Shown one piece after another: positions 1 to 32,000 of a DNA stretch of 32,000 nucleotides (positions are counted from its first letter, which is position 1; every line of letters starts with the position of its first letter). The translations under genes were made by a program, and so were the position numbers. Under the pieces are notes generated by a model that worked only from the letters and a program-made list of their open reading frames with translations, was not told the origin of the DNA and made no database searches. The stretch is from an uncultured Thermodesulfobacteriota bacterium (lineage in GTDB: Bacteria; Desulfobacterota; B13-G15). Location of the stretch: contig CAZGDM010000017.1 of assembly GCA_964525275.1 (NCBI GenBank), positions 835 through 32,834 on the forward strand, written 5' to 3'.

Positions 1-1162
1 CACATGACAGCAACGCCTGACGGTAGACCTCCTTCAAAGGTATCCCCCTTCTCACGGCCAGGGAACGACAGCTTTCGTATTCGGGGGCGACGTTGACCAC
101 TTCTCCCCCGCGCCTTCCCACCTTGACCTTGACGGGACCGAAGGGTGTGGAAACCTCGACGGTCTCCCTTTCGAGGACCCATCGCTCGACCCTCCAGCCC
201 CTCACCCCGAGGGTACTCGACTCCCTGAAGAGCACCCCCATCAGTCCATCCCTCTCCGCCTCTGCCGCCAGGCAACGCAATGTCACCCCCATCCTGCCCT
301 TTTTCATCCGGATGGGGACCAAGGTGACGTCCCGAGCCCCTGCCTCTCGCAGCCGTTCCTCCACATAGGGGAGGATCTCCGGGTTCAAGTCGTCAAGATC
401 GGCCTCCAGAAGCCAAAGTCCCTCCGCCCCCTTGGGCCTTCTACCCACCATCACTCGCAAGAGGTTGGGGAGTTGAGGGGGATCCATGGTCCCTGCCCCG
501 TATCCCACCCCCTCCAGGATCATCTCCGGTATGGGACCAAAGGAAGTGGCCAGGACCCTCAGGAGGGCGGCACCAGTGGGGGTGACGTTTTCCATCTCCA
601 TGGGCGATGCCAAAATGGGCACTCCCTTAAGGATCTCCAGCGTCGCCGGGCAAGGCGAAGGTAAGGGGCCGTGTTCCGTCAACACCTGCCCCCTGGCGAG
701 GGCCACAGGGGAGGCGAAGACCTCCTCGAGGTCCAGATACTCTACAGCCGCCACGGCACCCACTAAATCGAGGAGGGTGTCAGGGTCCCCCAGTTCGTGG
801 AAGTGGGCCCTGGGGGTCCCGTGGACCGCCTCTTCCGCCTTCCGCAAAAGGTCGAGGGCCTTAAGGGCCAGCTCTTTGGAACGGGCCGACAGGGGGGCCT
901 TAGAGAGCCTCTCCGCCATCTCCTCTGGGGACATCCTCTCCGAGGAGATCTCCACTTCGAGTTTAGTCCCCCCTATACCACAACGGCTGACCCTCCTCAC
1001 CTCTGCCTTCACCTCAAGGCCCACTCCGCGCCAGGCCTCCTCCAGCACTTGGAGGGGAACCCCTACATGGAGCAGGGCCCCGAGGATCATATCCCCGCTC
1101 ACACCGGCAAAACAGTCGAAGTAAGCCACCCTGCCCTGCACAGCTTGTAGGCTACCACGCAT
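1..1162 (-). CDS. larC: LarC-family nickel-insertion protein (DUF111; nickel-pincer cofactor biosynthesis), 3' end runs off the window
   Basis: Absent from the ORF track because its stop lies outside the window. My translation of the minus strand from ATG at 1162 gives MRGSLQAVQGRVAYFDCFAGVSGDMILGALLHVGVP..., matching the LarC/DUF111 N-terminal YxDCFxGxSGDM signature. The frame stays open to position 2, ending ...RRGIPLKEVYRQALLSC, which looks like a LarC C-terminus. The plus-strand ORFs 93..368 and 486..1124 are S/P/R/T-rich shadows. Confidence 0.75.
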   Translation of the reverse strand, partial: MRGSLQAVQGRVAYFDCFAGVSGDMILGALLHVGVPLQVLEEAWRGVGLEVKAEVRRVSRCGIGGTKLEVEISSERMSPEEMAERLSKAPLSARSKELALKALDLLRKAEEAVHGTPRAHFHELGDPDTLLDLVGAVAAVEYLDLEEVFASPVALARGQVLTEHGPLPSPCPATLEILKGVPILASPMEMENVTPTGAALLRVLATSFGPIPEMILEGVGYGAGTMDPPQLPNLLRVMVGRRPKGAEGLWLLEADLDDLNPEILPYVEERLREAGARDVTLVPIRMKKGRMGVTLRCLAAEAERDGLMGVLFRESSTLGVRGWRVERWVLERETVEVSTPFGPVKVKVGRRGGEVVNVAPEYESCRSLAVRRGIPLKEVYRQALLSC

Positions 1163-1226
1163 ACTTTTATGGTTGCAAGGACTGGGAAACGGGCTATTAT
1201 TCCTCATACGAAAGGGGGTGACGAAG

Positions 1227-1514
1227 ATGGCGATCAAGGTGATCATTGAAAGGAGAATCAAGGAGGGGAAGGAGGGAGAGCTGGCCCAGCTGCTCAGGCA
1301 ACTCCGCGCCAAGGCCCTACTGGCAAGCGGATACATCTCCGGCCAGACCCTGCGCTCGGTGGATGACCCGCGACTCTATGTGGTGATAAGCACGTGGAAA
1401 AGCCTCGAGGACTGGCGGGAGTGGGAGAAGGATCCGGAAAGGGCGGAACTACAGCGGAAGATCGACGAACTATTGGAGGAACCTGCCAAATTTAGGGTCT
1501 TCTACTTCGTATGA
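1227..1514 (+). CDS. ABM (antibiotic biosynthesis monooxygenase / Dabb) domain protein, about 95 aa
   Basis: ORF 1173..1514. The internal ATG at 1227 follows an aaaggggg SD. MAIKVIIERRIKEG...LYVVISTWKSLEDWREWEKDPER fits the small ferredoxin-like ABM fold pattern. Confidence 0.7.
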   Translation: MAIKVIIERRIKEGKEGELAQLLRQLRAKALLASGYISGQTLRSVDDPRLYVVISTWKSLEDWREWEKDPERAELQRKIDELLEEPAKFRVFYFV

Positions 1515-2118
1515 CCTCTAGGACCTCCAACAGGTCTTCGATGTAATGGTCGGCTTCCAAATCCCTGTTTTTGTAGGCCACAAAAGGCACTCCAGCCCGC
1601 TGGGAGGCTTGGGAGTCGCGTTCTGTGTCCCCCACGAAGAGGGCCTCCCGCGGCGCACAGCCGAAATGCCCCAGTACCTTTAGCAAGGGTTCGGGGTGGG
1701 GTTTGGGATTGGATACATCCAAAGCCGAGACCACGAAGTCGAAATGGTCCTTCAACCCGAAATGCTCAAGTACGTGCCCTATGGTGTAAGTCCTGTTGGT
1801 GGAGATGGCCTTCCTAACTCCAGGAGGGACCCCTTCCAAGAGTTCCCGTAGGTGGGGCTCGGGCCTCATCAAGCGGATGAAGGGCAGGTAATCGAGCCCC
1901 TCCCTCACCTTCCTGTAGCGCTCCATGTCCCGGAACTCCCTGCGCTCAAGGAGATAACTCACCCCCTCCTCGGCGGTGCTTGAGTGGATGAACTCCACTT
2001 CCTCTTCGTCCATCGGAGGGAGGCCGAGTTCAGCGAGGATGTGGTTGTAGTAAGCGATGTTCGCTTCCTTGGAGTCGAACATCACCCCGTCGCAGTCGAG
2101 GATGAGCACCCTCACCAT
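1492..2118 (-). CDS. HAD-superfamily hydrolase (phosphatase, subfamily IA-like)
   Basis: Motif I is LILDCDGVMFDS (DxDG). A later KPHPEP motif and FVGDTERD motif IV are present. 208 aa. Its 3' end overlaps the convergent ABM gene by 23 nt. Confidence 0.85.
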   Translation of the reverse strand: MVRVLILDCDGVMFDSKEANIAYYNHILAELGLPPMDEEEVEFIHSSTAEEGVSYLLERREFRDMERYRKVREGLDYLPFIRLMRPEPHLRELLEGVPPGVRKAISTNRTYTIGHVLEHFGLKDHFDFVVSALDVSNPKPHPEPLLKVLGHFGCAPREALFVGDTERDSQASQRAGVPFVAYKNRDLEADHYIEDLLEVLEVIRSRRP

Positions 2119-2151
2119 CCCGGGGAGCTTTACCGTAAAAGGGGAAGAAGG

Positions 2152-3309
2152 TCAATGCCGATCTTGGGGGAGGGAACAGTTCTTGTCCTCGTACATCCTC
2201 TTGTCGGCCTTGTGAATGAGGTCGCGGACCGTTTGAGCATCTTTAGGATAAGAGGCCACCCCTCCGGAAAGGCAGATCTTCACCTCCTCGTCGTCAAAGG
2301 TGAAGCGGAGTTTGGAGACGGCCTCCTTTATCCTCCGGCAGGCCGCCTCAGCCCCTTCGACGTCAGTGTCGGGCATAAGTACAGTGAATTCATCCCCTCC
2401 GTAGCGACACAGCACATCCGACCCGCGGATCTCCTTGCTGATGGCGGCACTTACCGCCTTGAGCACCTTGTCCCCCGCGAGGTGACCGTAACGGTCGTTT
2501 ACCTCTTTAAACCTGTCGATATCGAACATGGCCACGGCGAAATCCCTACCCGTGCGTTTGGACCGACGGCGTTCCCGACCCAGCTGTTCGAAGAAGTAGC
2601 TCCTGTTGTAGATGCCGGTGAGGGGATCCTTTGTGGAGAGCTCCTTTATCTTCTGGAAGAGCATGATCTTCTCGAGCAAGATCCCGGCGTAATTGCACAC
2701 CATCTTCAGAGGGTAGAAATCGTCGGTCACCTTACCACCAGGGGGAGGGGTATCCGCGGTAACTATGCCGAAGGCGGGGAAGTGCTCACAAAAGATCCAC
2801 GAGAAGGATGCTGTATCCTTCAAGCGGAGTTTACGGCCGTTGCGTCCGTAAAGGGGACAACTCCTCTGCCTGCACTTCACAAGGTCGTAACAGGCCTTCC
2901 TGCCGATGCTGCAGATAGGGGCGATCACCACCTCTTCGGGCGGGGGACCCAACTGTTGATAGTAGGTGAAAAAGGGCGTATCGGAGGGCTTCACCACCAG
3001 GGCCCCCAGCTCCTTCAAGGCGTTGACGGCGGGATCATAGGTCTCCTCCAAGGGGATCTCTAACCTCCCGAAGTCCTCCAAGGGATAGCCGTAGCCATAC
3101 AGGGCCTCCAAACGCCTCCTCTCCTTGTCCAGGAACCAGAGCCCTATCCTCCGGTAGTCAAGCCCCCGATGGAGTGAATCGACCATGGTCCGCAGGATGC
3201 CCTCCAGGGTCTCCTCGGCGGAGATCTCCCTGAGGATCATCTGGACCTCGTTGTACTGGAGCACCAGTATCTTGAGGTCCTCTAATAGCTGCTCATCACA
3301 CCTTGCCAC
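2152..3309 (-). CDS. Diguanylate cyclase: GAF-like N-terminal sensor with a Cys-rich insert plus a C-terminal GGDEF domain
   Basis: Has DPLTGIYNR, FDIDRFKEVNDRYGHLAGD and the RYGGDEF active site. An RGSD (RxxD) I-site lies exactly 5 residues upstream of GGDEF. Overlaps the upstream kinase gene by 14 nt. Confidence 0.9.
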   Translation of the reverse strand: MARCDEQLLEDLKILVLQYNEVQMILREISAEETLEGILRTMVDSLHRGLDYRRIGLWFLDKERRRLEALYGYGYPLEDFGRLEIPLEETYDPAVNALKELGALVVKPSDTPFFTYYQQLGPPPEEVVIAPICSIGRKACYDLVKCRQRSCPLYGRNGRKLRLKDTASFSWIFCEHFPAFGIVTADTPPPGGKVTDDFYPLKMVCNYAGILLEKIMLFQKIKELSTKDPLTGIYNRSYFFEQLGRERRRSKRTGRDFAVAMFDIDRFKEVNDRYGHLAGDKVLKAVSAAISKEIRGSDVLCRYGGDEFTVLMPDTDVEGAEAACRRIKEAVSKLRFTFDDEEVKICLSGGVASYPKDAQTVRDLIHKADKRMYEDKNCSLPQDRH

Positions 3310-3733
3310 CCTGGCCTCCGCGATACTTGCGTAGCTTCAGGTAATTTTTGCCCCCTTCACGGCGGTATTCAATCTCGTCCATGGCCTCCCGCATGATGTG
3401 CACCCCCATCCCCCCTTCGGGCAGAGAACCGGAATCGGTGTGGTCGAAGGCGGGAGGGGGGACCTGACGCGGGTCGAACTCCTCTCCTTCGTCTATGAGC
3501 GTAACCTGACAGAATTCATCCGCCACTTCTAACTCCGCCTCTATCTTCCTTGAGGAATTGAAGCAATAAGCGTGCCTTACGATATTGCTCAAACCCTCGA
3601 AAACGGCTATCTCCACGGCCCTTAAGGTCTCTTCCTCCACCCCAAGCCCTTCACAGACGCCCTTTATGGCCAAGGCACAGAGGCGGACATCCTCCATCGA
3701 GGCGGACATGACCATCTTCAGTCGATACCTCAC
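3296..3733 (-). CDS. RsbW/SpoIIAB-type anti-sigma-factor serine kinase (HATPase_c family)
   Basis: 145 aa. N-box is EGLSNIVRHAY; G-boxes are DEGEEFD and GGMGVHIM. 4-nt start/stop overlap with the STAS gene. Confidence 0.85.
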   Translation of the reverse strand: MRYRLKMVMSASMEDVRLCALAIKGVCEGLGVEEETLRAVEIAVFEGLSNIVRHAYCFNSSRKIEAELEVADEFCQVTLIDEGEEFDPRQVPPPAFDHTDSGSLPEGGMGVHIMREAMDEIEYRREGGKNYLKLRKYRGGQGGKV

Positions 3734-4071
3734 TTGCCGATGACCTCCAGGGCTCCCTCCACGTCCTCTGCTATGTCGAAGATTCGGTGCAGCCTCGTCA
3801 GTTCCATCAGGTCGTCAACGGCTTTCTGCAGGGAACATAGCACCAATCGCCCCCCTCTGGCCACGTGTTTCAACACCGAGACCAGAGCCCCCAGTCCGGA
3901 GCTGTCGACGAAGCTCACCTCCCTCATATCGATGATGGCCTGCTTCGTCCCCGCTTCGTCCAGGGACTGGATCACCTTGTCTTTGAACTCAGAGGCCACC
4001 AAGGCATCGAGCCTCTTGTCAAGGGGCCTGAAGATCAGTACATCGCCCTTCCTCTCGATCTCAACCCTCAT
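3730..4071 (-). CDS. STAS-domain anti-sigma-factor antagonist (SpoIIAA/RsbV-like)
   Basis: FVDSSGLGALV contains the conserved phosphorylatable Ser (DSSG). The ORF track extends to a GTG at 4140. I prefer ATG 4071 (MRVEIERKGDVLIFRPL, 113 aa), which is typical STAS length and leaves a divergent promoter gap. Confidence 0.8.
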   Translation of the reverse strand: MRVEIERKGDVLIFRPLDKRLDALVASEFKDKVIQSLDEAGTKQAIIDMREVSFVDSSGLGALVSVLKHVARGGRLVLCSLQKAVDDLMELTRLHRIFDIAEDVEGALEVIGK

Positions 4072-4168
4072 AGCCTTGTAGACCTTCTCTTTAGTTCTCT
4101 TTTCGGCACCACCGCCCATCCCTTTAGCGTTTCCCACCACCCTCAGGCTGTGTTAAAAGTAAGGGAGG

Positions 4169-4780
4169 ATGCTGGGTGAGGTAACGAACTGGCTGGTGAA
4201 GACCATTGGAAATCTCGGCTACGGGGGAATCGTGGCCTTGATGTTCCTCGAGTCTTCCTTCTTCCCCTTCCCCAGCGAGGTTGTCATCCCACCGGCGGGC
4301 TATTTGGCCTCAAAGGGGGAGATGGATCTGCTGACCATCATAGGCTCGGGCACCCTCGGCAGCCTTCTGGGGGCCCTCTTCAACTACTGGCTCGCTGCGC
4401 GAATGGGAAGGCCTTTACTTGAGCGTTACGGCCGCTACCTCTTCATAAAAGGGGATGTATTGGCCAAGGCCGATCGCTTCTTCCAGCGGCACGGCCACAT
4501 CAGCACCTTCCTGGGAAGGCTGCTCCCCGGGATAAGACAGTACATATCCCTGCCCGCAGGTCTGGCCGAGATGGATGTAGGCCTGTTCTGCTTCACCACC
4601 TCCCTCGGAGCGGGCCTTTGGGTAACCGTGCTGGCCCTGGTGGGTTACTGGGTGGGAGAACAGGAAGTCCTGCTTAAAAGGCACCTCCGGATCGCTACGG
4701 CAGCAGTGGCTGTCTTTGCGGCCTTGATCTGCCTGGCCTACATCCTCCGCTTAAAGGGCAGGTTTACTTCCCGCAGCTAA
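4169..4780 (+). CDS. DedA-family (VTT/SNARE-associated) inner-membrane protein
   Basis: [30 protein letters not shown] and [17 protein letters not shown] are DedA signature stretches. Multi-TM. Strong agggagg SD before the ATG. Confidence 0.9.
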
Positions 4781-4789
4781 AGGGGTATC

Positions 4790-6394
4790 ATGAAATCCTT
4801 CACAAAGCGGGATGTGATGAAGCTCCTTTTGGTCCTCCTCACAGGAGGTCTTTTGTTTTTCTCCAACCTCGGCGGCTGGGATCTCTGGAACCCAGACGAA
4901 CCCCGCTACGCCGAGATAGCACGGGAGATGATCCAGGGGGGGACTTGGGTCATCCCTCACCTCAACGGGGAGGTCTACTTCGACAAACCGCCCCTCTTTT
5001 TTGCCATGATCGCCGGAGCTGCCAAGGCCTTGGGGGAGGTCAACTCATGGTCCGCCCGGCTACCGTCGGCGATCTTCGGAACCTTGGGGCTCATCGTCCT
5101 TTACGCCTTGGGCAAAGCCCTGCGCGACGGGACAACGGGATTGCTCGCCGCCCTAATGACGGCTACCACCGTCGAATACCTCTGGCTCGCCCGTCGTGCT
5201 AACATTGACGCCACCCTCACCTTCTTCACCACCGGGGCCGTATTCTTCTTCTGGACTGGGGCCAAGAGCGAAAAGGGAAAGGTCTTTCTGTATCTAATGG
5301 GCTATATCTTCATGGCGGTGGGATTCCTCACGAAACTGCAGCCTGCGGTGTTGATCCCCGTCCTTGCCCTCGGTCCCTACTTCATCCTGAAGGGGCGTTG
5401 GAGTTTTTTCGTAGATAAAAAGCACATCCCGGGCCTACTGGTCTTTGCGGGCATCGTAGGGGGATGGCTCCTGCTGGCCCTGAAGGAAGGTGGGCCGGAA
5501 TACCTCAAAGGCCTCCTATGGGAGAAGACGGCCTCCACCTTTTTTAAAGTGACCACGACTGGACATAAGCGTCCTTTTTTTTATTACTTTTACAACTTCC
5601 CCGCCCAATTCTCCCCTTGGAGCTTTTTTCTGCCCTCTGCTATCATCTACGCCCTAAGGACCCACAAGGAGGAGTTGGTCTTCCCATTGAGTTGGTTTGC
5701 GGCTGGTTTCCTCTTTTTCTCCCTGGCTCAGGCGAAAAGGGGACTTTATCTCCTGCCCCTCTATCCAGCTGCTGCCCTTCTGGTGGCCGGGCTGTGGAGG
5801 GATGAAGATTTGAGGAAGGGCCTTTTGAGGACCCCCCTGCTGGTCCTTGCGGCCGTGTTGGTCTTTACAGGAATGGCCGTGCCCTTTCCAGTAATGCTAT
5901 GGGGCAGAAAGTATCTGCAGCACGCCTTGGAGATAGGGGTCGTCACCGGGGTCATATTGACCTCAGGGGGGATAGTCCTCTGGCTATCGGTGAAGAAGAT
6001 CCAGAGGCCTTCTCTGGCCCTCGTCCTGGTGGTGAGCCTCACCTCAATCCTATGGCTTTACGGGGTATGGAGGATCTTTCCGGAGGTCAACCCCTACAAA
6101 TCGGCCCGTCCTTTGAGCGAAAGGGTCCTGGAGGTCATGGCCCCCGAGGACAGCTTGGCGGTGTACAAACTCCAGGGGGCCGAATTCAACTTCTACACTG
6201 GCCGTATCCCCATCCTGAGGATTTACCGCCCTGAGGATCTCAAGGCCTACCTCGACAGGCCAGGGAGGGCCTTCTGCATCCTCAGGGAAAAGCACTTGCG
6301 GAAACTCAGCCAGGAGTTGACCTCAAAGGTCCACGTGGTGACAAGGGGCCGCGTTGGCCATAAGAAACTGGTGGTAATAAGCAACAGGGGGTAG
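4790..6394 (+). CDS. ArnT-like GT-C glycosyltransferase (family 39 / PMT_2), polyprenyl-phosphate-sugar dependent
   Basis: 534 aa polytopic protein. First-loop motif is NPDEPRYAEIAREM, followed by YFDKPPLFF. Both are hallmarks of ArnT/PMT_2 enzymes. Confidence 0.9.
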   Translation: MKSFTKRDVMKLLLVLLTGGLLFFSNLGGWDLWNPDEPRYAEIAREMIQGGTWVIPHLNGEVYFDKPPLFFAMIAGAAKALGEVNSWSARLPSAIFGTLGLIVLYALGKALRDGTTGLLAALMTATTVEYLWLARRANIDATLTFFTTGAVFFFWTGAKSEKGKVFLYLMGYIFMAVGFLTKLQPAVLIPVLALGPYFILKGRWSFFVDKKHIPGLLVFAGIVGGWLLLALKEGGPEYLKGLLWEKTASTFFKVTTTGHKRPFFYYFYNFPAQFSPWSFFLPSAIIYALRTHKEELVFPLSWFAAGFLFFSLAQAKRGLYLLPLYPAAALLVAGLWRDEDLRKGLLRTPLLVLAAVLVFTGMAVPFPVMLWGRKYLQHALEIGVVTGVILTSGGIVLWLSVKKIQRPSLALVLVVSLTSILWLYGVWRIFPEVNPYKSARPLSERVLEVMAPEDSLAVYKLQGAEFNFYTGRIPILRIYRPEDLKAYLDRPGRAFCILREKHLRKLSQELTSKVHVVTRGRVGHKKLVVISNRG

Positions 6395-6397
6395 AGG

Positions 6398-7507
6398 ATG
6401 GAGATACCACTTCTCGATTTGAAAAGGGTGAGCATGAGGATAAGGGAGGAGGTCTTCGCCGAATGGGAGCGAGTGCTGGAAGGGATGAGGCTCCTCGGGG
6501 GCTCGAACCTTAAGGCCTTTGAGGAGGAGATCGCCTCCTATATCGGCTGCCGTTACGCCTTCGGTGTGGCTTCGGGTAGCGACGCGTTGCTGCTGGGCCT
6601 GGTGGCCACAGGGGTGGGACCAGGGGATGAGGTGATAATCCACGCCAACGGCTTCGTGGCCGCCGTGGAGGCCATAAAATGGGTCGGGGCACGGCCGGTG
6701 CTGGTGGACATGAAGGAGGAGGACTTCGGCCCCGATCCCGAACAAATTGCCGAAGCCATTACCCCGAGGACCAAGGCGGTGATAGTGGTCCACATGTACG
6801 GCCATCCTGCGGACATGGAACCGCTGCTGGAGCTCAAGAACAAGTACGGTTTCAAACTCATCGAGGACTGCTCCCATGCCCACGGGGCCGAATACAAGGG
6901 CAAGAAGGTCGGCACCTTTGGCGACGTGGGCTGTTTCAGCTGTGGGGTGGTGAAGAACCTCGGGGCCTTCGGCGATGCCGGCTTCTGCACTACCGACGAC
7001 CCAGAGGTGGCCTCGAGGATAGACCTCCTCAGGGTCCACGGACAAAGGGTGAAGAACCAGCACGTGTTTTACGGCTTCAACAGCCGCTTGGACGAACTCC
7101 AAGCGGTGGTGCTGAGGATCAGGCTCAAGACCCTGGACGAGGAGAACGACCGCAGGCGCGAAATCGCCAAGCGCTACACCGAGGCCTTTTCCTCCATTGA
7201 TGGGATAATCCCCCCTCCTGAGTTCATCGACCGAAAGAGCGTCTATCACCGCTATGTGGTCCGCACCCCGCGGAGGGAGGAGCTCATGGAGTTCCTCAAA
7301 GGCGAGGGAATAGGAGTGGGGATCCAATATCCCCTGCCCCTCCACCTGCAGGAGGCCTGGCAACGGGAGGGGTATGGAAGCTACCGACTGCCGGTGTCGG
7401 AACGGGTGTGCTCCGAAGTCCTCTCCTTGCCCATCTATCCCGAACTCACCGAGGAGGAAGTGGCTTATGTCATAGAAAAGGTCCAGGAGTTCTTTCGCCG
7501 GGGATGA
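6398..7507 (+). CDS. DegT/DnrJ/EryC1/StrS-family PLP-dependent sugar aminotransferase (ArnB-like fold)
   Basis: Has GVASGSDALLLGL, IEDCSHAHGA and the PLP-lysine context SCGVVKNLGAFGDAG. 369 aa. Confidence 0.9.
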   Translation: MEIPLLDLKRVSMRIREEVFAEWERVLEGMRLLGGSNLKAFEEEIASYIGCRYAFGVASGSDALLLGLVATGVGPGDEVIIHANGFVAAVEAIKWVGARPVLVDMKEEDFGPDPEQIAEAITPRTKAVIVVHMYGHPADMEPLLELKNKYGFKLIEDCSHAHGAEYKGKKVGTFGDVGCFSCGVVKNLGAFGDAGFCTTDDPEVASRIDLLRVHGQRVKNQHVFYGFNSRLDELQAVVLRIRLKTLDEENDRRREIAKRYTEAFSSIDGIIPPPEFIDRKSVYHRYVVRTPRREELMEFLKGEGIGVGIQYPLPLHLQEAWQREGYGSYRLPVSERVCSEVLSLPIYPELTEEEVAYVIEKVQEFFRRG

Positions 7508-8418
7508 AGCCTGAGGTATCCATTGCCATACCCGTACATAACGAGGAGGGCAACATCGAAGGCCTCTGGAGGGAAATAAGGGATGTGATGGACCCCCTGG
7601 GGATCCCCTATGAGGTAGTGTTGGTGAACGACGGCAGCACCGACCGGACAGGGGAGATCCTCGAGGGGATCCTGCGCGAGGACCCGAGGGTCAGAGTGGT
7701 GGAACTCGACGGCAACTTTGGCGAAGCGGCGGCCCTGTCCGCCGGGTACCGCTTTTCGCGGGGGAAATGGATCATCACCATGGATGGCGATGGTCAGAAC
7801 GACCCGCGGGATATCCCCCGCATACTGCGGGAACTCAAAAAGGGCTATCGGGCGGTGAGCGGCTTCAGGAAGGACCGGCAAGAGGCCTTCCTGAGCAGGG
7901 TGTTGCCCTCCCGGGTGGCCAACTGGCTGATCGCTGCCGTCACCGGCTGCAAGATCCACGACACCGGCTGCGGCCTCAAAGGTTACCGGGCGGATCTCGT
8001 CCGTGGATTCAACATCCCCCATGGATTCCACAGGTTTTTACCGGCGCTGTTCGGCGTGAAGGGGGAGGAGGTGACCGAGGTAGTGGTGATGGATAGGAAG
8101 CGCCAGGCGGGCCGCTCCCACTACGGCCTTGGCCGGACCTTTGAGGTCCTGAGGGAGCTTCTCACCATCAAGTTCGTGCTCTCGGATCCGGAGGGATGGC
8201 GGCGAAGGTTCAGGAAGATAGTCCCCTTTTCGGCCACGATAGCCGCGGGGGGGATGGCCCTGGCCCTCTTGGCCCCTGGGACATGGAGCTTGGGGTTATT
8301 CGTAGGGGCCGTGGCCATGACTGCCTTGGCCCGGATAGTCCAGCGGAACCTCCAGAGGTTCATCGAGGCCCAAAGGCGGGGTGTATATAAGGTCAAGGAG
8401 GTAAAAGGTGGCGATTAG
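7504..8418 (+). CDS. GT2 polyprenyl-phosphate glycosyltransferase (ArnC / Dpm1-like) with C-terminal TM helices
   Basis: The ORF track starts at 7408. I place the start at ATG 7504, which forms an ATGA overlap with the DegT stop. Motifs: MKPEVSIAIPVHNEEGNI, VNDGSTD, TMDGDGQNDP (DxD), and a C-terminal hydrophobic pair as in ArnC. Confidence 0.85.
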   Translation: MKPEVSIAIPVHNEEGNIEGLWREIRDVMDPLGIPYEVVLVNDGSTDRTGEILEGILREDPRVRVVELDGNFGEAAALSAGYRFSRGKWIITMDGDGQNDPRDIPRILRELKKGYRAVSGFRKDRQEAFLSRVLPSRVANWLIAAVTGCKIHDTGCGLKGYRADLVRGFNIPHGFHRFLPALFGVKGEEVTEVVVMDRKRQAGRSHYGLGRTFEVLRELLTIKFVLSDPEGWRRRFRKIVPFSATIAAGGMALALLAPGTWSLGLFVGAVAMTALARIVQRNLQRFIEAQRRGVYKVKEVKGGD

Positions 8419-9430
8419 GGTCGGTGTCCTCGGCGGTGGTTATTGGGGAAAGAATGTCATAAGGAACCTCAGAAGGATGGAGGACGTCGAAGTCGTCCTC
8501 CTTTGCGATCCTTACGAAGGGGCGAGACGGGAGGCCCTGGAGCTCTTCCCCGGGATAGAGGTAACCTCAGATCCAGAGGTCCTCTTCGGGGATCCGCGGG
8601 TGGACGCCGTAGCGGTGATCACCCCTCCATCCCTTCACGCATCCCCGGCGAAGAGGGCCCTGGAGGCGGGAAAACACGTCTTCGTGGAAAAGCCCATGGC
8701 CATGAGTTACGAAGAGGGTCGCGAGCTGGTGGAGCTCGCCCGAAGGGATGGCAGGGTCCTCTTCGTCGACGAGACCTTCCTCTATGACCCAGCCCTTCAC
8801 GTGGTGAAGGACCTGTTGGACGGCGGTGCCATCGGGAGGGTCCACCACGTGCTCTTGGAGCGCTTGGGGATGGGGAGGATCCGATGTGAATCCAACGTCT
8901 GGTGGAACTCGGCCCCCCACGACCTGTCCATCCTCCGCTTCCTCATCCCTCGGCCGGTGAGGTCCATATCCGTAAGGGGCCACTCCTTCCTCGAGGGAAG
9001 GCTCGAGGACGTGGCCTTCGGGACCTTGGAGCTTGAGGGAGGGGTCTCCGCGTGGGTTCATCTGAGCTGGTGCCATCCCATAAGTACGGCGAGCCTGGTG
9101 GCAGTGGGAGATCGGGGGGCCGTCTTTTACGAGGGGAGGTTCAAAAAGCGAAAGGTGGTCCTCTACCGTTACGAGATCGGGGAACGCCCCAAGGAGTTGG
9201 TATGGGGGGTTCCCTCGCCCAACTTCATCCCCGCACGGTGCCTTCAGGAAAGGGAGTACACCGACTTCGGCCCCACGGAACCCCTTTACGCCTCCCTTGA
9301 GGCCTTCATCCAGGCCATAAGGGACGGCAGGGATGCCCCCTCCCTTGGCAAATACTCCCTCGAGACCTTGAAGGTACTCGATGCCGGTGATCGCTCCATG
9401 AGGGAAGGAGGCGCAAAGATCGACCTGTGA
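8408..9430 (+). CDS. Gfo/Idh/MocA-family NAD(P)-dependent sugar oxidoreductase
   Basis: GTG start 7 nt after an aaggagg SD. N-terminal Rossmann IRVGVLGGGYWGKNVIRNL. EKPMA motif in VFVEKPMAMS. Confidence 0.85.
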   Translation: MAIRVGVLGGGYWGKNVIRNLRRMEDVEVVLLCDPYEGARREALELFPGIEVTSDPEVLFGDPRVDAVAVITPPSLHASPAKRALEAGKHVFVEKPMAMSYEEGRELVELARRDGRVLFVDETFLYDPALHVVKDLLDGGAIGRVHHVLLERLGMGRIRCESNVWWNSAPHDLSILRFLIPRPVRSISVRGHSFLEGRLEDVAFGTLELEGGVSAWVHLSWCHPISTASLVAVGDRGAVFYEGRFKKRKVVLYRYEIGERPKELVWGVPSPNFIPARCLQEREYTDFGPTEPLYASLEAFIQAIRDGRDAPSLGKYSLETLKVLDAGDRSMREGGAKIDL

Positions 9431-10368
9431 GCGGCCGCAGGGGATTGAAGATAGGCCTCAAGGCCGCGGTGAGCGGGGCGATCTTCGTCTATCTGCTCAC
9501 CAAGGCCCCCGTTGGGAAGCTCGGCTCCCTGATCTTGCAAGCTGACCACAGCTTCTGGCTCGCTGCCTTCCTGCTGTATCTGGCAGGACAGTTGCTGTCC
9601 GCCTACAAATGGGGGCTTTTGGCCGAACCCCTCGGATTGAAGAGGCCCTACCGGCAACTGGTCGCCTTCTACTTCATAGGGATGTATTTCAACCTCTTTA
9701 TGGTGGGCTCCATGGGGGGCGACTTGATGAGGGTGTGGCTACTGGCAGGCAGGGAGGACAGCCGGATGCGGTCGGCCTACTCCATCTTCGCCGAGCGTTT
9801 CACCGGTGGGATGGCCTTGATCACCATAGCAGCCCTGGCCTCCCTGTCCTCCTTCAGCTATCTCCTGCCCCGGGGGTTGAAGATAGGGGTGATCCTCGGC
9901 TCCTTAGGGGTGTGGGCCTTCGTGGCGGTCTTGCCCCGCATCGTCGAGGCCTTCCCCCGTCTGCAGAGACTGGCGGCTCGTTTCAAACTCGGGGACTTCA
10001 CCCTCTACTGGTCCCGACCAGGGCGGATGGCCGTGGTGCTCGCCCTATCCTTCCTCTTTCAGGCGATGAACATCTTGGTGGTGGCCCTCCTGGGTAAGGC
10101 CGTGGGACTGGGGGTGCCCCTTTCGGCCTATTTCTTCGTGGTCCCGGTGGTGGACCTGGTAAGCGTGCTGCCGGTGAGCATAAGTGGCCTCGGAGTGAGG
10201 GAGGGTTCCTATGTCTTCCTCCTGCACCTCCTCGGGGCGGAGACCACGACGGCCTTTGCCTGTAGCCTTCTGGTGTTGTCCGTGGTGGTGTTGTCAGGGG
10301 CAATAGGGGGAGTGGTCTACTTGCTCACCGATTACCCCATGGTCATACGGAGAAAGAGGACTCCATGA
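9427..10368 (+). CDS. UPF0104 / lysyl-PG-synthase-TM (MprF flippase-domain-like) membrane protein
   Basis: 313 aa, polytopic. GSMGGDLMRVWLL resembles the conserved GGDxxR motif of the flippase-like family. GTGA overlap upstream and ATGA overlap downstream. Confidence 0.75.
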   Translation: MSGRRGLKIGLKAAVSGAIFVYLLTKAPVGKLGSLILQADHSFWLAAFLLYLAGQLLSAYKWGLLAEPLGLKRPYRQLVAFYFIGMYFNLFMVGSMGGDLMRVWLLAGREDSRMRSAYSIFAERFTGGMALITIAALASLSSFSYLLPRGLKIGVILGSLGVWAFVAVLPRIVEAFPRLQRLAARFKLGDFTLYWSRPGRMAVVLALSFLFQAMNILVVALLGKAVGLGVPLSAYFFVVPVVDLVSVLPVSISGLGVREGSYVFLLHLLGAETTTAFACSLLVLSVVVLSGAIGGVVYLLTDYPMVIRRKRTP

Positions 10369-12002
10369 GAGCGATCCTCGGGGTGGCCCTTCTGGCTTCC
10401 TTCCTCTTCCTCTTTCGGCTGGGTTCCACAGGTATCATCTACCCCTCCAACGAACCCCGGAGGATGCTCCTGGCCAAGGACATGGTCAATGAACACCACT
10501 GGGTAGTCCCCCACCTTTTGGGGAAGCCCTATATCCACAAACCCCCTATGCTTATCTGGCTCCTGGCCTCCAGTTACCGCATTACTGGACGGACTGATCT
10601 CTGGAGCACTCGGGTACCGACGGCGTTAATGGGGATATTGGGGGTGGTGGTAACGGCGCTCTTCGGCCGCGCGCTCTTCGGAAGGGAGGTGGGCATCGCT
10701 TCAGGGTTGATCCTGGCCACCTCTCCCCTCTGGATCGAGCGGGCTCGGCTGGCAGAGGAGGATGTGGTCCTCGCCCTGTGGGTAGTCCTCGCCCTTTACG
10801 CCTTCTGGCTCGGTTGGAAGGAGGGAAAGGGAAAACTCTACCTGGCCTTCTACCTTTTCATGGCCTGTGGTTGTATGACAAAGCTCGCCTCGGGCCTGAT
10901 CTTCCCCGGCTTGGCAGTGACGGCCTTCCTCCTGGGGAGGAGGGACCTGCGGGCCTTCCTCAGGATGAAACCCCTCTGGGGCCTCCTGATCCTCTGTGGT
11001 TTGGTCCTCCCTTGGTACCTTTACGCCTATCACCTGGTGGGATTCGGCCGTGCAGAGGGGATACTGTTGGAGGACACCTGGTACAAGGTCTTTCCCACTC
11101 ATGGGGGGAAACCTCCCTATCACTATCTCCTCTCCACCTTTCCCTATTTCCTTCCCTGGAGCCTTTTTCTGCCCGCGGCTGCCGTATTCTTCTGGCAGGA
11201 GCGCAAGAAGCTGGACGATAGGGGATGGTTTTTGCTGGCCTGGATCGTACCCAATCTCTTATTCTTCTCCCTCGCCGGAGCGAAGAGGGACGAGTACATC
11301 CTTCCCCTTTACCCCGCCCTGGCCATCTCGGTGGCCTTCTTATGGCGGGAGTTCCTCCAGGGAAGGGGTTCTCCCCTCTTCAAAAGGGTCTTCGCCTTGG
11401 GCTGCAAGGCCTTCACTGCCCTGGTGATCCTCGGCGCCATAGGCCTCCTCTCTTCAGGGCTTTTTCTCCGTAGCCTTCCTTTGGTCCGTGGCCCCGGAGG
11501 GCTCAAGCCCCTGTTGCTGGGAGGGGGGCTAATGCTATGCGGCCTCTGGGCATTTCTCGGGATGAGGAGGGGGAATTACAGGTCCCTCTTCCCCTCCTTG
11601 GTCACCGTTGGCGTACTCCTCTTCTTGGTCCACAACCTCTACATCACCCCTGCATTCCTGTGGTACAAGACCCCCCACCCCTTCTGTGACCGGGCCAAGG
11701 AGGTGCTGCAGGGGAGGGTCCCCTATCTCTTCAGGGGAGGAGGGCTTTACCTCCAGAACGAATGGGACGGGAGGCTCCAGGACATAAGCCTCGCTGAACT
11801 GAAAGAACGCCTCATGAGGGGAGAGCAGATCTACCTCCTCACAGAGAAGAGGGGCATTGAAACCCTGAAGCGGGAGGGCATCCCCTTTCAGCTCCTCCTC
11901 CAACAGAAGCCCTTCCTCAAGAGGAGGTGGGACATCGCCCTGGTGCAGGTGAAGGGTTATAATAACAACGAGGAGTCCGAAGATGGATCGAAAACTGATT
12001 GA
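10365..12002 (+). CDS. Second ArnT-like GT-C glycosyltransferase (family 39 / PMT_2), divergent paralogue
   Basis: 545 aa polytopic protein. Has YIHKPPMLIW and GAKRDEYILPLYPA (compare QAKRGLYLLPLYPA in the first copy). The first-loop motif is SNEPRRMLLAKDM rather than DEPRYAE. Confidence 0.85.
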   Translation: MRAILGVALLASFLFLFRLGSTGIIYPSNEPRRMLLAKDMVNEHHWVVPHLLGKPYIHKPPMLIWLLASSYRITGRTDLWSTRVPTALMGILGVVVTALFGRALFGREVGIASGLILATSPLWIERARLAEEDVVLALWVVLALYAFWLGWKEGKGKLYLAFYLFMACGCMTKLASGLIFPGLAVTAFLLGRRDLRAFLRMKPLWGLLILCGLVLPWYLYAYHLVGFGRAEGILLEDTWYKVFPTHGGKPPYHYLLSTFPYFLPWSLFLPAAAVFFWQERKKLDDRGWFLLAWIVPNLLFFSLAGAKRDEYILPLYPALAISVAFLWREFLQGRGSPLFKRVFALGCKAFTALVILGAIGLLSSGLFLRSLPLVRGPGGLKPLLLGGGLMLCGLWAFLGMRRGNYRSLFPSLVTVGVLLFLVHNLYITPAFLWYKTPHPFCDRAKEVLQGRVPYLFRGGGLYLQNEWDGRLQDISLAELKERLMRGEQIYLLTEKRGIETLKREGIPFQLLLQQKPFLKRRWDIALVQVKGYNNNEESEDGSKTD

Positions 12003-12744
12003 GCGTGCCGCACGGGACATCCTCCGGTCGAAGAGGGCGGTGGCCTTCACCGGGGCTGGTATATCTGTGGAGAGCGGCATCCCGGACTTTCGGAGCCCTG
12101 GGGGGCTGTGGAGTCGCTTCGACCCCATGGAGTACGCCCACATAGAGTCCTTCAGACGCAATCCGGAGAAGGTCTGGGAGATGTTGAAGGAGATGCTCTC
12201 CCTGACCCTGGGGGCCAAGCCCAATCCGGCCCACCGCGCCTTGGCGGAGCTGGAGGAGATGGGACTCCTCAGGGCCGTCATCACCCAGAACGTGGATGGG
12301 CTCCATCAGCGGGCCGGAAGCCGCGAGGTCATCGAGTACCACGGCACCCAGGACTGGCTGGTATGTCTCTCATGCGGCTGGAGGAGGCGTTCAGAGGGCC
12401 TGGACCTGCACCATCTCCCGCCACGGTGTGAGCATTGCGGGGCCATCCTCAAACCCGATGTGGTCTTTTTCGGCGAGCCCATCCCATGGCAGGCCCAGGT
12501 CAAGGCCGCAGAGGAGGCCCGTCAGTGCGACCTCATGCTGGTGGTGGGCACCTCGGCGGTGGTCTTCCCCGCGGGGGAGCTCCCCAGAATAGCCAAGGAC
12601 AGGGGGGCGGTGATAATAGAGATCAACAAGGAACCCACCGTGCTCACAGGGGCCGTCTCCGACTACCTCATCCAGGGGGAGGCGGGGAAGGTCCTTCCGA
12701 AGATCGTCGAGGAGGTAAAGCGGCTGAGAGATGCGAACCGCTGA
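11983..12744 (+). CDS. cobB: NAD-dependent protein deacylase, Sir2 family
   Basis: Has FTGAGISVESGIPDFRSPGGLW, QNVDGLHQRAG, catalytic His in IEYHGT, and the Zn site CLSC...CEHC. Overlaps the GT39 gene by 20 nt. Confidence 0.9.
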   Translation: MDRKLIERAARDILRSKRAVAFTGAGISVESGIPDFRSPGGLWSRFDPMEYAHIESFRRNPEKVWEMLKEMLSLTLGAKPNPAHRALAELEEMGLLRAVITQNVDGLHQRAGSREVIEYHGTQDWLVCLSCGWRRRSEGLDLHHLPPRCEHCGAILKPDVVFFGEPIPWQAQVKAAEEARQCDLMLVVGTSAVVFPAGELPRIAKDRGAVIIEINKEPTVLTGAVSDYLIQGEAGKVLPKIVEEVKRLRDANR

Positions 12745-13711
12745 GGTCACCAGCTTGCGATTCCCTGACCTCGAGAAGGCCCGGACCCTCTTCGGTCCGG
12801 GCAACGAACACCTCCGCATCCTCGAAAGACACCTCGAGGTGAAGATCCACACCAAAGGCGATCAGGTGGTCATCGAGGGGGAGGAGGGGGACCGCAACCT
12901 CGCCCGCAAGGCCCTGGAGGGCCTTTACGGCCTCGTCTCCAAGGGATACCCCCTTTACAGCACCGACGTGGAGTACGCCTTGAGGATCATCTCGGGAAAT
13001 GGCGCGGCCAAGCTCGAAGAGGTGTTCCTGGACACGGTCTTCGTATCCGCCAGAAAGAAGGTGATCACCCCCAAGACCGTGACCCAGAAGGAGTACATCG
13101 ACGCCATCAGACGCCATCCCATCGTGGTCGGCATAGGACCCGCGGGCACCGGAAAGACCTACTTGGCCATGGCCATGGCCCTGAACTTCCTCACCAAAAA
13201 GGAGGTCAAGAGGATCATCCTGGCACGGCCGGCCGTGGAGGCCGGGGAGAAACTGGGCTTCCTGCCTGGGGATCTTTACGAAAAGGTCAACCCCTACTTG
13301 AGGCCCCTATACGACGCCCTTTACGACATGCTGGATTACGATCAGGCCTCTCGCCTCATCGAACGGGGGGTGATAGAAGTGGCCCCCCTTGCCTTCATGA
13401 GGGGAAGGACCCTAACCGATGCCTTCGTGATCCTGGATGAGGCCCAGAACACCAAACCCGAACAGATGAAGATGTTCCTCACACGCATGGGTTTCGGGTC
13501 CAAAGTGGTCATCACCGGGGATATCACCCAGGTGGACCTCCCGGAGGGGAAGACCTCGGGGCTCGTTCAGATCCAGCATATCCTCAAAGGCATCCGCGGG
13601 ATCAAGTTCATCTACTTCAGCGAACGCGACGTAATCCGCCACCCCATAGTCCAAGACATCATAAAGGCCTACGAGCGGGCAGAAAGGGGAGAGGACCCTT
13701 CTAAGGATTGA
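12731..13711 (+). CDS. phoH: PhoH-like ATPase (YbeZ family)
   Basis: Walker A GPAGTGKTYLAMAMAL, ILDEAQN, ITGDITQVDLP. 326 aa. Confidence 0.9.
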   Translation: MRTAEVTSLRFPDLEKARTLFGPGNEHLRILERHLEVKIHTKGDQVVIEGEEGDRNLARKALEGLYGLVSKGYPLYSTDVEYALRIISGNGAAKLEEVFLDTVFVSARKKVITPKTVTQKEYIDAIRRHPIVVGIGPAGTGKTYLAMAMALNFLTKKEVKRIILARPAVEAGEKLGFLPGDLYEKVNPYLRPLYDALYDMLDYDQASRLIERGVIEVAPLAFMRGRTLTDAFVILDEAQNTKPEQMKMFLTRMGFGSKVVITGDITQVDLPEGKTSGLVQIQHILKGIRGIKFIYFSERDVIRHPIVQDIIKAYERAERGEDPSKD

Positions 13712-13718
13712 GGATGGG

Positions 13719-14135
13719 GTGACGATCACCGACAGACAGCGTCTGCAGCGCGTCGACCCCCACTGGGTGGCGGAGGTGGCGGAGAAGGTTCTGCGATACC
13801 TCGGCCTTCAAGACAGGGAACTCAGCATCTTGCTCGTCTCAGACGATGAGATCACCGAGCTCAACCGCCGCTGGCTCCAAAGGGACCGCCCTACCAACGT
13901 CATCGCCTTCCCCATGGATGGCCCTCAGGACTTCGTCCTCGGCGACGTGGTGATATCCACCGAGACCGCAGAGCGGGAGGCCGCTGAAAGGGGGGTAGGG
14001 TTGGAGGAACACCTTGCCCTTTTGCTGGTGCACGGGATCCTGCACCTGCTGGGCTACGATCACGAAAGGGGTGGGGAAGAAGAGCTTGCCATGAGGGCCA
14101 AGGAAGAGGAGTTGCTCCAAGCGATCTTGCGTTAA
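13719..14135 (+). CDS. ybeY: rRNA maturation endoribonuclease YbeY
   Basis: HGILHLLGYDHE zinc-binding motif. 138 aa, GTG start. Canonical phoH-ybeY adjacency. Confidence 0.9.
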   Translation: MTITDRQRLQRVDPHWVAEVAEKVLRYLGLQDRELSILLVSDDEITELNRRWLQRDRPTNVIAFPMDGPQDFVLGDVVISTETAEREAAERGVGLEEHLALLLVHGILHLLGYDHERGGEEELAMRAKEEELLQAILR

Positions 14136-14167
14136 ACCTTTGCCTATCTCCCTCGTCTAAAGAGAGG

Positions 14168-14656
14168 ATGGACGGAACGGAATTCCTGCGGTTGGTACGT
14201 CGAGCCCAGGCCCCTTTGCTCTCCTTCCTCATGCGTCTGGGCCACGATCGGGAGGAAGCTGAAGAGATCCTGCAGGGGGCCTTGCTCCGGGCGTGGGAGG
14301 GACGAAATGGCTTCAGGGGGCGCTCTCAGTTTAAAACCTGGCTCTTCAAGATCGCCCTCAACCTCTCGAGGGATCGCCACAGGGAGAGGGAACGGCTCAG
14401 GGAGATGCCCGAGGACCTCACCTCTTCCCACGACCCGTTGGGAGAGGTCATCGCCCGGGAGGAGAGGGAAAGGCTGCTACAGGCCTTACAGGGACTACCG
14501 GAAAGGCAGAGGATGGCACTCTTGTTAAAGGTCTATGGCGAGATGAAGTACACGGAGGTAGCGGAGGTGATGGGGTGTTCGGTGGGGGCAGCCAAGGCCC
14601 ATTTCCACCACGCCCTCTACAAACTCAAGGAGGCCCTCAGGGAAGATGAAGTGTGA
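14168..14656 (+). CDS. ECF-subfamily RNA polymerase sigma-70 factor
   Basis: Region 2 is FKTWLFKIALNLSRDRHR. Region 4 is LPERQRMALLLKVYGEMKYTEVAEVMGCSVGAAKAHFHHA. 162 aa. Confidence 0.9.
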   Translation: MDGTEFLRLVRRAQAPLLSFLMRLGHDREEAEEILQGALLRAWEGRNGFRGRSQFKTWLFKIALNLSRDRHRERERLREMPEDLTSSHDPLGEVIAREERERLLQALQGLPERQRMALLLKVYGEMKYTEVAEVMGCSVGAAKAHFHHALYKLKEALREDEV

Positions 14657-15152
14657 GAGGATAAGGGAACTCATCCCCGATCTCCTGGGAAAGGAGATCG
14701 GTCTAAGGGACCGCCTGCTGCTTGAGCTCCACCTCCTCGGTTGCAGCAGCTGCCGCACCGAGGTGAAGGAACTTCGGAGGGTGATGAAGGCCCTCGAGGC
14801 CCTGAAGGTCCGCGAGAAGACGAGGGTGCAACTCCCGGAAGTTGAGGTCGAAAAAAGGGGCTCTCCCCTCTGGTGGAAGGTGATTCCTGCGGCAGTCGCC
14901 GCAGGGCTCATCTTAGGCCTATGGCTTTATCGGCCGAGGGGACCCCAGTTCTCTGAACCCCCTTCTGGGCTCTTCGCCTGGGGAGGAATAGAGGAGTTCG
15001 TCGAAGCCATGCCAGATGAGGCATGGCAAAGGTTAGTGCAACTCTACCTTCCGCAGGGTGGAGAAGAATGGGAGGAGATCCTCCTCGGTTCTTCAGAGGA
15101 AGACCAACTCCTTCCATGGGAACTCGACTACGAAGAAGGAGGGCGGACATGA
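14646..15152 (+). CDS. Zinc-binding (zf-HC2/ZAS) membrane anti-sigma factor
   Basis: H-x3-C-x2-C motif in HLLGCSSC. One TM helix (WWKVIPAAVAAGLILGLWLY). Overlaps the sigma gene by 11 nt. Confidence 0.8.
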   Translation: MKCERIRELIPDLLGKEIGLRDRLLLELHLLGCSSCRTEVKELRRVMKALEALKVREKTRVQLPEVEVEKRGSPLWWKVIPAAVAAGLILGLWLYRPRGPQFSEPPSGLFAWGGIEEFVEAMPDEAWQRLVQLYLPQGGEEWEEILLGSSEEDQLLPWELDYEEGGRT

Positions 15153-15619
15153 AGAAGAAAGGGTTAATCGCAGTAATCGCCTTGCTCCTCATGGCAACAC
15201 CCCTCTGGGCAGGATGGCCTTCGGGACCAAAGGGGCGCCGGTGGAAGGACTTCGAGATGCTGAGGATGTGGAGGCTGACGGAGGAACTCGATCTCTCCGA
15301 AGAGGAGGCCGCCAAGGTCTTTCCGCTTCTTAAGCGTTACAGCCAAAAGAGGCGGGATCTACAGCTCAAGCGACGCAAGCTCCTCAGGGAACTGCAGGAG
15401 CTGTTGGATGAGGGTGCCACGAGGGAGAGGCTCTCGGAGAAGATGGGCGAGATCGAAAAGGTTATGCGAGAACTGGAGGAAACCCGATGGGAGGAATGGG
15501 AAAGACTCAAGGACATCCTCCCCCCTCGAAAGCAGGCCCGTTATCTCCTGTTTCACCATCGCTTCGTAAAAGACCTGTGGCGCATCATGAGGAAACCGGG
15601 GGAGCCTCCTCCAAGGTAG
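15149..15619 (+). CDS. Secreted coiled-coil periplasmic protein, Spy/CpxP/heavy-metal-sensor-like (LTxxQ-type)
   Basis: I place the start at ATG 15149 (ATGA overlap with the anti-sigma stop), not at the 15023 of the track. Signal peptide MKKKGLIAVIALLLMATPLWAG. Charged helical repeats with LTEELDL / LPPRKQARYLLF motifs. Confidence 0.65.
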   Translation: MKKKGLIAVIALLLMATPLWAGWPSGPKGRRWKDFEMLRMWRLTEELDLSEEEAAKVFPLLKRYSQKRRDLQLKRRKLLRELQELLDEGATRERLSEKMGEIEKVMRELEETRWEEWERLKDILPPRKQARYLLFHHRFVKDLWRIMRKPGEPPPR

Positions 15620-16256
15620 CCACCAACGTCACCACCTCCCGGAGGGAGGAGAGGAGATGGTCTGGCCCCATGTCCTCCAGCTCCTCCCTCCCCCCCTCCC
15701 CTCCTAAGACCAGAGCCACTGGAACACCGACGGCCCGTGCAGCTTGAAGGTCTGAGGGACTGTCGCCCACAAAGAGGGCCTCGCGGGGGCTCGAACCGAG
15801 GATCCTGAGGCACCTCCTCAACCCCTCTGGATCCGGCTTGAGGAACCTCACATCTTCTCTCGTGATCACCACGTCCAAAAACCTCCGCAACCCCAGGCGG
15901 AGGAGGGCTTCTTCCGCTGCACGCCCTACATTGGTCACCACCCCGAGTCCTATCCCTTCTCCACGCAGGACTTCGAGGACCTCCTGGGATCCGTCCCTGG
16001 GCGACCAACGCTTGAGGGCGTCCTGATCATACCGATCGTAGACCTCGCCCAACTGCCCCATCACCCGAGGTAAGCGCTCCGGGGGAGAGAGCCTGATGGC
16101 CCGGTTCCAAAGGCGAGCGTAGTTGTCCCCTTTGAAGTCCTCAAGGTCAAAGCCCAGGGCCTCAAGGCGGGATCTCAACTCCGCCTCGGCCTCCTCGAGC
16201 CGCCATTGGAAGTCCACCAGGGTCCCCTCAAAGTCGAAGATCACGGCCTTGAGCAC
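15585..16256 (-). CDS. HAD-superfamily hydrolase with variant motif I (DFEGT)
   Basis: Has VIFDFEGTLVD, GVVTNVGR and FVGDSPSDLQAARAVG. I prefer GTG at 16256, which has a ggaggg SD 8 nt upstream. The 59-aa N-terminal extension of track ORF 15585..16433 has no HAD-like content. Start is uncertain. Confidence 0.7.
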   Translation of the reverse strand: MLKAVIFDFEGTLVDFQWRLEEAEAELRSRLEALGFDLEDFKGDNYARLWNRAIRLSPPERLPRVMGQLGEVYDRYDQDALKRWSPRDGSQEVLEVLRGEGIGLGVVTNVGRAAEEALLRLGLRRFLDVVITREDVRFLKPDPEGLRRCLRILGSSPREALFVGDSPSDLQAARAVGVPVALVLGGEGGREELEDMGPDHLLSSLREVVTLVATLEEAPPVSS

Positions 16257-16469
16257 TTCAACATCCCTCCGAAGAAGAAGCCGTTCCTGGCCTGGACATT
16301 TTATCACCTTTGAGGATAACCTTGCACCGTGCTCATCTGGCCCGATTGCATCCCCGAGCATTACATCTTCCCCGCTCAACTTAGCTTGCACTACAAAGTA
16401 CCCTCCTGGGCTCGCAGCAATCCCGGGGTCCAATCATCCCGAATGGCACAGCACCCCTATCCACCAGCA

Positions 16470-18554
16470 TCAAACCACCACCCTCGCATCCACAGCCATG
16501 CCTCCTTCCCCCTCCCTGAAAAGCATGAGGGGATTCAGGTCTATCCCCTTTATCTGGGGGACGCAGGCCATGAGATGGGAAAGCCTGAGGACGGCATCCT
16601 TGAGGAAGGGAAGGTCATAGACCTTCCCTCTGGCTCCTTCAAGGATTCTGGCACCCTTCAGCTCTCCGATCATCTCTTCGGCATCCCTCTCACAGAGGGG
16701 ACCGATCCGTAAGGCAATGTCCTCGAAGAACTCAGCGTAGATCCCCCCGAAACCAAGCATTATCACAGGGCCGAAGTCCCTATCCACCCTGCCTCCCAAG
16801 ATCATCTCCATCCCCTCCGGTACCCACCTCTGGATCAGTATTCCCGCTGTAGGAAGATCCTGCTGCTTGGCCCGCTGGACAAGTCGAACGAAGGCCTCCC
16901 TTAGCTCCTCCTCGTCTCTGATCTCCAGGACCAGGGCTGCTGTGTCCGTCTTGTGGAGAAGGCAGGAAGAATCTATCTTCAAAACGAGGGGATACCCCAA
17001 TTCCTCGGCCTTCGCTGCCGCTTCCTCCAGATCCTTTGCCACAAAGTAAGGGGCTACTTTAATCCCCATCCCCTCAACGATCCCAAGGGCTTCATGGAGG
17101 AAGAGGGATCTGTTCGCCGACCTCGCCTCTTCCAGAATCCCGAAGAGCTCCTCTTTGTCCAATGGAAACGAGGGAAAGTTGCTCTCCGTCCGCCTTGCCC
17201 TTGATCGCTGATACCTGTCCAGCGATGCGGCCAGGGCGGGCAGGGCGTCTCCCGGCTCGATGAACATGGGATAGTCCAGGGACTTCTTCACGAACGCCAT
17301 GCTTTGCTCATCTGAAAGAAAGCAAAGGGCGATGGGTTTTCGATATTTATCAGCCAGGCGCTTGAAGGCCTGACCCAGTTTTATCGACTCCTCGGTCTCC
17401 AAACCGGGGGCAGCGGCATGTTGAAAAAGGACACCGTCCACCCCCTCCTCCTTCAGCACTTCTTCAGTGATCTGGGTGTAAAAGTCGAAGTCAAAGAGGT
17501 CACCCACATCCAGGGGATTGGTCGGCGAGATCACCTTGGCTCGAAACGCCTGTTGCACTCGGTTCAAAAAGGCCTCGGAGAGCGGGTAAAGCCGAAACCC
17601 CCGTTCGGCTGCAAAGTCCGCAGCCGCTACCGCCAAGCCCCCTGTGCGAGAGATGATCACCAGGTTGTTCCCCCGCATGGGCGGGATGCTGAAGACCTTC
17701 ACCAAATTGACCACTTCGCGAAAGTCATGGGCCCTGATCACGCCTGCCTGCTTCAGGGCGGCCTCCACCACCCGGTCATCGGTGGCCAGGGCAGCAGTGT
17801 GGAACTTGGCGATCTGGGACGTGGAAGGATAGATGTTGACCTTCTGAACGATGACGGGTTTTTCTGCCCTTCTGGCAACCTCCATGAGCCCTCGCCCATC
17901 GGCGATACTCTCCAGGTAGAGGACGACAATGTCCGTCCCTTCATCCTCCAGCAAGTAAGAGAGGTAGTCTATCTCGTTCAGATCCAGCTTGTTCCCCATA
18001 CTCACTGCCTTACTGACCCCGATGTTGCTGCTGGCGAACAGATTGATCAGGGCAAAGATCGCCCCTCCACTCTGGGATATAATCCCCACCCTGCCCTTCT
18101 TCAGGGCCTGATCGCTGAGAGGGAAAAAGGGCGTTACAAGGCCGTTTTCCATATTTATGACCCCTATGCCGTTGGGGCCGATGAGACGAATCCCCCATTT
18201 TCTGGCCGTACGCAGTAGCTCTTCTTGCAGCCTCCTGCCCTCTTCTGAATACTCCCCAAACCCCCCTGACTCCACGATGACCCACCGGATCCCCTTGCGT
18301 CCACATCCATCAACAATCGAAGGGACGGTGGCGGCGGGGGTCAGAACGATCGCCAGATCCACCCCCTCAGGGAGCTCCTCTATTGAGTTCAACACGCGCC
18401 TGCCGAAGACCACACCACCCCTTCGTCCCACCGTGAACACCTCACCGGGGAAGCGAAAGCGAAAAAGGTTTTCAACGATGTTTCTCCCCAGGTTCTCCTT
18501 CCTCTGGGAAACCCCGATGACGGCAACCCGCTCTGGATAGAAGAGCTCCCTCAT
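16470..18554 (-). CDS. ADP-forming (NDP-forming) acyl-CoA synthetase, fused alpha/beta domains (CoA-binding, ligase-CoA, ATP-grasp)
   Basis: N-terminus is LFYPERVAVIGVSQRKENLGRNIVENL. Has the His-loop context GIISQSGG and a C-terminal ATP-grasp (GYPLVLKI). ATG at 18554 has a gaggaggggg SD, whereas the track start 18605 does not. Confidence 0.85.
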   Translation of the reverse strand: MRELFYPERVAVIGVSQRKENLGRNIVENLFRFRFPGEVFTVGRRGGVVFGRRVLNSIEELPEGVDLAIVLTPAATVPSIVDGCGRKGIRWVIVESGGFGEYSEEGRRLQEELLRTARKWGIRLIGPNGIGVINMENGLVTPFFPLSDQALKKGRVGIISQSGGAIFALINLFASSNIGVSKAVSMGNKLDLNEIDYLSYLLEDEGTDIVVLYLESIADGRGLMEVARRAEKPVIVQKVNIYPSTSQIAKFHTAALATDDRVVEAALKQAGVIRAHDFREVVNLVKVFSIPPMRGNNLVIISRTGGLAVAAADFAAERGFRLYPLSEAFLNRVQQAFRAKVISPTNPLDVGDLFDFDFYTQITEEVLKEEGVDGVLFQHAAAPGLETEESIKLGQAFKRLADKYRKPIALCFLSDEQSMAFVKKSLDYPMFIEPGDALPALAASLDRYQRSRARRTESNFPSFPLDKEELFGILEEARSANRSLFLHEALGIVEGMGIKVAPYFVAKDLEEAAAKAEELGYPLVLKIDSSCLLHKTDTAALVLEIRDEEELREAFVRLVQRAKQQDLPTAGILIQRWVPEGMEMILGGRVDRDFGPVIMLGFGGIYAEFFEDIALRIGPLCERDAEEMIGELKGARILEGARGKVYDLPFLKDAVLRLSHLMACVPQIKGIDLNPLMLFREGEGGMAVDARVVV

Positions 18555-18734
18555 CCCCCTCCTCTTACACCTGTCATCTTGCTCTTCCTCAGCGAGGGAT
18601 TTCATATGCTATCACACCCATTATCACATCCAGAACAGTTCGGCCGGAAGCCTATGCAAGTTTGAAGCGTCGAATGGAGCTTTGCTTAACGTCGCTTAAG
18701 CTGGTGAACTGGTGGAGGACTTTCTGAGGTGTGA

Positions 18735-19310
18735 TCACCGACGGGGCCATCCCTCCCAGCGGCGGAAGAGCTTTGCGTCGAGGCCGAACAGATCCAGGAC
18801 CTTCCCTACGGTGTGATCGACGATGTCCTCGAGCGACTTCGGGGAGTGGTAAAAGGCGGGTACAGGCGGCATGATCACTGCCCCCATCCGAGTCGCTCTG
18901 GCCATGAGCTCAAGATGGCCCAGATGCAGCGGCGTCTCCCGCACCAAGAGCACGAGCCTCCTTCTTTCCTTCAGGGTTACATCGGCAGCCCTCACCAGGA
19001 GGTTGTCGTTGTAGGAGTTGGCGATGGCCGAAAGGGTCTTGATGGAACAGGGCGCAACCACCATGCCCGAAGTGACGAAGGAGCCGCTGGATACGGGGGC
19101 CGCCAGATCCTTTACATCGTGAACCTCATGGGCCAAGCCCTTCACGTCCTCTACCGTGAGGGAGGTCTCTATCTGGATGTTCTTCTGGGCCGCCTCGGTG
19201 AGGATCAAATGGGCCTCGACCTTCAGATCCCTCAATACCTCAAGCAGCCGTATGCCGTATATGACACCGGAGGCACCGGTGATCCCTACGATGATTCGAC
19301 CTATCTTCAT
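18735..19310 (-). CDS. ubiX: Flavin prenyltransferase UbiX (prFMN synthase)
   Basis: Has RIIVGITGASGVIYGIRLLEVL, MVVAPCSIKTLSAIANS and LVLLVRETPL. 191 aa. Starts 1 nt after the upstream stop. Confidence 0.9.
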   Translation of the reverse strand: MKIGRIIVGITGASGVIYGIRLLEVLRDLKVEAHLILTEAAQKNIQIETSLTVEDVKGLAHEVHDVKDLAAPVSSGSFVTSGMVVAPCSIKTLSAIANSYNDNLLVRAADVTLKERRRLVLLVRETPLHLGHLELMARATRMGAVIMPPVPAFYHSPKSLEDIVDHTVGKVLDLFGLDAKLFRRWEGWPRR

Positions 19311-19311
19311 C

Positions 19312-20532
19312 TTATCCCCCCGACCTTATCATCTCGTCCAGGACCTCCACTGCCCGCCGGGCGAAGGCAGGATCGCTTATATGCACGTCCATCTCCTCCA
19401 CGGGGACGGCGTCCCCGAGAACCTTCTTGAGCTCATCGACGAAGACCTGGTCGGCTTGAGGGTCGAAGAACTCCCTCCCTTCTCTGTCAAATTCGGACCA
19501 TCCCCTCCTGGGGATGAGCACATAGGTCGGTGCTTTGACCTTCCTCAGCTTTTCCCCTACGATCCGTGCAAAGGCCCGCATCTCCTGAGGCCCCATCCGC
19601 ACACAGAACCGCACATCGTAGTGGCACACCTTCCTGCCCTTCAGCAGATCCGGCATGGGACAGGAGGGAGTGAAGGCCGCATTGTCAAGCCCACCAGGGG
19701 CCACGACCCGGGGAACCCCGCCGGCCTCCAATCTCATGGGACCTATACCCTTGCTGTAACCTCCGAACATCTCATCGGCTATTTCGTGAAGGGTGAGATC
19801 GAGCACGCCGACCACAAGCCCCTGCTCGACGAACTCCTCCATGGCCATCCCCCCGCATCCGTTGGCGTGAAAGGCCACCATCTCGTAGCCCTTCGCCTCG
19901 AGGAAGGACTGGGCATGAAGGGCACAGTCAGAGTTGGCACCATAGGCACTCACGGCCACCATGGGCTTGCCTTTGGGCAGTTCGGTCCCCTTTTGCATCA
20001 TCCCGCATACAGCACGGCATGCCTGTCCGAGGATGAGCTTGATGAACTCGTTCATCCCCAGGAGGTCCGCCACCGAGTGAAACATCACCACATCCTTGGT
20101 CCCCACGAACTCCCGCACGTCCCTGGAGGCCACCGTGGAGACCATCACCTTGGGAAGGCCGAAGGGGAGGGAGCGCATGACCCTGGTGGCTATGGTCGTG
20201 CCCGTCCCTCCCCCCATCCCGAATACCCCGTGGATCCTGCCGTCCTCCAACAGGCGGTTGGCCACGATGACCGCACCCTCCGCGATGGCCCGAACGCAGC
20301 TGGCGCGATCCCTGGCCTTGATCAGCCCTTTGAGGTCATAACCTGCGGCAGATGCTACCTCTTCCTTAGTTATATCAGGTGGGATTGAGGGGTCCCCCAG
20401 GATCCCGACATCCATGAGGACGGGCTTGACGCCGAGGGACCTGACGCAATCCCTGACATAGGCGGCGTGCTCTCCCTTGGTGTCGAGGGTGGCGATAACG
20501 AGCAGGGTCTTCCCCCCACTTTCCTCCGACAT
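19312..20532 (-). CDS. UPF0261 / Tm-1-like ATP-binding domain protein, paralogue B
   Basis: Has KTLLVIATLDTKGEHAAYVRD, GMGGGTGTTIAT and LPFGLPKVMVST. I choose ATG 20532 (MSEESGGK...) rather than track start 20595, which would overlap paralogue A. Confidence 0.8.
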   Translation of the reverse strand: MSEESGGKTLLVIATLDTKGEHAAYVRDCVRSLGVKPVLMDVGILGDPSIPPDITKEEVASAAGYDLKGLIKARDRASCVRAIAEGAVIVANRLLEDGRIHGVFGMGGGTGTTIATRVMRSLPFGLPKVMVSTVASRDVREFVGTKDVVMFHSVADLLGMNEFIKLILGQACRAVCGMMQKGTELPKGKPMVAVSAYGANSDCALHAQSFLEAKGYEMVAFHANGCGGMAMEEFVEQGLVVGVLDLTLHEIADEMFGGYSKGIGPMRLEAGGVPRVVAPGGLDNAAFTPSCPMPDLLKGRKVCHYDVRFCVRMGPQEMRAFARIVGEKLRKVKAPTYVLIPRRGWSEFDREGREFFDPQADQVFVDELKKVLGDAVPVEEMDVHISDPAFARRAVEVLDEMIRSGG

Positions 20533-20563
20533 GATCACCGCCTTCCGAAGGGACAGAGGCCCA

Positions 20564-21784
20564 TCAGGACGGGAAGATCCTCCTGCAGGCCTCAAGGACC
20601 GCCTGGGCGAACTCGGGGTCCTCCATGTTGGCCTCCACGGTCTGAAGCTCGATATCGGGCTTGAGCCTCCTCCTCAGTTCCTCCACGAAGACCATATCCT
20701 CTTCGGGGTCGTAAGTGGGATTGCCCGGCTGATCCACGGAGGACCACCCCTTGAGGGGTATGACCACCACCACGGGGCCCCGAGCCTTGTTGAGCTTTTC
20801 AGCAAAGGCCCGGGCGGCCTCAATGAGCTCTTCCTTTGAGGCCCTCAGCCATGTGCGGTGTCGATCCAGGTCATATCTGCGCCTCGACCTGTGCTCCTCC
20901 GTCCAGGCCTTTTTGGGCGGGGTGATGTGGTTCACCCCACAGGTTGAGACCACCTGAGGAATCCCCACCTCACCTGCGGCCTCAAGCCTCGTGGGCCCGG
21001 CATCCCTCATCCCCCCCACCAGGTGCTCTATCACCCCACCGGGGGCGAGGTCCACCACCGCATCGAAGAGCCCCTGGCGGATCATCTCCTCCATGGCCCG
21101 GTCACCGATCCCTGCTGCGGAAAACCCCGTGACCTGAAAGCCTCCCTCCTCGAGGCCTCGCCTCACCCTGCTTGCACACTTCTCACACGGCCCGAGCATG
21201 GTCATGGCCACTGCCCTGCCCTCGGCCCTCTGAACCCGAAGGGGTGGAGTCTCGACCATGGCGCAGATGGCACGTGCTGCCCGCTCGATGACGTTCCTGA
21301 GGACCTCGCCAAGCCCCGATATCTCCACCACGGAGTGAAAGAGGCAGATGTCCCCTGTGCCTATGTAACGGGTGGACATCCCGGGAAGGGCCGCGGTGGA
21401 GGAGATCATGAGCTTGGGAAGGCCGAAGGGCAAGGCCCTCATGACATCTGTGGCCATCAACGACCCCGTGGACCCCCCGATGCCGACCACCCCGTGGATC
21501 TTTCCCTCGGCTGAGAGCTTCTTAGCGATCTCTATCGCCCCACGGGTCATCACGGCGGTAGACTGGGCGCGCTCCCTGGAGGAACGGATCTCCTCGAGGG
21601 TGCTACCCCCGGCCCGAGCCACCTCCTCCGCGGTGATATCGGCCTCTTTGCAAAGGAGCCCTTCCCTCATGGAGATGTCCATCAGGAGGACCTCACATCC
21701 GAGGTCACTGATCCTCTCCTTCAGGAAAAGGGCCTCCTCACCCTTGGTGTCGAGGGTCGCCACAAGAAGCACAGTCTTCCCCAT
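20564..21784 (-). CDS. UPF0261 / Tm-1-like ATP-binding domain protein, paralogue A
   Basis: Has MGKTVLLVATLDTKGEEALFLKE, GIGGSTGSLMAT and LPFGLPKLMISST. Collinear with paralogue B along the whole length. 406 aa. Confidence 0.8.
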   Translation of the reverse strand: MGKTVLLVATLDTKGEEALFLKERISDLGCEVLLMDISMREGLLCKEADITAEEVARAGGSTLEEIRSSRERAQSTAVMTRGAIEIAKKLSAEGKIHGVVGIGGSTGSLMATDVMRALPFGLPKLMISSTAALPGMSTRYIGTGDICLFHSVVEISGLGEVLRNVIERAARAICAMVETPPLRVQRAEGRAVAMTMLGPCEKCASRVRRGLEEGGFQVTGFSAAGIGDRAMEEMIRQGLFDAVVDLAPGGVIEHLVGGMRDAGPTRLEAAGEVGIPQVVSTCGVNHITPPKKAWTEEHRSRRRYDLDRHRTWLRASKEELIEAARAFAEKLNKARGPVVVVIPLKGWSSVDQPGNPTYDPEEDMVFVEELRRRLKPDIELQTVEANMEDPEFAQAVLEACRRIFPS

Positions 21785-21798
21785 CTCGGCCTCCGCAA

Positions 21799-21836
21799 AG
21801 GCCGATGGGGGAGCAGGGCTCCCCCACGGTCGGCCT
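21799..21836 (-). other. Compound intercistronic stem-loop between the ligase and UPF0261-A genes
   Basis: Inner stem is gggggagc-agg-gctccccc (21807-21825). Outer stem is aggccga/tcggcct (21799-21805 with 21830-21836). It lies 3 nt after the ligase stop. No long U-tract follows. Confidence 0.5.
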
Positions 21837-21839
21837 TGG

Positions 21840-23492
21840 CTATTTTGCCTCTTCGGCTATCTTCTTCTCGAGCTCGGCCCTGAGGACCTTCTTGTCGATC
21901 TTGCCGGAGTCCCCCACGGTGGGAAGCGCATCCACCACCTCGAGGCGCTCGGGAAGTTTGAACTTGGCGAGCTTCTTCTCGAGCAGAAACTCGGTGATCT
22001 CCTCCAAGGTGATGGTCTCTCCCGGCCGAAGCACCACGAAGGCACAGGCCCGCTCCCCCATCTCCTTGTCGGGGTAGCCCACGACGGCCACGCTCTTGAT
22101 CTTGGGGTGCTCCTGAAGCAGCCCCTCTATCTCCGCGGGGTAGATGTTCTGGCCGCCGCGGATGATCATGTCCTTGGCCCGGCCCATGATCCATAGGCAC
22201 CCTTGGTCCCACTTGACGATGTCGCCCGTGGTGGCCCATCCCTGGGGGTCGAAGACCGTGGCGGTCTTCTCGGGATCGCGGTAGTAGCCCGCCGGCGAAT
22301 GCGGCCCCCGGAACCAGAGCTGACCTGGCTCCCCTTCGGGGACCTCCTTGCCCTTGTCGTCGAGGAGTCTGATCTGATTGCCCGGCAGGGGCCTGCCCAC
22401 GGTCCTTCGTCTGAGCTCGGGCGGATCGTCCACCCGGCAGCCGGAGATGGACCCCACGTCCTGGGTGCCCAGGTCGCTTGTGATCACCCCTCCCAGGCGT
22501 CTCTCGGCTTCCTCGGCCACATCCGGAGCGAGGTAACCACCGGCAGAGCGGATGAACCTCAAGGAGCTCAGGTCGTACTGCTCCACGGGCTTCTCGAGCA
22601 TCCTCACCAGGTGGGTGGGGACCACGCCGATACAGGTGCCCCGCTCCCTCTGGATCAGCTCCAGGGCCCCCTCCGGGGTGAACTCCTCAAGGAGCACCGT
22701 CTTCGCCCCCACCAAGGGCGCGGCGAAGTAGGTCAAGGTCCCCCCGGCCCCGCCGGCAAAGGGGGCGATGGCCACGGTGATGTCGTCACCGGTGAGCTTC
22801 CAGATGTCCACCCTGGCCTTGGCGGTGCAGAGCCTGGGGGCGATGTTCCACTCAACGAGCTTGGGCAGACCAGTGGTCCCCGTGGTGCTGGTGAGCATGG
22901 CCACATCGGTGAAGGGGTTGAAGCGCCGCCCATCCAGGGCCTTCAGCTCCGCTGGGGGGACCTCCTCGTTGGCGAGCTGTATGAGGGAATAGGTCCCCTC
23001 CGGGGCCCCCGCGGGCACCTCCTCGGTGAGGAGGAAGATGTATTTGAATTTCGGCGAAAGCCCCTTGAGCTCCTGGAACATCTCCAGGTAGTTGAACTTG
23101 CGGTAGATGTAAGGGCAGACCACCGCGGAGGCCTGGGTGGTCTCTATCATGTAGGAGAGCTCCCTGTGGCGCATGTAGGCGTAAACGGTAAGGGAGATGA
23201 GGCCTGCCCTTTCGGCGGCGATCCTGGCCAAAAATGCATAGACCTCGTTTGGGGCCTGGATGATGATCCGGTCGTCTTTCTCCAACCCCATCTCCGCCCA
23301 ACGGTAGGCGATCCTGTCCACCAGCTCCACCGCTTGGGCCCAGGTGACCCTGTATCGGGAGTCGGCCAGGGCCTCGCGGTCCGGACGCTCCTCGGCGTTT
23401 TTGGCCCAGAAGTCGTAGAAGGTCTCGTCAGTCCAGTAACCCTTTCCCCTGAATTCCTCGATCATCTCATCGGTGTACCTGATGACCCTCAT
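21840..23492 (-). CDS. ANL-superfamily AMP-forming acyl/aryl-CoA ligase (EntE/DhbE-like N-terminus)
   Basis: Has TSTTGTTGLPKLV (A3), TGDIVKWDQGCLWIMGRAKDMIIRGGQNIYPAEIE (A8) and the C-terminal GKIDKK lysine (A10). The N-terminal FRGKGYW pattern resembles aryl-acid adenylating enzymes. Confidence 0.85.
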   Translation of the reverse strand: MRVIRYTDEMIEEFRGKGYWTDETFYDFWAKNAEERPDREALADSRYRVTWAQAVELVDRIAYRWAEMGLEKDDRIIIQAPNEVYAFLARIAAERAGLISLTVYAYMRHRELSYMIETTQASAVVCPYIYRKFNYLEMFQELKGLSPKFKYIFLLTEEVPAGAPEGTYSLIQLANEEVPPAELKALDGRRFNPFTDVAMLTSTTGTTGLPKLVEWNIAPRLCTAKARVDIWKLTGDDITVAIAPFAGGAGGTLTYFAAPLVGAKTVLLEEFTPEGALELIQRERGTCIGVVPTHLVRMLEKPVEQYDLSSLRFIRSAGGYLAPDVAEEAERRLGGVITSDLGTQDVGSISGCRVDDPPELRRRTVGRPLPGNQIRLLDDKGKEVPEGEPGQLWFRGPHSPAGYYRDPEKTATVFDPQGWATTGDIVKWDQGCLWIMGRAKDMIIRGGQNIYPAEIEGLLQEHPKIKSVAVVGYPDKEMGERACAFVVLRPGETITLEEITEFLLEKKLAKFKLPERLEVVDALPTVGDSGKIDKKVLRAELEKKIAEEAK

Positions 23493-23516
23493 TTATTCCA
23501 CCTCCCTTCCTTTTGC

Positions 23517-24938
23517 TCAGTCGAGTCCCAGCTCTCCCCAGCGTTCCCTGACCCTCTTGACCATCTCCTCGTCGAGGAAGATCTCCTCGGGCTTCCGCTC
23601 CCACTCGTAGGGGATGGTGGCATCGAGGATGATCTTTGAAGCGATGTCCCTCGCGTCTATGGGCAGCGCAGGGTCCAGAGGCGTGGAACGGGCCCGTTTG
23701 ATGATCTCCGTGCTCCTCCAGGGGTCGTACCTCACGCTCAAGGCCCACCAGACGCGATCCAGGTCGTCGGCCTTTATGTCCTCGTCCACCACGATGACCC
23801 CCTTCATCCCGTAGTGGCCCGTGGTGGTGGCATGGGCTGCCATCGCCGCATGGATCGAGTGCCCGGGGTACATGGTCTTAAGGGATATTATAGCCCAGAA
23901 CCTCCCCGTGGTCTGGGGCGGGATGAAGACCGACCTGATCCCCGGCACCCTCATCGTCTCGAGTTCCGTCCAGAGGGTGGCAGTCCTGTTCAGGGACTGA
24001 ATCATGTGGGTGTCGGTGACGGGTTTGCCCACCGTGGTAACCCAGAAAATAGGATCCTTCCTCATGTAGATCCGCTTAACATGCAACACCTGTTTGGGCC
24101 ACTCCTCACCGCGTTTCCCGGAGTAATAACCCGTGTACTCCCCGAAGGGACCCTCCTCCCTCAGGTCCTTCGGGTCGATGAACCCCTCAAGGATGATCTC
24201 CGCATGGGCAGGCAGAGGCAGCCCGGTGAGCTCCCCCTCGAAGACCTCGATTGGCTCTCCCCTCAGGGCCCCGGCCACGTCGTATTCGCTCACCTGGGCG
24301 GGCACCAGAGTGCTCGAGCAGAGGAAGAGGATGGGATCGCAGCCGATAACCGCCGCAGCCGGCATCAGCTTCCCCGCCTTCTCGTACTGCTTGAAGTGCA
24401 TGTCGGCGTGTTTCCCCTTGATGATCTGCACCCCGGTATGGTTCCGATCGTGGACCATCATCCGGTAAGTACCCAGGTTCACCCACCCCGTCTCCAGGTC
24501 CTTGGTGATCAGGAAAACTGCCGTTCCGATATACCTTCCCCCATCTTTTGGATAGATATAGGGGACGGGGAAGTCCCTGAGAAGGTCTATGGCGTCCTCC
24601 TCCACTACCTGCTCGGTAACAGGGCCCGAGGGGACCTCTTTGGGCTTGATCAGCCCCTTCTCGGTTATCACCTTCATCCACCAGCGGGCCATCTCGCACA
24701 TCGAGGTCCCGGGCTTAACTCCCAGGGTTATGGCCAGCCGTTTCTCACTGGTCAGGGCGGAGGTGAGCACGGGGATGCTGTAGTCCTTGACGTTCTCAAA
24801 GAGCAGCGCCGGTCCCTTCCTCTCCTCGTTCAGTTTGGCGATATGGGAGAGCTCCAAGTTCCAGTCCACCTGGGCCTTGATCCTCTTCAACTCCCCTTCC
24901 CTCTCGCAGGCTGCAATCCACTCCCTCAGATCCTTCAT
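23517..24938 (-). CDS. UbiD-family prFMN-dependent (de)carboxylase, phenylphosphate-carboxylase-like size (473 aa)
   Basis: Has MKDLREWIAACEREGELKRI, GPALLFENV, GGRYIGT and GPFGEYTGYY (conserved Glu motif). Co-operonic with ubiX. Confidence 0.85.
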   Translation of the reverse strand: MKDLREWIAACEREGELKRIKAQVDWNLELSHIAKLNEERKGPALLFENVKDYSIPVLTSALTSEKRLAITLGVKPGTSMCEMARWWMKVITEKGLIKPKEVPSGPVTEQVVEEDAIDLLRDFPVPYIYPKDGGRYIGTAVFLITKDLETGWVNLGTYRMMVHDRNHTGVQIIKGKHADMHFKQYEKAGKLMPAAAVIGCDPILFLCSSTLVPAQVSEYDVAGALRGEPIEVFEGELTGLPLPAHAEIILEGFIDPKDLREEGPFGEYTGYYSGKRGEEWPKQVLHVKRIYMRKDPIFWVTTVGKPVTDTHMIQSLNRTATLWTELETMRVPGIRSVFIPPQTTGRFWAIISLKTMYPGHSIHAAMAAHATTTGHYGMKGVIVVDEDIKADDLDRVWWALSVRYDPWRSTEIIKRARSTPLDPALPIDARDIASKIILDATIPYEWERKPEEIFLDEEMVKRVRERWGELGLD

Positions 24939-24967
24939 CCTTCACCTCCTCTTTTTTGGGATTTTGC

Positions 24968-24987
24968 GGGGTGACGGGGATCACCCC
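24968..24987 (-). other. Small intercistronic hairpin overlapping the ppsB-like stop codon
   Basis: ggggtga-cgggga-tcacccc (7-bp stem, 6-nt loop). An A-rich stretch rather than a U-rich stretch follows on the mRNA. Confidence 0.4.
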
Positions 24988-26051
24988 TTGGGCACCTTTA
25001 TCCTCGTCATGGCCCGCTCCATGAGGAGCTCAAAGCCGGACTTTTTGCCGAGCACAGGACCCTTCCGCTTCTGGCTCCACACGGTCTCCGGACGACTCTG
25101 GACGATGAAGATGTTCTCGGGGAAGGGAATTCCCCGATCTATAGACCACTCGATATCCTGGGGACATCCGTAGTAGTCCTCGATCTTCCGAGCCAGGGAA
25201 GCCAGTTCCCTCACCTCCTCGTCTTCGAGGCATCGCACCTGCTGAAGCTCCTCGGGGACCTCGGCATGGACCACCTCTCTCCGCTCCGGGTCGAAGACGC
25301 ACTGCACGGTCTTGGGGGAAACGGTGCAGGAGATCTCCCCGGTGACCTTATCCACCACGAAGCGGTCGGGGGTAACCTCGCCGGAGACCACCGCCTCCCC
25401 GAATCCCCAACTGCCCTCGATCACGACCTTGGAGGGATCGCCGGTGGTGGGGTCGAGGGTGAACATCACGCCCGCGGCCTTGGCGTCCACCATCTTCTGG
25501 ACCCCTACGCTGATGAGGACCTTCTCATGGGGAAATCCCATTTTTATCCGGTAAGCGATGGCCCGGGGGGTGAAGAGGCTCGACCAGCACTGAAGCACTC
25601 GCTTGAGGACCTCATCTTGCCCCCTCACCCAGAGGTAGGTCTCCTGCTGGCCGGCAAAGCTCGCCGTGGGGAGGTCTTCAGCAGTGGCGCTGGAACGGAC
25701 GGCTACGGGTAAATCCTCCATCTCCACCCTGGAGCAGAGTTCACGATAGGCCTCCACAATCGCCCTCTTCACCCCTTCGGGTACTTGGGCCTCCTCGATG
25801 GCCCGGCGGATTGCGGCGCTCGCCCTCTGGAGGGCCTCGGTATCCTCCGCGCTTATCCCAGCCAGGGCCTCATCGATCCGCTCCCTGAGCCCGGTCGCCT
25901 CGATGAAGCTTTGATAAGCCTCAGTGGTCACAGCGAACCCGGGGGGCACCTTAACCCCCGCCTTCATCAGCTCGCCGAGGCTCGCGTTCTTCCCCCCCAC
26001 CTGACCTATGAGGTCCTTGCCCACCTCTTCGAACCACAAAATGAACGCCAT
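24981..26051 (-). CDS. PEP-synthase N-terminal ATP-grasp (PPDK_N) protein, phenylphosphate synthase beta (PpsB)-like
   Basis: 356 aa (about 40 kDa). VGGKNASLGELMKAGVKVPPGFAVTTEAY is the nucleotide-binding domain of water dikinases. There is no swivel-His domain in this polypeptide. Confidence 0.8.
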   Translation of the reverse strand: MAFILWFEEVGKDLIGQVGGKNASLGELMKAGVKVPPGFAVTTEAYQSFIEATGLRERIDEALAGISAEDTEALQRASAAIRRAIEEAQVPEGVKRAIVEAYRELCSRVEMEDLPVAVRSSATAEDLPTASFAGQQETYLWVRGQDEVLKRVLQCWSSLFTPRAIAYRIKMGFPHEKVLISVGVQKMVDAKAAGVMFTLDPTTGDPSKVVIEGSWGFGEAVVSGEVTPDRFVVDKVTGEISCTVSPKTVQCVFDPERREVVHAEVPEELQQVRCLEDEEVRELASLARKIEDYYGCPQDIEWSIDRGIPFPENIFIVQSRPETVWSQKRKGPVLGKKSGFELLMERAMTRIKVPKG

Positions 26052-26065
26052 TGCCTCCCCTCCCT

Positions 26066-26091
26066 GGCCCCCCGGCTGGAGCCGGGGGGCC
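26066..26091 (-). other. Intercistronic GC-only hairpin (11-bp stem, 4-nt loop) between the ppsA-like and ppsB-like genes
   Basis: ggccccccggc-tgga-gccggggggcc, a perfect complement. The ppsB-like SD gggaggggagg follows directly on the mRNA. Confidence 0.6.
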
Positions 26092-26100
26092 TTGCTCTCA

Positions 26101-27951
26101 TCAGGCCTCCGCCCTTTTGACGATCTTCACCACGCCGTTGTCTCCATCTACGCGGATGATGTCACCAGTCCTTATCACCTGGGTGGCTACACCGGTCCCC
26201 GTAACCGACGGCAGGCCGTATTCACGGCACACGATGGCCGCGTGGCTGGTAAGGCCTCCGATGTCGGTGACCGCCGCCTTGATCTTCGTGAACACCGGCG
26301 CCCAGGACGGATTGGTGGTGGGACATACCAGGATCTCGCCCGGCTCGATGGTGTTGACCTCCTCCAGTAGCTTTATCACCCTGGCCTTGCCCTCCACCAC
26401 GCCGGCAGAGGCCGCAAAGCCCTTGAGCTCGGTGACCTCCTCTGGCGTAACGGTCACGCCCTTCAGCCACTCGTTGACCTTCTCAGAGGTAATGCCCCAG
26501 AGCATCACAGTGAAAGGCTCGGCGATCTCCTCGGGCACGGTCCCCAAGGCAGGCGGCGGTGCCCACTTCTTGGCGGCCTCGAGGATCCTCTGGCGCTTGG
26601 CGGCCTTCTCCTGCCAGTACTTACCCCTGTGCGGCACCCCCTCGCCCAGGGCCCAGGAGGTCACCAGGTCCTCAAGCAGGTAGGGGACCTCGAAGCGGTT
26701 GAAGAGGAAGATGTCGTCCACTTCCTTCAGCATCCCGTACTTCACCAGCACCCTGCCGAATTCCCGCATCTTTTCAAAGACGATGGTGTGGAACCAGTGC
26801 TCCACCCAGAACAGGTGATCTTCTGCGTAGCGATAGATGGTGCGGCAGGTCTTGTAGGCGTCATCGAAGGTCTTGCGATCCTCGTCGGTCTTTATGAGCT
26901 TGCGGTACTCCTCAACCAGCCTGTCCCTTTCGGCCTCGATCTCCTCTAAATATCGCTCGATCCTTTCGCCCTTCTCAAGCCTCTCCACATAGCTCTTCAA
27001 GTAGCCGAAGGGGACATCGAGCTTGTTTATCCAGCTTCCCTCATAGTGGAACCAGCCGCTACCACAGGAGACGAAAAACCACGGGTCCTTTCTCTTCTCG
27101 AAGGACTCGAGCCACTCCCTCCCCTCGGGGAAGGTCTTGAGTCGTTCGATCTTCTCGGAGGCAGGGGCGTCGCTCTTCAGTATCTCCTTCACCTGGGGCA
27201 GGGTGTAGGCGAGGCGGGCGAGCTTACAGAGCTCCTCCTCGGGCCTGAACATCACCACATAGGCCCCGGCCACCATCTTCCCGATGGTGCTTTCGCTGAT
27301 CCCTGGGAACAGCTTCCGACAGGTGTCGGCGAACATCAGGTAGGCCAGATAGGAGAGGTTCAGGTACTCGAAGTGATACTGCCATGCCTTGTAAATGGCG
27401 TCTATCAGCCTGTCATAGGCCTCGATCAGCTCATAAGAGGTGTAATACCCCTTCGGGGCGGGGAAGACCCCCTCATCGGGCTCGAACTGCGGCAACTCTT
27501 TGGGGATTTTTATCTCTTCAACTTCGCGGCCAAGGGCCGTGAACTTCTTGTGCCACTGCTCCCAAAGCTCATCGTAATGCTCGAAGACGTAAAAAACCCG
27601 CTTCTGGAAGAGCTCGGCCTTCTTCTGCACTATGTCCTCCGGCGGAGGCTCCACGGCGCAGATGTACATGTAACAACCGACCATCCTCTGGGCCACGCCC
27701 TGCGCTGGGGGGATGCAGAACACACGGGTGTTGTACTGCGACAGGGCGATCTGCCACGCCTCTTGAAAGATCAGGTCCCAGGGATACATGGGATCGGGGG
27801 CGTGGATCTTGTCGTGATACCAGAACTGCCGTTCTTCCCAATCCTTCCGGTCCTCGCTGAAGATGTAATAGGGGGGATACATCTCCTCCCACCCCTCAAG
27901 CTCAGGCGGATACTCCACCTCTAAAGGTTTGGGGAAACCTCCTTGTGCCAT
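26101..27951 (-). CDS. PEP-utilising-enzyme swivel-His protein with a large N-terminal substrate domain, phenylphosphate synthase alpha (PpsA)-like
   Basis: 616 aa (about 70 kDa). The C-terminal mobile domain is GEILVCPTTNPSWAPVFTKIKAAVTDIGGLTSHAAIVCREYGLPSV, containing the catalytic His. The N-terminal 500 aa is unlike the PEP/pyruvate TIM barrel. Confidence 0.8.
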   Translation of the reverse strand: MAQGGFPKPLEVEYPPELEGWEEMYPPYYIFSEDRKDWEERQFWYHDKIHAPDPMYPWDLIFQEAWQIALSQYNTRVFCIPPAQGVAQRMVGCYMYICAVEPPPEDIVQKKAELFQKRVFYVFEHYDELWEQWHKKFTALGREVEEIKIPKELPQFEPDEGVFPAPKGYYTSYELIEAYDRLIDAIYKAWQYHFEYLNLSYLAYLMFADTCRKLFPGISESTIGKMVAGAYVVMFRPEEELCKLARLAYTLPQVKEILKSDAPASEKIERLKTFPEGREWLESFEKRKDPWFFVSCGSGWFHYEGSWINKLDVPFGYLKSYVERLEKGERIERYLEEIEAERDRLVEEYRKLIKTDEDRKTFDDAYKTCRTIYRYAEDHLFWVEHWFHTIVFEKMREFGRVLVKYGMLKEVDDIFLFNRFEVPYLLEDLVTSWALGEGVPHRGKYWQEKAAKRQRILEAAKKWAPPPALGTVPEEIAEPFTVMLWGITSEKVNEWLKGVTVTPEEVTELKGFAASAGVVEGKARVIKLLEEVNTIEPGEILVCPTTNPSWAPVFTKIKAAVTDIGGLTSHAAIVCREYGLPSVTGTGVATQVIRTGDIIRVDGDNGVVKIVKRAEA

Positions 27952-28019
27952 TTGATCCCTCCTTTCTTTGTGGAATTTGGCCGCTGCCCTCCTCCTCCCC
28001 GGGACAGCACCCGTAAATT

Positions 28020-28048
28020 ATTTAAGGTAAGAGAAACGCGGTTTGCAA
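28020..28048 (-). promoter_or_regulatory. Sigma70-like promoter for the ppsA-like operon (TTGCAA-N17-TTAAAT on the minus strand)
   Basis: -35 at 28043-28048 and -10 at 28020-28025 with a 17-nt spacer. This leaves a leader of about 60 nt ending in the aaaggaggg SD before ATG 27951. Confidence 0.4.
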
Positions 28049-28087
28049 GAAAAATAATTTGATGACTTCATAAGATAGTCTTCCGAT

Positions 28088-28103
28088 TGAGAAAACTTTC
28101 TCA
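28088..28103. promoter_or_regulatory. 16-bp palindrome TGAGAAA-AC-TTTCTCA in the divergent intergenic region
   Basis: Perfect 7-2-7 inverted repeat between the two divergent promoters. Its sequence is unrelated to the GCCTCTT sites. Confidence 0.35.
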
Positions 28104-28176
28104 AAGTAGGTTAAATTGCCCCTCCTCTTTCAATATTTTGATTTATTCGAACGCCCATCTCCCCTAGCGGACATCA

Positions 28177-28205
28177 TTGACACCCGTGTTTAAAAAGCGT
28201 AAAAA
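28177..28205 (+). promoter_or_regulatory. Sigma70-like promoter for the sigma54-activator gene (TTGACA-N17-TAAAAA)
   Basis: Perfect -35 hexamer at 28177-28182, 17-nt spacer, A/T-rich -10 at 28200-28205. ATG at 28231 with a ggaagg SD. Confidence 0.4.
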
Positions 28206-28230
28206 GGTGTTTGATCTATGAGATGGAAGG

Positions 28231-29679
28231 ATGAGGGAATTCTCCAATAGAGAGATCACCTGGGATCACTTAATATTGGGACTGAAAAAGACCACCAGGG
28301 ATTTCCTGGAGAACGTCCTTCAGAACATCATAGATTCCATCGTCGTGACGGACCTGAGCGGGAGGATCATTTTCTTCAACAGGTTTTCAGAGGAGCTCTT
28401 TCGGTACCGGGCGGAGGAGGTCTTAGGGCGTCATATCTCCATCCTCGGGGCGAAGCGTCCCAACGTACTCGAAAGGATTAGGCAAGGCAAGACCTTCCGT
28501 GGCGAAATCGTCCTCAAGACGAAGGACGGAAGGGCTTTCCCCGCGCGGGTGGTCTGCGTCCCCATTAGCGATGAAAACAACCTCCCCATAGGTATGGTGG
28601 GGGTGGCAAGGGATATCACCGAGGAAAAGCGACAGCAAGAAGAAAAGAGGTTTCTCCAGAGGCAGCTGCAAGAGCTACAGAGGCGTCTTTCCCAGAGCTC
28701 GCTATACGGGGACATCGTGGGCACCAGTGAGGCCATGCTCAAGATCTACGCTCTGATGGAGAAGGTAGCCCCCCTGGACTGCAACGTCCTCATAGTGGGG
28801 GAAAGTGGCACTGGGAAAGAATTGATCGCGAGGGCTATCCATAACAAAAGCCCCAGGAAAGACCATCCCTTCGTTATAGCAGATTGTGCCCTCCTGTCCG
28901 CAGGACTTCTCGAATCGGAGCTCTTCGGCTACGAAAAGGGGGCCTTCACAGGGGCCTACACCAGGAAGAGGGGTTATTTCGAAGTGGCCGACGGAGGTAC
29001 CCTCTTCTTGGACGAGATCGGGGATCTCCCTCTTGAAGTCCAGGGAAAACTCCTCAGGGCAGTGCAAGAGCGGGTGATCTTCCGGGTAGGTGGGGTAGAT
29101 CCTATAAAGGTCGACGCCCGGATAATAGCCGCCACCAACCAAGATCTGGAGGAAAAGGTCAAGAGGAAACAGTTTCGAGAAGACCTCTATTATAGGTTGA
29201 GCGTAGTAACCATTAAGGTCCCCCCTCTCAGGGAGAGGAAAGAGGACATCCCCCTATTGACCACCTACTTCCTCAACAAATATGCGGCCAGATTCGGCAA
29301 AAGGGTCGAGATGAAACAGGAAGTTTACGACGCCTTTCGCAAATACCCCTGGCCGGGAAATGTGAGGGAACTGGAAAACCTCATCCAAAATTTGCTGATC
29401 GTATCTGGGGGCGATACCGTCTGTCTTAGAGACCTTCCCCCTAAGATACTGGCCCATCTGAAACCATCGCCCTTAGATATGCCCCCCCACAGTTACGGGG
29501 AGATGAAAAGGAAGGTGGTGGATGACTTCACGAGGAATTTCCTCACCACCATGCTGAAGAAAAACAGGGGAAATGTGAGCAAAACGGCCAGAGAGATCCG
29601 CCTCCGCAGGACCTCCCTGCAGCGGTTAATGAGGAAATACGGCATCCGATCCGCCGATTTCCGCAATCAGCCTCTTTAA
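28231..29679 (+). CDS. Sigma54-dependent transcriptional activator: PAS sensor, AAA+ domain, Fis-type HTH
   Basis: PAS ([18 protein letters not shown]...[10 protein letters not shown]), Walker [15 protein letters not shown] loop (EKGAFTGAY), [10 protein letters not shown], and the C-terminal [29 protein letters not shown]. No receiver domain. Confidence 0.92.
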
Positions 29680-29685
29680 AGAGGC
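29670..29685. promoter_or_regulatory. 16-bp palindrome GCCTCTT-TA-AAGAGGC (candidate enhancer/UAS site 1)
   Basis: Perfect 7-2-7 inverted repeat. It contains the activator gene's TAA stop (29677-29679). The same half-sites recur at 29747. Confidence 0.5.
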
Positions 29686-29746
29686 AATGACTCTCTTTTG
29701 CGGCACCATAAATCCGCGCTGAAACCTCAGGCCAGAGGACGGATGT

Positions 29747-29762
29747 GCCTCTTAAAAGAGGC
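29747..29762. promoter_or_regulatory. 16-bp palindrome GCCTCTT-AA-AAGAGGC (candidate enhancer/UAS site 2)
   Basis: Half-sites identical to site 1. Centre-to-centre distance is 77 bp. About 42 bp upstream of the sigma54 -24 element. Confidence 0.5.
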
Positions 29763-29803
29763 AGAAGACTAGGGGGAAGGCTTTATTTTCGGTCCTTTGA
29801 TGG

Positions 29804-29819
29804 TGGCAGGGATTTTGCC
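29804..29819 (+). promoter_or_regulatory. Sigma54 (-24/-12) promoter TGGCAGGGATTTTGCC
   Basis: TGGCAG at 29804-29809 and TTGC at 29815-29818 have the exact GG-N10-GC spacing of the TGGCAC-N5-TTGC consensus. The element lies about 33 nt upstream of the moaD-like ATG and immediately downstream of a sigma54 activator gene. Confidence 0.7.
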
Positions 29820-29851
29820 TTTCGAGTTTCACGATGAGGGGGTGAGGGCGG

Positions 29852-30109
29852 ATGAAGATAAAGGTGCGCATGGGGTATGAGGAGAGGGCTTTGGAGTTGC
29901 CCGAAGGCAGCACCGTGGGGGAGTTGTTGGTCCATCTGTCATCCGCCTCGGGACGACAAGAGACTTCGGAGTTCTTCGACAACAAAGGGAGGCTTTACCC
30001 TGATTGTCAGGTCATCGTAAACGGGCTCTTCAAGACTGCAGAACCGCAGGAGGAGCTCAAGGACGGCGATCACGTGGAGATCGACCGTATTGTGATAGCC
30101 GGCGGTTAG
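29852..30109 (+). CDS. MoaD/ThiS-family ubiquitin-like beta-grasp protein with C-terminal Gly-Gly
   Basis: 85 aa, ending ...LKDGDHVEIDRIVIAGG followed by the stop. The LPEGSTVGELL pattern is typical of MoaD/ThiS sulfur carriers. Confidence 0.75.
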   Translation: MKIKVRMGYEERALELPEGSTVGELLVHLSSASGRQETSEFFDNKGRLYPDCQVIVNGLFKTAEPQEELKDGDHVEIDRIVIAGG

Positions 30110-30136
30110 ACCCGTTACGGAAGGAGGGGGAATTCA

Positions 30137-31036
30137 ATGGAAGGGCTGGGGTATCTACTGGCACTGCCGAGGTTTGAATACTTCTCGCCCAAGACTGTCG
30201 AGGAGGCCTGTTCCCTGCTCGAGCGCTACGGCCGGGAGGCGAAGCTCTTAGCGGGAGGTACCGATTTGCTGGTGGCCATGAAAAAGGGGAAGGAATCACC
30301 CCGTTATCTGATCGGCATAAAGGCCCTTTCCGGTCTGGACTTCATAGAGTACGACGGAGAACTGTTGAGGATTGGGGCCCTGGCGACCTTACAGTCGGTG
30401 GCCGATGCAGCAATAGTCCAGGAGCGGTTCGGCCTCCTGGCCACGGCGTGCAGAAAAGTGGGAACCCCCCAGGTGCGAAATATGGGGACCCTGGTGGGCA
30501 ACATCTGTAACGCTGGCCCCTCCCAGGACACCGTCCCCTCGCTGCTCGTGTTGGGGGCGAAAGTAAAGGCGGTGAGCAGCAAAGGGGAGAGGACCATCCC
30601 TTTAGAAGGTTTCTTCCGCGGCCCCTTCGAGACGGTCCTCGAGGATGGGGAGATGGTTACAGAGGTCCAGATCCCGACCCCTCCGCCCCACAGCGCAGGT
30701 TGCTATCGGTGGATGACCAAGAGGACCACAGTGGATGAGACCCTGGTGGGGGTGGCCGTGTTGGTAGTGGCGGACCCCACCCATGAACGCTGCGAGGACG
30801 CAAGGATTGCCCTCTGTTCGGTGGCCCCTACCCCCTTCAGGGCGAAGAGGGCAGAGGCACTCCTTCGGGGAAAGGAGATCGACGAAGGGTTATTGGAGGA
30901 GGTGGGACGCACAGCCGCCGAGGAGACGAGGCCCCGGGGCAGGGCGGAGTACAGAAAGCTCCTCACCTCTCTCTTGGTCAAGAAGGCCCTGACCGAGGGG
31001 TGGAAAAACCTCACAGGGCAGGAGGTAACGGCATGA
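30137..31036 (+). CDS. FAD-binding medium subunit of a xanthine dehydrogenase / CO dehydrogenase-family molybdoenzyme
   Basis: Has FEYFSPKTVEEACSLL, AKLLAGGTDLLVAMK and GTPQVRNMGTLVGNICNAGPSQD. Strong aaggaggggg SD. 299 aa. Confidence 0.88.
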   Translation: MEGLGYLLALPRFEYFSPKTVEEACSLLERYGREAKLLAGGTDLLVAMKKGKESPRYLIGIKALSGLDFIEYDGELLRIGALATLQSVADAAIVQERFGLLATACRKVGTPQVRNMGTLVGNICNAGPSQDTVPSLLVLGAKVKAVSSKGERTIPLEGFFRGPFETVLEDGEMVTEVQIPTPPPHSAGCYRWMTKRTTVDETLVGVAVLVVADPTHERCEDARIALCSVAPTPFRAKRAEALLRGKEIDEGLLEEVGRTAAEETRPRGRAEYRKLLTSLLVKKALTEGWKNLTGQEVTA

Positions 31037-31512
31037 AGCGTGTGATCAGCCTCACTGTAAACGGGGAGACCCATGAGGTGGTGGTGGAACCACGGACGAC
31101 CCTTCTGGAGGTCCTAAGGGACTCCTTGGGACTCACGGGGGCAAAGGAGGGCTGCAGCCTGGGAAACTGCGGGGCCTGTACCGTGTTGCTTGACGGAAAG
31201 CCCGTCCTGTCCTGTTTGTTGCTCGCCGTGGAGGCCCAGGGCAAGGAGATCGTCACCATCGAGGGGCTGGCCGAGGGGGGTAAGCTCCACCCCCTCCAGG
31301 AGGCCTTCGTGGAGCACGGCGCCGTGCAGTGCGGTTTCTGCATCCCAGGGATGATCCTTTCCGCCAAGGCCTTCCTCGATGAAAACCCCCACCCCACCGA
31401 GGAGGAAGTCAAGGAGGCCATATCGGGCAACCTCTGTCGCTGTACGGGCTACAGTGACGCCGTCAGGGCCATCCTCGCGGCGGCAAAGGCGAAGGAGGAA
31501 GGGGAGAGATGA
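31033..31512 (+). CDS. [2Fe-2S]x2 small subunit of a xanthine dehydrogenase-family molybdoenzyme
   Basis: I place the start at ATG 31033 (ATGA overlap with the FAD subunit stop). Motifs: EGCSLGNCGACTV, QCGFCIPGM, NLCRCTGY. Confidence 0.9.
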   Translation: MKRVISLTVNGETHEVVVEPRTTLLEVLRDSLGLTGAKEGCSLGNCGACTVLLDGKPVLSCLLLAVEAQGKEIVTIEGLAEGGKLHPLQEAFVEHGAVQCGFCIPGMILSAKAFLDENPHPTEEEVKEAISGNLCRCTGYSDAVRAILAAAKAKEEGER

Positions 31513-32000
31513 GGCAGTACAGGGTAGTCGGGAAGCCTCTGAAGAGGGTGGACGCCGGGGTGAAGGTCACGGGAGAGGCCCAGTTCGCCGCCGACATCAA
31601 GCTTCCCAACATGCTTCACGCAAAAATCTTGAGAAGTCCCCACCCCCACGCGAAGATCTTGAGGATCGACACCAGCAAGGCAGAGGCCCTCCCCGGCGTG
31701 AAAGCGGTGATCACTGGCAAGGACGTCGGGCCCATAAGGTTCGGCTTTGTGGATACGCCTCGCTACCCCGCTGACCAATATCCCTTGGCCATTGACAAGG
31801 TGCGCTATGTGGGGGAGGAGGTGGCCGCGGTGGCCGCCGTGGACGAGATAACCGCCATCGAGGCCCTTAAGCTCATCGAGGTGGAATACGAGCTCCTCCC
31901 TGCGGTCTTCGATCCTGAGGAGGCCATGAAAGAGGGGGCCCCGAAAATCCACGATGAGATCGTACCCAACACCACCTGTGCATGGCAGGACTGGGGTGTC
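31509..32000 (+). CDS. Molybdopterin-binding large subunit of a xanthine dehydrogenase / aldehyde oxidoreductase family enzyme (N-terminal fragment; continues beyond the window)
   Basis: Not in the ORF track because it has no stop in the window. ATG 31509 (ATGA overlap) translates to MRQYRVVGKPLKRVDAGVKVTGEAQFAADIKLPNMLHAKILRSPHPHAKILRIDTSKAEALPGVKAVITGKD..., the standard N-terminal a/b-hammerhead domain. Confidence 0.85.
   Translation, partial: MRQYRVVGKPLKRVDAGVKVTGEAQFAADIKLPNMLHAKILRSPHPHAKILRIDTSKAEALPGVKAVITGKDVGPIRFGFVDTPRYPADQYPLAIDKVRYVGEEVAAVAAVDEITAIEALKLIEVEYELLPAVFDPEEAMKEGAPKIHDEIVPNTTCAWQDWGV

Follow-up and report, generated by a model that had tools for sequence, protein, structure and literature searches.

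Does a run of envelope genes from an uncultured, sulfate-reducer-type Thermodesulfobacteriota bacterium follow the logic of the Arn polymyxin-resistance pathway without several Arn genes, and, if so, which amino sugar would it make and to what would that sugar be attached? The sequence-only reading had placed seven co-directional genes at positions 4169–12002 of the window (the whole 32-kb stretch of DNA analysed). ORFs match these bounds exactly, and the genes called on an identical metagenome contig agree with them:

4169..4780, + strand: DedA/VTT-domain membrane protein (Pfam VTT_dom, 67 bits versus a gathering cut-off of 33.9)
4790..6394, + strand: GT-C#1 (PMT_2/PMT), predicted ArnT-like polyprenyl-phosphate-sugar-dependent periplasmic glycosyltransferase (Pfam PMT_2 and PMT)
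6398..7507, + strand: DegT-family PLP sugar aminotransferase, C3-aminotransferase-like (Pfam DegT, 374 bits)
7504..8418, + strand: GT2 polyprenyl-phosphate glycosyltransferase of the ArnC/GtrB/DPMS class (Pfam Glycos_transf_2, PF00535, 107 bits)
8408..9430, + strand: Gfo/Idh/MocA NAD-dependent oxidoreductase (Gfo), candidate sugar 3-dehydrogenase (Pfam GFO_IDH_MocA and C-terminal domains)
9427..10368, + strand: UPF0104/LPG_synthase_TM membrane protein, candidate flippase for a lipid-linked sugar (Pfam PF03706, 119.7 bits versus a gathering score of 33.4)
10365..12002, + strand: GT-C#2, second divergent ArnT-like glycosyltransferase (Pfam PMT_2, PMT and Glyco_transf_22)

All seven Pfam assignments score well over their gathering cut-offs. 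Neighbouring genes abut or overlap (gaps of +9 nt to –20 nt), and with such spacing the seven are probably translationally coupled. The DegT stop and the GT2 start overlap as ATGA; the true GT2 start is ATG 7504 rather than GTG 7408, which gives the 304 aa called on the identical contig. A strong ribosome-binding site, AAGGGAGG, lies ahead of the DedA ATG at 4169.

Arn-like proteins in a window without Arn genes

The claim that ArnA, ArnD and ArnE/F are missing holds for the whole 32-kb window. Searching its six frames by phmmer with the Arn proteins of a related locus gave zero matches at E ≤ 1e–3. No Formyl_trans or Epimerase homologue, as expected of ArnA (UDP-GlcA C4-oxidative decarboxylase plus N-formyltransferase), was found in any frame of the window, and none of its six frames holds a Polysacc_deac_1 homologue that could stand for the ArnD deformylase. 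The intergenic gaps of the cluster are too small to hold ArnE/F-like small membrane genes, and domain and homology searches found no lpx genes in the window. Orthology of any cluster gene to an Arn gene was rejected, all NCBIfam Arn equivalog scores being far under cut-off: 212 bits versus 631 for DegT on the ArnB model (190–212 bits across the related DegTs scored), 130 versus 529 for GT2 on ArnC, and 158 and 110 versus 567 for GT-C#1 and GT-C#2 on ArnT. For comparison, the true Arn genes of a related locus, L090, score 356 and 239 bits on the ArnC and ArnT models.

The Arn-like logic itself stands at the level of protein class. The best solved relatives of GT2 are ArnC (120 bits, three species), GtrB sll0501 (91 bits) and DPMS (60 bits), all above soluble GT2s; a DxD motif lies in ...MDGDGQND..., and a C-terminal TM hairpin spans residues 239–279. 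Judged by these sequence features, GT2 belongs to the ArnC/GtrB/DPMS class of polyprenyl-phosphate glycosyltransferases. ArnT of C. metallidurans (5ezm) is the sole PDB sequence match of GT-C#1 and likewise of GT-C#2, the two being 30% identical to each other. GT-C#1 retains the ArnT-type motifs PDEPRY, (Y/F)DKPP and NID (the D158 equivalent), and GT-C#2 the loop-1 Glu (SNEPRR), HKPP and EED. With PMT_2 scores of 75 and 74 bits and at least 10 TM segments, both are predicted PMT_2/ArnT-like enzymes (GT83/GT39 superfamily), a group of polytopic proteins marked by an acidic residue in the first periplasmic loop, by KPP and by another catalytic Asp (ArnT D158).

The UPF0104 protein scores 45.1 bits on the TIGR00374 'flippase-like domain' model (cut-off 43.2) and has at least seven TM segments; sequence searching returned no solved relative. 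These features are those of the LPG_synthase_TM family (MprF flippase domain, HpnL), which makes the protein a candidate flippase. DedA reaches 120 bits on the NCBIfam UptA equivalog versus a cut-off of 250, an assignment at family level only, and is a candidate undecaprenyl-phosphate recycler.

A conserved core of DegT, GT2 and Gfo with a GT-C

Conservation extends across about 80 related loci, and all carriers found are uncultured MAGs (Thermodesulfobacteriota, Binatia, Methylomirabilota and others). The triad order DegT-GT2-Gfo is kept in 57/70 loci by a strict rule and in about 65/70 after discounting ORF-start artefacts, and of the 47 well-covered loci, 44 have one or more GT-Cs in the neighbourhood. 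Other genomes carry natural fusions of DegT to GT2 (~680 aa, some 30 protein clusters) and of Gfo to a GT-C (969 aa), which together connect the four activities as one pathway. Conservation and fusions place the cluster beyond a chance grouping, and synteny and fusions define the core as DegT-GT2-Gfo plus a GT-C. The sequence-only reading had counted DedA, UPF0104 and a second GT-C as part of the system; these occur in only 6, 18 and 34 of the 47 loci, respectively, and are lineage-specific accessories. The GT-C complement varies from one to three per locus, with at least eight paralogue groups. All 12 members of the GT-C#1 orthologue group adjoin the triad. GT-C#2 has a single orthologue (L004 4590–6236) among the 129 GT-Cs of related loci, and the closest relatives hold different paralogue groups in this second slot, which is thus evolutionarily labile. 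The two acceptor positions that the sequence-only reading predicted for the two ArnT paralogues are no more than a possibility.

The module also meets true Arn genes. In Binatia-type loci it is attached to a split Arn operon of the canonical kind, and it is joined to canonical Arn genes in three independent architectures (L090 type, L021 and L045). About 11 Binatia-type loci contain ArnC, formyltransferase, ArnA-dehydrogenase, ArnD and ArnT in an operon that lacks arnB, and the triad DegT is the sole aminotransferase there. Five fusion-type loci include a deacetylase-like gene, YdjC, which among the relatives is restricted to the Methylomirabilota type.

Which sugar is aminated, and at what stage

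The earlier suggestion of a 3-amino sugar fits the DegT comparisons. The best solved relatives of DegT are 7b0d (48% identity), 7n63, QdtB and DesV (41–44%), WlaRG, WbpE and NtdA; one set of solved C3-type enzymes scored lower. Solved C3 enzymes score 240–358 bits (WbpE 241) versus 165–179 bits for solved ArnB. DegT thus groups with the C3-specific clade of DegT/DnrJ/EryC1 sugar aminotransferases, and C3 regiochemistry is predicted. The Schiff-base Lys lies in ...SCGVVKNLG, and 76 of 77 triad DegTs carry the signature S[LCA]G[VP]VK instead of SFYPxK. The same proportion (76/77) has Gly at the position of QdtB Tyr183, which we take to be a nucleotide-sugar-contacting residue. The substrate may therefore differ in kind from that of QdtB.

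The Binatia-type operons without arnB make action at C4 possible. DegT would then be an ArnB-like C4 aminotransferase fed by Gfo with a UDP-4-keto pentose or hexose, and the product would be Ara4N or another 4-amino sugar reached by an ArnA-independent route. The top NCBIfam matches of DegT are indeed the C4 enzymes PseC and ArnB, in a library without a competing C3 aminotransferase model. However, the solved C3 enzymes outscore ArnB, the ArnB equivalog scores of the triad DegTs stay far from the cut-off, and arnB may lie elsewhere in the Binatia-type MAGs. Moreover, the Gfo/Idh/MocA sugar enzymes of known site act, to our knowledge, at C3, C1 or inositol C2, never at C4 of nucleotide sugars. 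We consider a C4 product improbable.

Gfo retains the invariant motifs EKP, FVDxTFLYD and SNVWWNSAPHD. Its AF2 model (pLDDT 93.8) has the generic Gfo fold, and Foldseek places it at TM ~0.8 from AFR, GenD2, KanD2, WlbA, GnnA and glucuronide 3-dehydrogenase alike, with DgpA as another structural neighbour. Sequence identity to WlbA, GnnA, GenD2 and KanD2 is likewise even (~20–24%). A profile search of the PDB gave a flat field as well, with 99 bits for WlbA (3q2k, full-length alignment) and 83 bits for GnnA (7bvj, 21% identity); neither this search nor Foldseek revealed orthologue-level similarity to GnnA or WlbA/WbpB. The top NCBIfam match is an archaeal UDP-GlcNAc 3-dehydrogenase (113 bits, under cut-off). 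The next relatives of Gfo are fused to DegT, Hexapep N-acetyltransferase or formyltransferase domains and sit in polysaccharide and flagellar-glycosylation loci, the pattern expected of soluble nucleotide-sugar keto/amination enzymes. Gfo and DegT are both soluble by TM prediction, and Gfo is a candidate sugar 3-dehydrogenase giving a keto substrate to DegT. As for the pairing of the two that had been noticed from the sequence, the DegT fusions of close Gfo relatives bear out a functional coupling, but the genes are not adjacent here, GT2 being in between.

Could Gfo and DegT simply be the housekeeping GnnA/GnnB pair, making UDP-GlcNAc3N for the lipid A backbone beside unrelated GT2 and GT-C genes? 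They come from the same enzyme families, and some DegT family members bear the automated JGI name 'UDP-N-acetyl-3-dehydro-alpha-D-glucosamine 3-aminotransferase'. Against this stand GT2 between DegT and Gfo across loci, GnnA as one of many equidistant relatives of Gfo, and a window without lpx genes. The sequence-only reading had itself raised this pair as the case that would overturn it; the fusions to a membrane GT2 and to a GT-C, found in several lineages among other genomes, count it out, and we regard it as highly improbable.

A different order of reactions has to be weighed more seriously. GT2 might act first, making Und-P-Glc(NAc) from a common UDP-sugar, and Gfo and DegT would then oxidise and aminate C3 of the lipid-linked sugar at the membrane surface; flipping and transfer by a GT-C would follow. 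The fusions tether both soluble enzymes to membrane enzymes, the window lacks N-acyl protection and deprotection enzymes, and the nucleotide-sugar-contacting Tyr of QdtB is lost in nearly all triad DegTs. Among the structural neighbours of Gfo, KanD2 (solved with 3''-deamino-3''-hydroxykanamycin A), GenD2, glucuronide 3-dehydrogenase and DgpA oxidise C3 of glycosidically attached sugars. However, DegT is 41–48% identical to nucleotide-sugar aminotransferases, the nearest Gfo relatives belong to classical nucleotide-sugar loci with soluble acyltransferase or DegT partners, and we know of no DegT enzyme that acts on a polyprenyl-linked sugar. Amination on the lipid is, on balance, unlikely; if it did take place, this would be the first DegT/Gfo pair to act on a polyprenyl-phosphate sugar.

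A proposed route to the envelope and its known relatives

Given the family memberships, conserved synteny and fusions observed here, we suggest, with a probability of about 0.5, that the operon encodes periplasmic envelope glycosylation of the Arn or 'three-component' type with its own amino-sugar supply, for which we infer the sugar, the reaction order and the acceptor. Gfo would use NAD+ to oxidise C3 of a UDP-hexose, most likely UDP-GlcNAc, with UDP-Glc or UDP-GlcNAcA as alternatives; UDP-GlcNAc is hinted at by the top NCBIfam match of Gfo and by YdjC in five loci. DegT would transaminate the 3-keto sugar to a UDP-3-amino-3-deoxy sugar, and the ArnC-like GT2 would load this onto undecaprenyl phosphate at the cytoplasmic face. 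The overlap of the DegT and GT2 genes and their fusion elsewhere suggest that transamination would come early, so that Arn-style N-formylation and deformylation would be unneeded. UPF0104 would flip the lipid-linked sugar to the periplasmic face, GT-C#1 and GT-C#2 would pass it on to acceptors in the envelope, of which lipid A or LPS is the most probable, and DedA would return the released undecaprenyl phosphate. A free amine on the transferred sugar would bring positive charge.

The junctions with canonical Arn genes in three architectures suggest the link to lipid A, and ArnT similarity and neighbourhood make lipid A or LPS the probable acceptor. The same pathway might instead decorate peptidoglycan, a protein of the periplasm or outer membrane (PMT-like O-glycosylation), or some other glycan, for example capsule or a side branch of the O-antigen. 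The GT-Cs fit Pfam PMT and PMT_2 while scoring far under the ArnT equivalog cut-off, and they vary in number and type between loci. Systems of GT2, flippase and GT-C modify many kinds of acceptor (PMC11127046, PMC8035078). On the other side, ArnT is the only solved relative of the GT-Cs by sequence, GT-C#1 keeps ArnT-type motifs, and the module has repeatedly been joined to canonical Arn operons. We give another acceptor a real but minor chance.

All characterised Und-P-aminosugar pathways that we know of (Ara4N, GlcN, GalN) transfer the sugar to the lipid in N-acylated form and remove the acyl group there, and we know of no precedent for direct loading of a free-amine UDP-sugar. Only tentatively do we propose that DegT-GT2-Gfo with a GT-C constitutes an undescribed pathway, widespread in uncultured Thermodesulfobacteriota, Binatia and Methylomirabilota, that puts a free 3-amino sugar onto lipid A/LPS without an N-acyl cycle, either through direct loading of an unprotected UDP-aminosugar by a coupled or fused DegT-GT2 or through amination on the lipid-linked sugar. 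Bacteria become resistant to polymyxin and antimicrobial peptides mainly by adding cationic sugars to lipid A. If true, the proposal would add a fourth, biosynthetically distinct chemistry to Ara4N, GlcN and GalN (C3 oxidation by Gfo and transamination at C3, without a formyl or acetyl cycle) and extend the known ways of modifying envelope charge. It would also give a function to a conserved gene module of large uncultured soil and sediment lineages and a candidate cellular role, polyprenyl-P-sugar flippase, to the UPF0104 protein, and the natural DegT–GT2 and Gfo–GT-C fusions would be new enzyme parts for glyco-engineering.

The Arn system (PmrHFIJKLM; ArnA, ArnB, ArnC, ArnD, ArnE/F, ArnT) shares with the proposed route the conversion of a nucleotide sugar into a keto sugar, transamination by a DegT-family enzyme, GT2 transfer onto Und-P, flipping and a periplasmic GT-C. 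ArnC and ArnT are the nearest solved relatives of the cluster GT2 and GT-Cs, and the module adjoins true Arn operons in Binatia-type loci. The keto sugar, however, is made by the ArnA SDR decarboxylase there and would be made by a Gfo/Idh/MocA enzyme here; ArnB is replaced by a C3-clade DegT, formyltransferase and deformylase have no counterpart, and UPF0104 takes the place of ArnE/F. One to three non-orthologous GT-Cs and the DegT–GT2 and Gfo–GT-C fusions further set this cluster and its relatives apart. GnnA/GnnB (UDP-GlcNAc to UDP-GlcNAc3N) and WbpB/WbpE, equivalent to WlbA/WlbC (UDP-GlcNAcA), likewise modify a UDP-sugar through a Gfo/Idh/MocA dehydrogenase and a DegT aminotransferase acting at C3. 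Their products enter soluble cytoplasmic pathways (LpxA, O-antigen), whereas here the pair brackets or fuses with a polyprenyl-phosphate GT2 and GT-Cs, and Gfo shares only about 21–24% identity with GnnA and WlbA. In Bordetella LgmABCD (GlcN) and Francisella FlmF2/NaxD/FlmK (GalN), an ArnC-like GT2 and an ArnT-like GT-C put a cationic hexosamine on lipid A phosphates via Und-P; a common UDP-HexNAc is loaded and then deacetylated on the lipid, with no need for an oxidoreductase or aminotransferase. A deacetylase-like gene, YdjC, is found here only in Methylomirabilota-type relatives. KanD2/KanS2 and GenD2/GenS2 (aminoglycoside 3''-amination) and RifL/RifK (UDP-kanosamine) share Gfo/Idh/MocA oxidation at C3 followed by transamination to a 3-amino sugar, but they belong to secondary metabolism, without lipid carrier or GT-C, and KanD2 and GenD2 use an already attached sugar. 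The generic three-component systems of extracytoplasmic glycosylation (GtrA/GtrB/GtrC, CsbB/GtcA/YfhO, pentofuranose; PMC11127046, PMC8035078) also combine a polyprenyl-P GT2 with a flippase and a GT-C but use ready-made nucleotide sugars and GtrA-type flippases; the present cluster adds an oxidation/amination pair, UPF0104 (MprF/HpnL family) and DedA. Overall, we suggest that the cluster encodes a so far undescribed pathway, related to the Arn pathway of polymyxin resistance, that probably reaches its amino sugar by a different chemical route.

Gene content of the operon and its surroundings

The segment 4169-12002 carries seven plus-strand open reading frames with spacing of +9 nt to -20 nt, assigned by Pfam/NCBIfam as follows:

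4169-4780, +, DedA: VTT domain
4790-6394, +, GT-C#1: PMT_2 and PMT
6398-7507, +, DegT aminotransferase: DegT, 374 bits
7504-8418, +, GT2: Glycos_transf_2
8408-9430, +, Gfo (Gfo/Idh/MocA oxidoreductase): GFO_IDH_MocA and C-terminal domains
9427-10368, +, UPF0104 membrane protein: LPG_synthase_TM
10365-12002, +, GT-C#2: PMT_2

An exact-sequence look-up of DegT retrieved an identical metagenome contig of 3.2 kb with the same gene calls, which place the GT2 start at ATG 7504, overlapping the DegT stop; the same look-up for Gfo returned no record. A 99% identical protein (P0001) places the source among uncultured 'Deltaproteobacteria' (Thermodesulfobacteriota) MAGs. The gene content and coordinates of the sequence-only reading agree with the reading frames and with these gene calls, but the oxidoreductase and aminotransferase, which it grouped as a pair, are separated by GT2. 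The topology seen in a hydropathy scan is the expected one, with soluble DegT and Gfo, a C-terminal transmembrane hairpin on GT2, and at least 10 and at least 7 transmembrane segments in the GT-Cs and UPF0104, respectively. No frame of the 32-kb window yielded a homologue of either ArnA half, of ArnD or of the other accessory genes of relatives, and Rfam and tRNA scans of the whole window gave no matches. Promoter and terminator counts across 3600-15800 match those expected from shuffling and therefore define no operon boundaries; the 49-nt gap 5' of DedA holds a ribosome-binding site only. The surroundings are as follows:

486-1124: 212-aa open reading frame without a Pfam family, in a 63% GC stretch
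2152-4140, -: GGDEF diguanylate cyclase, RsbW-like HATPase_c_2 anti-sigma kinase and STAS antagonist, divergent from DedA
11983-14135: Sir2/CobB deacylase, PhoH and YbeY, directly after GT-C#2
14168-15619: ECF sigma factor, zf-HC2 anti-sigma factor and Metal_resist (Spy/ZraP/CpxP-like) periplasmic protein, directly 3' of ybeY
16470-31036: anaerobic aromatic (phenol-type) degradation set

If STAS starts at ATG 4119, about 49 nt lie between the STAS and DedA start codons. Downstream, Sir2/CobB (which shares its first 20 nt with the end of GT-C#2), PhoH, YbeY and then the ECF sigma/anti-sigma pair continue the operon gap-free. The closest relatives retain this Sir2/PhoH/YbeY linkage, and the block is inverted in loci L004, L017 and L018. 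A functional tie to these genes was set aside, given the inversion in L004-type loci and the absence of the block beyond close relatives; the adjacency is probably lineage synteny and not shared function. The ECF sigma set could regulate the glycosylation operon in response to envelope stress. In the related locus L002 a sigma factor gene also lies 3' of ybeY, followed by two short open reading frames (164 and 147 aa) without a recorded Pfam match. The remainder of the window encodes an aromatic degradation set of the phenylphosphate-synthase/carboxylase type. It comprises a 711-aa protein resembling ADP-forming acyl-CoA synthetases, UbiX, a neighbouring pair of UPF0261 paralogues, an AMP-ligase, a (de)carboxylase of the UbiD family and, similar to phenylphosphate synthase, PPDK_N plus PEP-utilizers; next come a sigma54 PAS activator and an FAD subunit like that of 4-hydroxybenzoyl-CoA reductase.

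Conservation, fusions and neighbours of the DegT-GT2-Gfo triad

We scanned a Gfo profile (A1) against one genome per GTDB species and kept the best 80 of 136 confirmed loci. These 80 all come from MAGs, with no cultured carrier, and belong to Thermodesulfobacteriota/'Deltaproteobacteria' and Binatia, with a few in Verrucomicrobiia, Methylomirabilota, Limnocylindria and FCPU426. Searching the window proteins against six-frame reading frames of the related loci, we found DegT and GT2 directly upstream of Gfo in 57/70 loci under a strict rule. The 13 exceptions are mostly artefacts of over-long ORF starts; the order truly differs in L045, L055, L069 and L087. Gene content was counted in those 47 loci whose sequence extends at least 6 kb in both directions. 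At least one GT-C is present in 44/47, at least two in 34/47 and at least three in 6/47; UPF0104 occurs in 18/47, DedA in 6/47, canonical Arn genes in 10-11 of 47, AsnB-like genes in 7/47, and YdjC and PEMT-like genes in 5/47 each. The conserved core is therefore DegT-GT2-Gfo with a GT-C, to which the window's lineage has added DedA, UPF0104 and the second GT-C as accessories. The logic of the cluster described in the sequence-only reading largely holds, but these three genes, which it had counted in, fall outside the core.

Natural fusions join the members of this core. DegT~GT2 is a single protein of ~680 aa in L006/L024, L035, L036, L040, L051, L086 and L088, and the same Pfam-checked architecture forms ~30 protein clusters (90% identity, 667-686 aa) in a collection of 5.8 billion proteins, every source being a MAG or metagenome. 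A 969-aa Gfo~GT-C fusion is found in L067, with a truncated copy in L022. Two soluble enzymes (DegT, Gfo) are in this way linked to two membrane enzymes (GT2, GT-C). The two kinds of fusion exclude the alternative, raised beforehand as a possible refutation, that Gfo and DegT serve as housekeeping GnnA/GnnB and have no functional relation to their neighbours. Two further candidates of 777 aa (P0162, P0169) were rejected as new fusions, since each consists of two DegTs in tandem, a type of ~777-aa protein that occurs among the aminotransferase relatives.

In Binatia-type loci (L090, L044, L050, L058-60, L063, L065, L074-76, L079, L080) the module closes a split Arn operon on its 3' side, in the order ArnC, formyltransferase, UDP-4-keto-pentose synthase, ArnD, ArnT (Arnt_C domain), GT-C, DegT, GT2, Gfo. 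In L090, where the whole spans 560-10978, NCBIfam scores confirm the first five as Arn genes (ArnC, 356 bits; formyltransferase, 404 bits, above the 316 cut-off; UDP-4-keto-pentose synthase, 171 bits; ArnD, 220 bits; ArnT, 239 bits). Arn-type genes are joined to the module in other arrangements in L021 and L045. By association with this neighbourhood, LPS/lipid A is suggested as the acceptor. No arnB was found within the Binatia-type Arn operons, where the triad DegT (190 bits on the ArnB model) is the only aminotransferase; either this enzyme is promiscuous or shared, or an arnB is located at another site in the genome.

Other neighbours vary. An AsnB-like glutamine amidotransferase gene (Asn_synthase) is interleaved with the GT-Cs in several loci (L006, 11078-12979; L089, 10487-12421), and its product may further modify the sugar or acceptor by amidation. 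In Methylomirabilota-type loci (L088, 1802-13681; L036, L040, L055, L086) the module carries the DegT~GT2 fusion and has a PEMT-like methyltransferase gene and a YdjC deacetylase-like gene on its flanks. L088 also has a phosphonate (AEP)-type set before the module: split phosphonopyruvate decarboxylase, Aminotran_5 and nucleotidyltransferase. Such neighbours suggest a larger envelope head-group modification island.

Relationships of the individual enzymes

Among solved structures, the window DegT scores highest against 7b0d (358 bits, 48% identity), followed by 7n63 (307 bits), QdtB (306) and DesV (303), these three at 41-44% identity, and by WlaRG (266), WbpE (242), NtdA (200) and ArnB (165-179). 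Those matches above ArnB that have a known function are all C3 aminotransferases. The triad DegTs (n=77) form a coherent family with a median identity of 52% to the window protein. They share a private signature, S[LCA]G[VP]VK in place of SFYPxK, just before the Schiff-base Lys, and have HGQ in place of YGS. The Tyr replaced in them is QdtB Tyr183, which reportedly contacts the dTDP-sugar.

Gfo has no close solved relative in sequence and profile searches of the PDB, which gave a flat field of matches: 3c1a, WlbA 3q2k (full-length alignment), GenD2 6nor, KanD2 6jw6 and GnnA 7bvj. Its AF2 model (pLDDT 93.8) does not assign a substrate class, because in Foldseek every Gfo/Idh/MocA structure in the PDB scores TM ~0.8. 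When 1.84 billion representative proteins were searched exhaustively with HMMER, 3,998 of them matched at E<=1e-30. Of the 150 representatives listed, ~8-9 have the triad signature (FVD[EH]TFLY, SNVWWN..PHD), and the triad Gfo is therefore a small, distinct clade. Natural fusions are among the next relatives (270-330 bits): four proteins are Gfo~Hexapep N-acetyltransferase and two are Gfo~formyltransferase, alongside DegT~Gfo, Gfo~DegT and GT28~Gfo. Of two fusion proteins looked up, one adjoins a Bac_transf polysaccharide locus and the other lies in a flagellar glycosylation region. Such fusions and contexts typify soluble pathways in which nucleotide sugars are oxidised, aminated and N-acylated (WbpB/E/D type), and they link the Gfo lineage directly to DegT partners.

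The best solved relatives of GT2 are ArnC from three species (~120 bits), GtrB sll0501 (91) and archaeal DPMS (60), all of them polyprenyl-phosphate glycosyltransferases. C. metallidurans ArnT is the sole solved sequence relative of both GT-Cs. We compared 131 GT-Cs (129 from related loci and the two window genes), which fall into at least eight paralogue groups; three residues are retained in nearly all of them, namely the Glu of loop 1, the Lys of KPP and the Asp equivalent to D158. GT-C#1 falls in a 12-member group with ArnT-like motifs. GT-C#2, 30% identical to it, has one orthologue in the comparison (L004), and its slot in the closest relatives (L002 type) is filled by a different paralogue group. 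Inactivity of GT-C#2 through loss of the ArnT D55 equivalent was considered and rejected: several large paralogue groups have x-E there, the Glu being the conserved residue. On NCBIfam models the window proteins score far below cut-off (ArnC, 130 versus 529 bits; ArnT, 158 and 110 versus 567; ArnB, 212 versus 631), and none of them is an Arn orthologue. PDB sequence searches with UPF0104 and DedA gave no match at E<=1.

Predicted pathway and comparison with known systems

The best-supported model on these comparisons has six steps. Gfo would oxidise C3 of a UDP-hexose, DegT would aminate the 3-keto sugar, GT2 would put the amino sugar on Und-P, UPF0104 would flip the lipid-linked sugar, the GT-Cs would transfer it in the periplasm and DedA would recycle Und-P. 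Weak hints point to UDP-GlcNAc as the Gfo substrate: the top NCBIfam match of Gfo (archaeal UDP-GlcNAc 3-dehydrogenase, 113 bits, under cut-off), the YdjC deacetylase-like genes in fusion-type loci and some automated GnnB-type names among homologues. The logic of the sequence-only reading is largely supported; its chemistry and acceptor remain predictions.

The general kind is already known: Arn-like or 'three-component' systems of polyprenyl-P GT2, flippase and GT-C (PMC11127046, PMC8035078). Gfo/DegT 3-amination pairs are likewise a known kind. We found no description of the conserved DegT-GT2-Gfo triad, its fusions, the missing acyl cycle or the UPF0104 partner in the searchable literature. 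To our knowledge, all three characterised Und-P-aminosugar routes (Ara4N, GlcN, GalN) load an N-acylated sugar and deacylate it on the lipid, whereas neither an acyltransferase nor a deacylase was found in the 32-kb window. A free-amine UDP-sugar might be loaded directly, with DegT-GT2 coupling or fusion plausibly taking over from formylation in pulling an unfavourable transamination forward. Alternatively, the amine might be introduced after loading on Und-P; KanD2 and GenD2, both structural neighbours of Gfo, are precedents for the oxidation and amination of a sugar that is already attached. The membrane tethering of both soluble enzymes in fusions and the altered DegT pocket speak for this lipid-stage order, but we consider it unlikely, and the nucleotide-stage order is favoured because DegT shares high identity with nucleotide-sugar enzymes and because the nearest relatives of Gfo occur in nucleotide-sugar contexts. 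Compared with the characterised routes, direct loading of a free amine and amination after loading would each be new.

Follow-up and report, generated by a model that had tools for sequence, protein, structure and literature searches.

Gene organization of the locus

The window, the 32-kb stretch of DNA that we analyzed, contains seven closely spaced minus-strand genes encoding two subunits of a split aryl dikinase (PpsA-like and PpsB-like), a UbiD-family enzyme, an aryl-acid ANL ligase, two UPF0261 proteins, and UbiX (Table 1). The gaps from the PpsA-like gene to ubiX are 49, 42, 24, 55, 31, and 1 nt, if the start of the second UPF0261 gene is taken as ATG 20532 (MSEESGGK...) instead of TTG 20595 further upstream; ubiX begins 1 nt past the preceding gene. 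A first-pass annotation had proposed this inventory with gaps of 1–55 nt. The open reading frames are present, and the assignments were borne out by profile searches, in which Pfam gave PEP-utilizers, PPDK_N, UbiD, and UPF0261, and NCBIfam gave UbiX. The motifs quoted in the annotation were located as GGLTSHAAIV, which includes His570 of the PpsA-like protein, GGKNASLGEL at residue 19 of the PpsB-like protein, and GPFGEYTGYY at residue 263 of UbiD.

The unit probably reaches further on the same strand, to genes for an ADP-forming acyl-CoA synthetase and a HAD-IA hydrolase. The other flank contains a divergent sigma-54 activator gene, followed by an operon for a molybdenum enzyme resembling 4-hydroxybenzoyl-CoA reductase (HCR), which runs from position 29852 to the window end. 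The IVYWREL fraction over all window proteins is 0.456, compared to 0.45 for homologues from Geoglobus/Archaeoglobi and 0.40 for those from Geobacter/Rhodocyclaceae, which supports the previous remark that the protein composition suggests a thermophile. Close homologues carry the label of Deltaproteobacteria MAG proteins.

Table 1. Genes and sites of the locus, with positions in the window.
Feature	Position	Strand	Description
HAD-IA phosphatase-type hydrolase	15585..16256	-	~223 aa from VLKAVIFDFEGT; Pfam HAD_2, Hydrolase
Fused ADP-forming acyl-CoA synthetase	16470..18605	-	711 aa; 129 nt downstream of ubiX; Pfam CoA_binding_2, Succ_CoA_lig, ATP-grasp_5
UbiX flavin prenyltransferase	18735..19310	-	191 aa; Pfam Flavoprotein; NF004685 274.7 bits (cutoff 188), TIGR00421 261.5
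UPF0261/MarK-family, clade C ("PpsB/UbiX-linked")	19312..20532	-	406 aa from ATG 20532; Pfam UPF0261 + UPF0261_C
UPF0261/MarK-family, clade A ("ANL-linked")	20564..21784	-	406 aa; Pfam UPF0261 + UPF0261_C
ANL aryl-acid adenylating enzyme/CoA ligase	21840..23492	-	550 aa; Pfam AMP-binding + AMP-binding_C
PpcB-type UbiD-family prFMN-dependent aryl (de)carboxylase	23517..24938	-	473 aa; Pfam UbiD_N, UbiD, UbiD_C
PpsB-like ATP-binding dikinase subunit	24981..26051	-	356 aa, 39.4 kDa; Pfam PPDK_N, E = 1.9e-122
PpsA-like subunit, split aryl dikinase	26101..27951	-	616 aa, 71.8 kDa; swivel phospho-histidine domain, His570 in GGLTSHAAIV
Sigma-54-dependent activator	28231..29679	+	482 aa; PAS, AAA+, HTH_8 (Pfam); divergent
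Sigma-54 promoter-like site TGGCAGGGATTTTGC	29804..29818	+	33 nt upstream of ThiS-like/hcr-like operon; consensus match only
Small ThiS/ubiquitin-fold protein	29852..30109	+	85 aa; heads molybdenum-enzyme operon; Pfam ThiS 30 bits
FAD-binding subunit, xanthine-dehydrogenase-family molybdenum enzyme	30137..31036	+	299 aa; Pfam FAD_binding_5 + CO_deh_flav_C
[2Fe-2S] subunit, molybdenum enzyme	31030..31512	+	160 aa from MKRVISL...; Pfam Fer2_2, Fer2
Molybdopterin subunit N-terminus, HCR-alpha-like	31509..32000	+	ends at window edge

Dikinase, carboxylase, and ligase

The PpsA-like protein contains a PEP-utilizers domain (Pfam, residues 535–606) and scores 949 bits with NCBIfam NF006153 (cutoff 578). 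It is 60–75% identical to PpsA-like proteins encoded next to PpcB in the loci L003, L005, L016, L031, L059, and L078, and 43–50% identical to the Geobacter/Burkholderiales type. The PpsB-like protein aligns with the N-terminal third of NCBIfam PEP synthase models. The predicted masses of the two subunits agree with the split 70-kDa plus 40-kDa architecture recognized previously.

The UbiD enzyme passes the phenylphosphate carboxylase beta equivalog TIGR02724 (phenyl_P_beta) with 594.7 bits (cutoff 468.95). Among the NCBIfam models, it reaches no cutoff for PpcA (phenyl_P_alpha, 189 bits, cutoff 565), VdcC (301, cutoff 650), or the ubiquinone and menaquinone decarboxylases. Its best PDB sequence match is the UbiD-family decarboxylase 7PDA (E = 2e-79). 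Residues N154, R159, H177, E218, E262, and E267 do not vary among 21 homologues and are spaced like the metal and catalytic sites of Fdc1. A tblastn search of the window found no second UbiD homologue, as the first-pass annotation had stated. UbiX would supply prFMN to this enzyme. The ANL enzyme is presumed to be a 4-hydroxybenzoate-CoA ligase; among proteins of solved structure, it is most similar to 2,3-dihydroxybenzoate-AMP and salicylate-AMP ligases (E = 1e-77 to 1e-70).

Conservation and relation to known systems

We surveyed 51 genome loci with enough flanking sequence around a PpcB-type UbiD gene. PpsAB is present in 48/51, and UbiX and UPF0261 in 47/51 each; the PpsB-like gene adjoins the PpsA-like gene in 48 of the loci. 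The UbiD-ANL-UPF0261 order is kept in L002, L003, L005, L009, L010, L014, L015, L018, L019, L023, L024, L083, L087, and L088. The full set of PpsA, PpsB, UbiD, ANL, UPF0261 clades A and C, UbiX, and the FAD/FeS/Mo trio occurs in Syntrophorhabdaceae-type contigs (L003, L004, L087, L088), one protein of which, from L087, is indexed in 307 collection blocks. A Desulfatiglandales MAG (L005) carries the set with one UPF0261 gene. Bacillota, Syntrophorhabdaceae, Desulfatiglandales, and other lineages share the gene order.

The PpcB equivalog match and the conserved order support the initial reading of the cluster as a Pps/Ppc-type system for aryl phosphorylation, UbiD/UbiX carboxylation, and CoA activation. 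The accompanying suggestion of a streamlined or mechanistically different inventory does not hold, since one PpcB without PpcA and PpsC is the majority form in the survey and was known before from Geobacter metallireducens, Desulfatiglans anilini, and Syntrophorhabdus (PMC6114531, PMC5946492). D. anilini has no cluster-encoded PpsC, the best match being elsewhere, and its genome lacks a homologue of the phosphatase-type Ppc subunit (PMC6114531). Phenol or aniline induces its phe and ani clusters (PMC6114531, PMC7500099), and the window is closer to the gene content of phe than to the gene order of ani. Judged from gene content and homology, the locus is likely a phe-type cluster as in D. anilini, Geobacter, and Syntrophorhabdus, and no new kind of system. 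Phenylphosphate carboxylase activity of PpcB-only systems was never shown in extracts (PMC6114531). Because D. anilini enzymes needed two UbiD paralogues, each from another cluster, for carboxylation in vitro (PMC7500099), the single UbiD may not suffice and could depend on a partner encoded beyond the window.

Flanking genes

It is uncertain whether the ADP-forming synthetase belongs to the operon. In NCBIfam, it is matched best by archaeal families of ADP-forming acetate- and 4-hydroxybutyrate-CoA ligases, none of which reaches its cutoff, and homologues occur in very few related loci (L046, L112, L129; ~30% identity). The HAD hydrolase is 51% identical to the product of a HAD gene directly after UPF0261 in L002. 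The first-pass annotation reported no PpcD or phosphatase subunit in the operon; there is none within the seven-gene limits, but this phosphatase-type gene is the second one downstream and is found again in the closest related clusters. HAD genes are present in 12/51 surveyed loci. The best NCBIfam families of the protein are PGP- and PpaX-type, below cutoff, and it matches no NCBIfam model of a phenylphosphate carboxylase subunit.

Sigma-54-type activators are encoded beside the cluster in 31/51 loci, and the D. anilini counterpart is H567DRAFT_03867 of the ani cluster. The site TGGCAGGGATTTTGC has one mismatch to TGGCAC-N5-TTGC and is the best GG/GC-anchored match of its intergenic region; a consensus scan found no comparable site upstream of the PpsA-like gene. 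The ThiS-like protein has no NCBIfam match. The molybdenum enzyme scores below the HCR equivalog cutoffs. Its FAD subunit matches TIGR03195 (HCR beta) in two stretches with 131.7 bits (cutoff 404.55) and is a short form, missing the FeS-loop insertion of Thauera HcrB. The [2Fe-2S] subunit scores 186 bits with TIGR03193 (HCR gamma; cutoff 258). The truncated molybdopterin subunit matches TIGR03194 (HCR alpha) best among NCBIfam models, with 174.9 bits over the first 140 profile positions, and is 49% identical to the full-length L088 subunit, which itself scores 902 bits (cutoff 995).

UPF0261 proteins as candidate aryl kinases

The first known activity of a UPF0261 protein is that of MarK, which phosphorylates phenolic hydroxyls with conversion of ATP to ADP and whose structure was solved (JBC 2025; PMC12624787). 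The substrate panel included phenol, whose own phosphorylation is not stated in the text consulted. His219 and His304 of MarK bind the phenol group, and His348 binds the ketone oxygen. The family of the two "uncharacterised ATP-binding proteins" of the first-pass annotation is therefore not entirely uncharacterised any more.

The clade A protein matches the MarK structure 9MPY over its full length (E = 3e-60) and retains the ATP motif D-T-K, with His219 replaced by Ser and His304 by Leu. The clade C protein, which also aligns with MarK over its full length, matches Tm-1 (E = 5e-54) and 9MPY (E = 1.5e-52); it retains D-T-K and the His219 equivalent, and has Tyr in place of His304. It is 57–65% identical to proteins encoded next to PpsB/UbiX in L003, L004, L016, L098, L106, and L155. 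Both copies also retain 47 alignment columns in which identity is 95% or higher over all UPF0261 clades. The family is found in ~90% of the surveyed PpcB-type loci, a frequency like that of PpsAB or UbiX. In the supplementary proteome of D. anilini, UPF0261 protein H567DRAFT_02057 reaches 2.5e9 in phenol cells versus at most 5e7 otherwise, and H567DRAFT_03869 is listed only in aniline and 4-aminobenzoate cells. We found no paper in the searchable literature tying UPF0261 to PpcB-type phenol-activation clusters. By analogy to MarK, the two proteins probably act as aryl kinases that form ADP, or as phosphotransfer partners, an extrapolation from one enzyme that is ~30–34% identical and whose His219 and His304 are missing from clade A.

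Alternatively, UPF0261 proteins may be parts of the carboxylation machinery that bind the aryl phosphate and pass phenolate to PpcB, either transferring the phosphoryl group to ADP to recover one ATP or coupling ATP hydrolysis to carboxylation. The latter role is thought to be fulfilled by the ATPase-like subunits of naphthalene carboxylase. A UPF0261 clade B gene lies directly 3' of the PpcB gene in ~47 loci, clade A follows PpcB-ANL, and UbiD-UPF0261(-UbiX) arrangements without PpsAB occur in L067, in L011 (as judged from 3.2 kb of upstream flank), and in one JGI contig. The phosphatase-like Ppc subunit is missing from strict anaerobes, and how they balance the energy cost of phenol activation is an acknowledged puzzle (PMC6114531). 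Since MarK uses the ADP/ATP couple (PMC12624787), the reverse reaction is chemically conceivable. Nevertheless, we consider a carboxylation role unlikely, as clusters with true PpcA still carry UPF0261, with clade C beside PpsB in 10/10 of these loci that have that flank covered, and Ppc-beta and Ppc-beta2 of D. anilini carboxylated phenylphosphoamidate in vitro without UPF0261 (PMC7500099). The retention of UPF0261 in PpcA-bearing clusters also led us to reject these proteins as PpcA substitutes.

Substrate of the pathway

Of the substrates listed by the first-pass annotation, a phenol-type compound is favored over an aniline-type one by proxy loci, not by D. anilini sequences: L005, which has phe-like content, and L068, the sole locus with ani order. 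Identities to L005 are 67% for PpsA, 58% for PpsB, 68% for ANL, and 66% for UPF0261, whereas those to L068 are 32%, 43%, 43%, and 42%; the PpsA value for L068 is in the range of the published identity between Pps-alpha and Pas-alpha (26.7%). UbiD points in the opposite direction, with 61% identity to L068 and 55–56% to L005 and L003.

An ani-type system appears improbable. It would follow the route proposed for D. anilini, with phenylphosphoamidate formed by the dikinase, 4-aminobenzoate by UbiD, and 4-aminobenzoyl-CoA by ANL, before reductive deamination by the molybdenum enzyme. Besides the UbiD identity, this reading draws on the shared ani parts, namely a sigma-54 regulator, Pas-beta, UPF0261, ANL (549 aa), Pas-alpha, a Ppc-beta of the same 473-aa length as the window UbiD, and an HCR-like enzyme. 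Furthermore, recombinant Pas-alpha/beta phosphorylate both aniline and phenol in vitro (PMC7500099). The ani order (Pas-beta, UPF0261, ANL, Pas-alpha, Ppc-beta) differs from that of the window, the other proteins are distant from those of the ani-ordered locus, and the residues of the clade A pocket (G-P-S-H-T-L-V) agree with those of L005 and L003 but differ from those of L068.

A system working in the decarboxylating direction, or on other hydroxy-aromatics (e.g., catechol, hydroquinone, resorcinol, cresol, or hydroxyacetophenone-type compounds) with three kinases providing a broad range, is similarly improbable. In its favor are the reversibility of UbiD enzymes, a different conserved pocket in each of the three kinase types, and an ANL enzyme closest to those that activate dihydroxybenzoate and salicylate. 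Acetovanillone-type phenols are substrates of MarK and the related AcvAB/HpeHI enzymes (PMC12624787). Against this, a Pfam scan found no acv/hpe-type biotin carboxylase in the window, UbiD passes the PpcB equivalog and not the VdcC, AroY, or BsdC-type models, ATP-consuming kinases beside UbiD favor carboxylation, and the position of MarK His348 is Val or Phe in the window proteins.

The placement of an ordinary split PEP synthase or rifampin-type phosphotransferase beside a quinone-biosynthesis UbiD/UbiX pair by chance is refuted to near certainty: the N-terminal part of such models gives good scores with the PpsB-like protein, but all of the models are far below cutoff with partial profile coverage, UbiD scores 227 bits with UbiD proper (cutoff 788) and 297 with menaquinone decarboxylase (cutoff 496), and PpsA-PpsB-PpcB linkage is kept in 48/51 loci of many phyla.

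Proposed mechanism

Based on homology, the region probably encodes the upper pathway of a thermophilic strict anaerobe that converts a phenol-type compound to benzoyl-CoA. The PpsB-like subunit would bind ATP and load His570 of the PpsA-like subunit, from which the aryl hydroxyl would be phosphorylated, yielding AMP, Pi, and the aryl phosphate. The single PpcB-type UbiD, with prFMN made by UbiX, would carboxylate the aryl phosphate para to the oxygen to give 4-hydroxybenzoate and phosphate. The DhbE-like ANL ligase would form the CoA thioester, and the downstream ADP-forming synthetase may replace or supplement it. The divergently encoded HCR-like enzyme would then remove the ring substituent reductively, producing benzoyl-CoA. 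The HAD hydrolase may process a phosphorylated intermediate.

The least certain step is that of the UPF0261 pair, which we read as conserved, ATP-using components of the pathway and not bystanders, most likely aryl kinases that form ADP and have substrate pockets of their own. Clade C would act alongside PpsAB, and clade A alongside the ligase, presumably on a different ligand, because its phenol-binding histidines are missing. The new element of the locus is the presence of UPF0261 proteins beside PpcB as candidate aryl kinases. If they have this activity, they would make the supply of aryl phosphates cheaper or broader.

Genes of the operon

An ORF scan identified seven consecutive minus-strand ORFs spanning positions 18735–27951. 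Taking the ATG at position 20532 (MSEESGGK...) as the start of the second UPF0261 gene, the gaps between the genes are 49, 42, 24, 55, 31, and 1 nt. The first of these gaps separates the adjacent PpsA-like and PpsB-like genes, which encode a split dikinase with subunits of approximately 70 and 40 kDa. The ORF scan and searches with Pfam and NCBIfam models bore out the seven tightly packed genes and the protein families proposed in the first-pass annotation. The motifs quoted there are all present: GGLTSHAAIV, which includes His570, in the PpsA-like protein, GGKNASLGEL at residue 19 of the PpsB-like protein, and GPFGEYTGYY at residue 263 of the UbiD protein.

Features of the operon and its surroundings
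Feature	Position	Strand	Remarks
Swivel phospho-His protein, PpsA-like, 616 aa	26101–27951	minus	PEP-utilizers is the sole Pfam domain
PpsB-like protein, 356 aa	24981–26051	minus	PPDK_N, E = 1.9e-122 (Pfam)
UbiD	23517–24938	minus	N, core, and C domains complete
ANL ligase	21840–23492	minus	AMP-binding and AMP-binding_C
UPF0261 protein, clade A	20564–21784	minus	UPF0261 and UPF0261_C
UPF0261 protein, clade C	19312–20595 as ORF; 19312–20532 from ATG	minus	UPF0261 and UPF0261_C
UbiX	18735–19310	minus	NF004685, 274.7 bits (cutoff 188)
Fused ADP-forming acyl-CoA synthetase	16470–18605	minus	129 nt after ubiX
HAD-IA hydrolase	15585–16256	minus	51% identical to the HAD protein directly after UPF0261 in L002, the closest genome locus
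PAS/sigma-54 activator	28231–29679	plus	Divergent from the operon
Sigma-54 promoter-like site, TGGCAGGGATTTTGC	29804–29818	plus	33 nt upstream of the ThiS-like/hcr-like operon, beside the activator gene
ThiS/ubiquitin-fold protein, 85 aa	29852–30109	plus	Head of the molybdenum-enzyme operon
Short FAD subunit	30137–31036		HCR-like molybdenum enzyme
Envelope and glycosylation genes	4169–12002	plus	VTT-domain protein, two PMT_2/ArnT-like glycosyltransferases, DegT aminotransferase, GT2, Gfo/Idh/MocA oxidoreductase, LPG_synthase_TM

The window contains a single UbiD homologue, as had been claimed. It scores 594.7 bits on TIGR02724, the equivalog model of phenylphosphate carboxylase subunit beta (cutoff 468.95), and falls under the cutoffs of the NCBIfam models of PpcA, VdcC, UbiD proper, menaquinone decarboxylase, and all remaining UbiD families. 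On the PpcA model TIGR02723 (cutoff 565) it reaches 189 bits, compared with 688 for the true PpcA of the related locus L086. Residues N154, R159, H177, E218, E262, and E267 of the UbiD protein are invariant in 21 of 21 homologues and, judged by their spacing, correspond to the metal-binding and catalytic site of Fdc1. We take the equivalent Fdc1 residues to be N168, R173, H191, E233, E277, and E282, which presumably provide the metal and prFMN ligands and the catalytic Arg/Glu/Glu residues. The solved structures nearest to the ANL ligase are those of dihydroxybenzoate- and salicylate-adenylating enzymes.

Proteins at least 90% identical to those of the window carry the labels of Deltaproteobacteria MAGs. 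The thermophile-like protein composition noted earlier was reproduced: the IVYWREL fraction is 0.456, as high as in homologues from Geoglobus and other Archaeoglobi, compared with 0.40 in Geobacter. The host organism therefore appears to be thermophilic, as far as can be judged from composition.

Conservation of the gene cluster

One genome per species was searched with an alignment of PpcB-like proteins, the best 80 loci were kept (L007–L086, which do not include Desulfatiglans anilini), and homologues of every window protein were located in them. Counts were restricted to 51 loci, in which the UbiD gene is flanked by no less than 4.5 kb of upstream and 4 kb of downstream sequence. PpsA and PpsB genes are present near the UbiD gene in 48 of these loci, UbiX in 47, and UPF0261 also in 47. 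The sigma-54 activator is found in 31/51, the ANL ligase in 14/51, and the HAD gene in 12/51. A second UbiD-family gene of any kind occurs in one of the 51 loci (L019), and NCBIfam identifies its product as a menaquinone-pathway decarboxylase, not PpcA. Contigs of the Syntrophorhabdaceae type contain the complete set of PpsA, PpsB, UbiD, ANL ligase, two UPF0261 proteins, UbiX, and the trio of FAD, FeS, and Mo subunits, and a Desulfatiglandales MAG (L005) has the same gene set as the window with one UPF0261 gene.

Because the UbiD protein matches the PpcB equivalog and the linkage of PpsAB to PpcB is conserved, the three observations that could have spoken against an aryl-phosphate carboxylase system do not apply here: the UbiD protein is not an enzyme of the ubiquinone or menaquinone pathway, the PpsA/B-like pair is not an ordinary split PEP synthase or rifampin-type phosphotransferase, and the gene order recurs in other genomes. 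Thus, the operon is, by sequence criteria, a putative Pps/Ppc-type system with conserved gene order.

Two loci from Actinomycetota and Gaiellales MAGs (L059 and L069) contain tandem PpsA/PpsB pairs upstream of a single PpcB–UPF0261 unit. One pair is 54–60% and the other approximately 27% identical to that of the window. A phenol-type and an aniline-type dikinase may feed one carboxylase in these organisms.

Comparison with known phenol- and aniline-activating systems

Anaerobic degradation of phenol is a textbook pathway. Thauera aromatica reportedly uses a PpsABC synthase and a PpcABCD carboxylase, which are said to have been described by Schmeling in 2004 and by Schuhle and Fuchs in 2004. 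As in the window, a His-phosphorylated dikinase is followed by a UbiD-family carboxylase that acts on phenylphosphate, and His569 of T. aromatica PpsA presumably occupies the position of His570 in the window protein. To our knowledge, the carboxylase has never been reconstituted outside Thauera. The window differs from T. aromatica in that no PpcA paralogue or CBS-domain PpsC was found, and a non-exhaustive scan of small ORFs revealed no KdsC-like phosphatase subunit or 10-kDa subunit. The absence of PpsC, already noted in the first-pass annotation, held in a Pfam scan of the window ORFs and in a tblastn search of the window with the Geobacter CBS protein, which gave no match. The nearby HAD protein belongs to HAD-IA (PGP/PpaX-like) and matched no Ppc subunit model at E < 1e-10. 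Among the Thauera ORFs with which D. anilini was compared, UPF0261 apparently has no counterpart (PMC6114531).

The reduced inventory had been put forward as a streamlined or non-canonical system, and this part of the claim does not stand, as PpcB-only clusters have been published for Geobacter metallireducens, D. anilini, and Syntrophorhabdus. G. metallireducens has only a ppc-beta homologue (PMC6114531). The phenol (phe) cluster of D. anilini likewise encodes only Ppc-beta, the best PpcA and PpsC matches of this organism lie outside the cluster, and a homologue of the phosphatase-type Ppc subunit is absent from its genome (PMC6114531). PpsAB, PpcB, and a UbiX-like gene are said to be common to Syntrophorhabdus and to nitrate, sulfate, and iron reducers (PMC5946492). 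A single UbiD and the lack of PpsC and of small Ppc subunits are therefore not peculiar to the window, since they are recorded both in the literature and in related contigs. The operon is best described, from its sequence, as an apparently thermophilic addition to the known Pps/Ppc system of strict anaerobes.

The D. anilini phe cluster (H567DRAFT_02049–02059; PMC6114531) resembles the window in encoding Pps-alpha, Pps-beta, a single Ppc-beta, a DhbE-like ANL ligase, UPF0261 (02057), UbiX (02056), and HCR-like FAD, FeS, and Mo subunits. The ligase was annotated as a 2,3-dihydroxybenzoate-AMP ligase, and its function was stated to be unknown (PMC6114531). Proteins of the phe cluster, including UPF0261, are more abundant in D. 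anilini grown on phenol (PMC7500099). In contrast to the phe cluster, the window has a clade C UPF0261 gene, the ADP-forming acyl-CoA synthetase, and the HAD hydrolase, does not encode a PaaK-type ligase (02049) or a small response regulator, and comes from an apparently thermophilic organism.

The pps-ppc operon of G. metallireducens (Gmet_2100–2102 and neighbours; PMC1924859, PMC6114531) shares with the window PpsA, PpsB, a PpcB homologue only, a sigma-54 activator, and a UbiX-like gene. UPF0261 directly follows ppcB in four Geobacter and Geotalea loci (L046, L051, L055, and L056). Unlike the window, Geobacter has a CBS-domain PpsC-like gene, a UPF0261 protein of clade B, and an operon without the ANL ligase. 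Identities to the window proteins are 44–48% for PpsA, 60% for UbiD, and 39% for UPF0261.

The Syntrophorhabdus-type clusters (PMC5946492; L003, L004, L087, and L088) contain the full parts list of the window, with clade A UPF0261 after the ANL ligase and clade C after PpsB. Their proteins are 71% (PpsA), 74% (ANL ligase), 66% and 57–58% (UPF0261), and 68% (UbiX) identical to those of the window, whereas UbiD is only 56% identical. The gene order, UbiD-ANL-UPF-HCR-x-PpsA-PpsB-UPF-LpdD-UbiX, differs from that of the window, which also lacks the LpdD-type prFMN chaperone and the LysR regulator of these clusters. The chaperone gene is located between clade C UPF0261 and ubiX in L003 (19949–20326), L087 (19580–19927), and L088 (19936–20340). 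Searches of the window for the LpdD chaperone, CBS PpsC, the small response regulator, and a 215-aa ORF of Syntrophorhabdaceae found none of them.

Phenol or aniline as the substrate

The genes of the D. anilini aniline (ani) cluster are in the order Pas-beta, UPF0261, ANL, Pas-alpha, Ppc-beta, and those of the phe cluster include Ppc-beta2, the DhbE-like ligase, UPF0261, UbiX, and the HCR-like subunits (PMC6114531, PMC7500099). The order in the window, PpsA-PpsB-UbiD-ANL-UPF-UPF-UbiX, differs from the ani order. None of 240 proteins examined had the published length and mass of H567DRAFT_02057, 02058, 02059, 03869, 03870, or 03872, and we therefore compared the window proteins with those of two proxy loci: L005 from Desulfatiglandales, which has phe-like gene content and stands in for D. 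anilini, and L068, the only surveyed locus in which the ani order recurs. Relative to the window proteins, identities are 55–68% in L005 (PpsA 67%, PpsB 58%, ANL 68%, UPF0261 66%, UbiD 55%), and in L068 they are 32% for PpsA, 43% for PpsB, 43% for ANL, 42% for UPF0261, and 61% for UbiD. The published identity between Pps-alpha and Pas-alpha is 26.7%, and the 32% of the L068 PpsA is in that range. The pocket residues of the clade A UPF0261 protein of the window also match those of L005, not those of L068. Because the dikinase subunits, ligase, UPF0261 protein, and clade A pocket all point to L005, the comparison by proxy favours a phenol-type substrate. The UbiD protein does not help to distinguish between phenol and aniline, since its identities point the other way.

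UPF0261 proteins are related to the aryl kinase MarK

The two UPF0261 proteins had been described as uncharacterised ATP-binding proteins. The assignment to UPF0261 stood; the family is no longer wholly uncharacterised, as the kinase activity of one member, MarK, is known. MarK (Saro_1862) of Novosphingobium aromaticivorans phosphorylates the phenolic hydroxyl of acetovanillone and related aromatics and converts ATP to ADP (PMC12624787). In its crystal structure (9MPY), Asp14-Thr15-Lys16 are key residues for ATP, and Gly195, His219, His304, and His348 for the substrate; among MarK homologues, the conservation of Gly195, His219, and His304 exceeds 90% (PMC12624787). MarK functions in aerobic catabolism of acetovanillone together with a biotin carboxylase (acvCDEF/hpeCBAD), not with UbiD (PMC12624787). 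No biotin carboxylase was found in a Pfam scan of the window ORFs, where the partners of UPF0261 are UbiD and UbiX.

Both window proteins align with 9MPY over their full length (E = 3e-60 for clade A and 1.5e-52 for clade C) and share its two-domain architecture (PF06792 and PF23189), with identities of only 30–34%. Their homology to Tm-1 likewise extends from end to end. The D-T-K motif for ATP (ATLDTKGE in both window proteins) and the GG(S/G)xG loop are conserved. The equivalents of Gly195, His219, and His304 are G, H, and Y in the clade C protein and G, S, and L in the clade A protein, so that His219 is retained in one of the two and His304 in neither. The position of His348, which in MarK is a ligand of the ketone or acetyl oxygen, is occupied by Val or Phe in both, which fits substrates without a para carbonyl group.

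In an alignment of 79 cluster-associated UPF0261 proteins with MarK, 47 columns reach an identity of 95% or more, and the proteins fall into three clades, each with a distinct and internally conserved pocket. Clade A, encoded after the ANL ligase, has His219 replaced by Ser (Met in the ani-order locus). Clade B, encoded directly after PpcB in Geobacter, Burkholderiales, and Rhodocyclaceae, has Lys16 replaced by Arg and retains His219; it is absent from the window. Clade C, which adjoins PpsB or UbiX, retains both D-T-K and His219. Both clade A and clade C are represented in the window, as they are in L003, L004, L009, L015, L018, L019, L087, and L088. The Arg in place of the ATP-site Lys16 was observed in L056 (11560–12804) and about 47 other loci. 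Clade B proteins of Geobacter/Geotalea and of Betaproteobacteria (Georgfuchsia, Sulfuritalea, Rhodocyclaceae) are 79–95% identical, and are thus far better conserved than the adjoining PpsA or PpcB are relative to those of the window. This conservation suggests that the cluster was transferred under strong constraint.

In D. anilini, the phe UPF0261 protein H567DRAFT_02057 was recorded at 2.5e9 in one condition and at 5e7 or less in the others (PMC7500099, supplementary Table_1). We read this condition as phenol, because the neighbouring phe proteins behave likewise. The ani UPF0261 protein H567DRAFT_03869 was detected only in the two conditions in which ani proteins are abundant, aniline and 4-aminobenzoate (PMC7500099). 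The D. anilini papers draw both genes as uncharacterised and do not discuss them (PMC6114531, PMC7500099), and the MarK paper is silent on UbiD, phenylphosphate, and anaerobes (PMC12624787). A full-text literature search found no paper combining "Tm-1-like" with "phenylphosphate". As far as we searched, the link of UPF0261 to anaerobic Pps/Ppc clusters is new to the literature.

Neighbouring genes and regulation

Homologues of the fused ADP-forming acyl-CoA synthetase, about 30% identical, were found only in L046, L112, and L129. Its membership in the operon is doubtful because it is so rarely conserved. Were the aromatic acid its substrate, the synthetase would do the work of the AMP-forming ligase at a lower cost. 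No GG/GC-anchored sigma-54 site scoring above 6/11 was found upstream of the PpsA-like gene, and a scan for intrinsic terminators performed no better on the window than on shuffled sequences.

The divergent operon begins with the ThiS-like gene, continues with those of an FAD and a 2Fe-2S subunit, and reaches a molybdopterin subunit gene that is cut short by the end of the window. The best model for the encoded fragment is 4-hydroxybenzoyl-CoA reductase (HCR) alpha. The FAD and FeS subunits are under the NCBIfam cutoffs for HCR, and the molybdopterin subunits of relatives score 902–925 bits on the HCR alpha model (cutoff 995). Short FAD subunits of 289–299 aa are also encoded in L005 (11962–12831) and L088 (11268–12149). 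These subunits, including that of the window, match the HcrB model in two pieces only and so lack the iron-sulfur insertion of HcrB. L003 has an additional, separate HcrB-like copy of 328 aa. Judged from these matches, the HCR-like enzymes with short FAD subunits may form a reductase subtype of their own.

The remainder of the window, which encodes glycosyltransferases and cell-envelope proteins, Sir2, PhoH, and an ECF sigma/anti-sigma pair, appears to have no relation to the operon. The run of envelope and glycosylation genes looks ordinary.

Proposed role of UPF0261 proteins in phenol activation

Based on homology and on published experiments with homologues, a pathway can be proposed. The dikinase would phosphorylate the aryl hydroxyl via His570, yielding AMP, Pi, and aryl phosphate. 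UbiX would provide the prFMN with which PpcB carboxylates the ring para to the oxygen. Formation of the CoA thioester would then fall to the ANL ligase or the ADP-forming synthetase, and the HCR-like enzyme would remove the substituent. The activity of a PpcB-only carboxylase has never been shown in extracts (PMC6114531), and in vitro two UbiD paralogues from different clusters were required in D. anilini (PMC7500099), so that a partner may be encoded outside the window. More tentatively, the UPF0261 proteins may be extra ATP-using enzymes of the pathway, for which we prefer a role as ADP-forming aryl kinases. In this reading, clade C would work alongside PpsAB, and clade A, because it is missing the phenol-binding His, would act on another ligand.

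The main rival explanation is that UPF0261 proteins are partners of the carboxylase or acceptors of the phosphoryl group. One form of the rival, in which UPF0261 replaces PpcA, was prompted by L086, the only locus of the first survey with a true PpcA, which lacks UPF0261. We searched metagenomes with the L086 PpcA and found clusters of PpcB, PpcA, a third UbiD, and UbiX with clade C UPF0261 beside PpsB in 10 of the 10 loci in which that flank was covered, and often a further UPF0261 gene downstream. The anti-correlation, and with it this form of the rival, is therefore rejected. In the true-PpcA clusters L098, L099, L106, L149, L155, L157, and L165, PpcB is followed by a gap of approximately 1.4 kb, PpcA, the third UbiD, and UbiX. 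Their third UbiD is distant (27–31% identical), their PpsAB are divergent, and their clade C UPF0261 proteins are 61–65% identical to that of the window.

Pairs of UbiD and UPF0261 genes without PpsAB were found in L067, L011 (with limited upstream flank), and one JGI contig, and they fit a UPF0261 protein that supplies the carboxylase alone. The 19.2-kb contig, from JGI metagenome 3300075153, encodes UPF0261 and a UbiD 68% identical to that of the window. The pair adjoins genes of an MttB-family methyltransferase, a corrinoid protein, and a pterin-binding protein, and the contig may specify demethylation and carboxylation of a methoxy- or methylamino-aromatic compound.

UPF0261 is as tightly linked to PpcB as are PpsAB and UbiX, ATP-to-ADP phosphorylation of phenols is a plausible chemistry for it, and its induction in D. 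anilini is substrate-specific. It is possible, if rather doubtful, that UPF0261 proteins are an overlooked and near-universal part of anaerobic phenol and aniline activation, working with PpsAB, PpcB, and aryl-CoA ligase as ADP-forming aryl kinases or reversible aryl-phosphate:ADP phosphotransferases. They are a concrete candidate for a missing or cheaper step of phenol activation. The authors of the D. anilini study noted that it is unclear how a sulfate reducer pays for these steps, which take up to four ATP equivalents (PMC6114531). If true, the proposed role of UPF0261 would make phenol carboxylation cheaper in ATP, and could explain how the PpcB-only carboxylases of iron reducers, sulfate reducers, and syntrophs do without the gamma and delta subunits of Thauera. 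The window, with clades A and C in one operon, would then be a compact, thermostable example, and its thermostable versions of all components could help to reconstitute a UbiD-type aryl carboxylase for CO2-fixing biocatalysis. The link of UPF0261 to these clusters thus bears both on the function of PpcB-only carboxylases and on how strict anaerobes pay for phenol activation.

Follow-up and report, generated by a model that had tools for sequence, protein, structure and literature searches.

What do two neighbouring proteins of the UPF0261 family do inside an apparent operon for anaerobic aryl carboxylation? The question is raised by the window, the 32,000-nucleotide stretch of DNA analysed here. 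In the pathway proposed for this operon, phenol or aniline would be converted to an aryl phosphate, the latter to a 4-substituted benzoate and this in turn to its CoA ester. Two gaps in such pathways are acknowledged: the phenol and aniline clusters of strict anaerobes lack PpcA/C/D and PpsC of the Thauera paradigm, and the cost, estimated at up to four ATP equivalents, seems more than sulfate reducers and syntrophs could bear (PMC6114531). Either gap could be filled by a new subunit of the carboxylase or by an aryl kinase that consumes less ATP, and a conserved, substrate-induced, ATP-binding family in these clusters has so far been overlooked.

Two old members of one family in a carboxylation operon

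The operon lies on the minus strand in the order PpsA-like, PpsB-like, PpcB-type UbiD, aryl-CoA ligase, UPF0261-A, UPF0261-B, UbiX, ADP-forming acyl-CoA synthetase and HAD hydrolase (Table 1). The open reading frames and the sequence confirm what the original prediction had described, namely two collinear UPF0261 genes of about 406 codons between the ligase and UbiX: 31 nt separate A from B, and the ubiX ATG lies one base past the stop codon of B. The program-listed frame of B, a 427-aa form starting at TTG, overlaps A; the 406-aa form is that of protein collection record P0241. The real start of the HAD-IA hydrolase probably lies 3' of the TTG. The divergent PAS-sigma54 activator is the likely regulator of the operon; inspection by eye showed no clear sigma-54 promoter upstream of ppsA, and a scan of the operon for sigma-70 promoters and terminators gave a result no better than that for shuffled sequence.

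Table 1. Genes of the window discussed in the text, with window positions and strand
Feature	Position (strand)	Description	Evidence
HAD-IA hydrolase	15585..16433 (-)	Unusual D-x-E motif I (FDFEGT)	
ADP-forming (NDP-forming) acyl-CoA synthetase	16470..18605 (-)	711 aa	PF13549, PF13607, PF13380
UbiX flavin prenyltransferase	18735..19310 (-)	prFMN synthase; ATG at 19310	PF02441; NF004685, 274 bits
UPF0261-B	19312..20532 (-)	Canonical 'B-type' MarK-like protein; ATG start (20532), TAA stop, 406 aa	Pfam, residue mapping
UPF0261-A	20564..21784 (-)	Derived 'A-type' MarK/Tm-1-family protein; ATG start (21784), TGA stop, 406 aa	Pfam, 9MPY match, residue mapping, AF2/Foldseek
AMP-forming aryl-CoA ligase	21840..23492 (-)	DHB-AMP / cyclohexanecarboxylate-CoA ligase-like; upstream of A	Profile matches and synteny
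UbiD-family carboxylase, PpcB type	23517..24938 (-)	Phenylphosphate carboxylase beta type	TIGR02724, 594.7 bits (cutoff 469)
PpsB-like subunit	24981..26051 (-)	ATP-binding subunit, phenylphosphate-synthase-type dikinase	PF01326, E 1.9e-122
PpsA-like subunit	26101..27951 (-)	His phosphocarrier and substrate site	PF00391; NF006153, 949 bits
PAS-sigma54 activator	28231..29679 (+)	Divergent from the operon	
4-Hydroxybenzoyl-CoA-reductase-like genes	30137..32000 (+)	HcrB 30137-31036; HcrC ~31033-31488; HcrA from 31509 to the window end	

Both proteins match PF06792 (N-terminal) and PF23189 (C-terminal) over their full length, with E-values of 1e-55 to 1e-68, in a two-domain architecture of about 400 aa, and both match NCBIfam NF002674 above its cutoff. 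By sequence, UPF0261-A matches PDB entry 9MPY (MarK) with an E-value of 3e-60, and the match to Tm-1 has an E-value of 5e-49; identity to MarK is only 30–33%. In a Foldseek search with the AF2 model of A (pLDDT 90), 9MPY was found at E 2.5e-34 and Tm-1 at a TM-score of 0.83–0.86, and no other entry fits both domains. The predicted fold of A is the two-domain fold of 9MPY and of 3WRW–3WRY, and judged from its sequence B shares this MarK/Tm-1 fold. Pfam profile searches of A and B found neither the CBS domain that marks PpsC nor homology to HAD proteins or the small subunit (PpcD/PpcC).

Within the MarK/Tm-1 (UPF0261) family, A and B diverged long ago. The term 'duplicated pair' in the original prediction is misleading, as the two belong to separate ancient subfamilies: they are 37% identical to each other (E 3e-79) and 58–70% identical to their own orthologues in other taxa, other phyla included, which rules out a recent tandem duplication. 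The absence of a TIM-barrel partner, also predicted, was borne out. With the PF09370 domain of a fused family member (P0404) as query, none was found in the window by tblastn or in the open reading frames of 122 loci, and none occurs in any Pfam-annotated neighbourhood of the sampled loci. A two-component system in the style of Tm-1 is thereby ruled out.

A canonical acceptor site in B and a remodelled one in A

That UPF0261 has no assigned biochemical function, as had been assumed for this locus, is outdated. It was not until 2025 that a first catalytic function in the family was published: MarK (multiple aromatic kinase; Saro_1862, PDB 9MPY), a homodimer, phosphorylates phenolic hydroxyl groups and converts ATP to ADP (PMC12624787). 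MarK replaces the dikinases AcvAB/HpeHI, homologues of PpsAB, ahead of a carboxylase, and both kinds occur together in about 25% of the genomes that encode an aromatic kinase (PMC12624787; PMC9618137).

The motifs quoted in the original prediction are present in both proteins: TLDTKGE near the N-terminus, a glycine loop (GIGGSTGS in A, GMGGGTGT in B) and the LPFGLPK region (LPFGLPKLMISS in A, LPFGLPKVMVST in B). The DTK nucleotide motif, D14/T15/K16 in MarK and including K20 in Tm-1, corresponds to D12-T13-K14 in A and D17-T18-K19 in B. By residue mapping, B keeps all the residues through which ATP and the phenolic oxygen are bound in MarK: G198, H222, G225-C-G227-G228, D283 and H384 match G195, H219, the GxGG loop, D282 and H384 of MarK, in which H219 contacts the phenolic oxygen. 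On these residues B is probably an ADP-forming aryl kinase. Of the MarK pocket residues F283, I285, H304 and H348, none is retained in A or in B.

A retains the nucleotide-site motifs DTK, GGSTG and LPFGLPK, with DTK kept in 108–118 of 118 orthologues. Its acceptor site is changed relative to MarK at H219 (S222), G225 (D228), D282 (N285) and H384 (N386), and K142 is replaced by G144, so that the signature DTK-K-H-G-D-H of MarK, B and the family mode reads DTK-G-S-D-N-N in A. The canonical counterparts of S222, D228, N285 and N386 are present in 114, 101, 102 and 90 of 133 family representatives, respectively. The substitutions in A are fixed in 116–118 of its 118 orthologues, which indicates selection and not decay; together with H286 and T288, the S, D, N and N of the clade are near-invariant. 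Within UPF0261, a canonical type can now be told apart from a remodelled 'S-D-N-N' type. A would still bind a nucleotide, yet would be no simple phenol kinase of the MarK type. Sister clusters of the A clade carry EEK in place of DTK, a sequence difference that hints at a non-kinase role for that clade.

Genomic neighbourhoods and expression in Desulfatiglans anilini

The link to a UbiD/UbiX/Pps-like system that the original prediction drew from position proved genuine and strong across genomes. In a sample of 80 species-level genomes, an aryl-CoA ligase lies directly upstream of the A-type gene in all 67 testable loci, and UbiD lies two genes 5' of it in 54 of 58. Among the 27 loci whose flanks extend 8 kb or more in both directions, UbiD is present in 25, UbiX in 26, PpsA in 22 and PpsB in 23. 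This synteny spans Bacillota, Syntrophorhabdia, Desulfatiglandales and Desulfobacterales. A second, canonical UPF0261 gene within 10 kb is missing from 15 of the 27. A metagenome scan with B as query gave only 24 loci, many of them short. Across the loci sampled, a B-type gene in most cases adjoins PpsB, UbiD, NUDIX, LpdD or UbiX, and in loci of the Syntrophorhabdus type B stands right after PpsB. At one locus (L062) a UPF0261 gene 5' of PpsA is 47% identical to MarK and has a MarK-like pocket. At L014, L098, L105 and L114, B-type genes with about 65% identity to B have neighbours unrelated to the pathway.

The A/B tandem occurs only in the lineage of the window (L007/8, L023, L099–101 and L116). 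Since A or B is usually alone or separated from the other elsewhere, the heteromer suggested by the original prediction is unlikely as an obligate assembly; in the window lineage, where A and B would have been brought together beside ubiX, a heterodimer may form, as MarK and Tm-1 are both dimers.

Proteomic data are available for two UPF0261 proteins of D. anilini, which we assign, from gene position alone, as putative A-type orthologues (PMC7500099 supplement). H567DRAFT_02057, whose gene in the phe cluster has the ligase on one side and UbiX on the other, has an area of 2.5e9 on phenol versus 0 to 5e7 on other substrates, a signal about 65 times that of UbiX and about one-seventh that of UbiD on phenol. 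H567DRAFT_03869, encoded beside the ligase in the ani cluster, was seen solely on aniline and 4-aminobenzoate. The ani cluster has no UbiX gene, and on aniline the UPF0261 protein is abundant and UbiX is undetected. No match to the published molecular masses of the D. anilini UPF0261 proteins was found among the retrieved proteins. The two D. anilini papers do not discuss these proteins, which are annotated as 'UPF0261 family', and the supplement of the Syntrophorhabdus bioreactor paper does not mention UPF0261. In extracts of D. anilini, formation of phenylphosphate from phenol and ATP was measured by an assay that does not distinguish AMP from ADP; phenylphosphate carboxylase was not measurable in an assay that contained no nucleotide.

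Possible roles in aryl carboxylation and relation to known systems

Based on these observations, we tentatively prefer the explanation that A and B are phosphotransferases dedicated to phosphorylation-dependent aryl carboxylation in strict anaerobes, B as the ADP-forming aryl kinase and A as a remodelled partner; we regard this as quite possible. Like MarK, B would convert an aryl hydroxyl and ATP to aryl phosphate and ADP and so provide the substrate of the UbiD carboxylase, spending one ATP equivalent where the AMP-forming PpsAB-like dikinase encoded alongside spends two. A might act on another intermediate of the pathway, for example the substrate or product of the ligase, or might assist B or the carboxylase as a non-canonical partner. 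There is no strict requirement for a second kinase, because the operon encodes a complete PpsAB-like dikinase and recombinant PasAB phosphorylates aniline and phenol by itself; aniline has also been converted to 4-aminobenzoate in a reconstituted in vitro system that contained no UPF0261 protein (PMC7500099). Further findings count against parts of this explanation: the A-type, which has the tightest and widest linkage to the clusters, has lost the phenolic-oxygen histidine of MarK; more than half of the long-flank loci have no canonical UPF0261 gene nearby; sister clusters of the A clade carry EEK; identity to MarK is low; and a dedicated role sits uneasily with the B-type genes in unrelated contexts. 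The activase, prFMN-chaperone and PpsC/PpcC/PpcD-replacement roles suggested by the original prediction would be further candidates.

Next comes the proposal, which we consider unlikely, that UPF0261 proteins, especially the A-type and a related 'D-type', are phenylphosphate carboxylase subunits that replace PpcD (and PpcA/C) in strict anaerobes. Acting on the phosphoryl group of the aryl phosphate, such a subunit would transfer it to water or ADP and hand phenolate to the one UbiD subunit. The clusters have one PpcB-type UbiD and mostly lack a HAD/PpcD-like gene (a HAD gene occurs in 3 of the 27 long-flank loci), although the window lineage has a HAD hydrolase as well. The place between UbiD and the LpdD/UbiX genes is always taken by an A-type or D-type copy, and at three loci (L103, L104 and L106) UbiD is directly flanked by B and D-type genes. 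The acceptor site of A, with its general-base-like histidine lost and an invariant Asp gained in the GxGG loop, suits a reaction with phenolate as leaving group. In D. anilini the abundance of UPF0261, far above that of UbiX, is near that of the catabolic enzymes, and the failure to measure the carboxylase in extracts would agree with a need for nucleotide, but this failure is conventionally put down to oxygen sensitivity. UPF0261 has no homology to PpcD or PpcC, and refolded PpcB and PpcB2 alone turned phenylphosphoamidate into 4-aminobenzoate (PMC7500099). In a more specific form, to which we give little credence, the A-/D-type protein would be the phosphoryl-handling subunit of an energy-saving phenylphosphate/phenylphosphoamidate carboxylase: the aryl phosphate would bind in the remodelled C-domain pocket, the phosphoryl group would pass to ADP at the conserved DTK site and regenerate ATP, and phenolate would go to the PpcB-type UbiD. 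If true, phenol activation would cost half as much ATP, and the mechanism would explain both how sulfate reducers and syntrophs can afford the pathway and why the nucleotide-free carboxylase assays in D. anilini failed.

A reading of A as a non-catalytic pseudo-kinase is rather unlikely; in it, A would bind nucleotide or ligand and serve as a regulator or scaffold, for instance for the aryl-CoA ligase or for B, with B as the only enzyme. This would agree with the replacement in A of four residues invariant in canonical members, the loss of DTK in related clusters, the invariable position beside the ligase, and the example of Tm-1, which itself works through ATP-bridged protein binding and not through catalysis. 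However, the new residues are conserved throughout the 118 orthologues next to intact nucleotide motifs, a pattern that suggests a new active site more than a defunct one, and most clusters carry A without B.

We think it improbable that the family serves the prFMN system, either as a kinase supplying UbiX with dimethylallyl monophosphate (from prenol and ATP) or with FMN, or as an ATP-dependent helper in prFMN loading or maturation under anoxia. Proximity is the argument for this: besides the near contact of B and ubiX in the window, a UPF0261 gene lies immediately 5' of UbiX in 33 loci (A-type in 25, B-type in 7, another type in 1), a place held by LpdD in 42 further loci, all the clusters sampled being Pps-linked. 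B-type genes also occur in B-NUDIX-LpdD-UbiX runs, with a flavin reductase after UbiX in L012/13 and none in L097. NUDIX and flavin reductase, where present, already account for DMAP and FMNH2, however, and the tightest linkage of A is to the ligase and not to UbiX. The large excess of UPF0261 over UbiX on phenol in D. anilini, and its abundance on aniline from a cluster without UbiX, argue in the same direction. Organisms such as E. coli are not known to need this family for making prFMN. A literature search returned nothing relevant tying Tm-1-like ATP-binding proteins to UbiD or a DMAP kinase to UbiX. Finally, that A and B are passengers whose function lies outside the aromatic pathway, for which only the stray B-type neighbourhoods speak, is made very unlikely by the synteny across the four taxa and the substrate-specific induction in D. 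anilini.

MarK is among the closest known systems. Like A and B it has about 400 aa and stands alone, lacking a TIM-barrel partner, it is encoded with a carboxylation pathway that requires a phosphorylated phenolic substrate, and it has DTK, G195, H219, GxGG, D282 and H384 in common with B, whereas A lacks H219, G225, D282 and H384. MarK belongs to the aerobic acetovanillone pathway of Novosphingobium aromaticivorans and works with a biotin carboxylase; the system in the window is anaerobic, has a UbiD/prFMN carboxylase and differs further in its PpsAB-like dikinase and two non-identical paralogues. The division between the canonical and the S-D-N-N type gives targets for enzymology and for engineering of CO2-fixing aryl carboxylation.

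The N-terminal region of tomato Tm-1 (PDB 3WRV–3WRY) shares the fold and the ATP-binding lysine of DTK, but Tm-1 is fused to a PEP-hydrolase-like TIM barrel and is a protein-binding inhibitor of a viral replicase. PpsAB, PasAB, AcvAB, HpeHI and CreHI catalyse the step proposed here, phosphorylation of an aryl OH or NH2 before carboxylation or oxidation, and the operon of A and B encodes a dikinase of the PpsAB type. These dikinases are PEP-synthase family members without homology to UPF0261; they use a His phosphocarrier and convert ATP to AMP and Pi, at two ATP equivalents. By analogy, UPF0261 could functionally replace PpcD/PpcC and PpsC of Thauera aromatica, which are missing from the strict-anaerobe clusters. 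PpcD (delta) is a HAD phosphatase of the KDO8P-phosphatase fold and PpcC (gamma) a 10-kDa protein, both unrelated to UPF0261 in fold and sequence, and PpsC, encoded after ppsAB, is a CBS-domain protein of about 24 kDa unlike A or B. The D. anilini proteins H567DRAFT_02057 and H567DRAFT_03869 resemble those of the window in cluster position, in the order ligase-UPF0261-UbiX in phe and next to the ligase in ani.

Organization of the carboxylase operon

A run of tightly packed minus-strand genes extends from 27951 to 15585, as defined by ORFs, sequence, and Pfam and NCBIfam profiles (see the table). The tandem UPF0261 pair, proteins A and B, lies inside this run exactly as the original prediction described: coordinates, neighbors, the quoted motifs, the 31-nt gap between A and B and the single base separating the TAA of B from the ATG of ubiX were all recovered. 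The divergent HcrBCA-like genes are of the 4-hydroxybenzoyl-CoA reductase type and complete the phenol-to-benzoyl-CoA gene set of the window. No clear -24/-12 promoter was recognized 5' of ppsA, and tblastn found no NUDIX, LpdD or flavin reductase gene in the window.

In the closest relatives (loci L007, L023 and L101; genes 88-97% identical), a PaaK-type AMP-forming ligase occupies the position of the ADP-forming acyl-CoA synthetase. No homologue of the synthetase was found among 122 loci, and it may represent a lineage-specific swap to cheaper aryl-acid activation. Motif I, canonically D-x-D, reads D-x-E (FDFEGT or FDLEGT) in all cluster-linked HAD hydrolases (in the window and in L006, L007, L008, L016, L017, L023, L087, L092 and L101); in the same loci, HADs unrelated to them have DLDGT. 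The D-x-E proteins look like a distinct subfamily and may serve the pathway as its phosphatase for aryl phosphates.

Features of the window and of compared homologous loci (L numbers)
Feature	Locus	Coordinates	Strand	Remark
Housekeeping and envelope genes: VTT-domain protein, two PMT-type glycosyltransferases, DegT aminotransferase, a GT2, Gfo/Idh/MocA oxidoreductase, LPG-synthase-TM protein, SIR2, PhoH, YbeY	window	4169-14135	+	outside aromatic cluster
HAD hydrolase	window	15585-16433	-	last gene of run
ADP-forming (NDP-forming) acyl-CoA synthetase	window	16470-18605	-	directly after ubiX
UbiX	window	18735-19310	-	directly after UPF0261-B
UPF0261-B	window	19312-20532	-	406 aa
UPF0261-A	window	20564-21784	-	406 aa
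AMP-forming aryl-CoA ligase	window	21840-23492	-	directly before UPF0261-A
UbiD	window	23517-24938	-	phenylphosphate carboxylase beta model TIGR02724, 594.7 bits (trusted cutoff 469)
PpsB-like dikinase subunit	window	24981-26051	-	after PpsA-like
PpsA-like dikinase subunit	window	26101-27951	-	first gene of run
PAS-sigma54 activator, then HcrB-, HcrC- and truncated HcrA-like genes	window	28231-32000	+	divergent from operon
MarK-like UPF0261 gene	L062	~680-1900	+	upstream of PpsA
D-type UPF0261 genes	L103; L104; L106; L034	4484-; 3654-; 4881-; 3600-		directly after UbiD; B-type directly before UbiD
prFMN supply module	L012/L013	9299-11371		beside B-type gene
prFMN supply module	L097	9301-10756		beside B-type gene; without flavin reductase
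prFMN supply module	L106, L110			beside B-type gene

Two UPF0261 subfamilies differing at predicted active-site residues

The family and fold of the pair are firmly established. PF06792 and PF23189 span both proteins end to end. Against the PDB, A matches MarK of Novosphingobium aromaticivorans (9MPY, E 3e-60) and Tm-1 (E 5e-49), and its AlphaFold model (pLDDT 90) matches only 9MPY and Tm-1 entries over both domains. MarK (Saro_1862) belongs to UPF0261 and acts as a homodimeric, ADP-forming kinase on the phenolic hydroxyl of aromatics such as acetovanillone (PMC12624787). With activity and structure published, the earlier description of UPF0261 as lacking an assigned function is outdated.

A and B are 37% identical to each other and 58-70% identical to their respective orthologues in Syntrophorhabdia, Desulfatiglandales, Desulfobacterales and Bacillota MAGs. 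Thus, they firmly represent two old subfamilies and not the fresh duplicate implied by "duplicated pair". Only the lineage of the window shows the tandem arrangement (L007/8, L023, L099-101 and L116; all 88-97% identical).

Residues implicated in MarK include D14/T15/K16 (ATP), Gly195 and His219 (phenolic oxygen), and the pocket residues F283, I285, H304 and H348 (PMC12624787). Mapped onto the pair, the DTK, GGSTG and LPFGLPK motifs are kept in both proteins. H219 and the following GxGG loop are kept in B, whereas A has Ser and Asp at these positions. Clade-contrast analysis identified four A-type replacements (H219S, G225D, D282N and H384N) at positions that do not vary among canonical proteins, MarK and B among them. 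In addition, K142 is replaced by Gly, and position F283 has become an invariant His. Of the 118 A orthologues, 116-118 share these fixed states. An exhaustive search (3839 clusters at E<=1e-3) yielded 133 full-length representatives, in which the canonical residues occur 114 (His), 101 (Gly), 102 (Asp) and 90 (His) times; B and MarK both show precisely the modal signature. S-D-N-N occurs only in the clusters nearest A, some of which have even lost DTK. With DTK, H219, GxGG and the modal signature kept, B therefore has all the sequence hallmarks of a MarK-type kinase. A lacks the full set, yet the way its residues are conserved resembles a site that has been reshaped and not one that has decayed.

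Other family members show fusions to a C-terminal GNAT acetyltransferase (P0321, 588 aa) or an N-terminal PEP-hydrolase-like TIM barrel (P0404, 684 aa), or repeated UPF0261_C domains (P0312).

Genomic association and induction

Scanning one genome per GTDB species returned more than 557 relatives, of which the best 80, all A-type, were analyzed. All 67 loci with enough flank have the aryl-CoA ligase directly before the A-type gene, with an extra UPF0261 copy in between in one of them; the second gene upstream is UbiD in 54 of 58. Among the 27 A-type loci with at least 8 kb on each side, UbiD occurs in 25, UbiX in 26, PpsA in 22, PpsB in 23, a second UPF0261 gene in 12 and a HAD in just 3. When all ORFs were clustered de novo, LysR regulators, HcrBCA-like genes and an LpdD-like protein also emerged as recurrent neighbors. 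Taken with the B-type arrangements described below, these counts give a positive outcome for both subfamilies in the co-occurrence test suggested with the original prediction, and a strong, pathway-specific synteny is firmly established. A search with the PF09370 TIM barrel of a fused family member found none in the window or in 122 loci; the partner's absence, noted at the outset, therefore holds firmly and a cluster-level partner is excluded, so that any such partner would have to be encoded elsewhere in the genome.

B-type genes occur in several arrangements: PpsA-PpsB-B-LpdD-UbiX (Syntrophorhabdus type), UbiD-B-NUDIX-LpdD-UbiX-flavin reductase (L012/13), HcrBCA-B-NUDIX-LpdD-UbiX (L097) and B-UbiD-UbiX-LpdD with divergent ppsAB (L106-L111). 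A few sit in unrelated neighborhoods. A Desulfobacteraceae MAG cluster (L062) combines an A-type gene with a copy 47% identical to MarK that has a MarK-like pocket signature (DTKGTHGGGFVHF). A fourth subtype, D-type, has DER for DTK and G225D but keeps His219. The recurrent pattern around the carboxylase is one canonical and one derived UPF0261 copy.

The phenol (phe) cluster of Desulfatiglans anilini has the same order as the window: UbiD (H567DRAFT_02059), ligase (02058), 'UPF0261 family' (02057) and UbiX (02056). In its aniline (ani) cluster, UPF0261 protein 03869 sits between pasB (03868) and a ligase (03870). In the supplementary proteome table (PMC7500099), areas for 02057 are 0 on 4-aminobenzoate, 5.0e7 on aniline, 5.3e7 on benzoate and 2.5e9 on phenol, with the same trend in the replicate sheet; those for 03869 are 5.4e9, 6.5e8, 0 and 0. 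On phenol, the 02057 signal is about 65 times that of UbiX and about 1/7 of that of UbiD (PMC7500099). Substrate-specific induction at the orthologous cluster position is thus firm. Neither D. anilini paper discusses 02057 or 03869; they stress the cluster's lack of ppcC, the absence of an assigned function for ligase 02058 and the puzzling ATP cost. Phenylphosphate formation was measured in extracts without distinguishing AMP from ADP as product, and phenylphosphate carboxylase was undetectable in an assay lacking nucleotide. The DHB-AMP-ligase-like 02058 is strongly induced by phenol, and the role of 4-hydroxybenzoate-CoA ligase was given to a second ligase of PaaK type. The window counterpart of 02058 is the gene type always preceding A-type UPF0261; a step still to be defined may therefore be the task of the ligase-A pair.

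Proposed roles and relation to known kinases

From these observations we infer the chemistry of A and B. Our tentative preference is that B is an ADP-forming aryl kinase and A a neofunctionalized paralogue tied to the ligase/carboxylase part of the pathway. B would phosphorylate the aryl substrate, forming ADP and feeding the UbiD carboxylase, alongside the PpsAB-like dikinase, the more expensive route; A would have acquired a new function within the ligase and carboxylase part. It is unlikely that the UPF0261 proteins, A-type foremost, are phosphoryl-handling carboxylase subunits replacing PpcD, and distinctly unlikely that A is a regulator or scaffold without catalytic activity. A role in prFMN supply would fit the genes that adjoin LpdD/UbiX: immediately upstream of UbiX lies a UPF0261 gene in 33 loci and LpdD in another 42. 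However, the ani cluster has UPF0261 without UbiX, UPF0261 protein abundance is high, and DMAP and FMNH2 are already covered by the NUDIX and flavin reductase genes of a module, present in some clusters, that also includes UbiX and an LpdD-like chaperone, the NUDIX likely catalyzing the DMAPP-to-DMAP step; we regard this role as quite improbable. It is a long shot that A-type proteins, as carboxylation proceeds, return the phosphoryl group from phenylphosphate to ADP, which would halve the energy cost. The presence of these proteins in the cluster makes two standing questions on anaerobic phenol carboxylation directly testable.

In Novosphingobium, MarK stands in for the heterodimeric dikinases AcvAB/HpeHI, and the two kinds coexist in about 1/4 of the genomes that encode an aromatic kinase (PMC12624787). 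HpeHI, AcvAB and CreHI are homologues of the phenylphosphate synthase PpsAB, and the HpeHI/AcvAB-type pathway further includes an AMP-forming CoA ligase, a HAD phosphatase and a carboxylase whose substrate must be phosphorylated (PMC9618137). Either a UPF0261 kinase or a Pps-type dikinase is thus already known to catalyze the first step interchangeably. By analogy, the window operon would follow the same phosphorylate-then-carboxylate logic under anoxic conditions. A and B are predicted MarK-family phosphotransferases in a new anaerobic, UbiD-dependent context and are not categorically new; the A-type is a previously undescribed, remodelled subfamily and an unrecognized conserved member of the phenol and aniline clusters of strict anaerobes.

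Follow-up and report, generated by a model that had tools for sequence, protein, structure and literature searches.

The locus described here raises the question of whether an operon that encodes a xanthine oxidase (XO)-family molybdoenzyme next to phenol-pathway genes specifies a 4-hydroxybenzoyl-CoA reductase (hereafter 4-HBCR), and what role is played by its first gene, which encodes a small MoaD-like protein ending in Gly-Gly. Among XO-family enzymes, 4-HBCR is the textbook case of one that works in the reverse direction, and the [4Fe-4S] loop, which takes electrons from ferredoxin in the Thauera enzyme, is taken as the device that enables this. In the window (by which we mean the whole 32,000-nucleotide stretch of DNA analyzed), the operon is divergent to genes resembling PpsA and PpsB, to a PpcB equivalog that passes its cut-off with 594.7 bits, and to UbiX and an aryl-CoA ligase. 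Taking the sequence evidence together, we lean toward reading the operon as a strict-anaerobe variant of the XO-family reductive dehydroxylase typified by 4-HBCR, equipped with a dedicated cofactor-sulfur carrier; on this best reading, it departs from the textbook enzyme in its electron entry module and in its accessory Gly-Gly (GG) protein.

At least five co-oriented genes lie downstream of an activator gene and a −24/−12 promoter (Table 1), beginning with the MoaD-like gene and continuing with the FAD, 2Fe-2S, and Mo genes. Open reading frames and Pfam domains bear out the medium-small-large (M-S-L) order given in the earlier note, with the start of the small-subunit gene overlapping the stop of the FAD gene (ATGA). 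The same note had called the operon σ54 driven, and this holds: a promoter of the GG-N10-GC type, TGGCAGGGATTTTGC, sits 34 nt ahead of the ATG of the 85-aa ORF, at the right distance, and an enhancer-binding protein gene adjoins it. A pattern scan of the window gave two σ54 matches against 0.67 expected. The promoter parts GGTGGCAGG and TTTTGC are invariant in three genera (this one and two others in the family), with the two bases between them varying. Between the end of the enhancer-binding protein gene and the promoter, 125 nt apart, lie both copies of a palindrome that are candidate binding sites for the activator; the right half-site and flank of copy 2 (AAAGAGGCAGA) and the GCCTC within its left half-site are invariant in the related genomes G001 and G004. 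In both of these genomes, the operon is immediately preceded by the gene of an 86%-identical orthologue of the enhancer-binding protein, and this PAS-AAA+ protein is likely the activator of the operon. No plus-strand terminator-like site and no σ70-like site was found inside the operon. The contig, C17, stops one base past the window, inside the Mo gene.

Table 1. Features of the operon and its control region. Positions are those of the window, except in the last row, which refers to contig C71 of G000, the genome that contains the window.
Feature	Position	Strand	Evidence or remark
PAS - σ54-interaction AAA+ - HTH_8 enhancer-binding protein	28231..29679	+	Pfam Sigma54_activat 2.6e-70, PAS 9.5e-16, HTH_8
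Palindrome GCCTCTT-N2-AAGAGGC, copy 1	29670..29685	.	Read in sequence; candidate activator binding site 1
Palindrome GCCTCTT-N2-AAGAGGC, copy 2	29747..29762	.	Read in sequence; candidate activator binding site 2
σ54-type −24/−12 promoter TGGCAGGGATTTTGC	29804..29818	+	Pattern match to σ54 consensus
85-aa MoaD/SAMP1-like β-grasp protein, ending ...IAGG-stop	29852-30109	+	Pfam ThiS (PF02597) 30.1 bits, cut-off 22.5
299-aa FAD (medium) subunit, XdhB/CoxM type	30137..31036	+	Pfam FAD_binding_5 and CO_deh_flav_C
159-aa 2x[2Fe-2S] (small) subunit	31033..31512	+	Pfam Fer2_2 3.9e-34, Fer2 1.4e-9
N-terminal 164 aa of HcrA-like molybdopterin subunit	31509..32000	+	Pfam Ald_Xan_dh_C (hammerhead); cut by contig end
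C-terminal 257 aa of Mo subunit	G000:C71:3-776 (L037)		Followed by PaaK-like CoA ligase and DctPQM TRAP transporter genes

The best PDB match of the FAD subunit is CutM (1ffv_C), with HcrB (1rm6_B) aligning in two stretches only, and its top NCBIfam matches are glyceraldehyde dehydrogenase beta/XdhB. The HcrB model TIGR03195 likewise aligns in two stretches, with a break at profile position 116 and a score of 131.7 bits, the cut-off being 404.55. In an alignment with loop-bearing relatives, the HcrB-type insert is absent at residues 112-150, where GNICNAGPSQDTVPSLLVLG runs uninterrupted, and nothing is inserted between GNICNAGPSQD and TVPSLLVLG. At that site, the loop-bearing relatives are 38 residues longer, and this segment, with its four to five cysteines, matches the Cys-rich stretch of Thauera HcrB residue for residue; the four cluster cysteines are therefore missing here, as the earlier note had suspected. 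For the small subunit, the HcrC model TIGR03193 scores 186 bits, under its cut-off of 257.8; glyceraldehyde dehydrogenase gamma (218.5) and XdhC (199.3) score higher, and pucE scores the same (186).

The Mo subunit is closest to HcrA. Its gene is split between the window and contig C71, whose pieces are 95% and 92% identical, respectively, to one and the same G001 orthologue, with paralogues at 44% or less. Contig C128 was considered as the continuation of the cut gene and rejected in favor of C71, since it shares only 36% identity with the G001 orthologue and overlaps C64 at 96%. About 365 residues, including parts of the substrate channel and the MoCoBD_1 region, are missing from the G000 assembly; the G001 orthologue does contain MoCoBD_1. 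GGKEVGEG, the catalytic Glu motif, is found on C71, and, together with Pfam domains that all score over their cut-offs, places the enzyme in the XO/CODH family. HcrA itself (1rm6_A) is the top PDB match of the orthologue, with 326 bits against 251 for the second, and TIGR03194 is the best NCBIfam model for the subunit, leading by more than 100 bits. All scores on this model nevertheless lie below its cut-off of 994.55: 516.7 bits for the G001 orthologue (656 of ∼785 aa), 190.7 bits for the C71 C terminus (which covers the C-terminal 247 positions of the model), and 656.9 bits for L043, a full-length orthologue that is 76% identical. Thus, none of the three subunits reaches the HcrA, HcrB, or HcrC equivalog cut-off. 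In addition, the Mo subunit carries a clade-specific insert of ∼21 to 27 residues with an AWxDWG motif, which is missing from canonical HcrA.

To place the enzyme among its relatives, we used an IQ-TREE phylogeny of 50 large subunits, in which the sequences of Thauera, Rhodopseudomonas, and Desulfatiglans anilini are not included, and a survey of ∼90 HcrA-like loci. All eight matches above the TIGR03194 cut-off in the phylum sample fall into one clade of 12 rows (SH-aLRT 100). The large subunit of the window was not found inside this HcrA clade, which the earlier note had allowed for; it belongs to a separate clade of 30 rows (support 100), the deeper branching order being unresolved in this tree. 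Members of the latter clade are mostly flanked by PaaK-like ligases and several, L044, L071, and L105 among them, by Pps/UbiD genes. The [4Fe-4S] loop has been gained or lost at least five times on the tree, and phenylphosphate synthase/UbiD genes adjoin both loop-less loci (L044 and L115, from Dehalococcoidia) and loop-bearing ones (L071 and L105). M-S-L is the majority order across the survey, loop-bearing loci included, and all eight loci above the cut-off are both M-S-L and loop-less, so that we dismissed gene order as a sign of a different function. Neither the loss of the loop nor the M-S-L order is diagnostic of function. The loop-less FAD subunit and the MoaD-like gene both recur in many uncultured anaerobes, which makes this a common, uncharacterized variant and not a one-off.

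Compared with HcrCAB from Thauera aromatica (1RM6/1SB3) and HbaBCD from Rhodopseudomonas palustris, the operon encodes the same kind of three-subunit XO-family enzyme (Mo, FAD, 2x[2Fe-2S]) with the catalytic Glu motif and a link to the phenol/4-hydroxybenzoate pathway, and HcrA is the best structural and NCBIfam match of its large subunit. It differs from them in that (i) HcrB has the 38-residue loop with four [4Fe-4S] cysteines, which the FAD subunit, of the XdhB/CoxM lineage, does not; (ii) their gene order is S-L-M; (iii) the large subunit is ∼38 to 40% identical to HcrA (read by eye from the alignment), with its separate clade and extra insert; and (iv) it has a σ54 promoter and a MoaD-like first gene. 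A parallel in context is the cluster H567DRAFT_02049-02059 of D. anilini, for which Xie and Mueller (2018, PMC6114531) found raised protein levels during growth on phenol; no reductase enzyme assay is reported there. By its published description, this cluster has ppsA/B, ppcB, UbiX, and a DHB-AMP-ligase-like gene in common with our locus, as well as a PaaK-like "4-hydroxybenzoyl-CoA ligase," an HcrA-like alpha subunit, and "CODH medium and small subunits." The claim in the earlier note that this is not a textbook 4-HBCR therefore stands as far as the missing loop and the gene order go, whereas its further suggestion, that the enzyme is something other than a dehydroxylase of the 4-HBCR type, is weak, because most HcrA-like loci are M-S-L, the loop is labile, both loop types occur beside phenol genes, and the D. 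anilini cluster exists. On this evidence from order, loop, and phenol context, a dehydroxylase role remains the best reading.

A less likely reading, to which we still give some weight, is that the enzyme is not the 4-HBCR of this pathway and acts on another hydroxy- or amino-aroyl-CoA, or else hydroxylates a (hetero)aromatic acid, with its substrate arriving through the TRAP transporter and the PaaK-like ligase. The sub-cut-off scores of all three subunits would fit this, as would a large subunit that sits, with its own insert, apart from the above-cut-off HcrA proteins and an FAD subunit of the XdhB/glyceraldehyde dehydrogenase type, as in dehydrogenases. The phenol operon also has a ligase of its own, and it may be a different aromatic acid that the PaaK-like ligase and TRAP module handle. 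However, it is this operon that is physically and divergently linked to Pps, PpcB, and UbiX, as in the phenol-induced D. anilini cluster, and loop-less members of its clade are linked to phenol genes in Dehalococcoidia (L044 and L115). G000 encodes seven XDH-family large subunits (six besides that of the window), several of which adjoin PaaK-like ligases or TRAP genes, and the real 4-HBCR would, in such a case, be a second HcrA-like system, C64-C128-C50, which is partnered with a loop-bearing FAD subunit and scores 767 bits on TIGR03194, above the system of the window. Yet C50 is also far under the cut-off of that model and falls outside both the canonical HcrA clade and the clade of the window.

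If the operon does encode a dehydroxylase, the TRAP system and the ligase would supply an aryl-CoA, from which the Mo subunit would strip the para-hydroxyl group. Since the [4Fe-4S] loop is missing, electrons would enter directly at the FAD from another donor and pass through the two [2Fe-2S] clusters to the Mo. This donor could be NAD(P)H, for which there is a precedent in Ucd, a loop-less XO-family dehydroxylase described in 2025. UcdCFO/Ucdh from Enterocloster bolteae is a urolithin C 9-dehydroxylase whose activity is driven or enhanced by NAD(P)H, and the hydroxyl that it removes is para to an electron-withdrawing carbonyl (PMC11760930, PMC12771579). Like our enzyme, UcdCFO is of the XO family, has the M-S-L order, and lacks the [4Fe-4S] loop in its FAD subunit, and its reaction is the reductive dehydroxylation of a phenol; it differs in that its substrate is a free lactone instead of a CoA ester, in being ∼33% identical to 4-HBCR, and in its accessory genes (moaAC, mogA, moeA, mocA, and xdhC), with no MoaD-like gene reported.

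This leaves the GG protein, which the earlier note had described as ending in AGG with no MoaE or E1 partner in the window; the AGG end was confirmed, and neither partner gene lies in the operon or in its continuation on C71. From its profile matches and predicted fold, it is a diverged MoaD/SAMP1-type β-grasp protein. PDB profile matches are the MoaD-like protein 1vjk from P. furiosus, CysO, and a SAMP1 homologue; the AF2 model (pLDDT 76) has SAMP1 (3po0, TM 0.79) as its top Foldseek match and MoaD chains in the top ten. With its profile match, predicted β-grasp fold, and free C-terminal Gly-Gly, it belongs to the ThiS/MoaD family, but it does not qualify as MoaD proper: TIGR01687 (moaD_arch) gives 31.6 bits, below the cut-off of 49.5, and MoaE was not found in G000. 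GG-stop is invariant in an alignment of 20 relatives. Otherwise the protein evolves fast, at 60% identity versus 90 to 96% for the enzyme subunits, and Pfam misses the Syntrophaceae versions altogether. A word-indexed protein search returned three near-identical matches only, and an exhaustive profile search returned two close clusters plus weak generic MoaD-like matches. The gene looks damaged in some genomes, with the stop lost in G004, an N-terminal frameshift in L043, and tandem copies without GG in G012. A ferredoxin-like [2Fe-2S] β-grasp protein replacing the lost cluster was rejected, as the protein has a single cysteine in this lineage and its Syntrophaceae versions have no cysteine at all.

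At least three arrangements, spread over two phyla, place a GG gene next to an HcrA-like operon: upstream of the operon (G001, G004, L043, L127, and L134), between the Mo subunit and PaaK genes (L049, L051, L052, L054, L061, and L089), and directly before the Mo subunit gene (L130, L131, and L154). Homologues are also encoded beside tungsten AOR genes, and C14 of G000 carries such an AOR - MoaD-like - ThiF set. Many loop-less relatives have no GG gene (L044-L047 and L084-L097). Searches for MoaE (PF02391) in G000 (96.7% complete), in 21 genomes from the same order, and downstream on C71, where the enzyme genes are followed directly by the PaaK-like ligase and TRAP genes, gave no match; this disposes of the alternative, raised in the earlier note, of a genomic moaD with moaE downstream. 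Because of this absence from G000 and the 21 genomes, a classical MoaD-MoaE synthase cannot be assumed. MoaE is also not recognizable in about half of the phylum sample, nor in Geobacter metallireducens, and a link between the GG-gene subfamily and MoaE absence was discarded, with MoaE present in 10 of the 25 subfamily genomes and absent from 15, about the background rate. G000 has MoaA, MoaC-MoaB, and MoeA on C43. As for an E1, the candidate is the ThiF-like frame on C14, which is interrupted by a scaffold gap; a second ThiF domain, on C51, is part of an unrelated 603-aa membrane protein.

As part of our preferred reading, the GG protein would act as a dedicated sulfur carrier of the MoaD type, with adenylation and thiocarboxylation by the MoeB/ThiF-like E1 of C14; co-induced with the apo-enzyme, it would give sulfur to the pterin cofactor, as dithiolene or Mo=S ligand. 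The parallel is with the MoaD genes beside tungsten AOR genes, a long-known linkage that has been interpreted as cofactor specific (Iyer, Burroughs and Aravind 2006, PMC1779556); that paper does not mention a linkage of MoaD to the XO family (the word "xanthine" occurs 0 times in its text). What the two cases share is a small β-grasp GG protein whose gene adjoins that of a pterin-dependent enzyme and is separate from the general moa genes, but here the neighbor is an XO-family (MCD-type) enzyme, no MoeB adjoins, and MoaE was not found in the genome.

We think it improbable that the GG protein is instead a non-catalytic partner, i.e., an extra β-grasp subunit or an assembly chaperone, possibly docking at the loop-less FAD site. 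Among 80 loci, every typable FAD subunit beside a GG gene is indeed loop-less, yet many loop-less operons lack the gene; none of the operons with a GG gene contains an E1, MoaE, or JAB gene, and divergence is fast enough for Pfam to miss the Syntrophaceae versions, but the free C-terminal Gly-Gly is strictly kept, a hallmark of C-terminal activation chemistry and not of a structural subunit. Nor is there a conserved Cys/His set for a cofactor, and close relatives stand beside AOR, an unrelated fold with only the pterin cofactor in common. We give very little credence to a ubiquitin-like modifier (SAMP/TtuB-like), or to a thiocarboxylate donor that turns the aryl-adenylate of the ligase into an aromatic thioacid (QbsE/PdtH-like, as in thioquinolobactin and PDTC synthesis), for, although the top fold match SAMP1 is itself both modifier and sulfur carrier, GG genes directly adjoin adenylate-forming ligases in L049-L089, L129, and L153, and an AMP ligase plus a ThiS/MoaD-like protein make up a documented thioacid route (PMC1779556), neither an E1-rhodanese nor a JAB peptidase lies in or near these operons, unlike in the documented systems, the constant neighbor across arrangements is a Mo or W enzyme and not a ligase, and the precursor-like C-terminal extension of the G004 copy comes down to a single TAG-to-TGG change that is not conserved.

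These data do not reveal a new kind of system, but they refine its annotation and indicate testable biochemistry. In our survey, most HcrA-like enzymes of strict anaerobes are organized unlike the textbook enzyme, including phenol-linked ones and those that NCBI would name HcrA. Given the M-S-L order and a loop swapped at least five times among the surveyed enzymes, the electron donor of anaerobic phenol/4-hydroxybenzoate degradation is probably not uniform across sulfate reducers, syntrophs, and Dehalococcoidia. The MoaD-like gene beside HcrA-like operons, in turn, extends the AOR-MoaD linkage to the XO family. It is a long shot, but enzyme-linked MoaD-like GG proteins in lineages without a recognizable MoaE could be part of an undescribed, MoaE-independent pterin sulfuration, in which each enzyme class (XO family, AOR) would have its own carrier, bringing the dithiolene or Mo=S sulfur to the cognate apo-enzyme or its vicinity. 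The recurrence of the MoaD-like gene, together with the missing MoaE, offers a concrete starting point for work on an acknowledged gap in how this phylum makes its molybdenum cofactor.

The operon sits at the very end of contig C17 in its source genome (G000), a MAG of 1.9 Mb in 130 contigs, with the window spanning C17:835-32834 and the contig stopping one base past it. The features claimed in the earlier note—an 85-aa open reading frame (ORF) ending in Gly-Gly, genes for a 299-aa FAD subunit, a 2Fe-2S subunit, and a Mo subunit, and a sigma54 promoter—are present in the sequence, and Pfam supports the protein assignments. Our scan of the plus strand found neither a terminator-like nor a sigma70-like site interrupting the operon, and the −24/−12 promoter together with part of the upstream palindrome is kept in the orthologous loci of G001 and G004, genomes from two other genera of the same family.

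Features of the operon and its upstream region (window positions)
Feature	Position	Strand	Remark
PAS-AAA+-HTH sigma54 activator gene	28231-29679	plus	
Palindrome GCCTCTT-N2-AAGAGGC, copy 1	29670-29685		
Palindrome GCCTCTT-N2-AAGAGGC, copy 2	29747-29762		
−24/−12 element TGGCAGGGATTTTGC	29804-29818	plus	
85-aa ORF (GG protein)	29852-30109	plus	C-terminus IAGG-stop; Pfam ThiS, over cut-off
FAD subunit, 299 aa	30137-31036	plus	
2x[2Fe-2S] subunit, 159 aa	31033-31512	plus	ATGA overlap
Mo subunit, first 164 aa	31509-32000	plus	
AWxDWG insert of Mo subunit	31960-32000		continues in G001 orthologue (L036)

Two properties had been put forward as arguments for an enzyme different from the reductase of 4-hydroxybenzoyl-CoA (4-HBCR): the lack of the 38-residue, four-Cys [4Fe-4S] insert (the loop) of Thauera HcrB, and the gene order FAD (medium), 2Fe-2S (small), Mo (large), or M-S-L. 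When the FAD subunits of 80 related loci were aligned, they fell into two sharp classes. Loop-bearing subunits have a 38-residue insert with four or five Cys that can be aligned gap-free with the Cys-rich part of Thauera HcrB, and their best match is the NCBIfam HcrB model, TIGR03195, in a single stretch (213 to 272 bits); loop-less subunits have no insert and match XdhB or glyceraldehyde dehydrogenase beta best. The claim that the loop is absent is correct, since the window subunit belongs to the insert-less class: its match to the HcrB model breaks off at model position 116, resuming only past the loop, and its best matches are CutM/CoxM, glyceraldehyde dehydrogenase beta, and XdhB. M-S-L is the majority order among typeable loci and occurs with both FAD classes, and the loop state requires at least five changes on a 50-row large-subunit tree. 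Loop loss and M-S-L order are not unusual among these relatives, and as arguments they fail to separate the window enzyme from functional 4-HBCR analogues. A separate variation was seen upstream of normal M-S-L genes in Syntrophaceae/Syntrophorhabdaceae-type loci (L051:5027-6619; also L049, L052-L054, L061, and L089), which carry a CoxG-family gene and an extra, divergent FAD_binding_5 protein with the motif RWAYYMATIGG and a 5-residue insert.

The large subunit finds its best solved structure in Thauera 4-HBCR (1rm6_A, 326 bits; runner-up, 251) and its best NCBIfam model in HcrA (TIGR03194), yet far under the cut-off of 995; the G001 orthologue scores 517 bits with this model and the full-length, 76% identical Dehalococcoidia orthologue (L043) 657 bits. 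In large-subunit trees (FastTree, 82 rows; IQ-TREE, 38 and 50 rows), the window protein and L043 share a 13-row clade (SH-aLRT 100), mostly loop-less but with a loop-bearing S-L-M subclade nested inside, whose sister clade of 9 rows is loop-bearing and M-S-L and comes from Bacillota and Thermodesulfobacteriota; a 30-row clade (SH-aLRT 100) takes in both. A phylum-wide scan with TIGR03194 gave above-cut-off matches in 8 of 401 genomes, one of them with 562 bits against 1rm6_A. Because these matches form a separate 12-row clade (IQ-TREE), the window large subunit lies outside the canonical HcrA clade, and the combination named in the earlier note as counterevidence, a large subunit inside that clade and four cluster Cys in the beta subunit, was not found. 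The canonical clade is itself largely "non-textbook": all eight above-cut-off loci are M-S-L with a loop-less FAD subunit. The catalytic Glu motif is retained in the large subunit. C-terminal to the hammerhead domain, an insert of ∼21 to 27 residues with an AWxDWG motif is common to the 22-row subclade that unites the 13-row clade with its loop-bearing sister; a shorter form occurs in the eight rows left of the 30-row clade (L084, L091), and canonical HcrA, Thauera 1rm6_A, and the G000 paralogues have none.

Using the 656-aa Mo subunit of G001 as a probe for the continuation of the operon, we found that the window piece is 95% identical to residues 1 to 164 and that C71:3-383 is 92% identical to residues 530 to 656. 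Since all paralogues reach at most 44% identity, we assign the C71 piece to the C-terminus of the window Mo gene, with ∼365 residues between the two contigs unassembled. On C71, the Mo gene is followed by a PaaK-type adenylate-forming CoA ligase (438 aa), DctP/DctQ/DctM TRAP genes, and then unrelated genes; no moaE, E1, or xdhC was found 3′ of it. Upstream of the operon, the opposite strand carries PpsA/PpsB-like genes along with an equivalog of phenylphosphate carboxylase beta (594.7 bits), an aryl-CoA ligase, two genes of UPF0261, UbiX, an ADP-forming acyl-CoA synthetase, and a HAD hydrolase; the rest of the window's left half holds unrelated housekeeping genes.

Similar surroundings recur among the relatives. 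Most members of the 30-row clade are flanked by PaaK-like ligases, and Pps/UbiD genes stand beside loop-less L044 and loop-bearing L071 and L105, all in this clade, as well as beside loop-less L115 outside it. In D. anilini, cells grown on phenol contain larger amounts of the proteins of a cluster with this gene set, among them an HcrA-like alpha subunit and "CODH medium and small subunits" (PMC6114531). Further, UcdCFO/Ucdh of Enterocloster, a loop-less M-S-L enzyme of the XO family, catalyses the reductive dehydroxylation of a phenol, an activity that NAD(P)H supports or enhances (PMC11760930, PMC12771579). Because of the phenol-gene context, the D. anilini cluster, and the loop-less Ucd precedent, we retain a 4-hydroxybenzoyl-CoA-type reductive dehydroxylase, acting on this presumed substrate, as the best reading of the window enzyme. 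Electrons would then enter directly at its FAD from a putative donor.

The dehydroxylase reading carries the caveat that a second HcrA-like system of G000 might be the one that serves phenol, in place of the window system. It is spread over three contigs (C64, reverse, 1-4884; C128:1-1858; C50:1-2606) in the order DctP-DctQ-DctM, Mo subunit (C64/C128; 96% identity in the overlap), FAD, 2Fe-2S, second Mo, so that one M-S pair lies between two large subunits. Its FAD subunit (C128:1349-1858) bears the HcrB-type Cys-rich loop, and its C50 Mo subunit scores 767 bits with TIGR03194. Altogether, the genome holds about seven (at least six or seven) XDH-family large subunits, on C17/C71, C18, C50, C52, C64/C128, and C123, with assembly breaks inside several. 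On C18, a hydantoinase-B-like gene and a PaaK-like ligase are accompanied by a 318-aa FAD subunit, whose C-terminal domain contains an insert, and by FeS and Mo, a set which we take to resemble indoleacetate-type clusters. Only one chaperone gene of the XdhC/CoxI family turned up in the genome, and it sits right at a contig start (C89:2-1036; L126). In an uncultured Thermodesulfobacteriota MAG (L103 and L104, CAZCTP010000052.1; L110, CAZCTP010000060.1), HcrA-like large-subunit genes stand in tandem arrays of five to eight; one PaaK-like ligase lies in their midst, and neither FAD nor FeS subunit genes are in view.

The 85-aa first cistron, described earlier as a beta-grasp protein ending in AGG, is borne out as such by its ORF, ThiS match, and fold, and is a diverged protein of the MoaD/SAMP1 type. 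It passes the Pfam ThiS cut-off and falls under that of TIGR01687 (moaD_arch); its best PDB profile matches are the Pyrococcus furiosus MoaD-like protein 1vjk, CysO, and a SAMP1 homologue, and SAMP1 and MoaD are the best fold matches of its AF2 model (pLDDT 76). When 1.84 billion representatives were searched exhaustively by profile, only two close clusters came up, plus weak relatives that have the terminal GG and the motif FFD..G..YPDC.V.VNG in common. Homologous GG genes lie 5′ of the FAD gene in G001, G004, L043, G014, and G104; six Syntrophaceae/Syntrophorhabdaceae-type loci carry them between the Mo gene and a PaaK-like ligase, G378, G358, and G012 immediately 5′ of a Mo gene, and another five genomes beside tungsten AOR genes. 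A GG gene beside an HcrA-like operon is not an isolated oddity. G000 has two other ThiS-family genes: a MoaD-like gene between AOR and a ThiF-like E1 that a scaffold gap interrupts, with a radical-SAM gene adjoining (C14:10421-12800; L026:3300-5802), and a TtuB-like GG gene directly 5′ of a TtuA-like PP-loop ATPase (C27; L027:2818-3973). A 2006 paper described AOR-linked MoaD genes, which it interpreted as cofactor-specific carriers (PMC1779556); a MoaD-like gene linked to an XO-family enzyme is not mentioned there, nor did we find one elsewhere in the literature searched.

A simple MoaD role for the GG protein is disfavoured by the missing MoaE and by the patchy presence, fast evolution, and damaged copies of the GG gene. 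MoaE (PF02391) was not found in G000 or in 21 genomes of its order, on C71 or elsewhere, so that the GG protein is not a genomic moaD with moaE immediately downstream. MoaE was found in 199 of the 401 genomes of the phylum sample and not found in about half, and the same gap was remarked in Geobacter metallireducens (PMC2700814). G000 has MoaA, a MoaC-MoaB fusion, and MoeA (C43; L125:3822-6932), many XO-family enzymes, and AOR. Many loop-less relatives lack the GG gene, it evolves much faster than the enzyme genes, and some copies look degenerate: in G004 (L035:1822-2181), a single-base change (TAG to TGG) abolishes the stop codon behind GG, lengthening the protein by 24 residues; the Dehalococcoidia copy (L043:2413-2628) has an apparent N-terminal frameshift; and two tandem copies in G012 (L128:1486-2361) have lost the terminal GG. 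Given this patchiness, speed, and damage, the gene is accessory and perhaps dispensable. Linkage to two unrelated pterin-enzyme folds, kept through rearrangements, and the invariant GG favour a role as a sulfur carrier, which the protein would play in cofactor maturation.

The window enzyme belongs to a large and uncharacterised clade of HcrA-like enzymes from strict anaerobes and is a member that combines a CoxM/XdhB-type FAD module with sigma54 control and a lineage-specific MoaD-like accessory gene.
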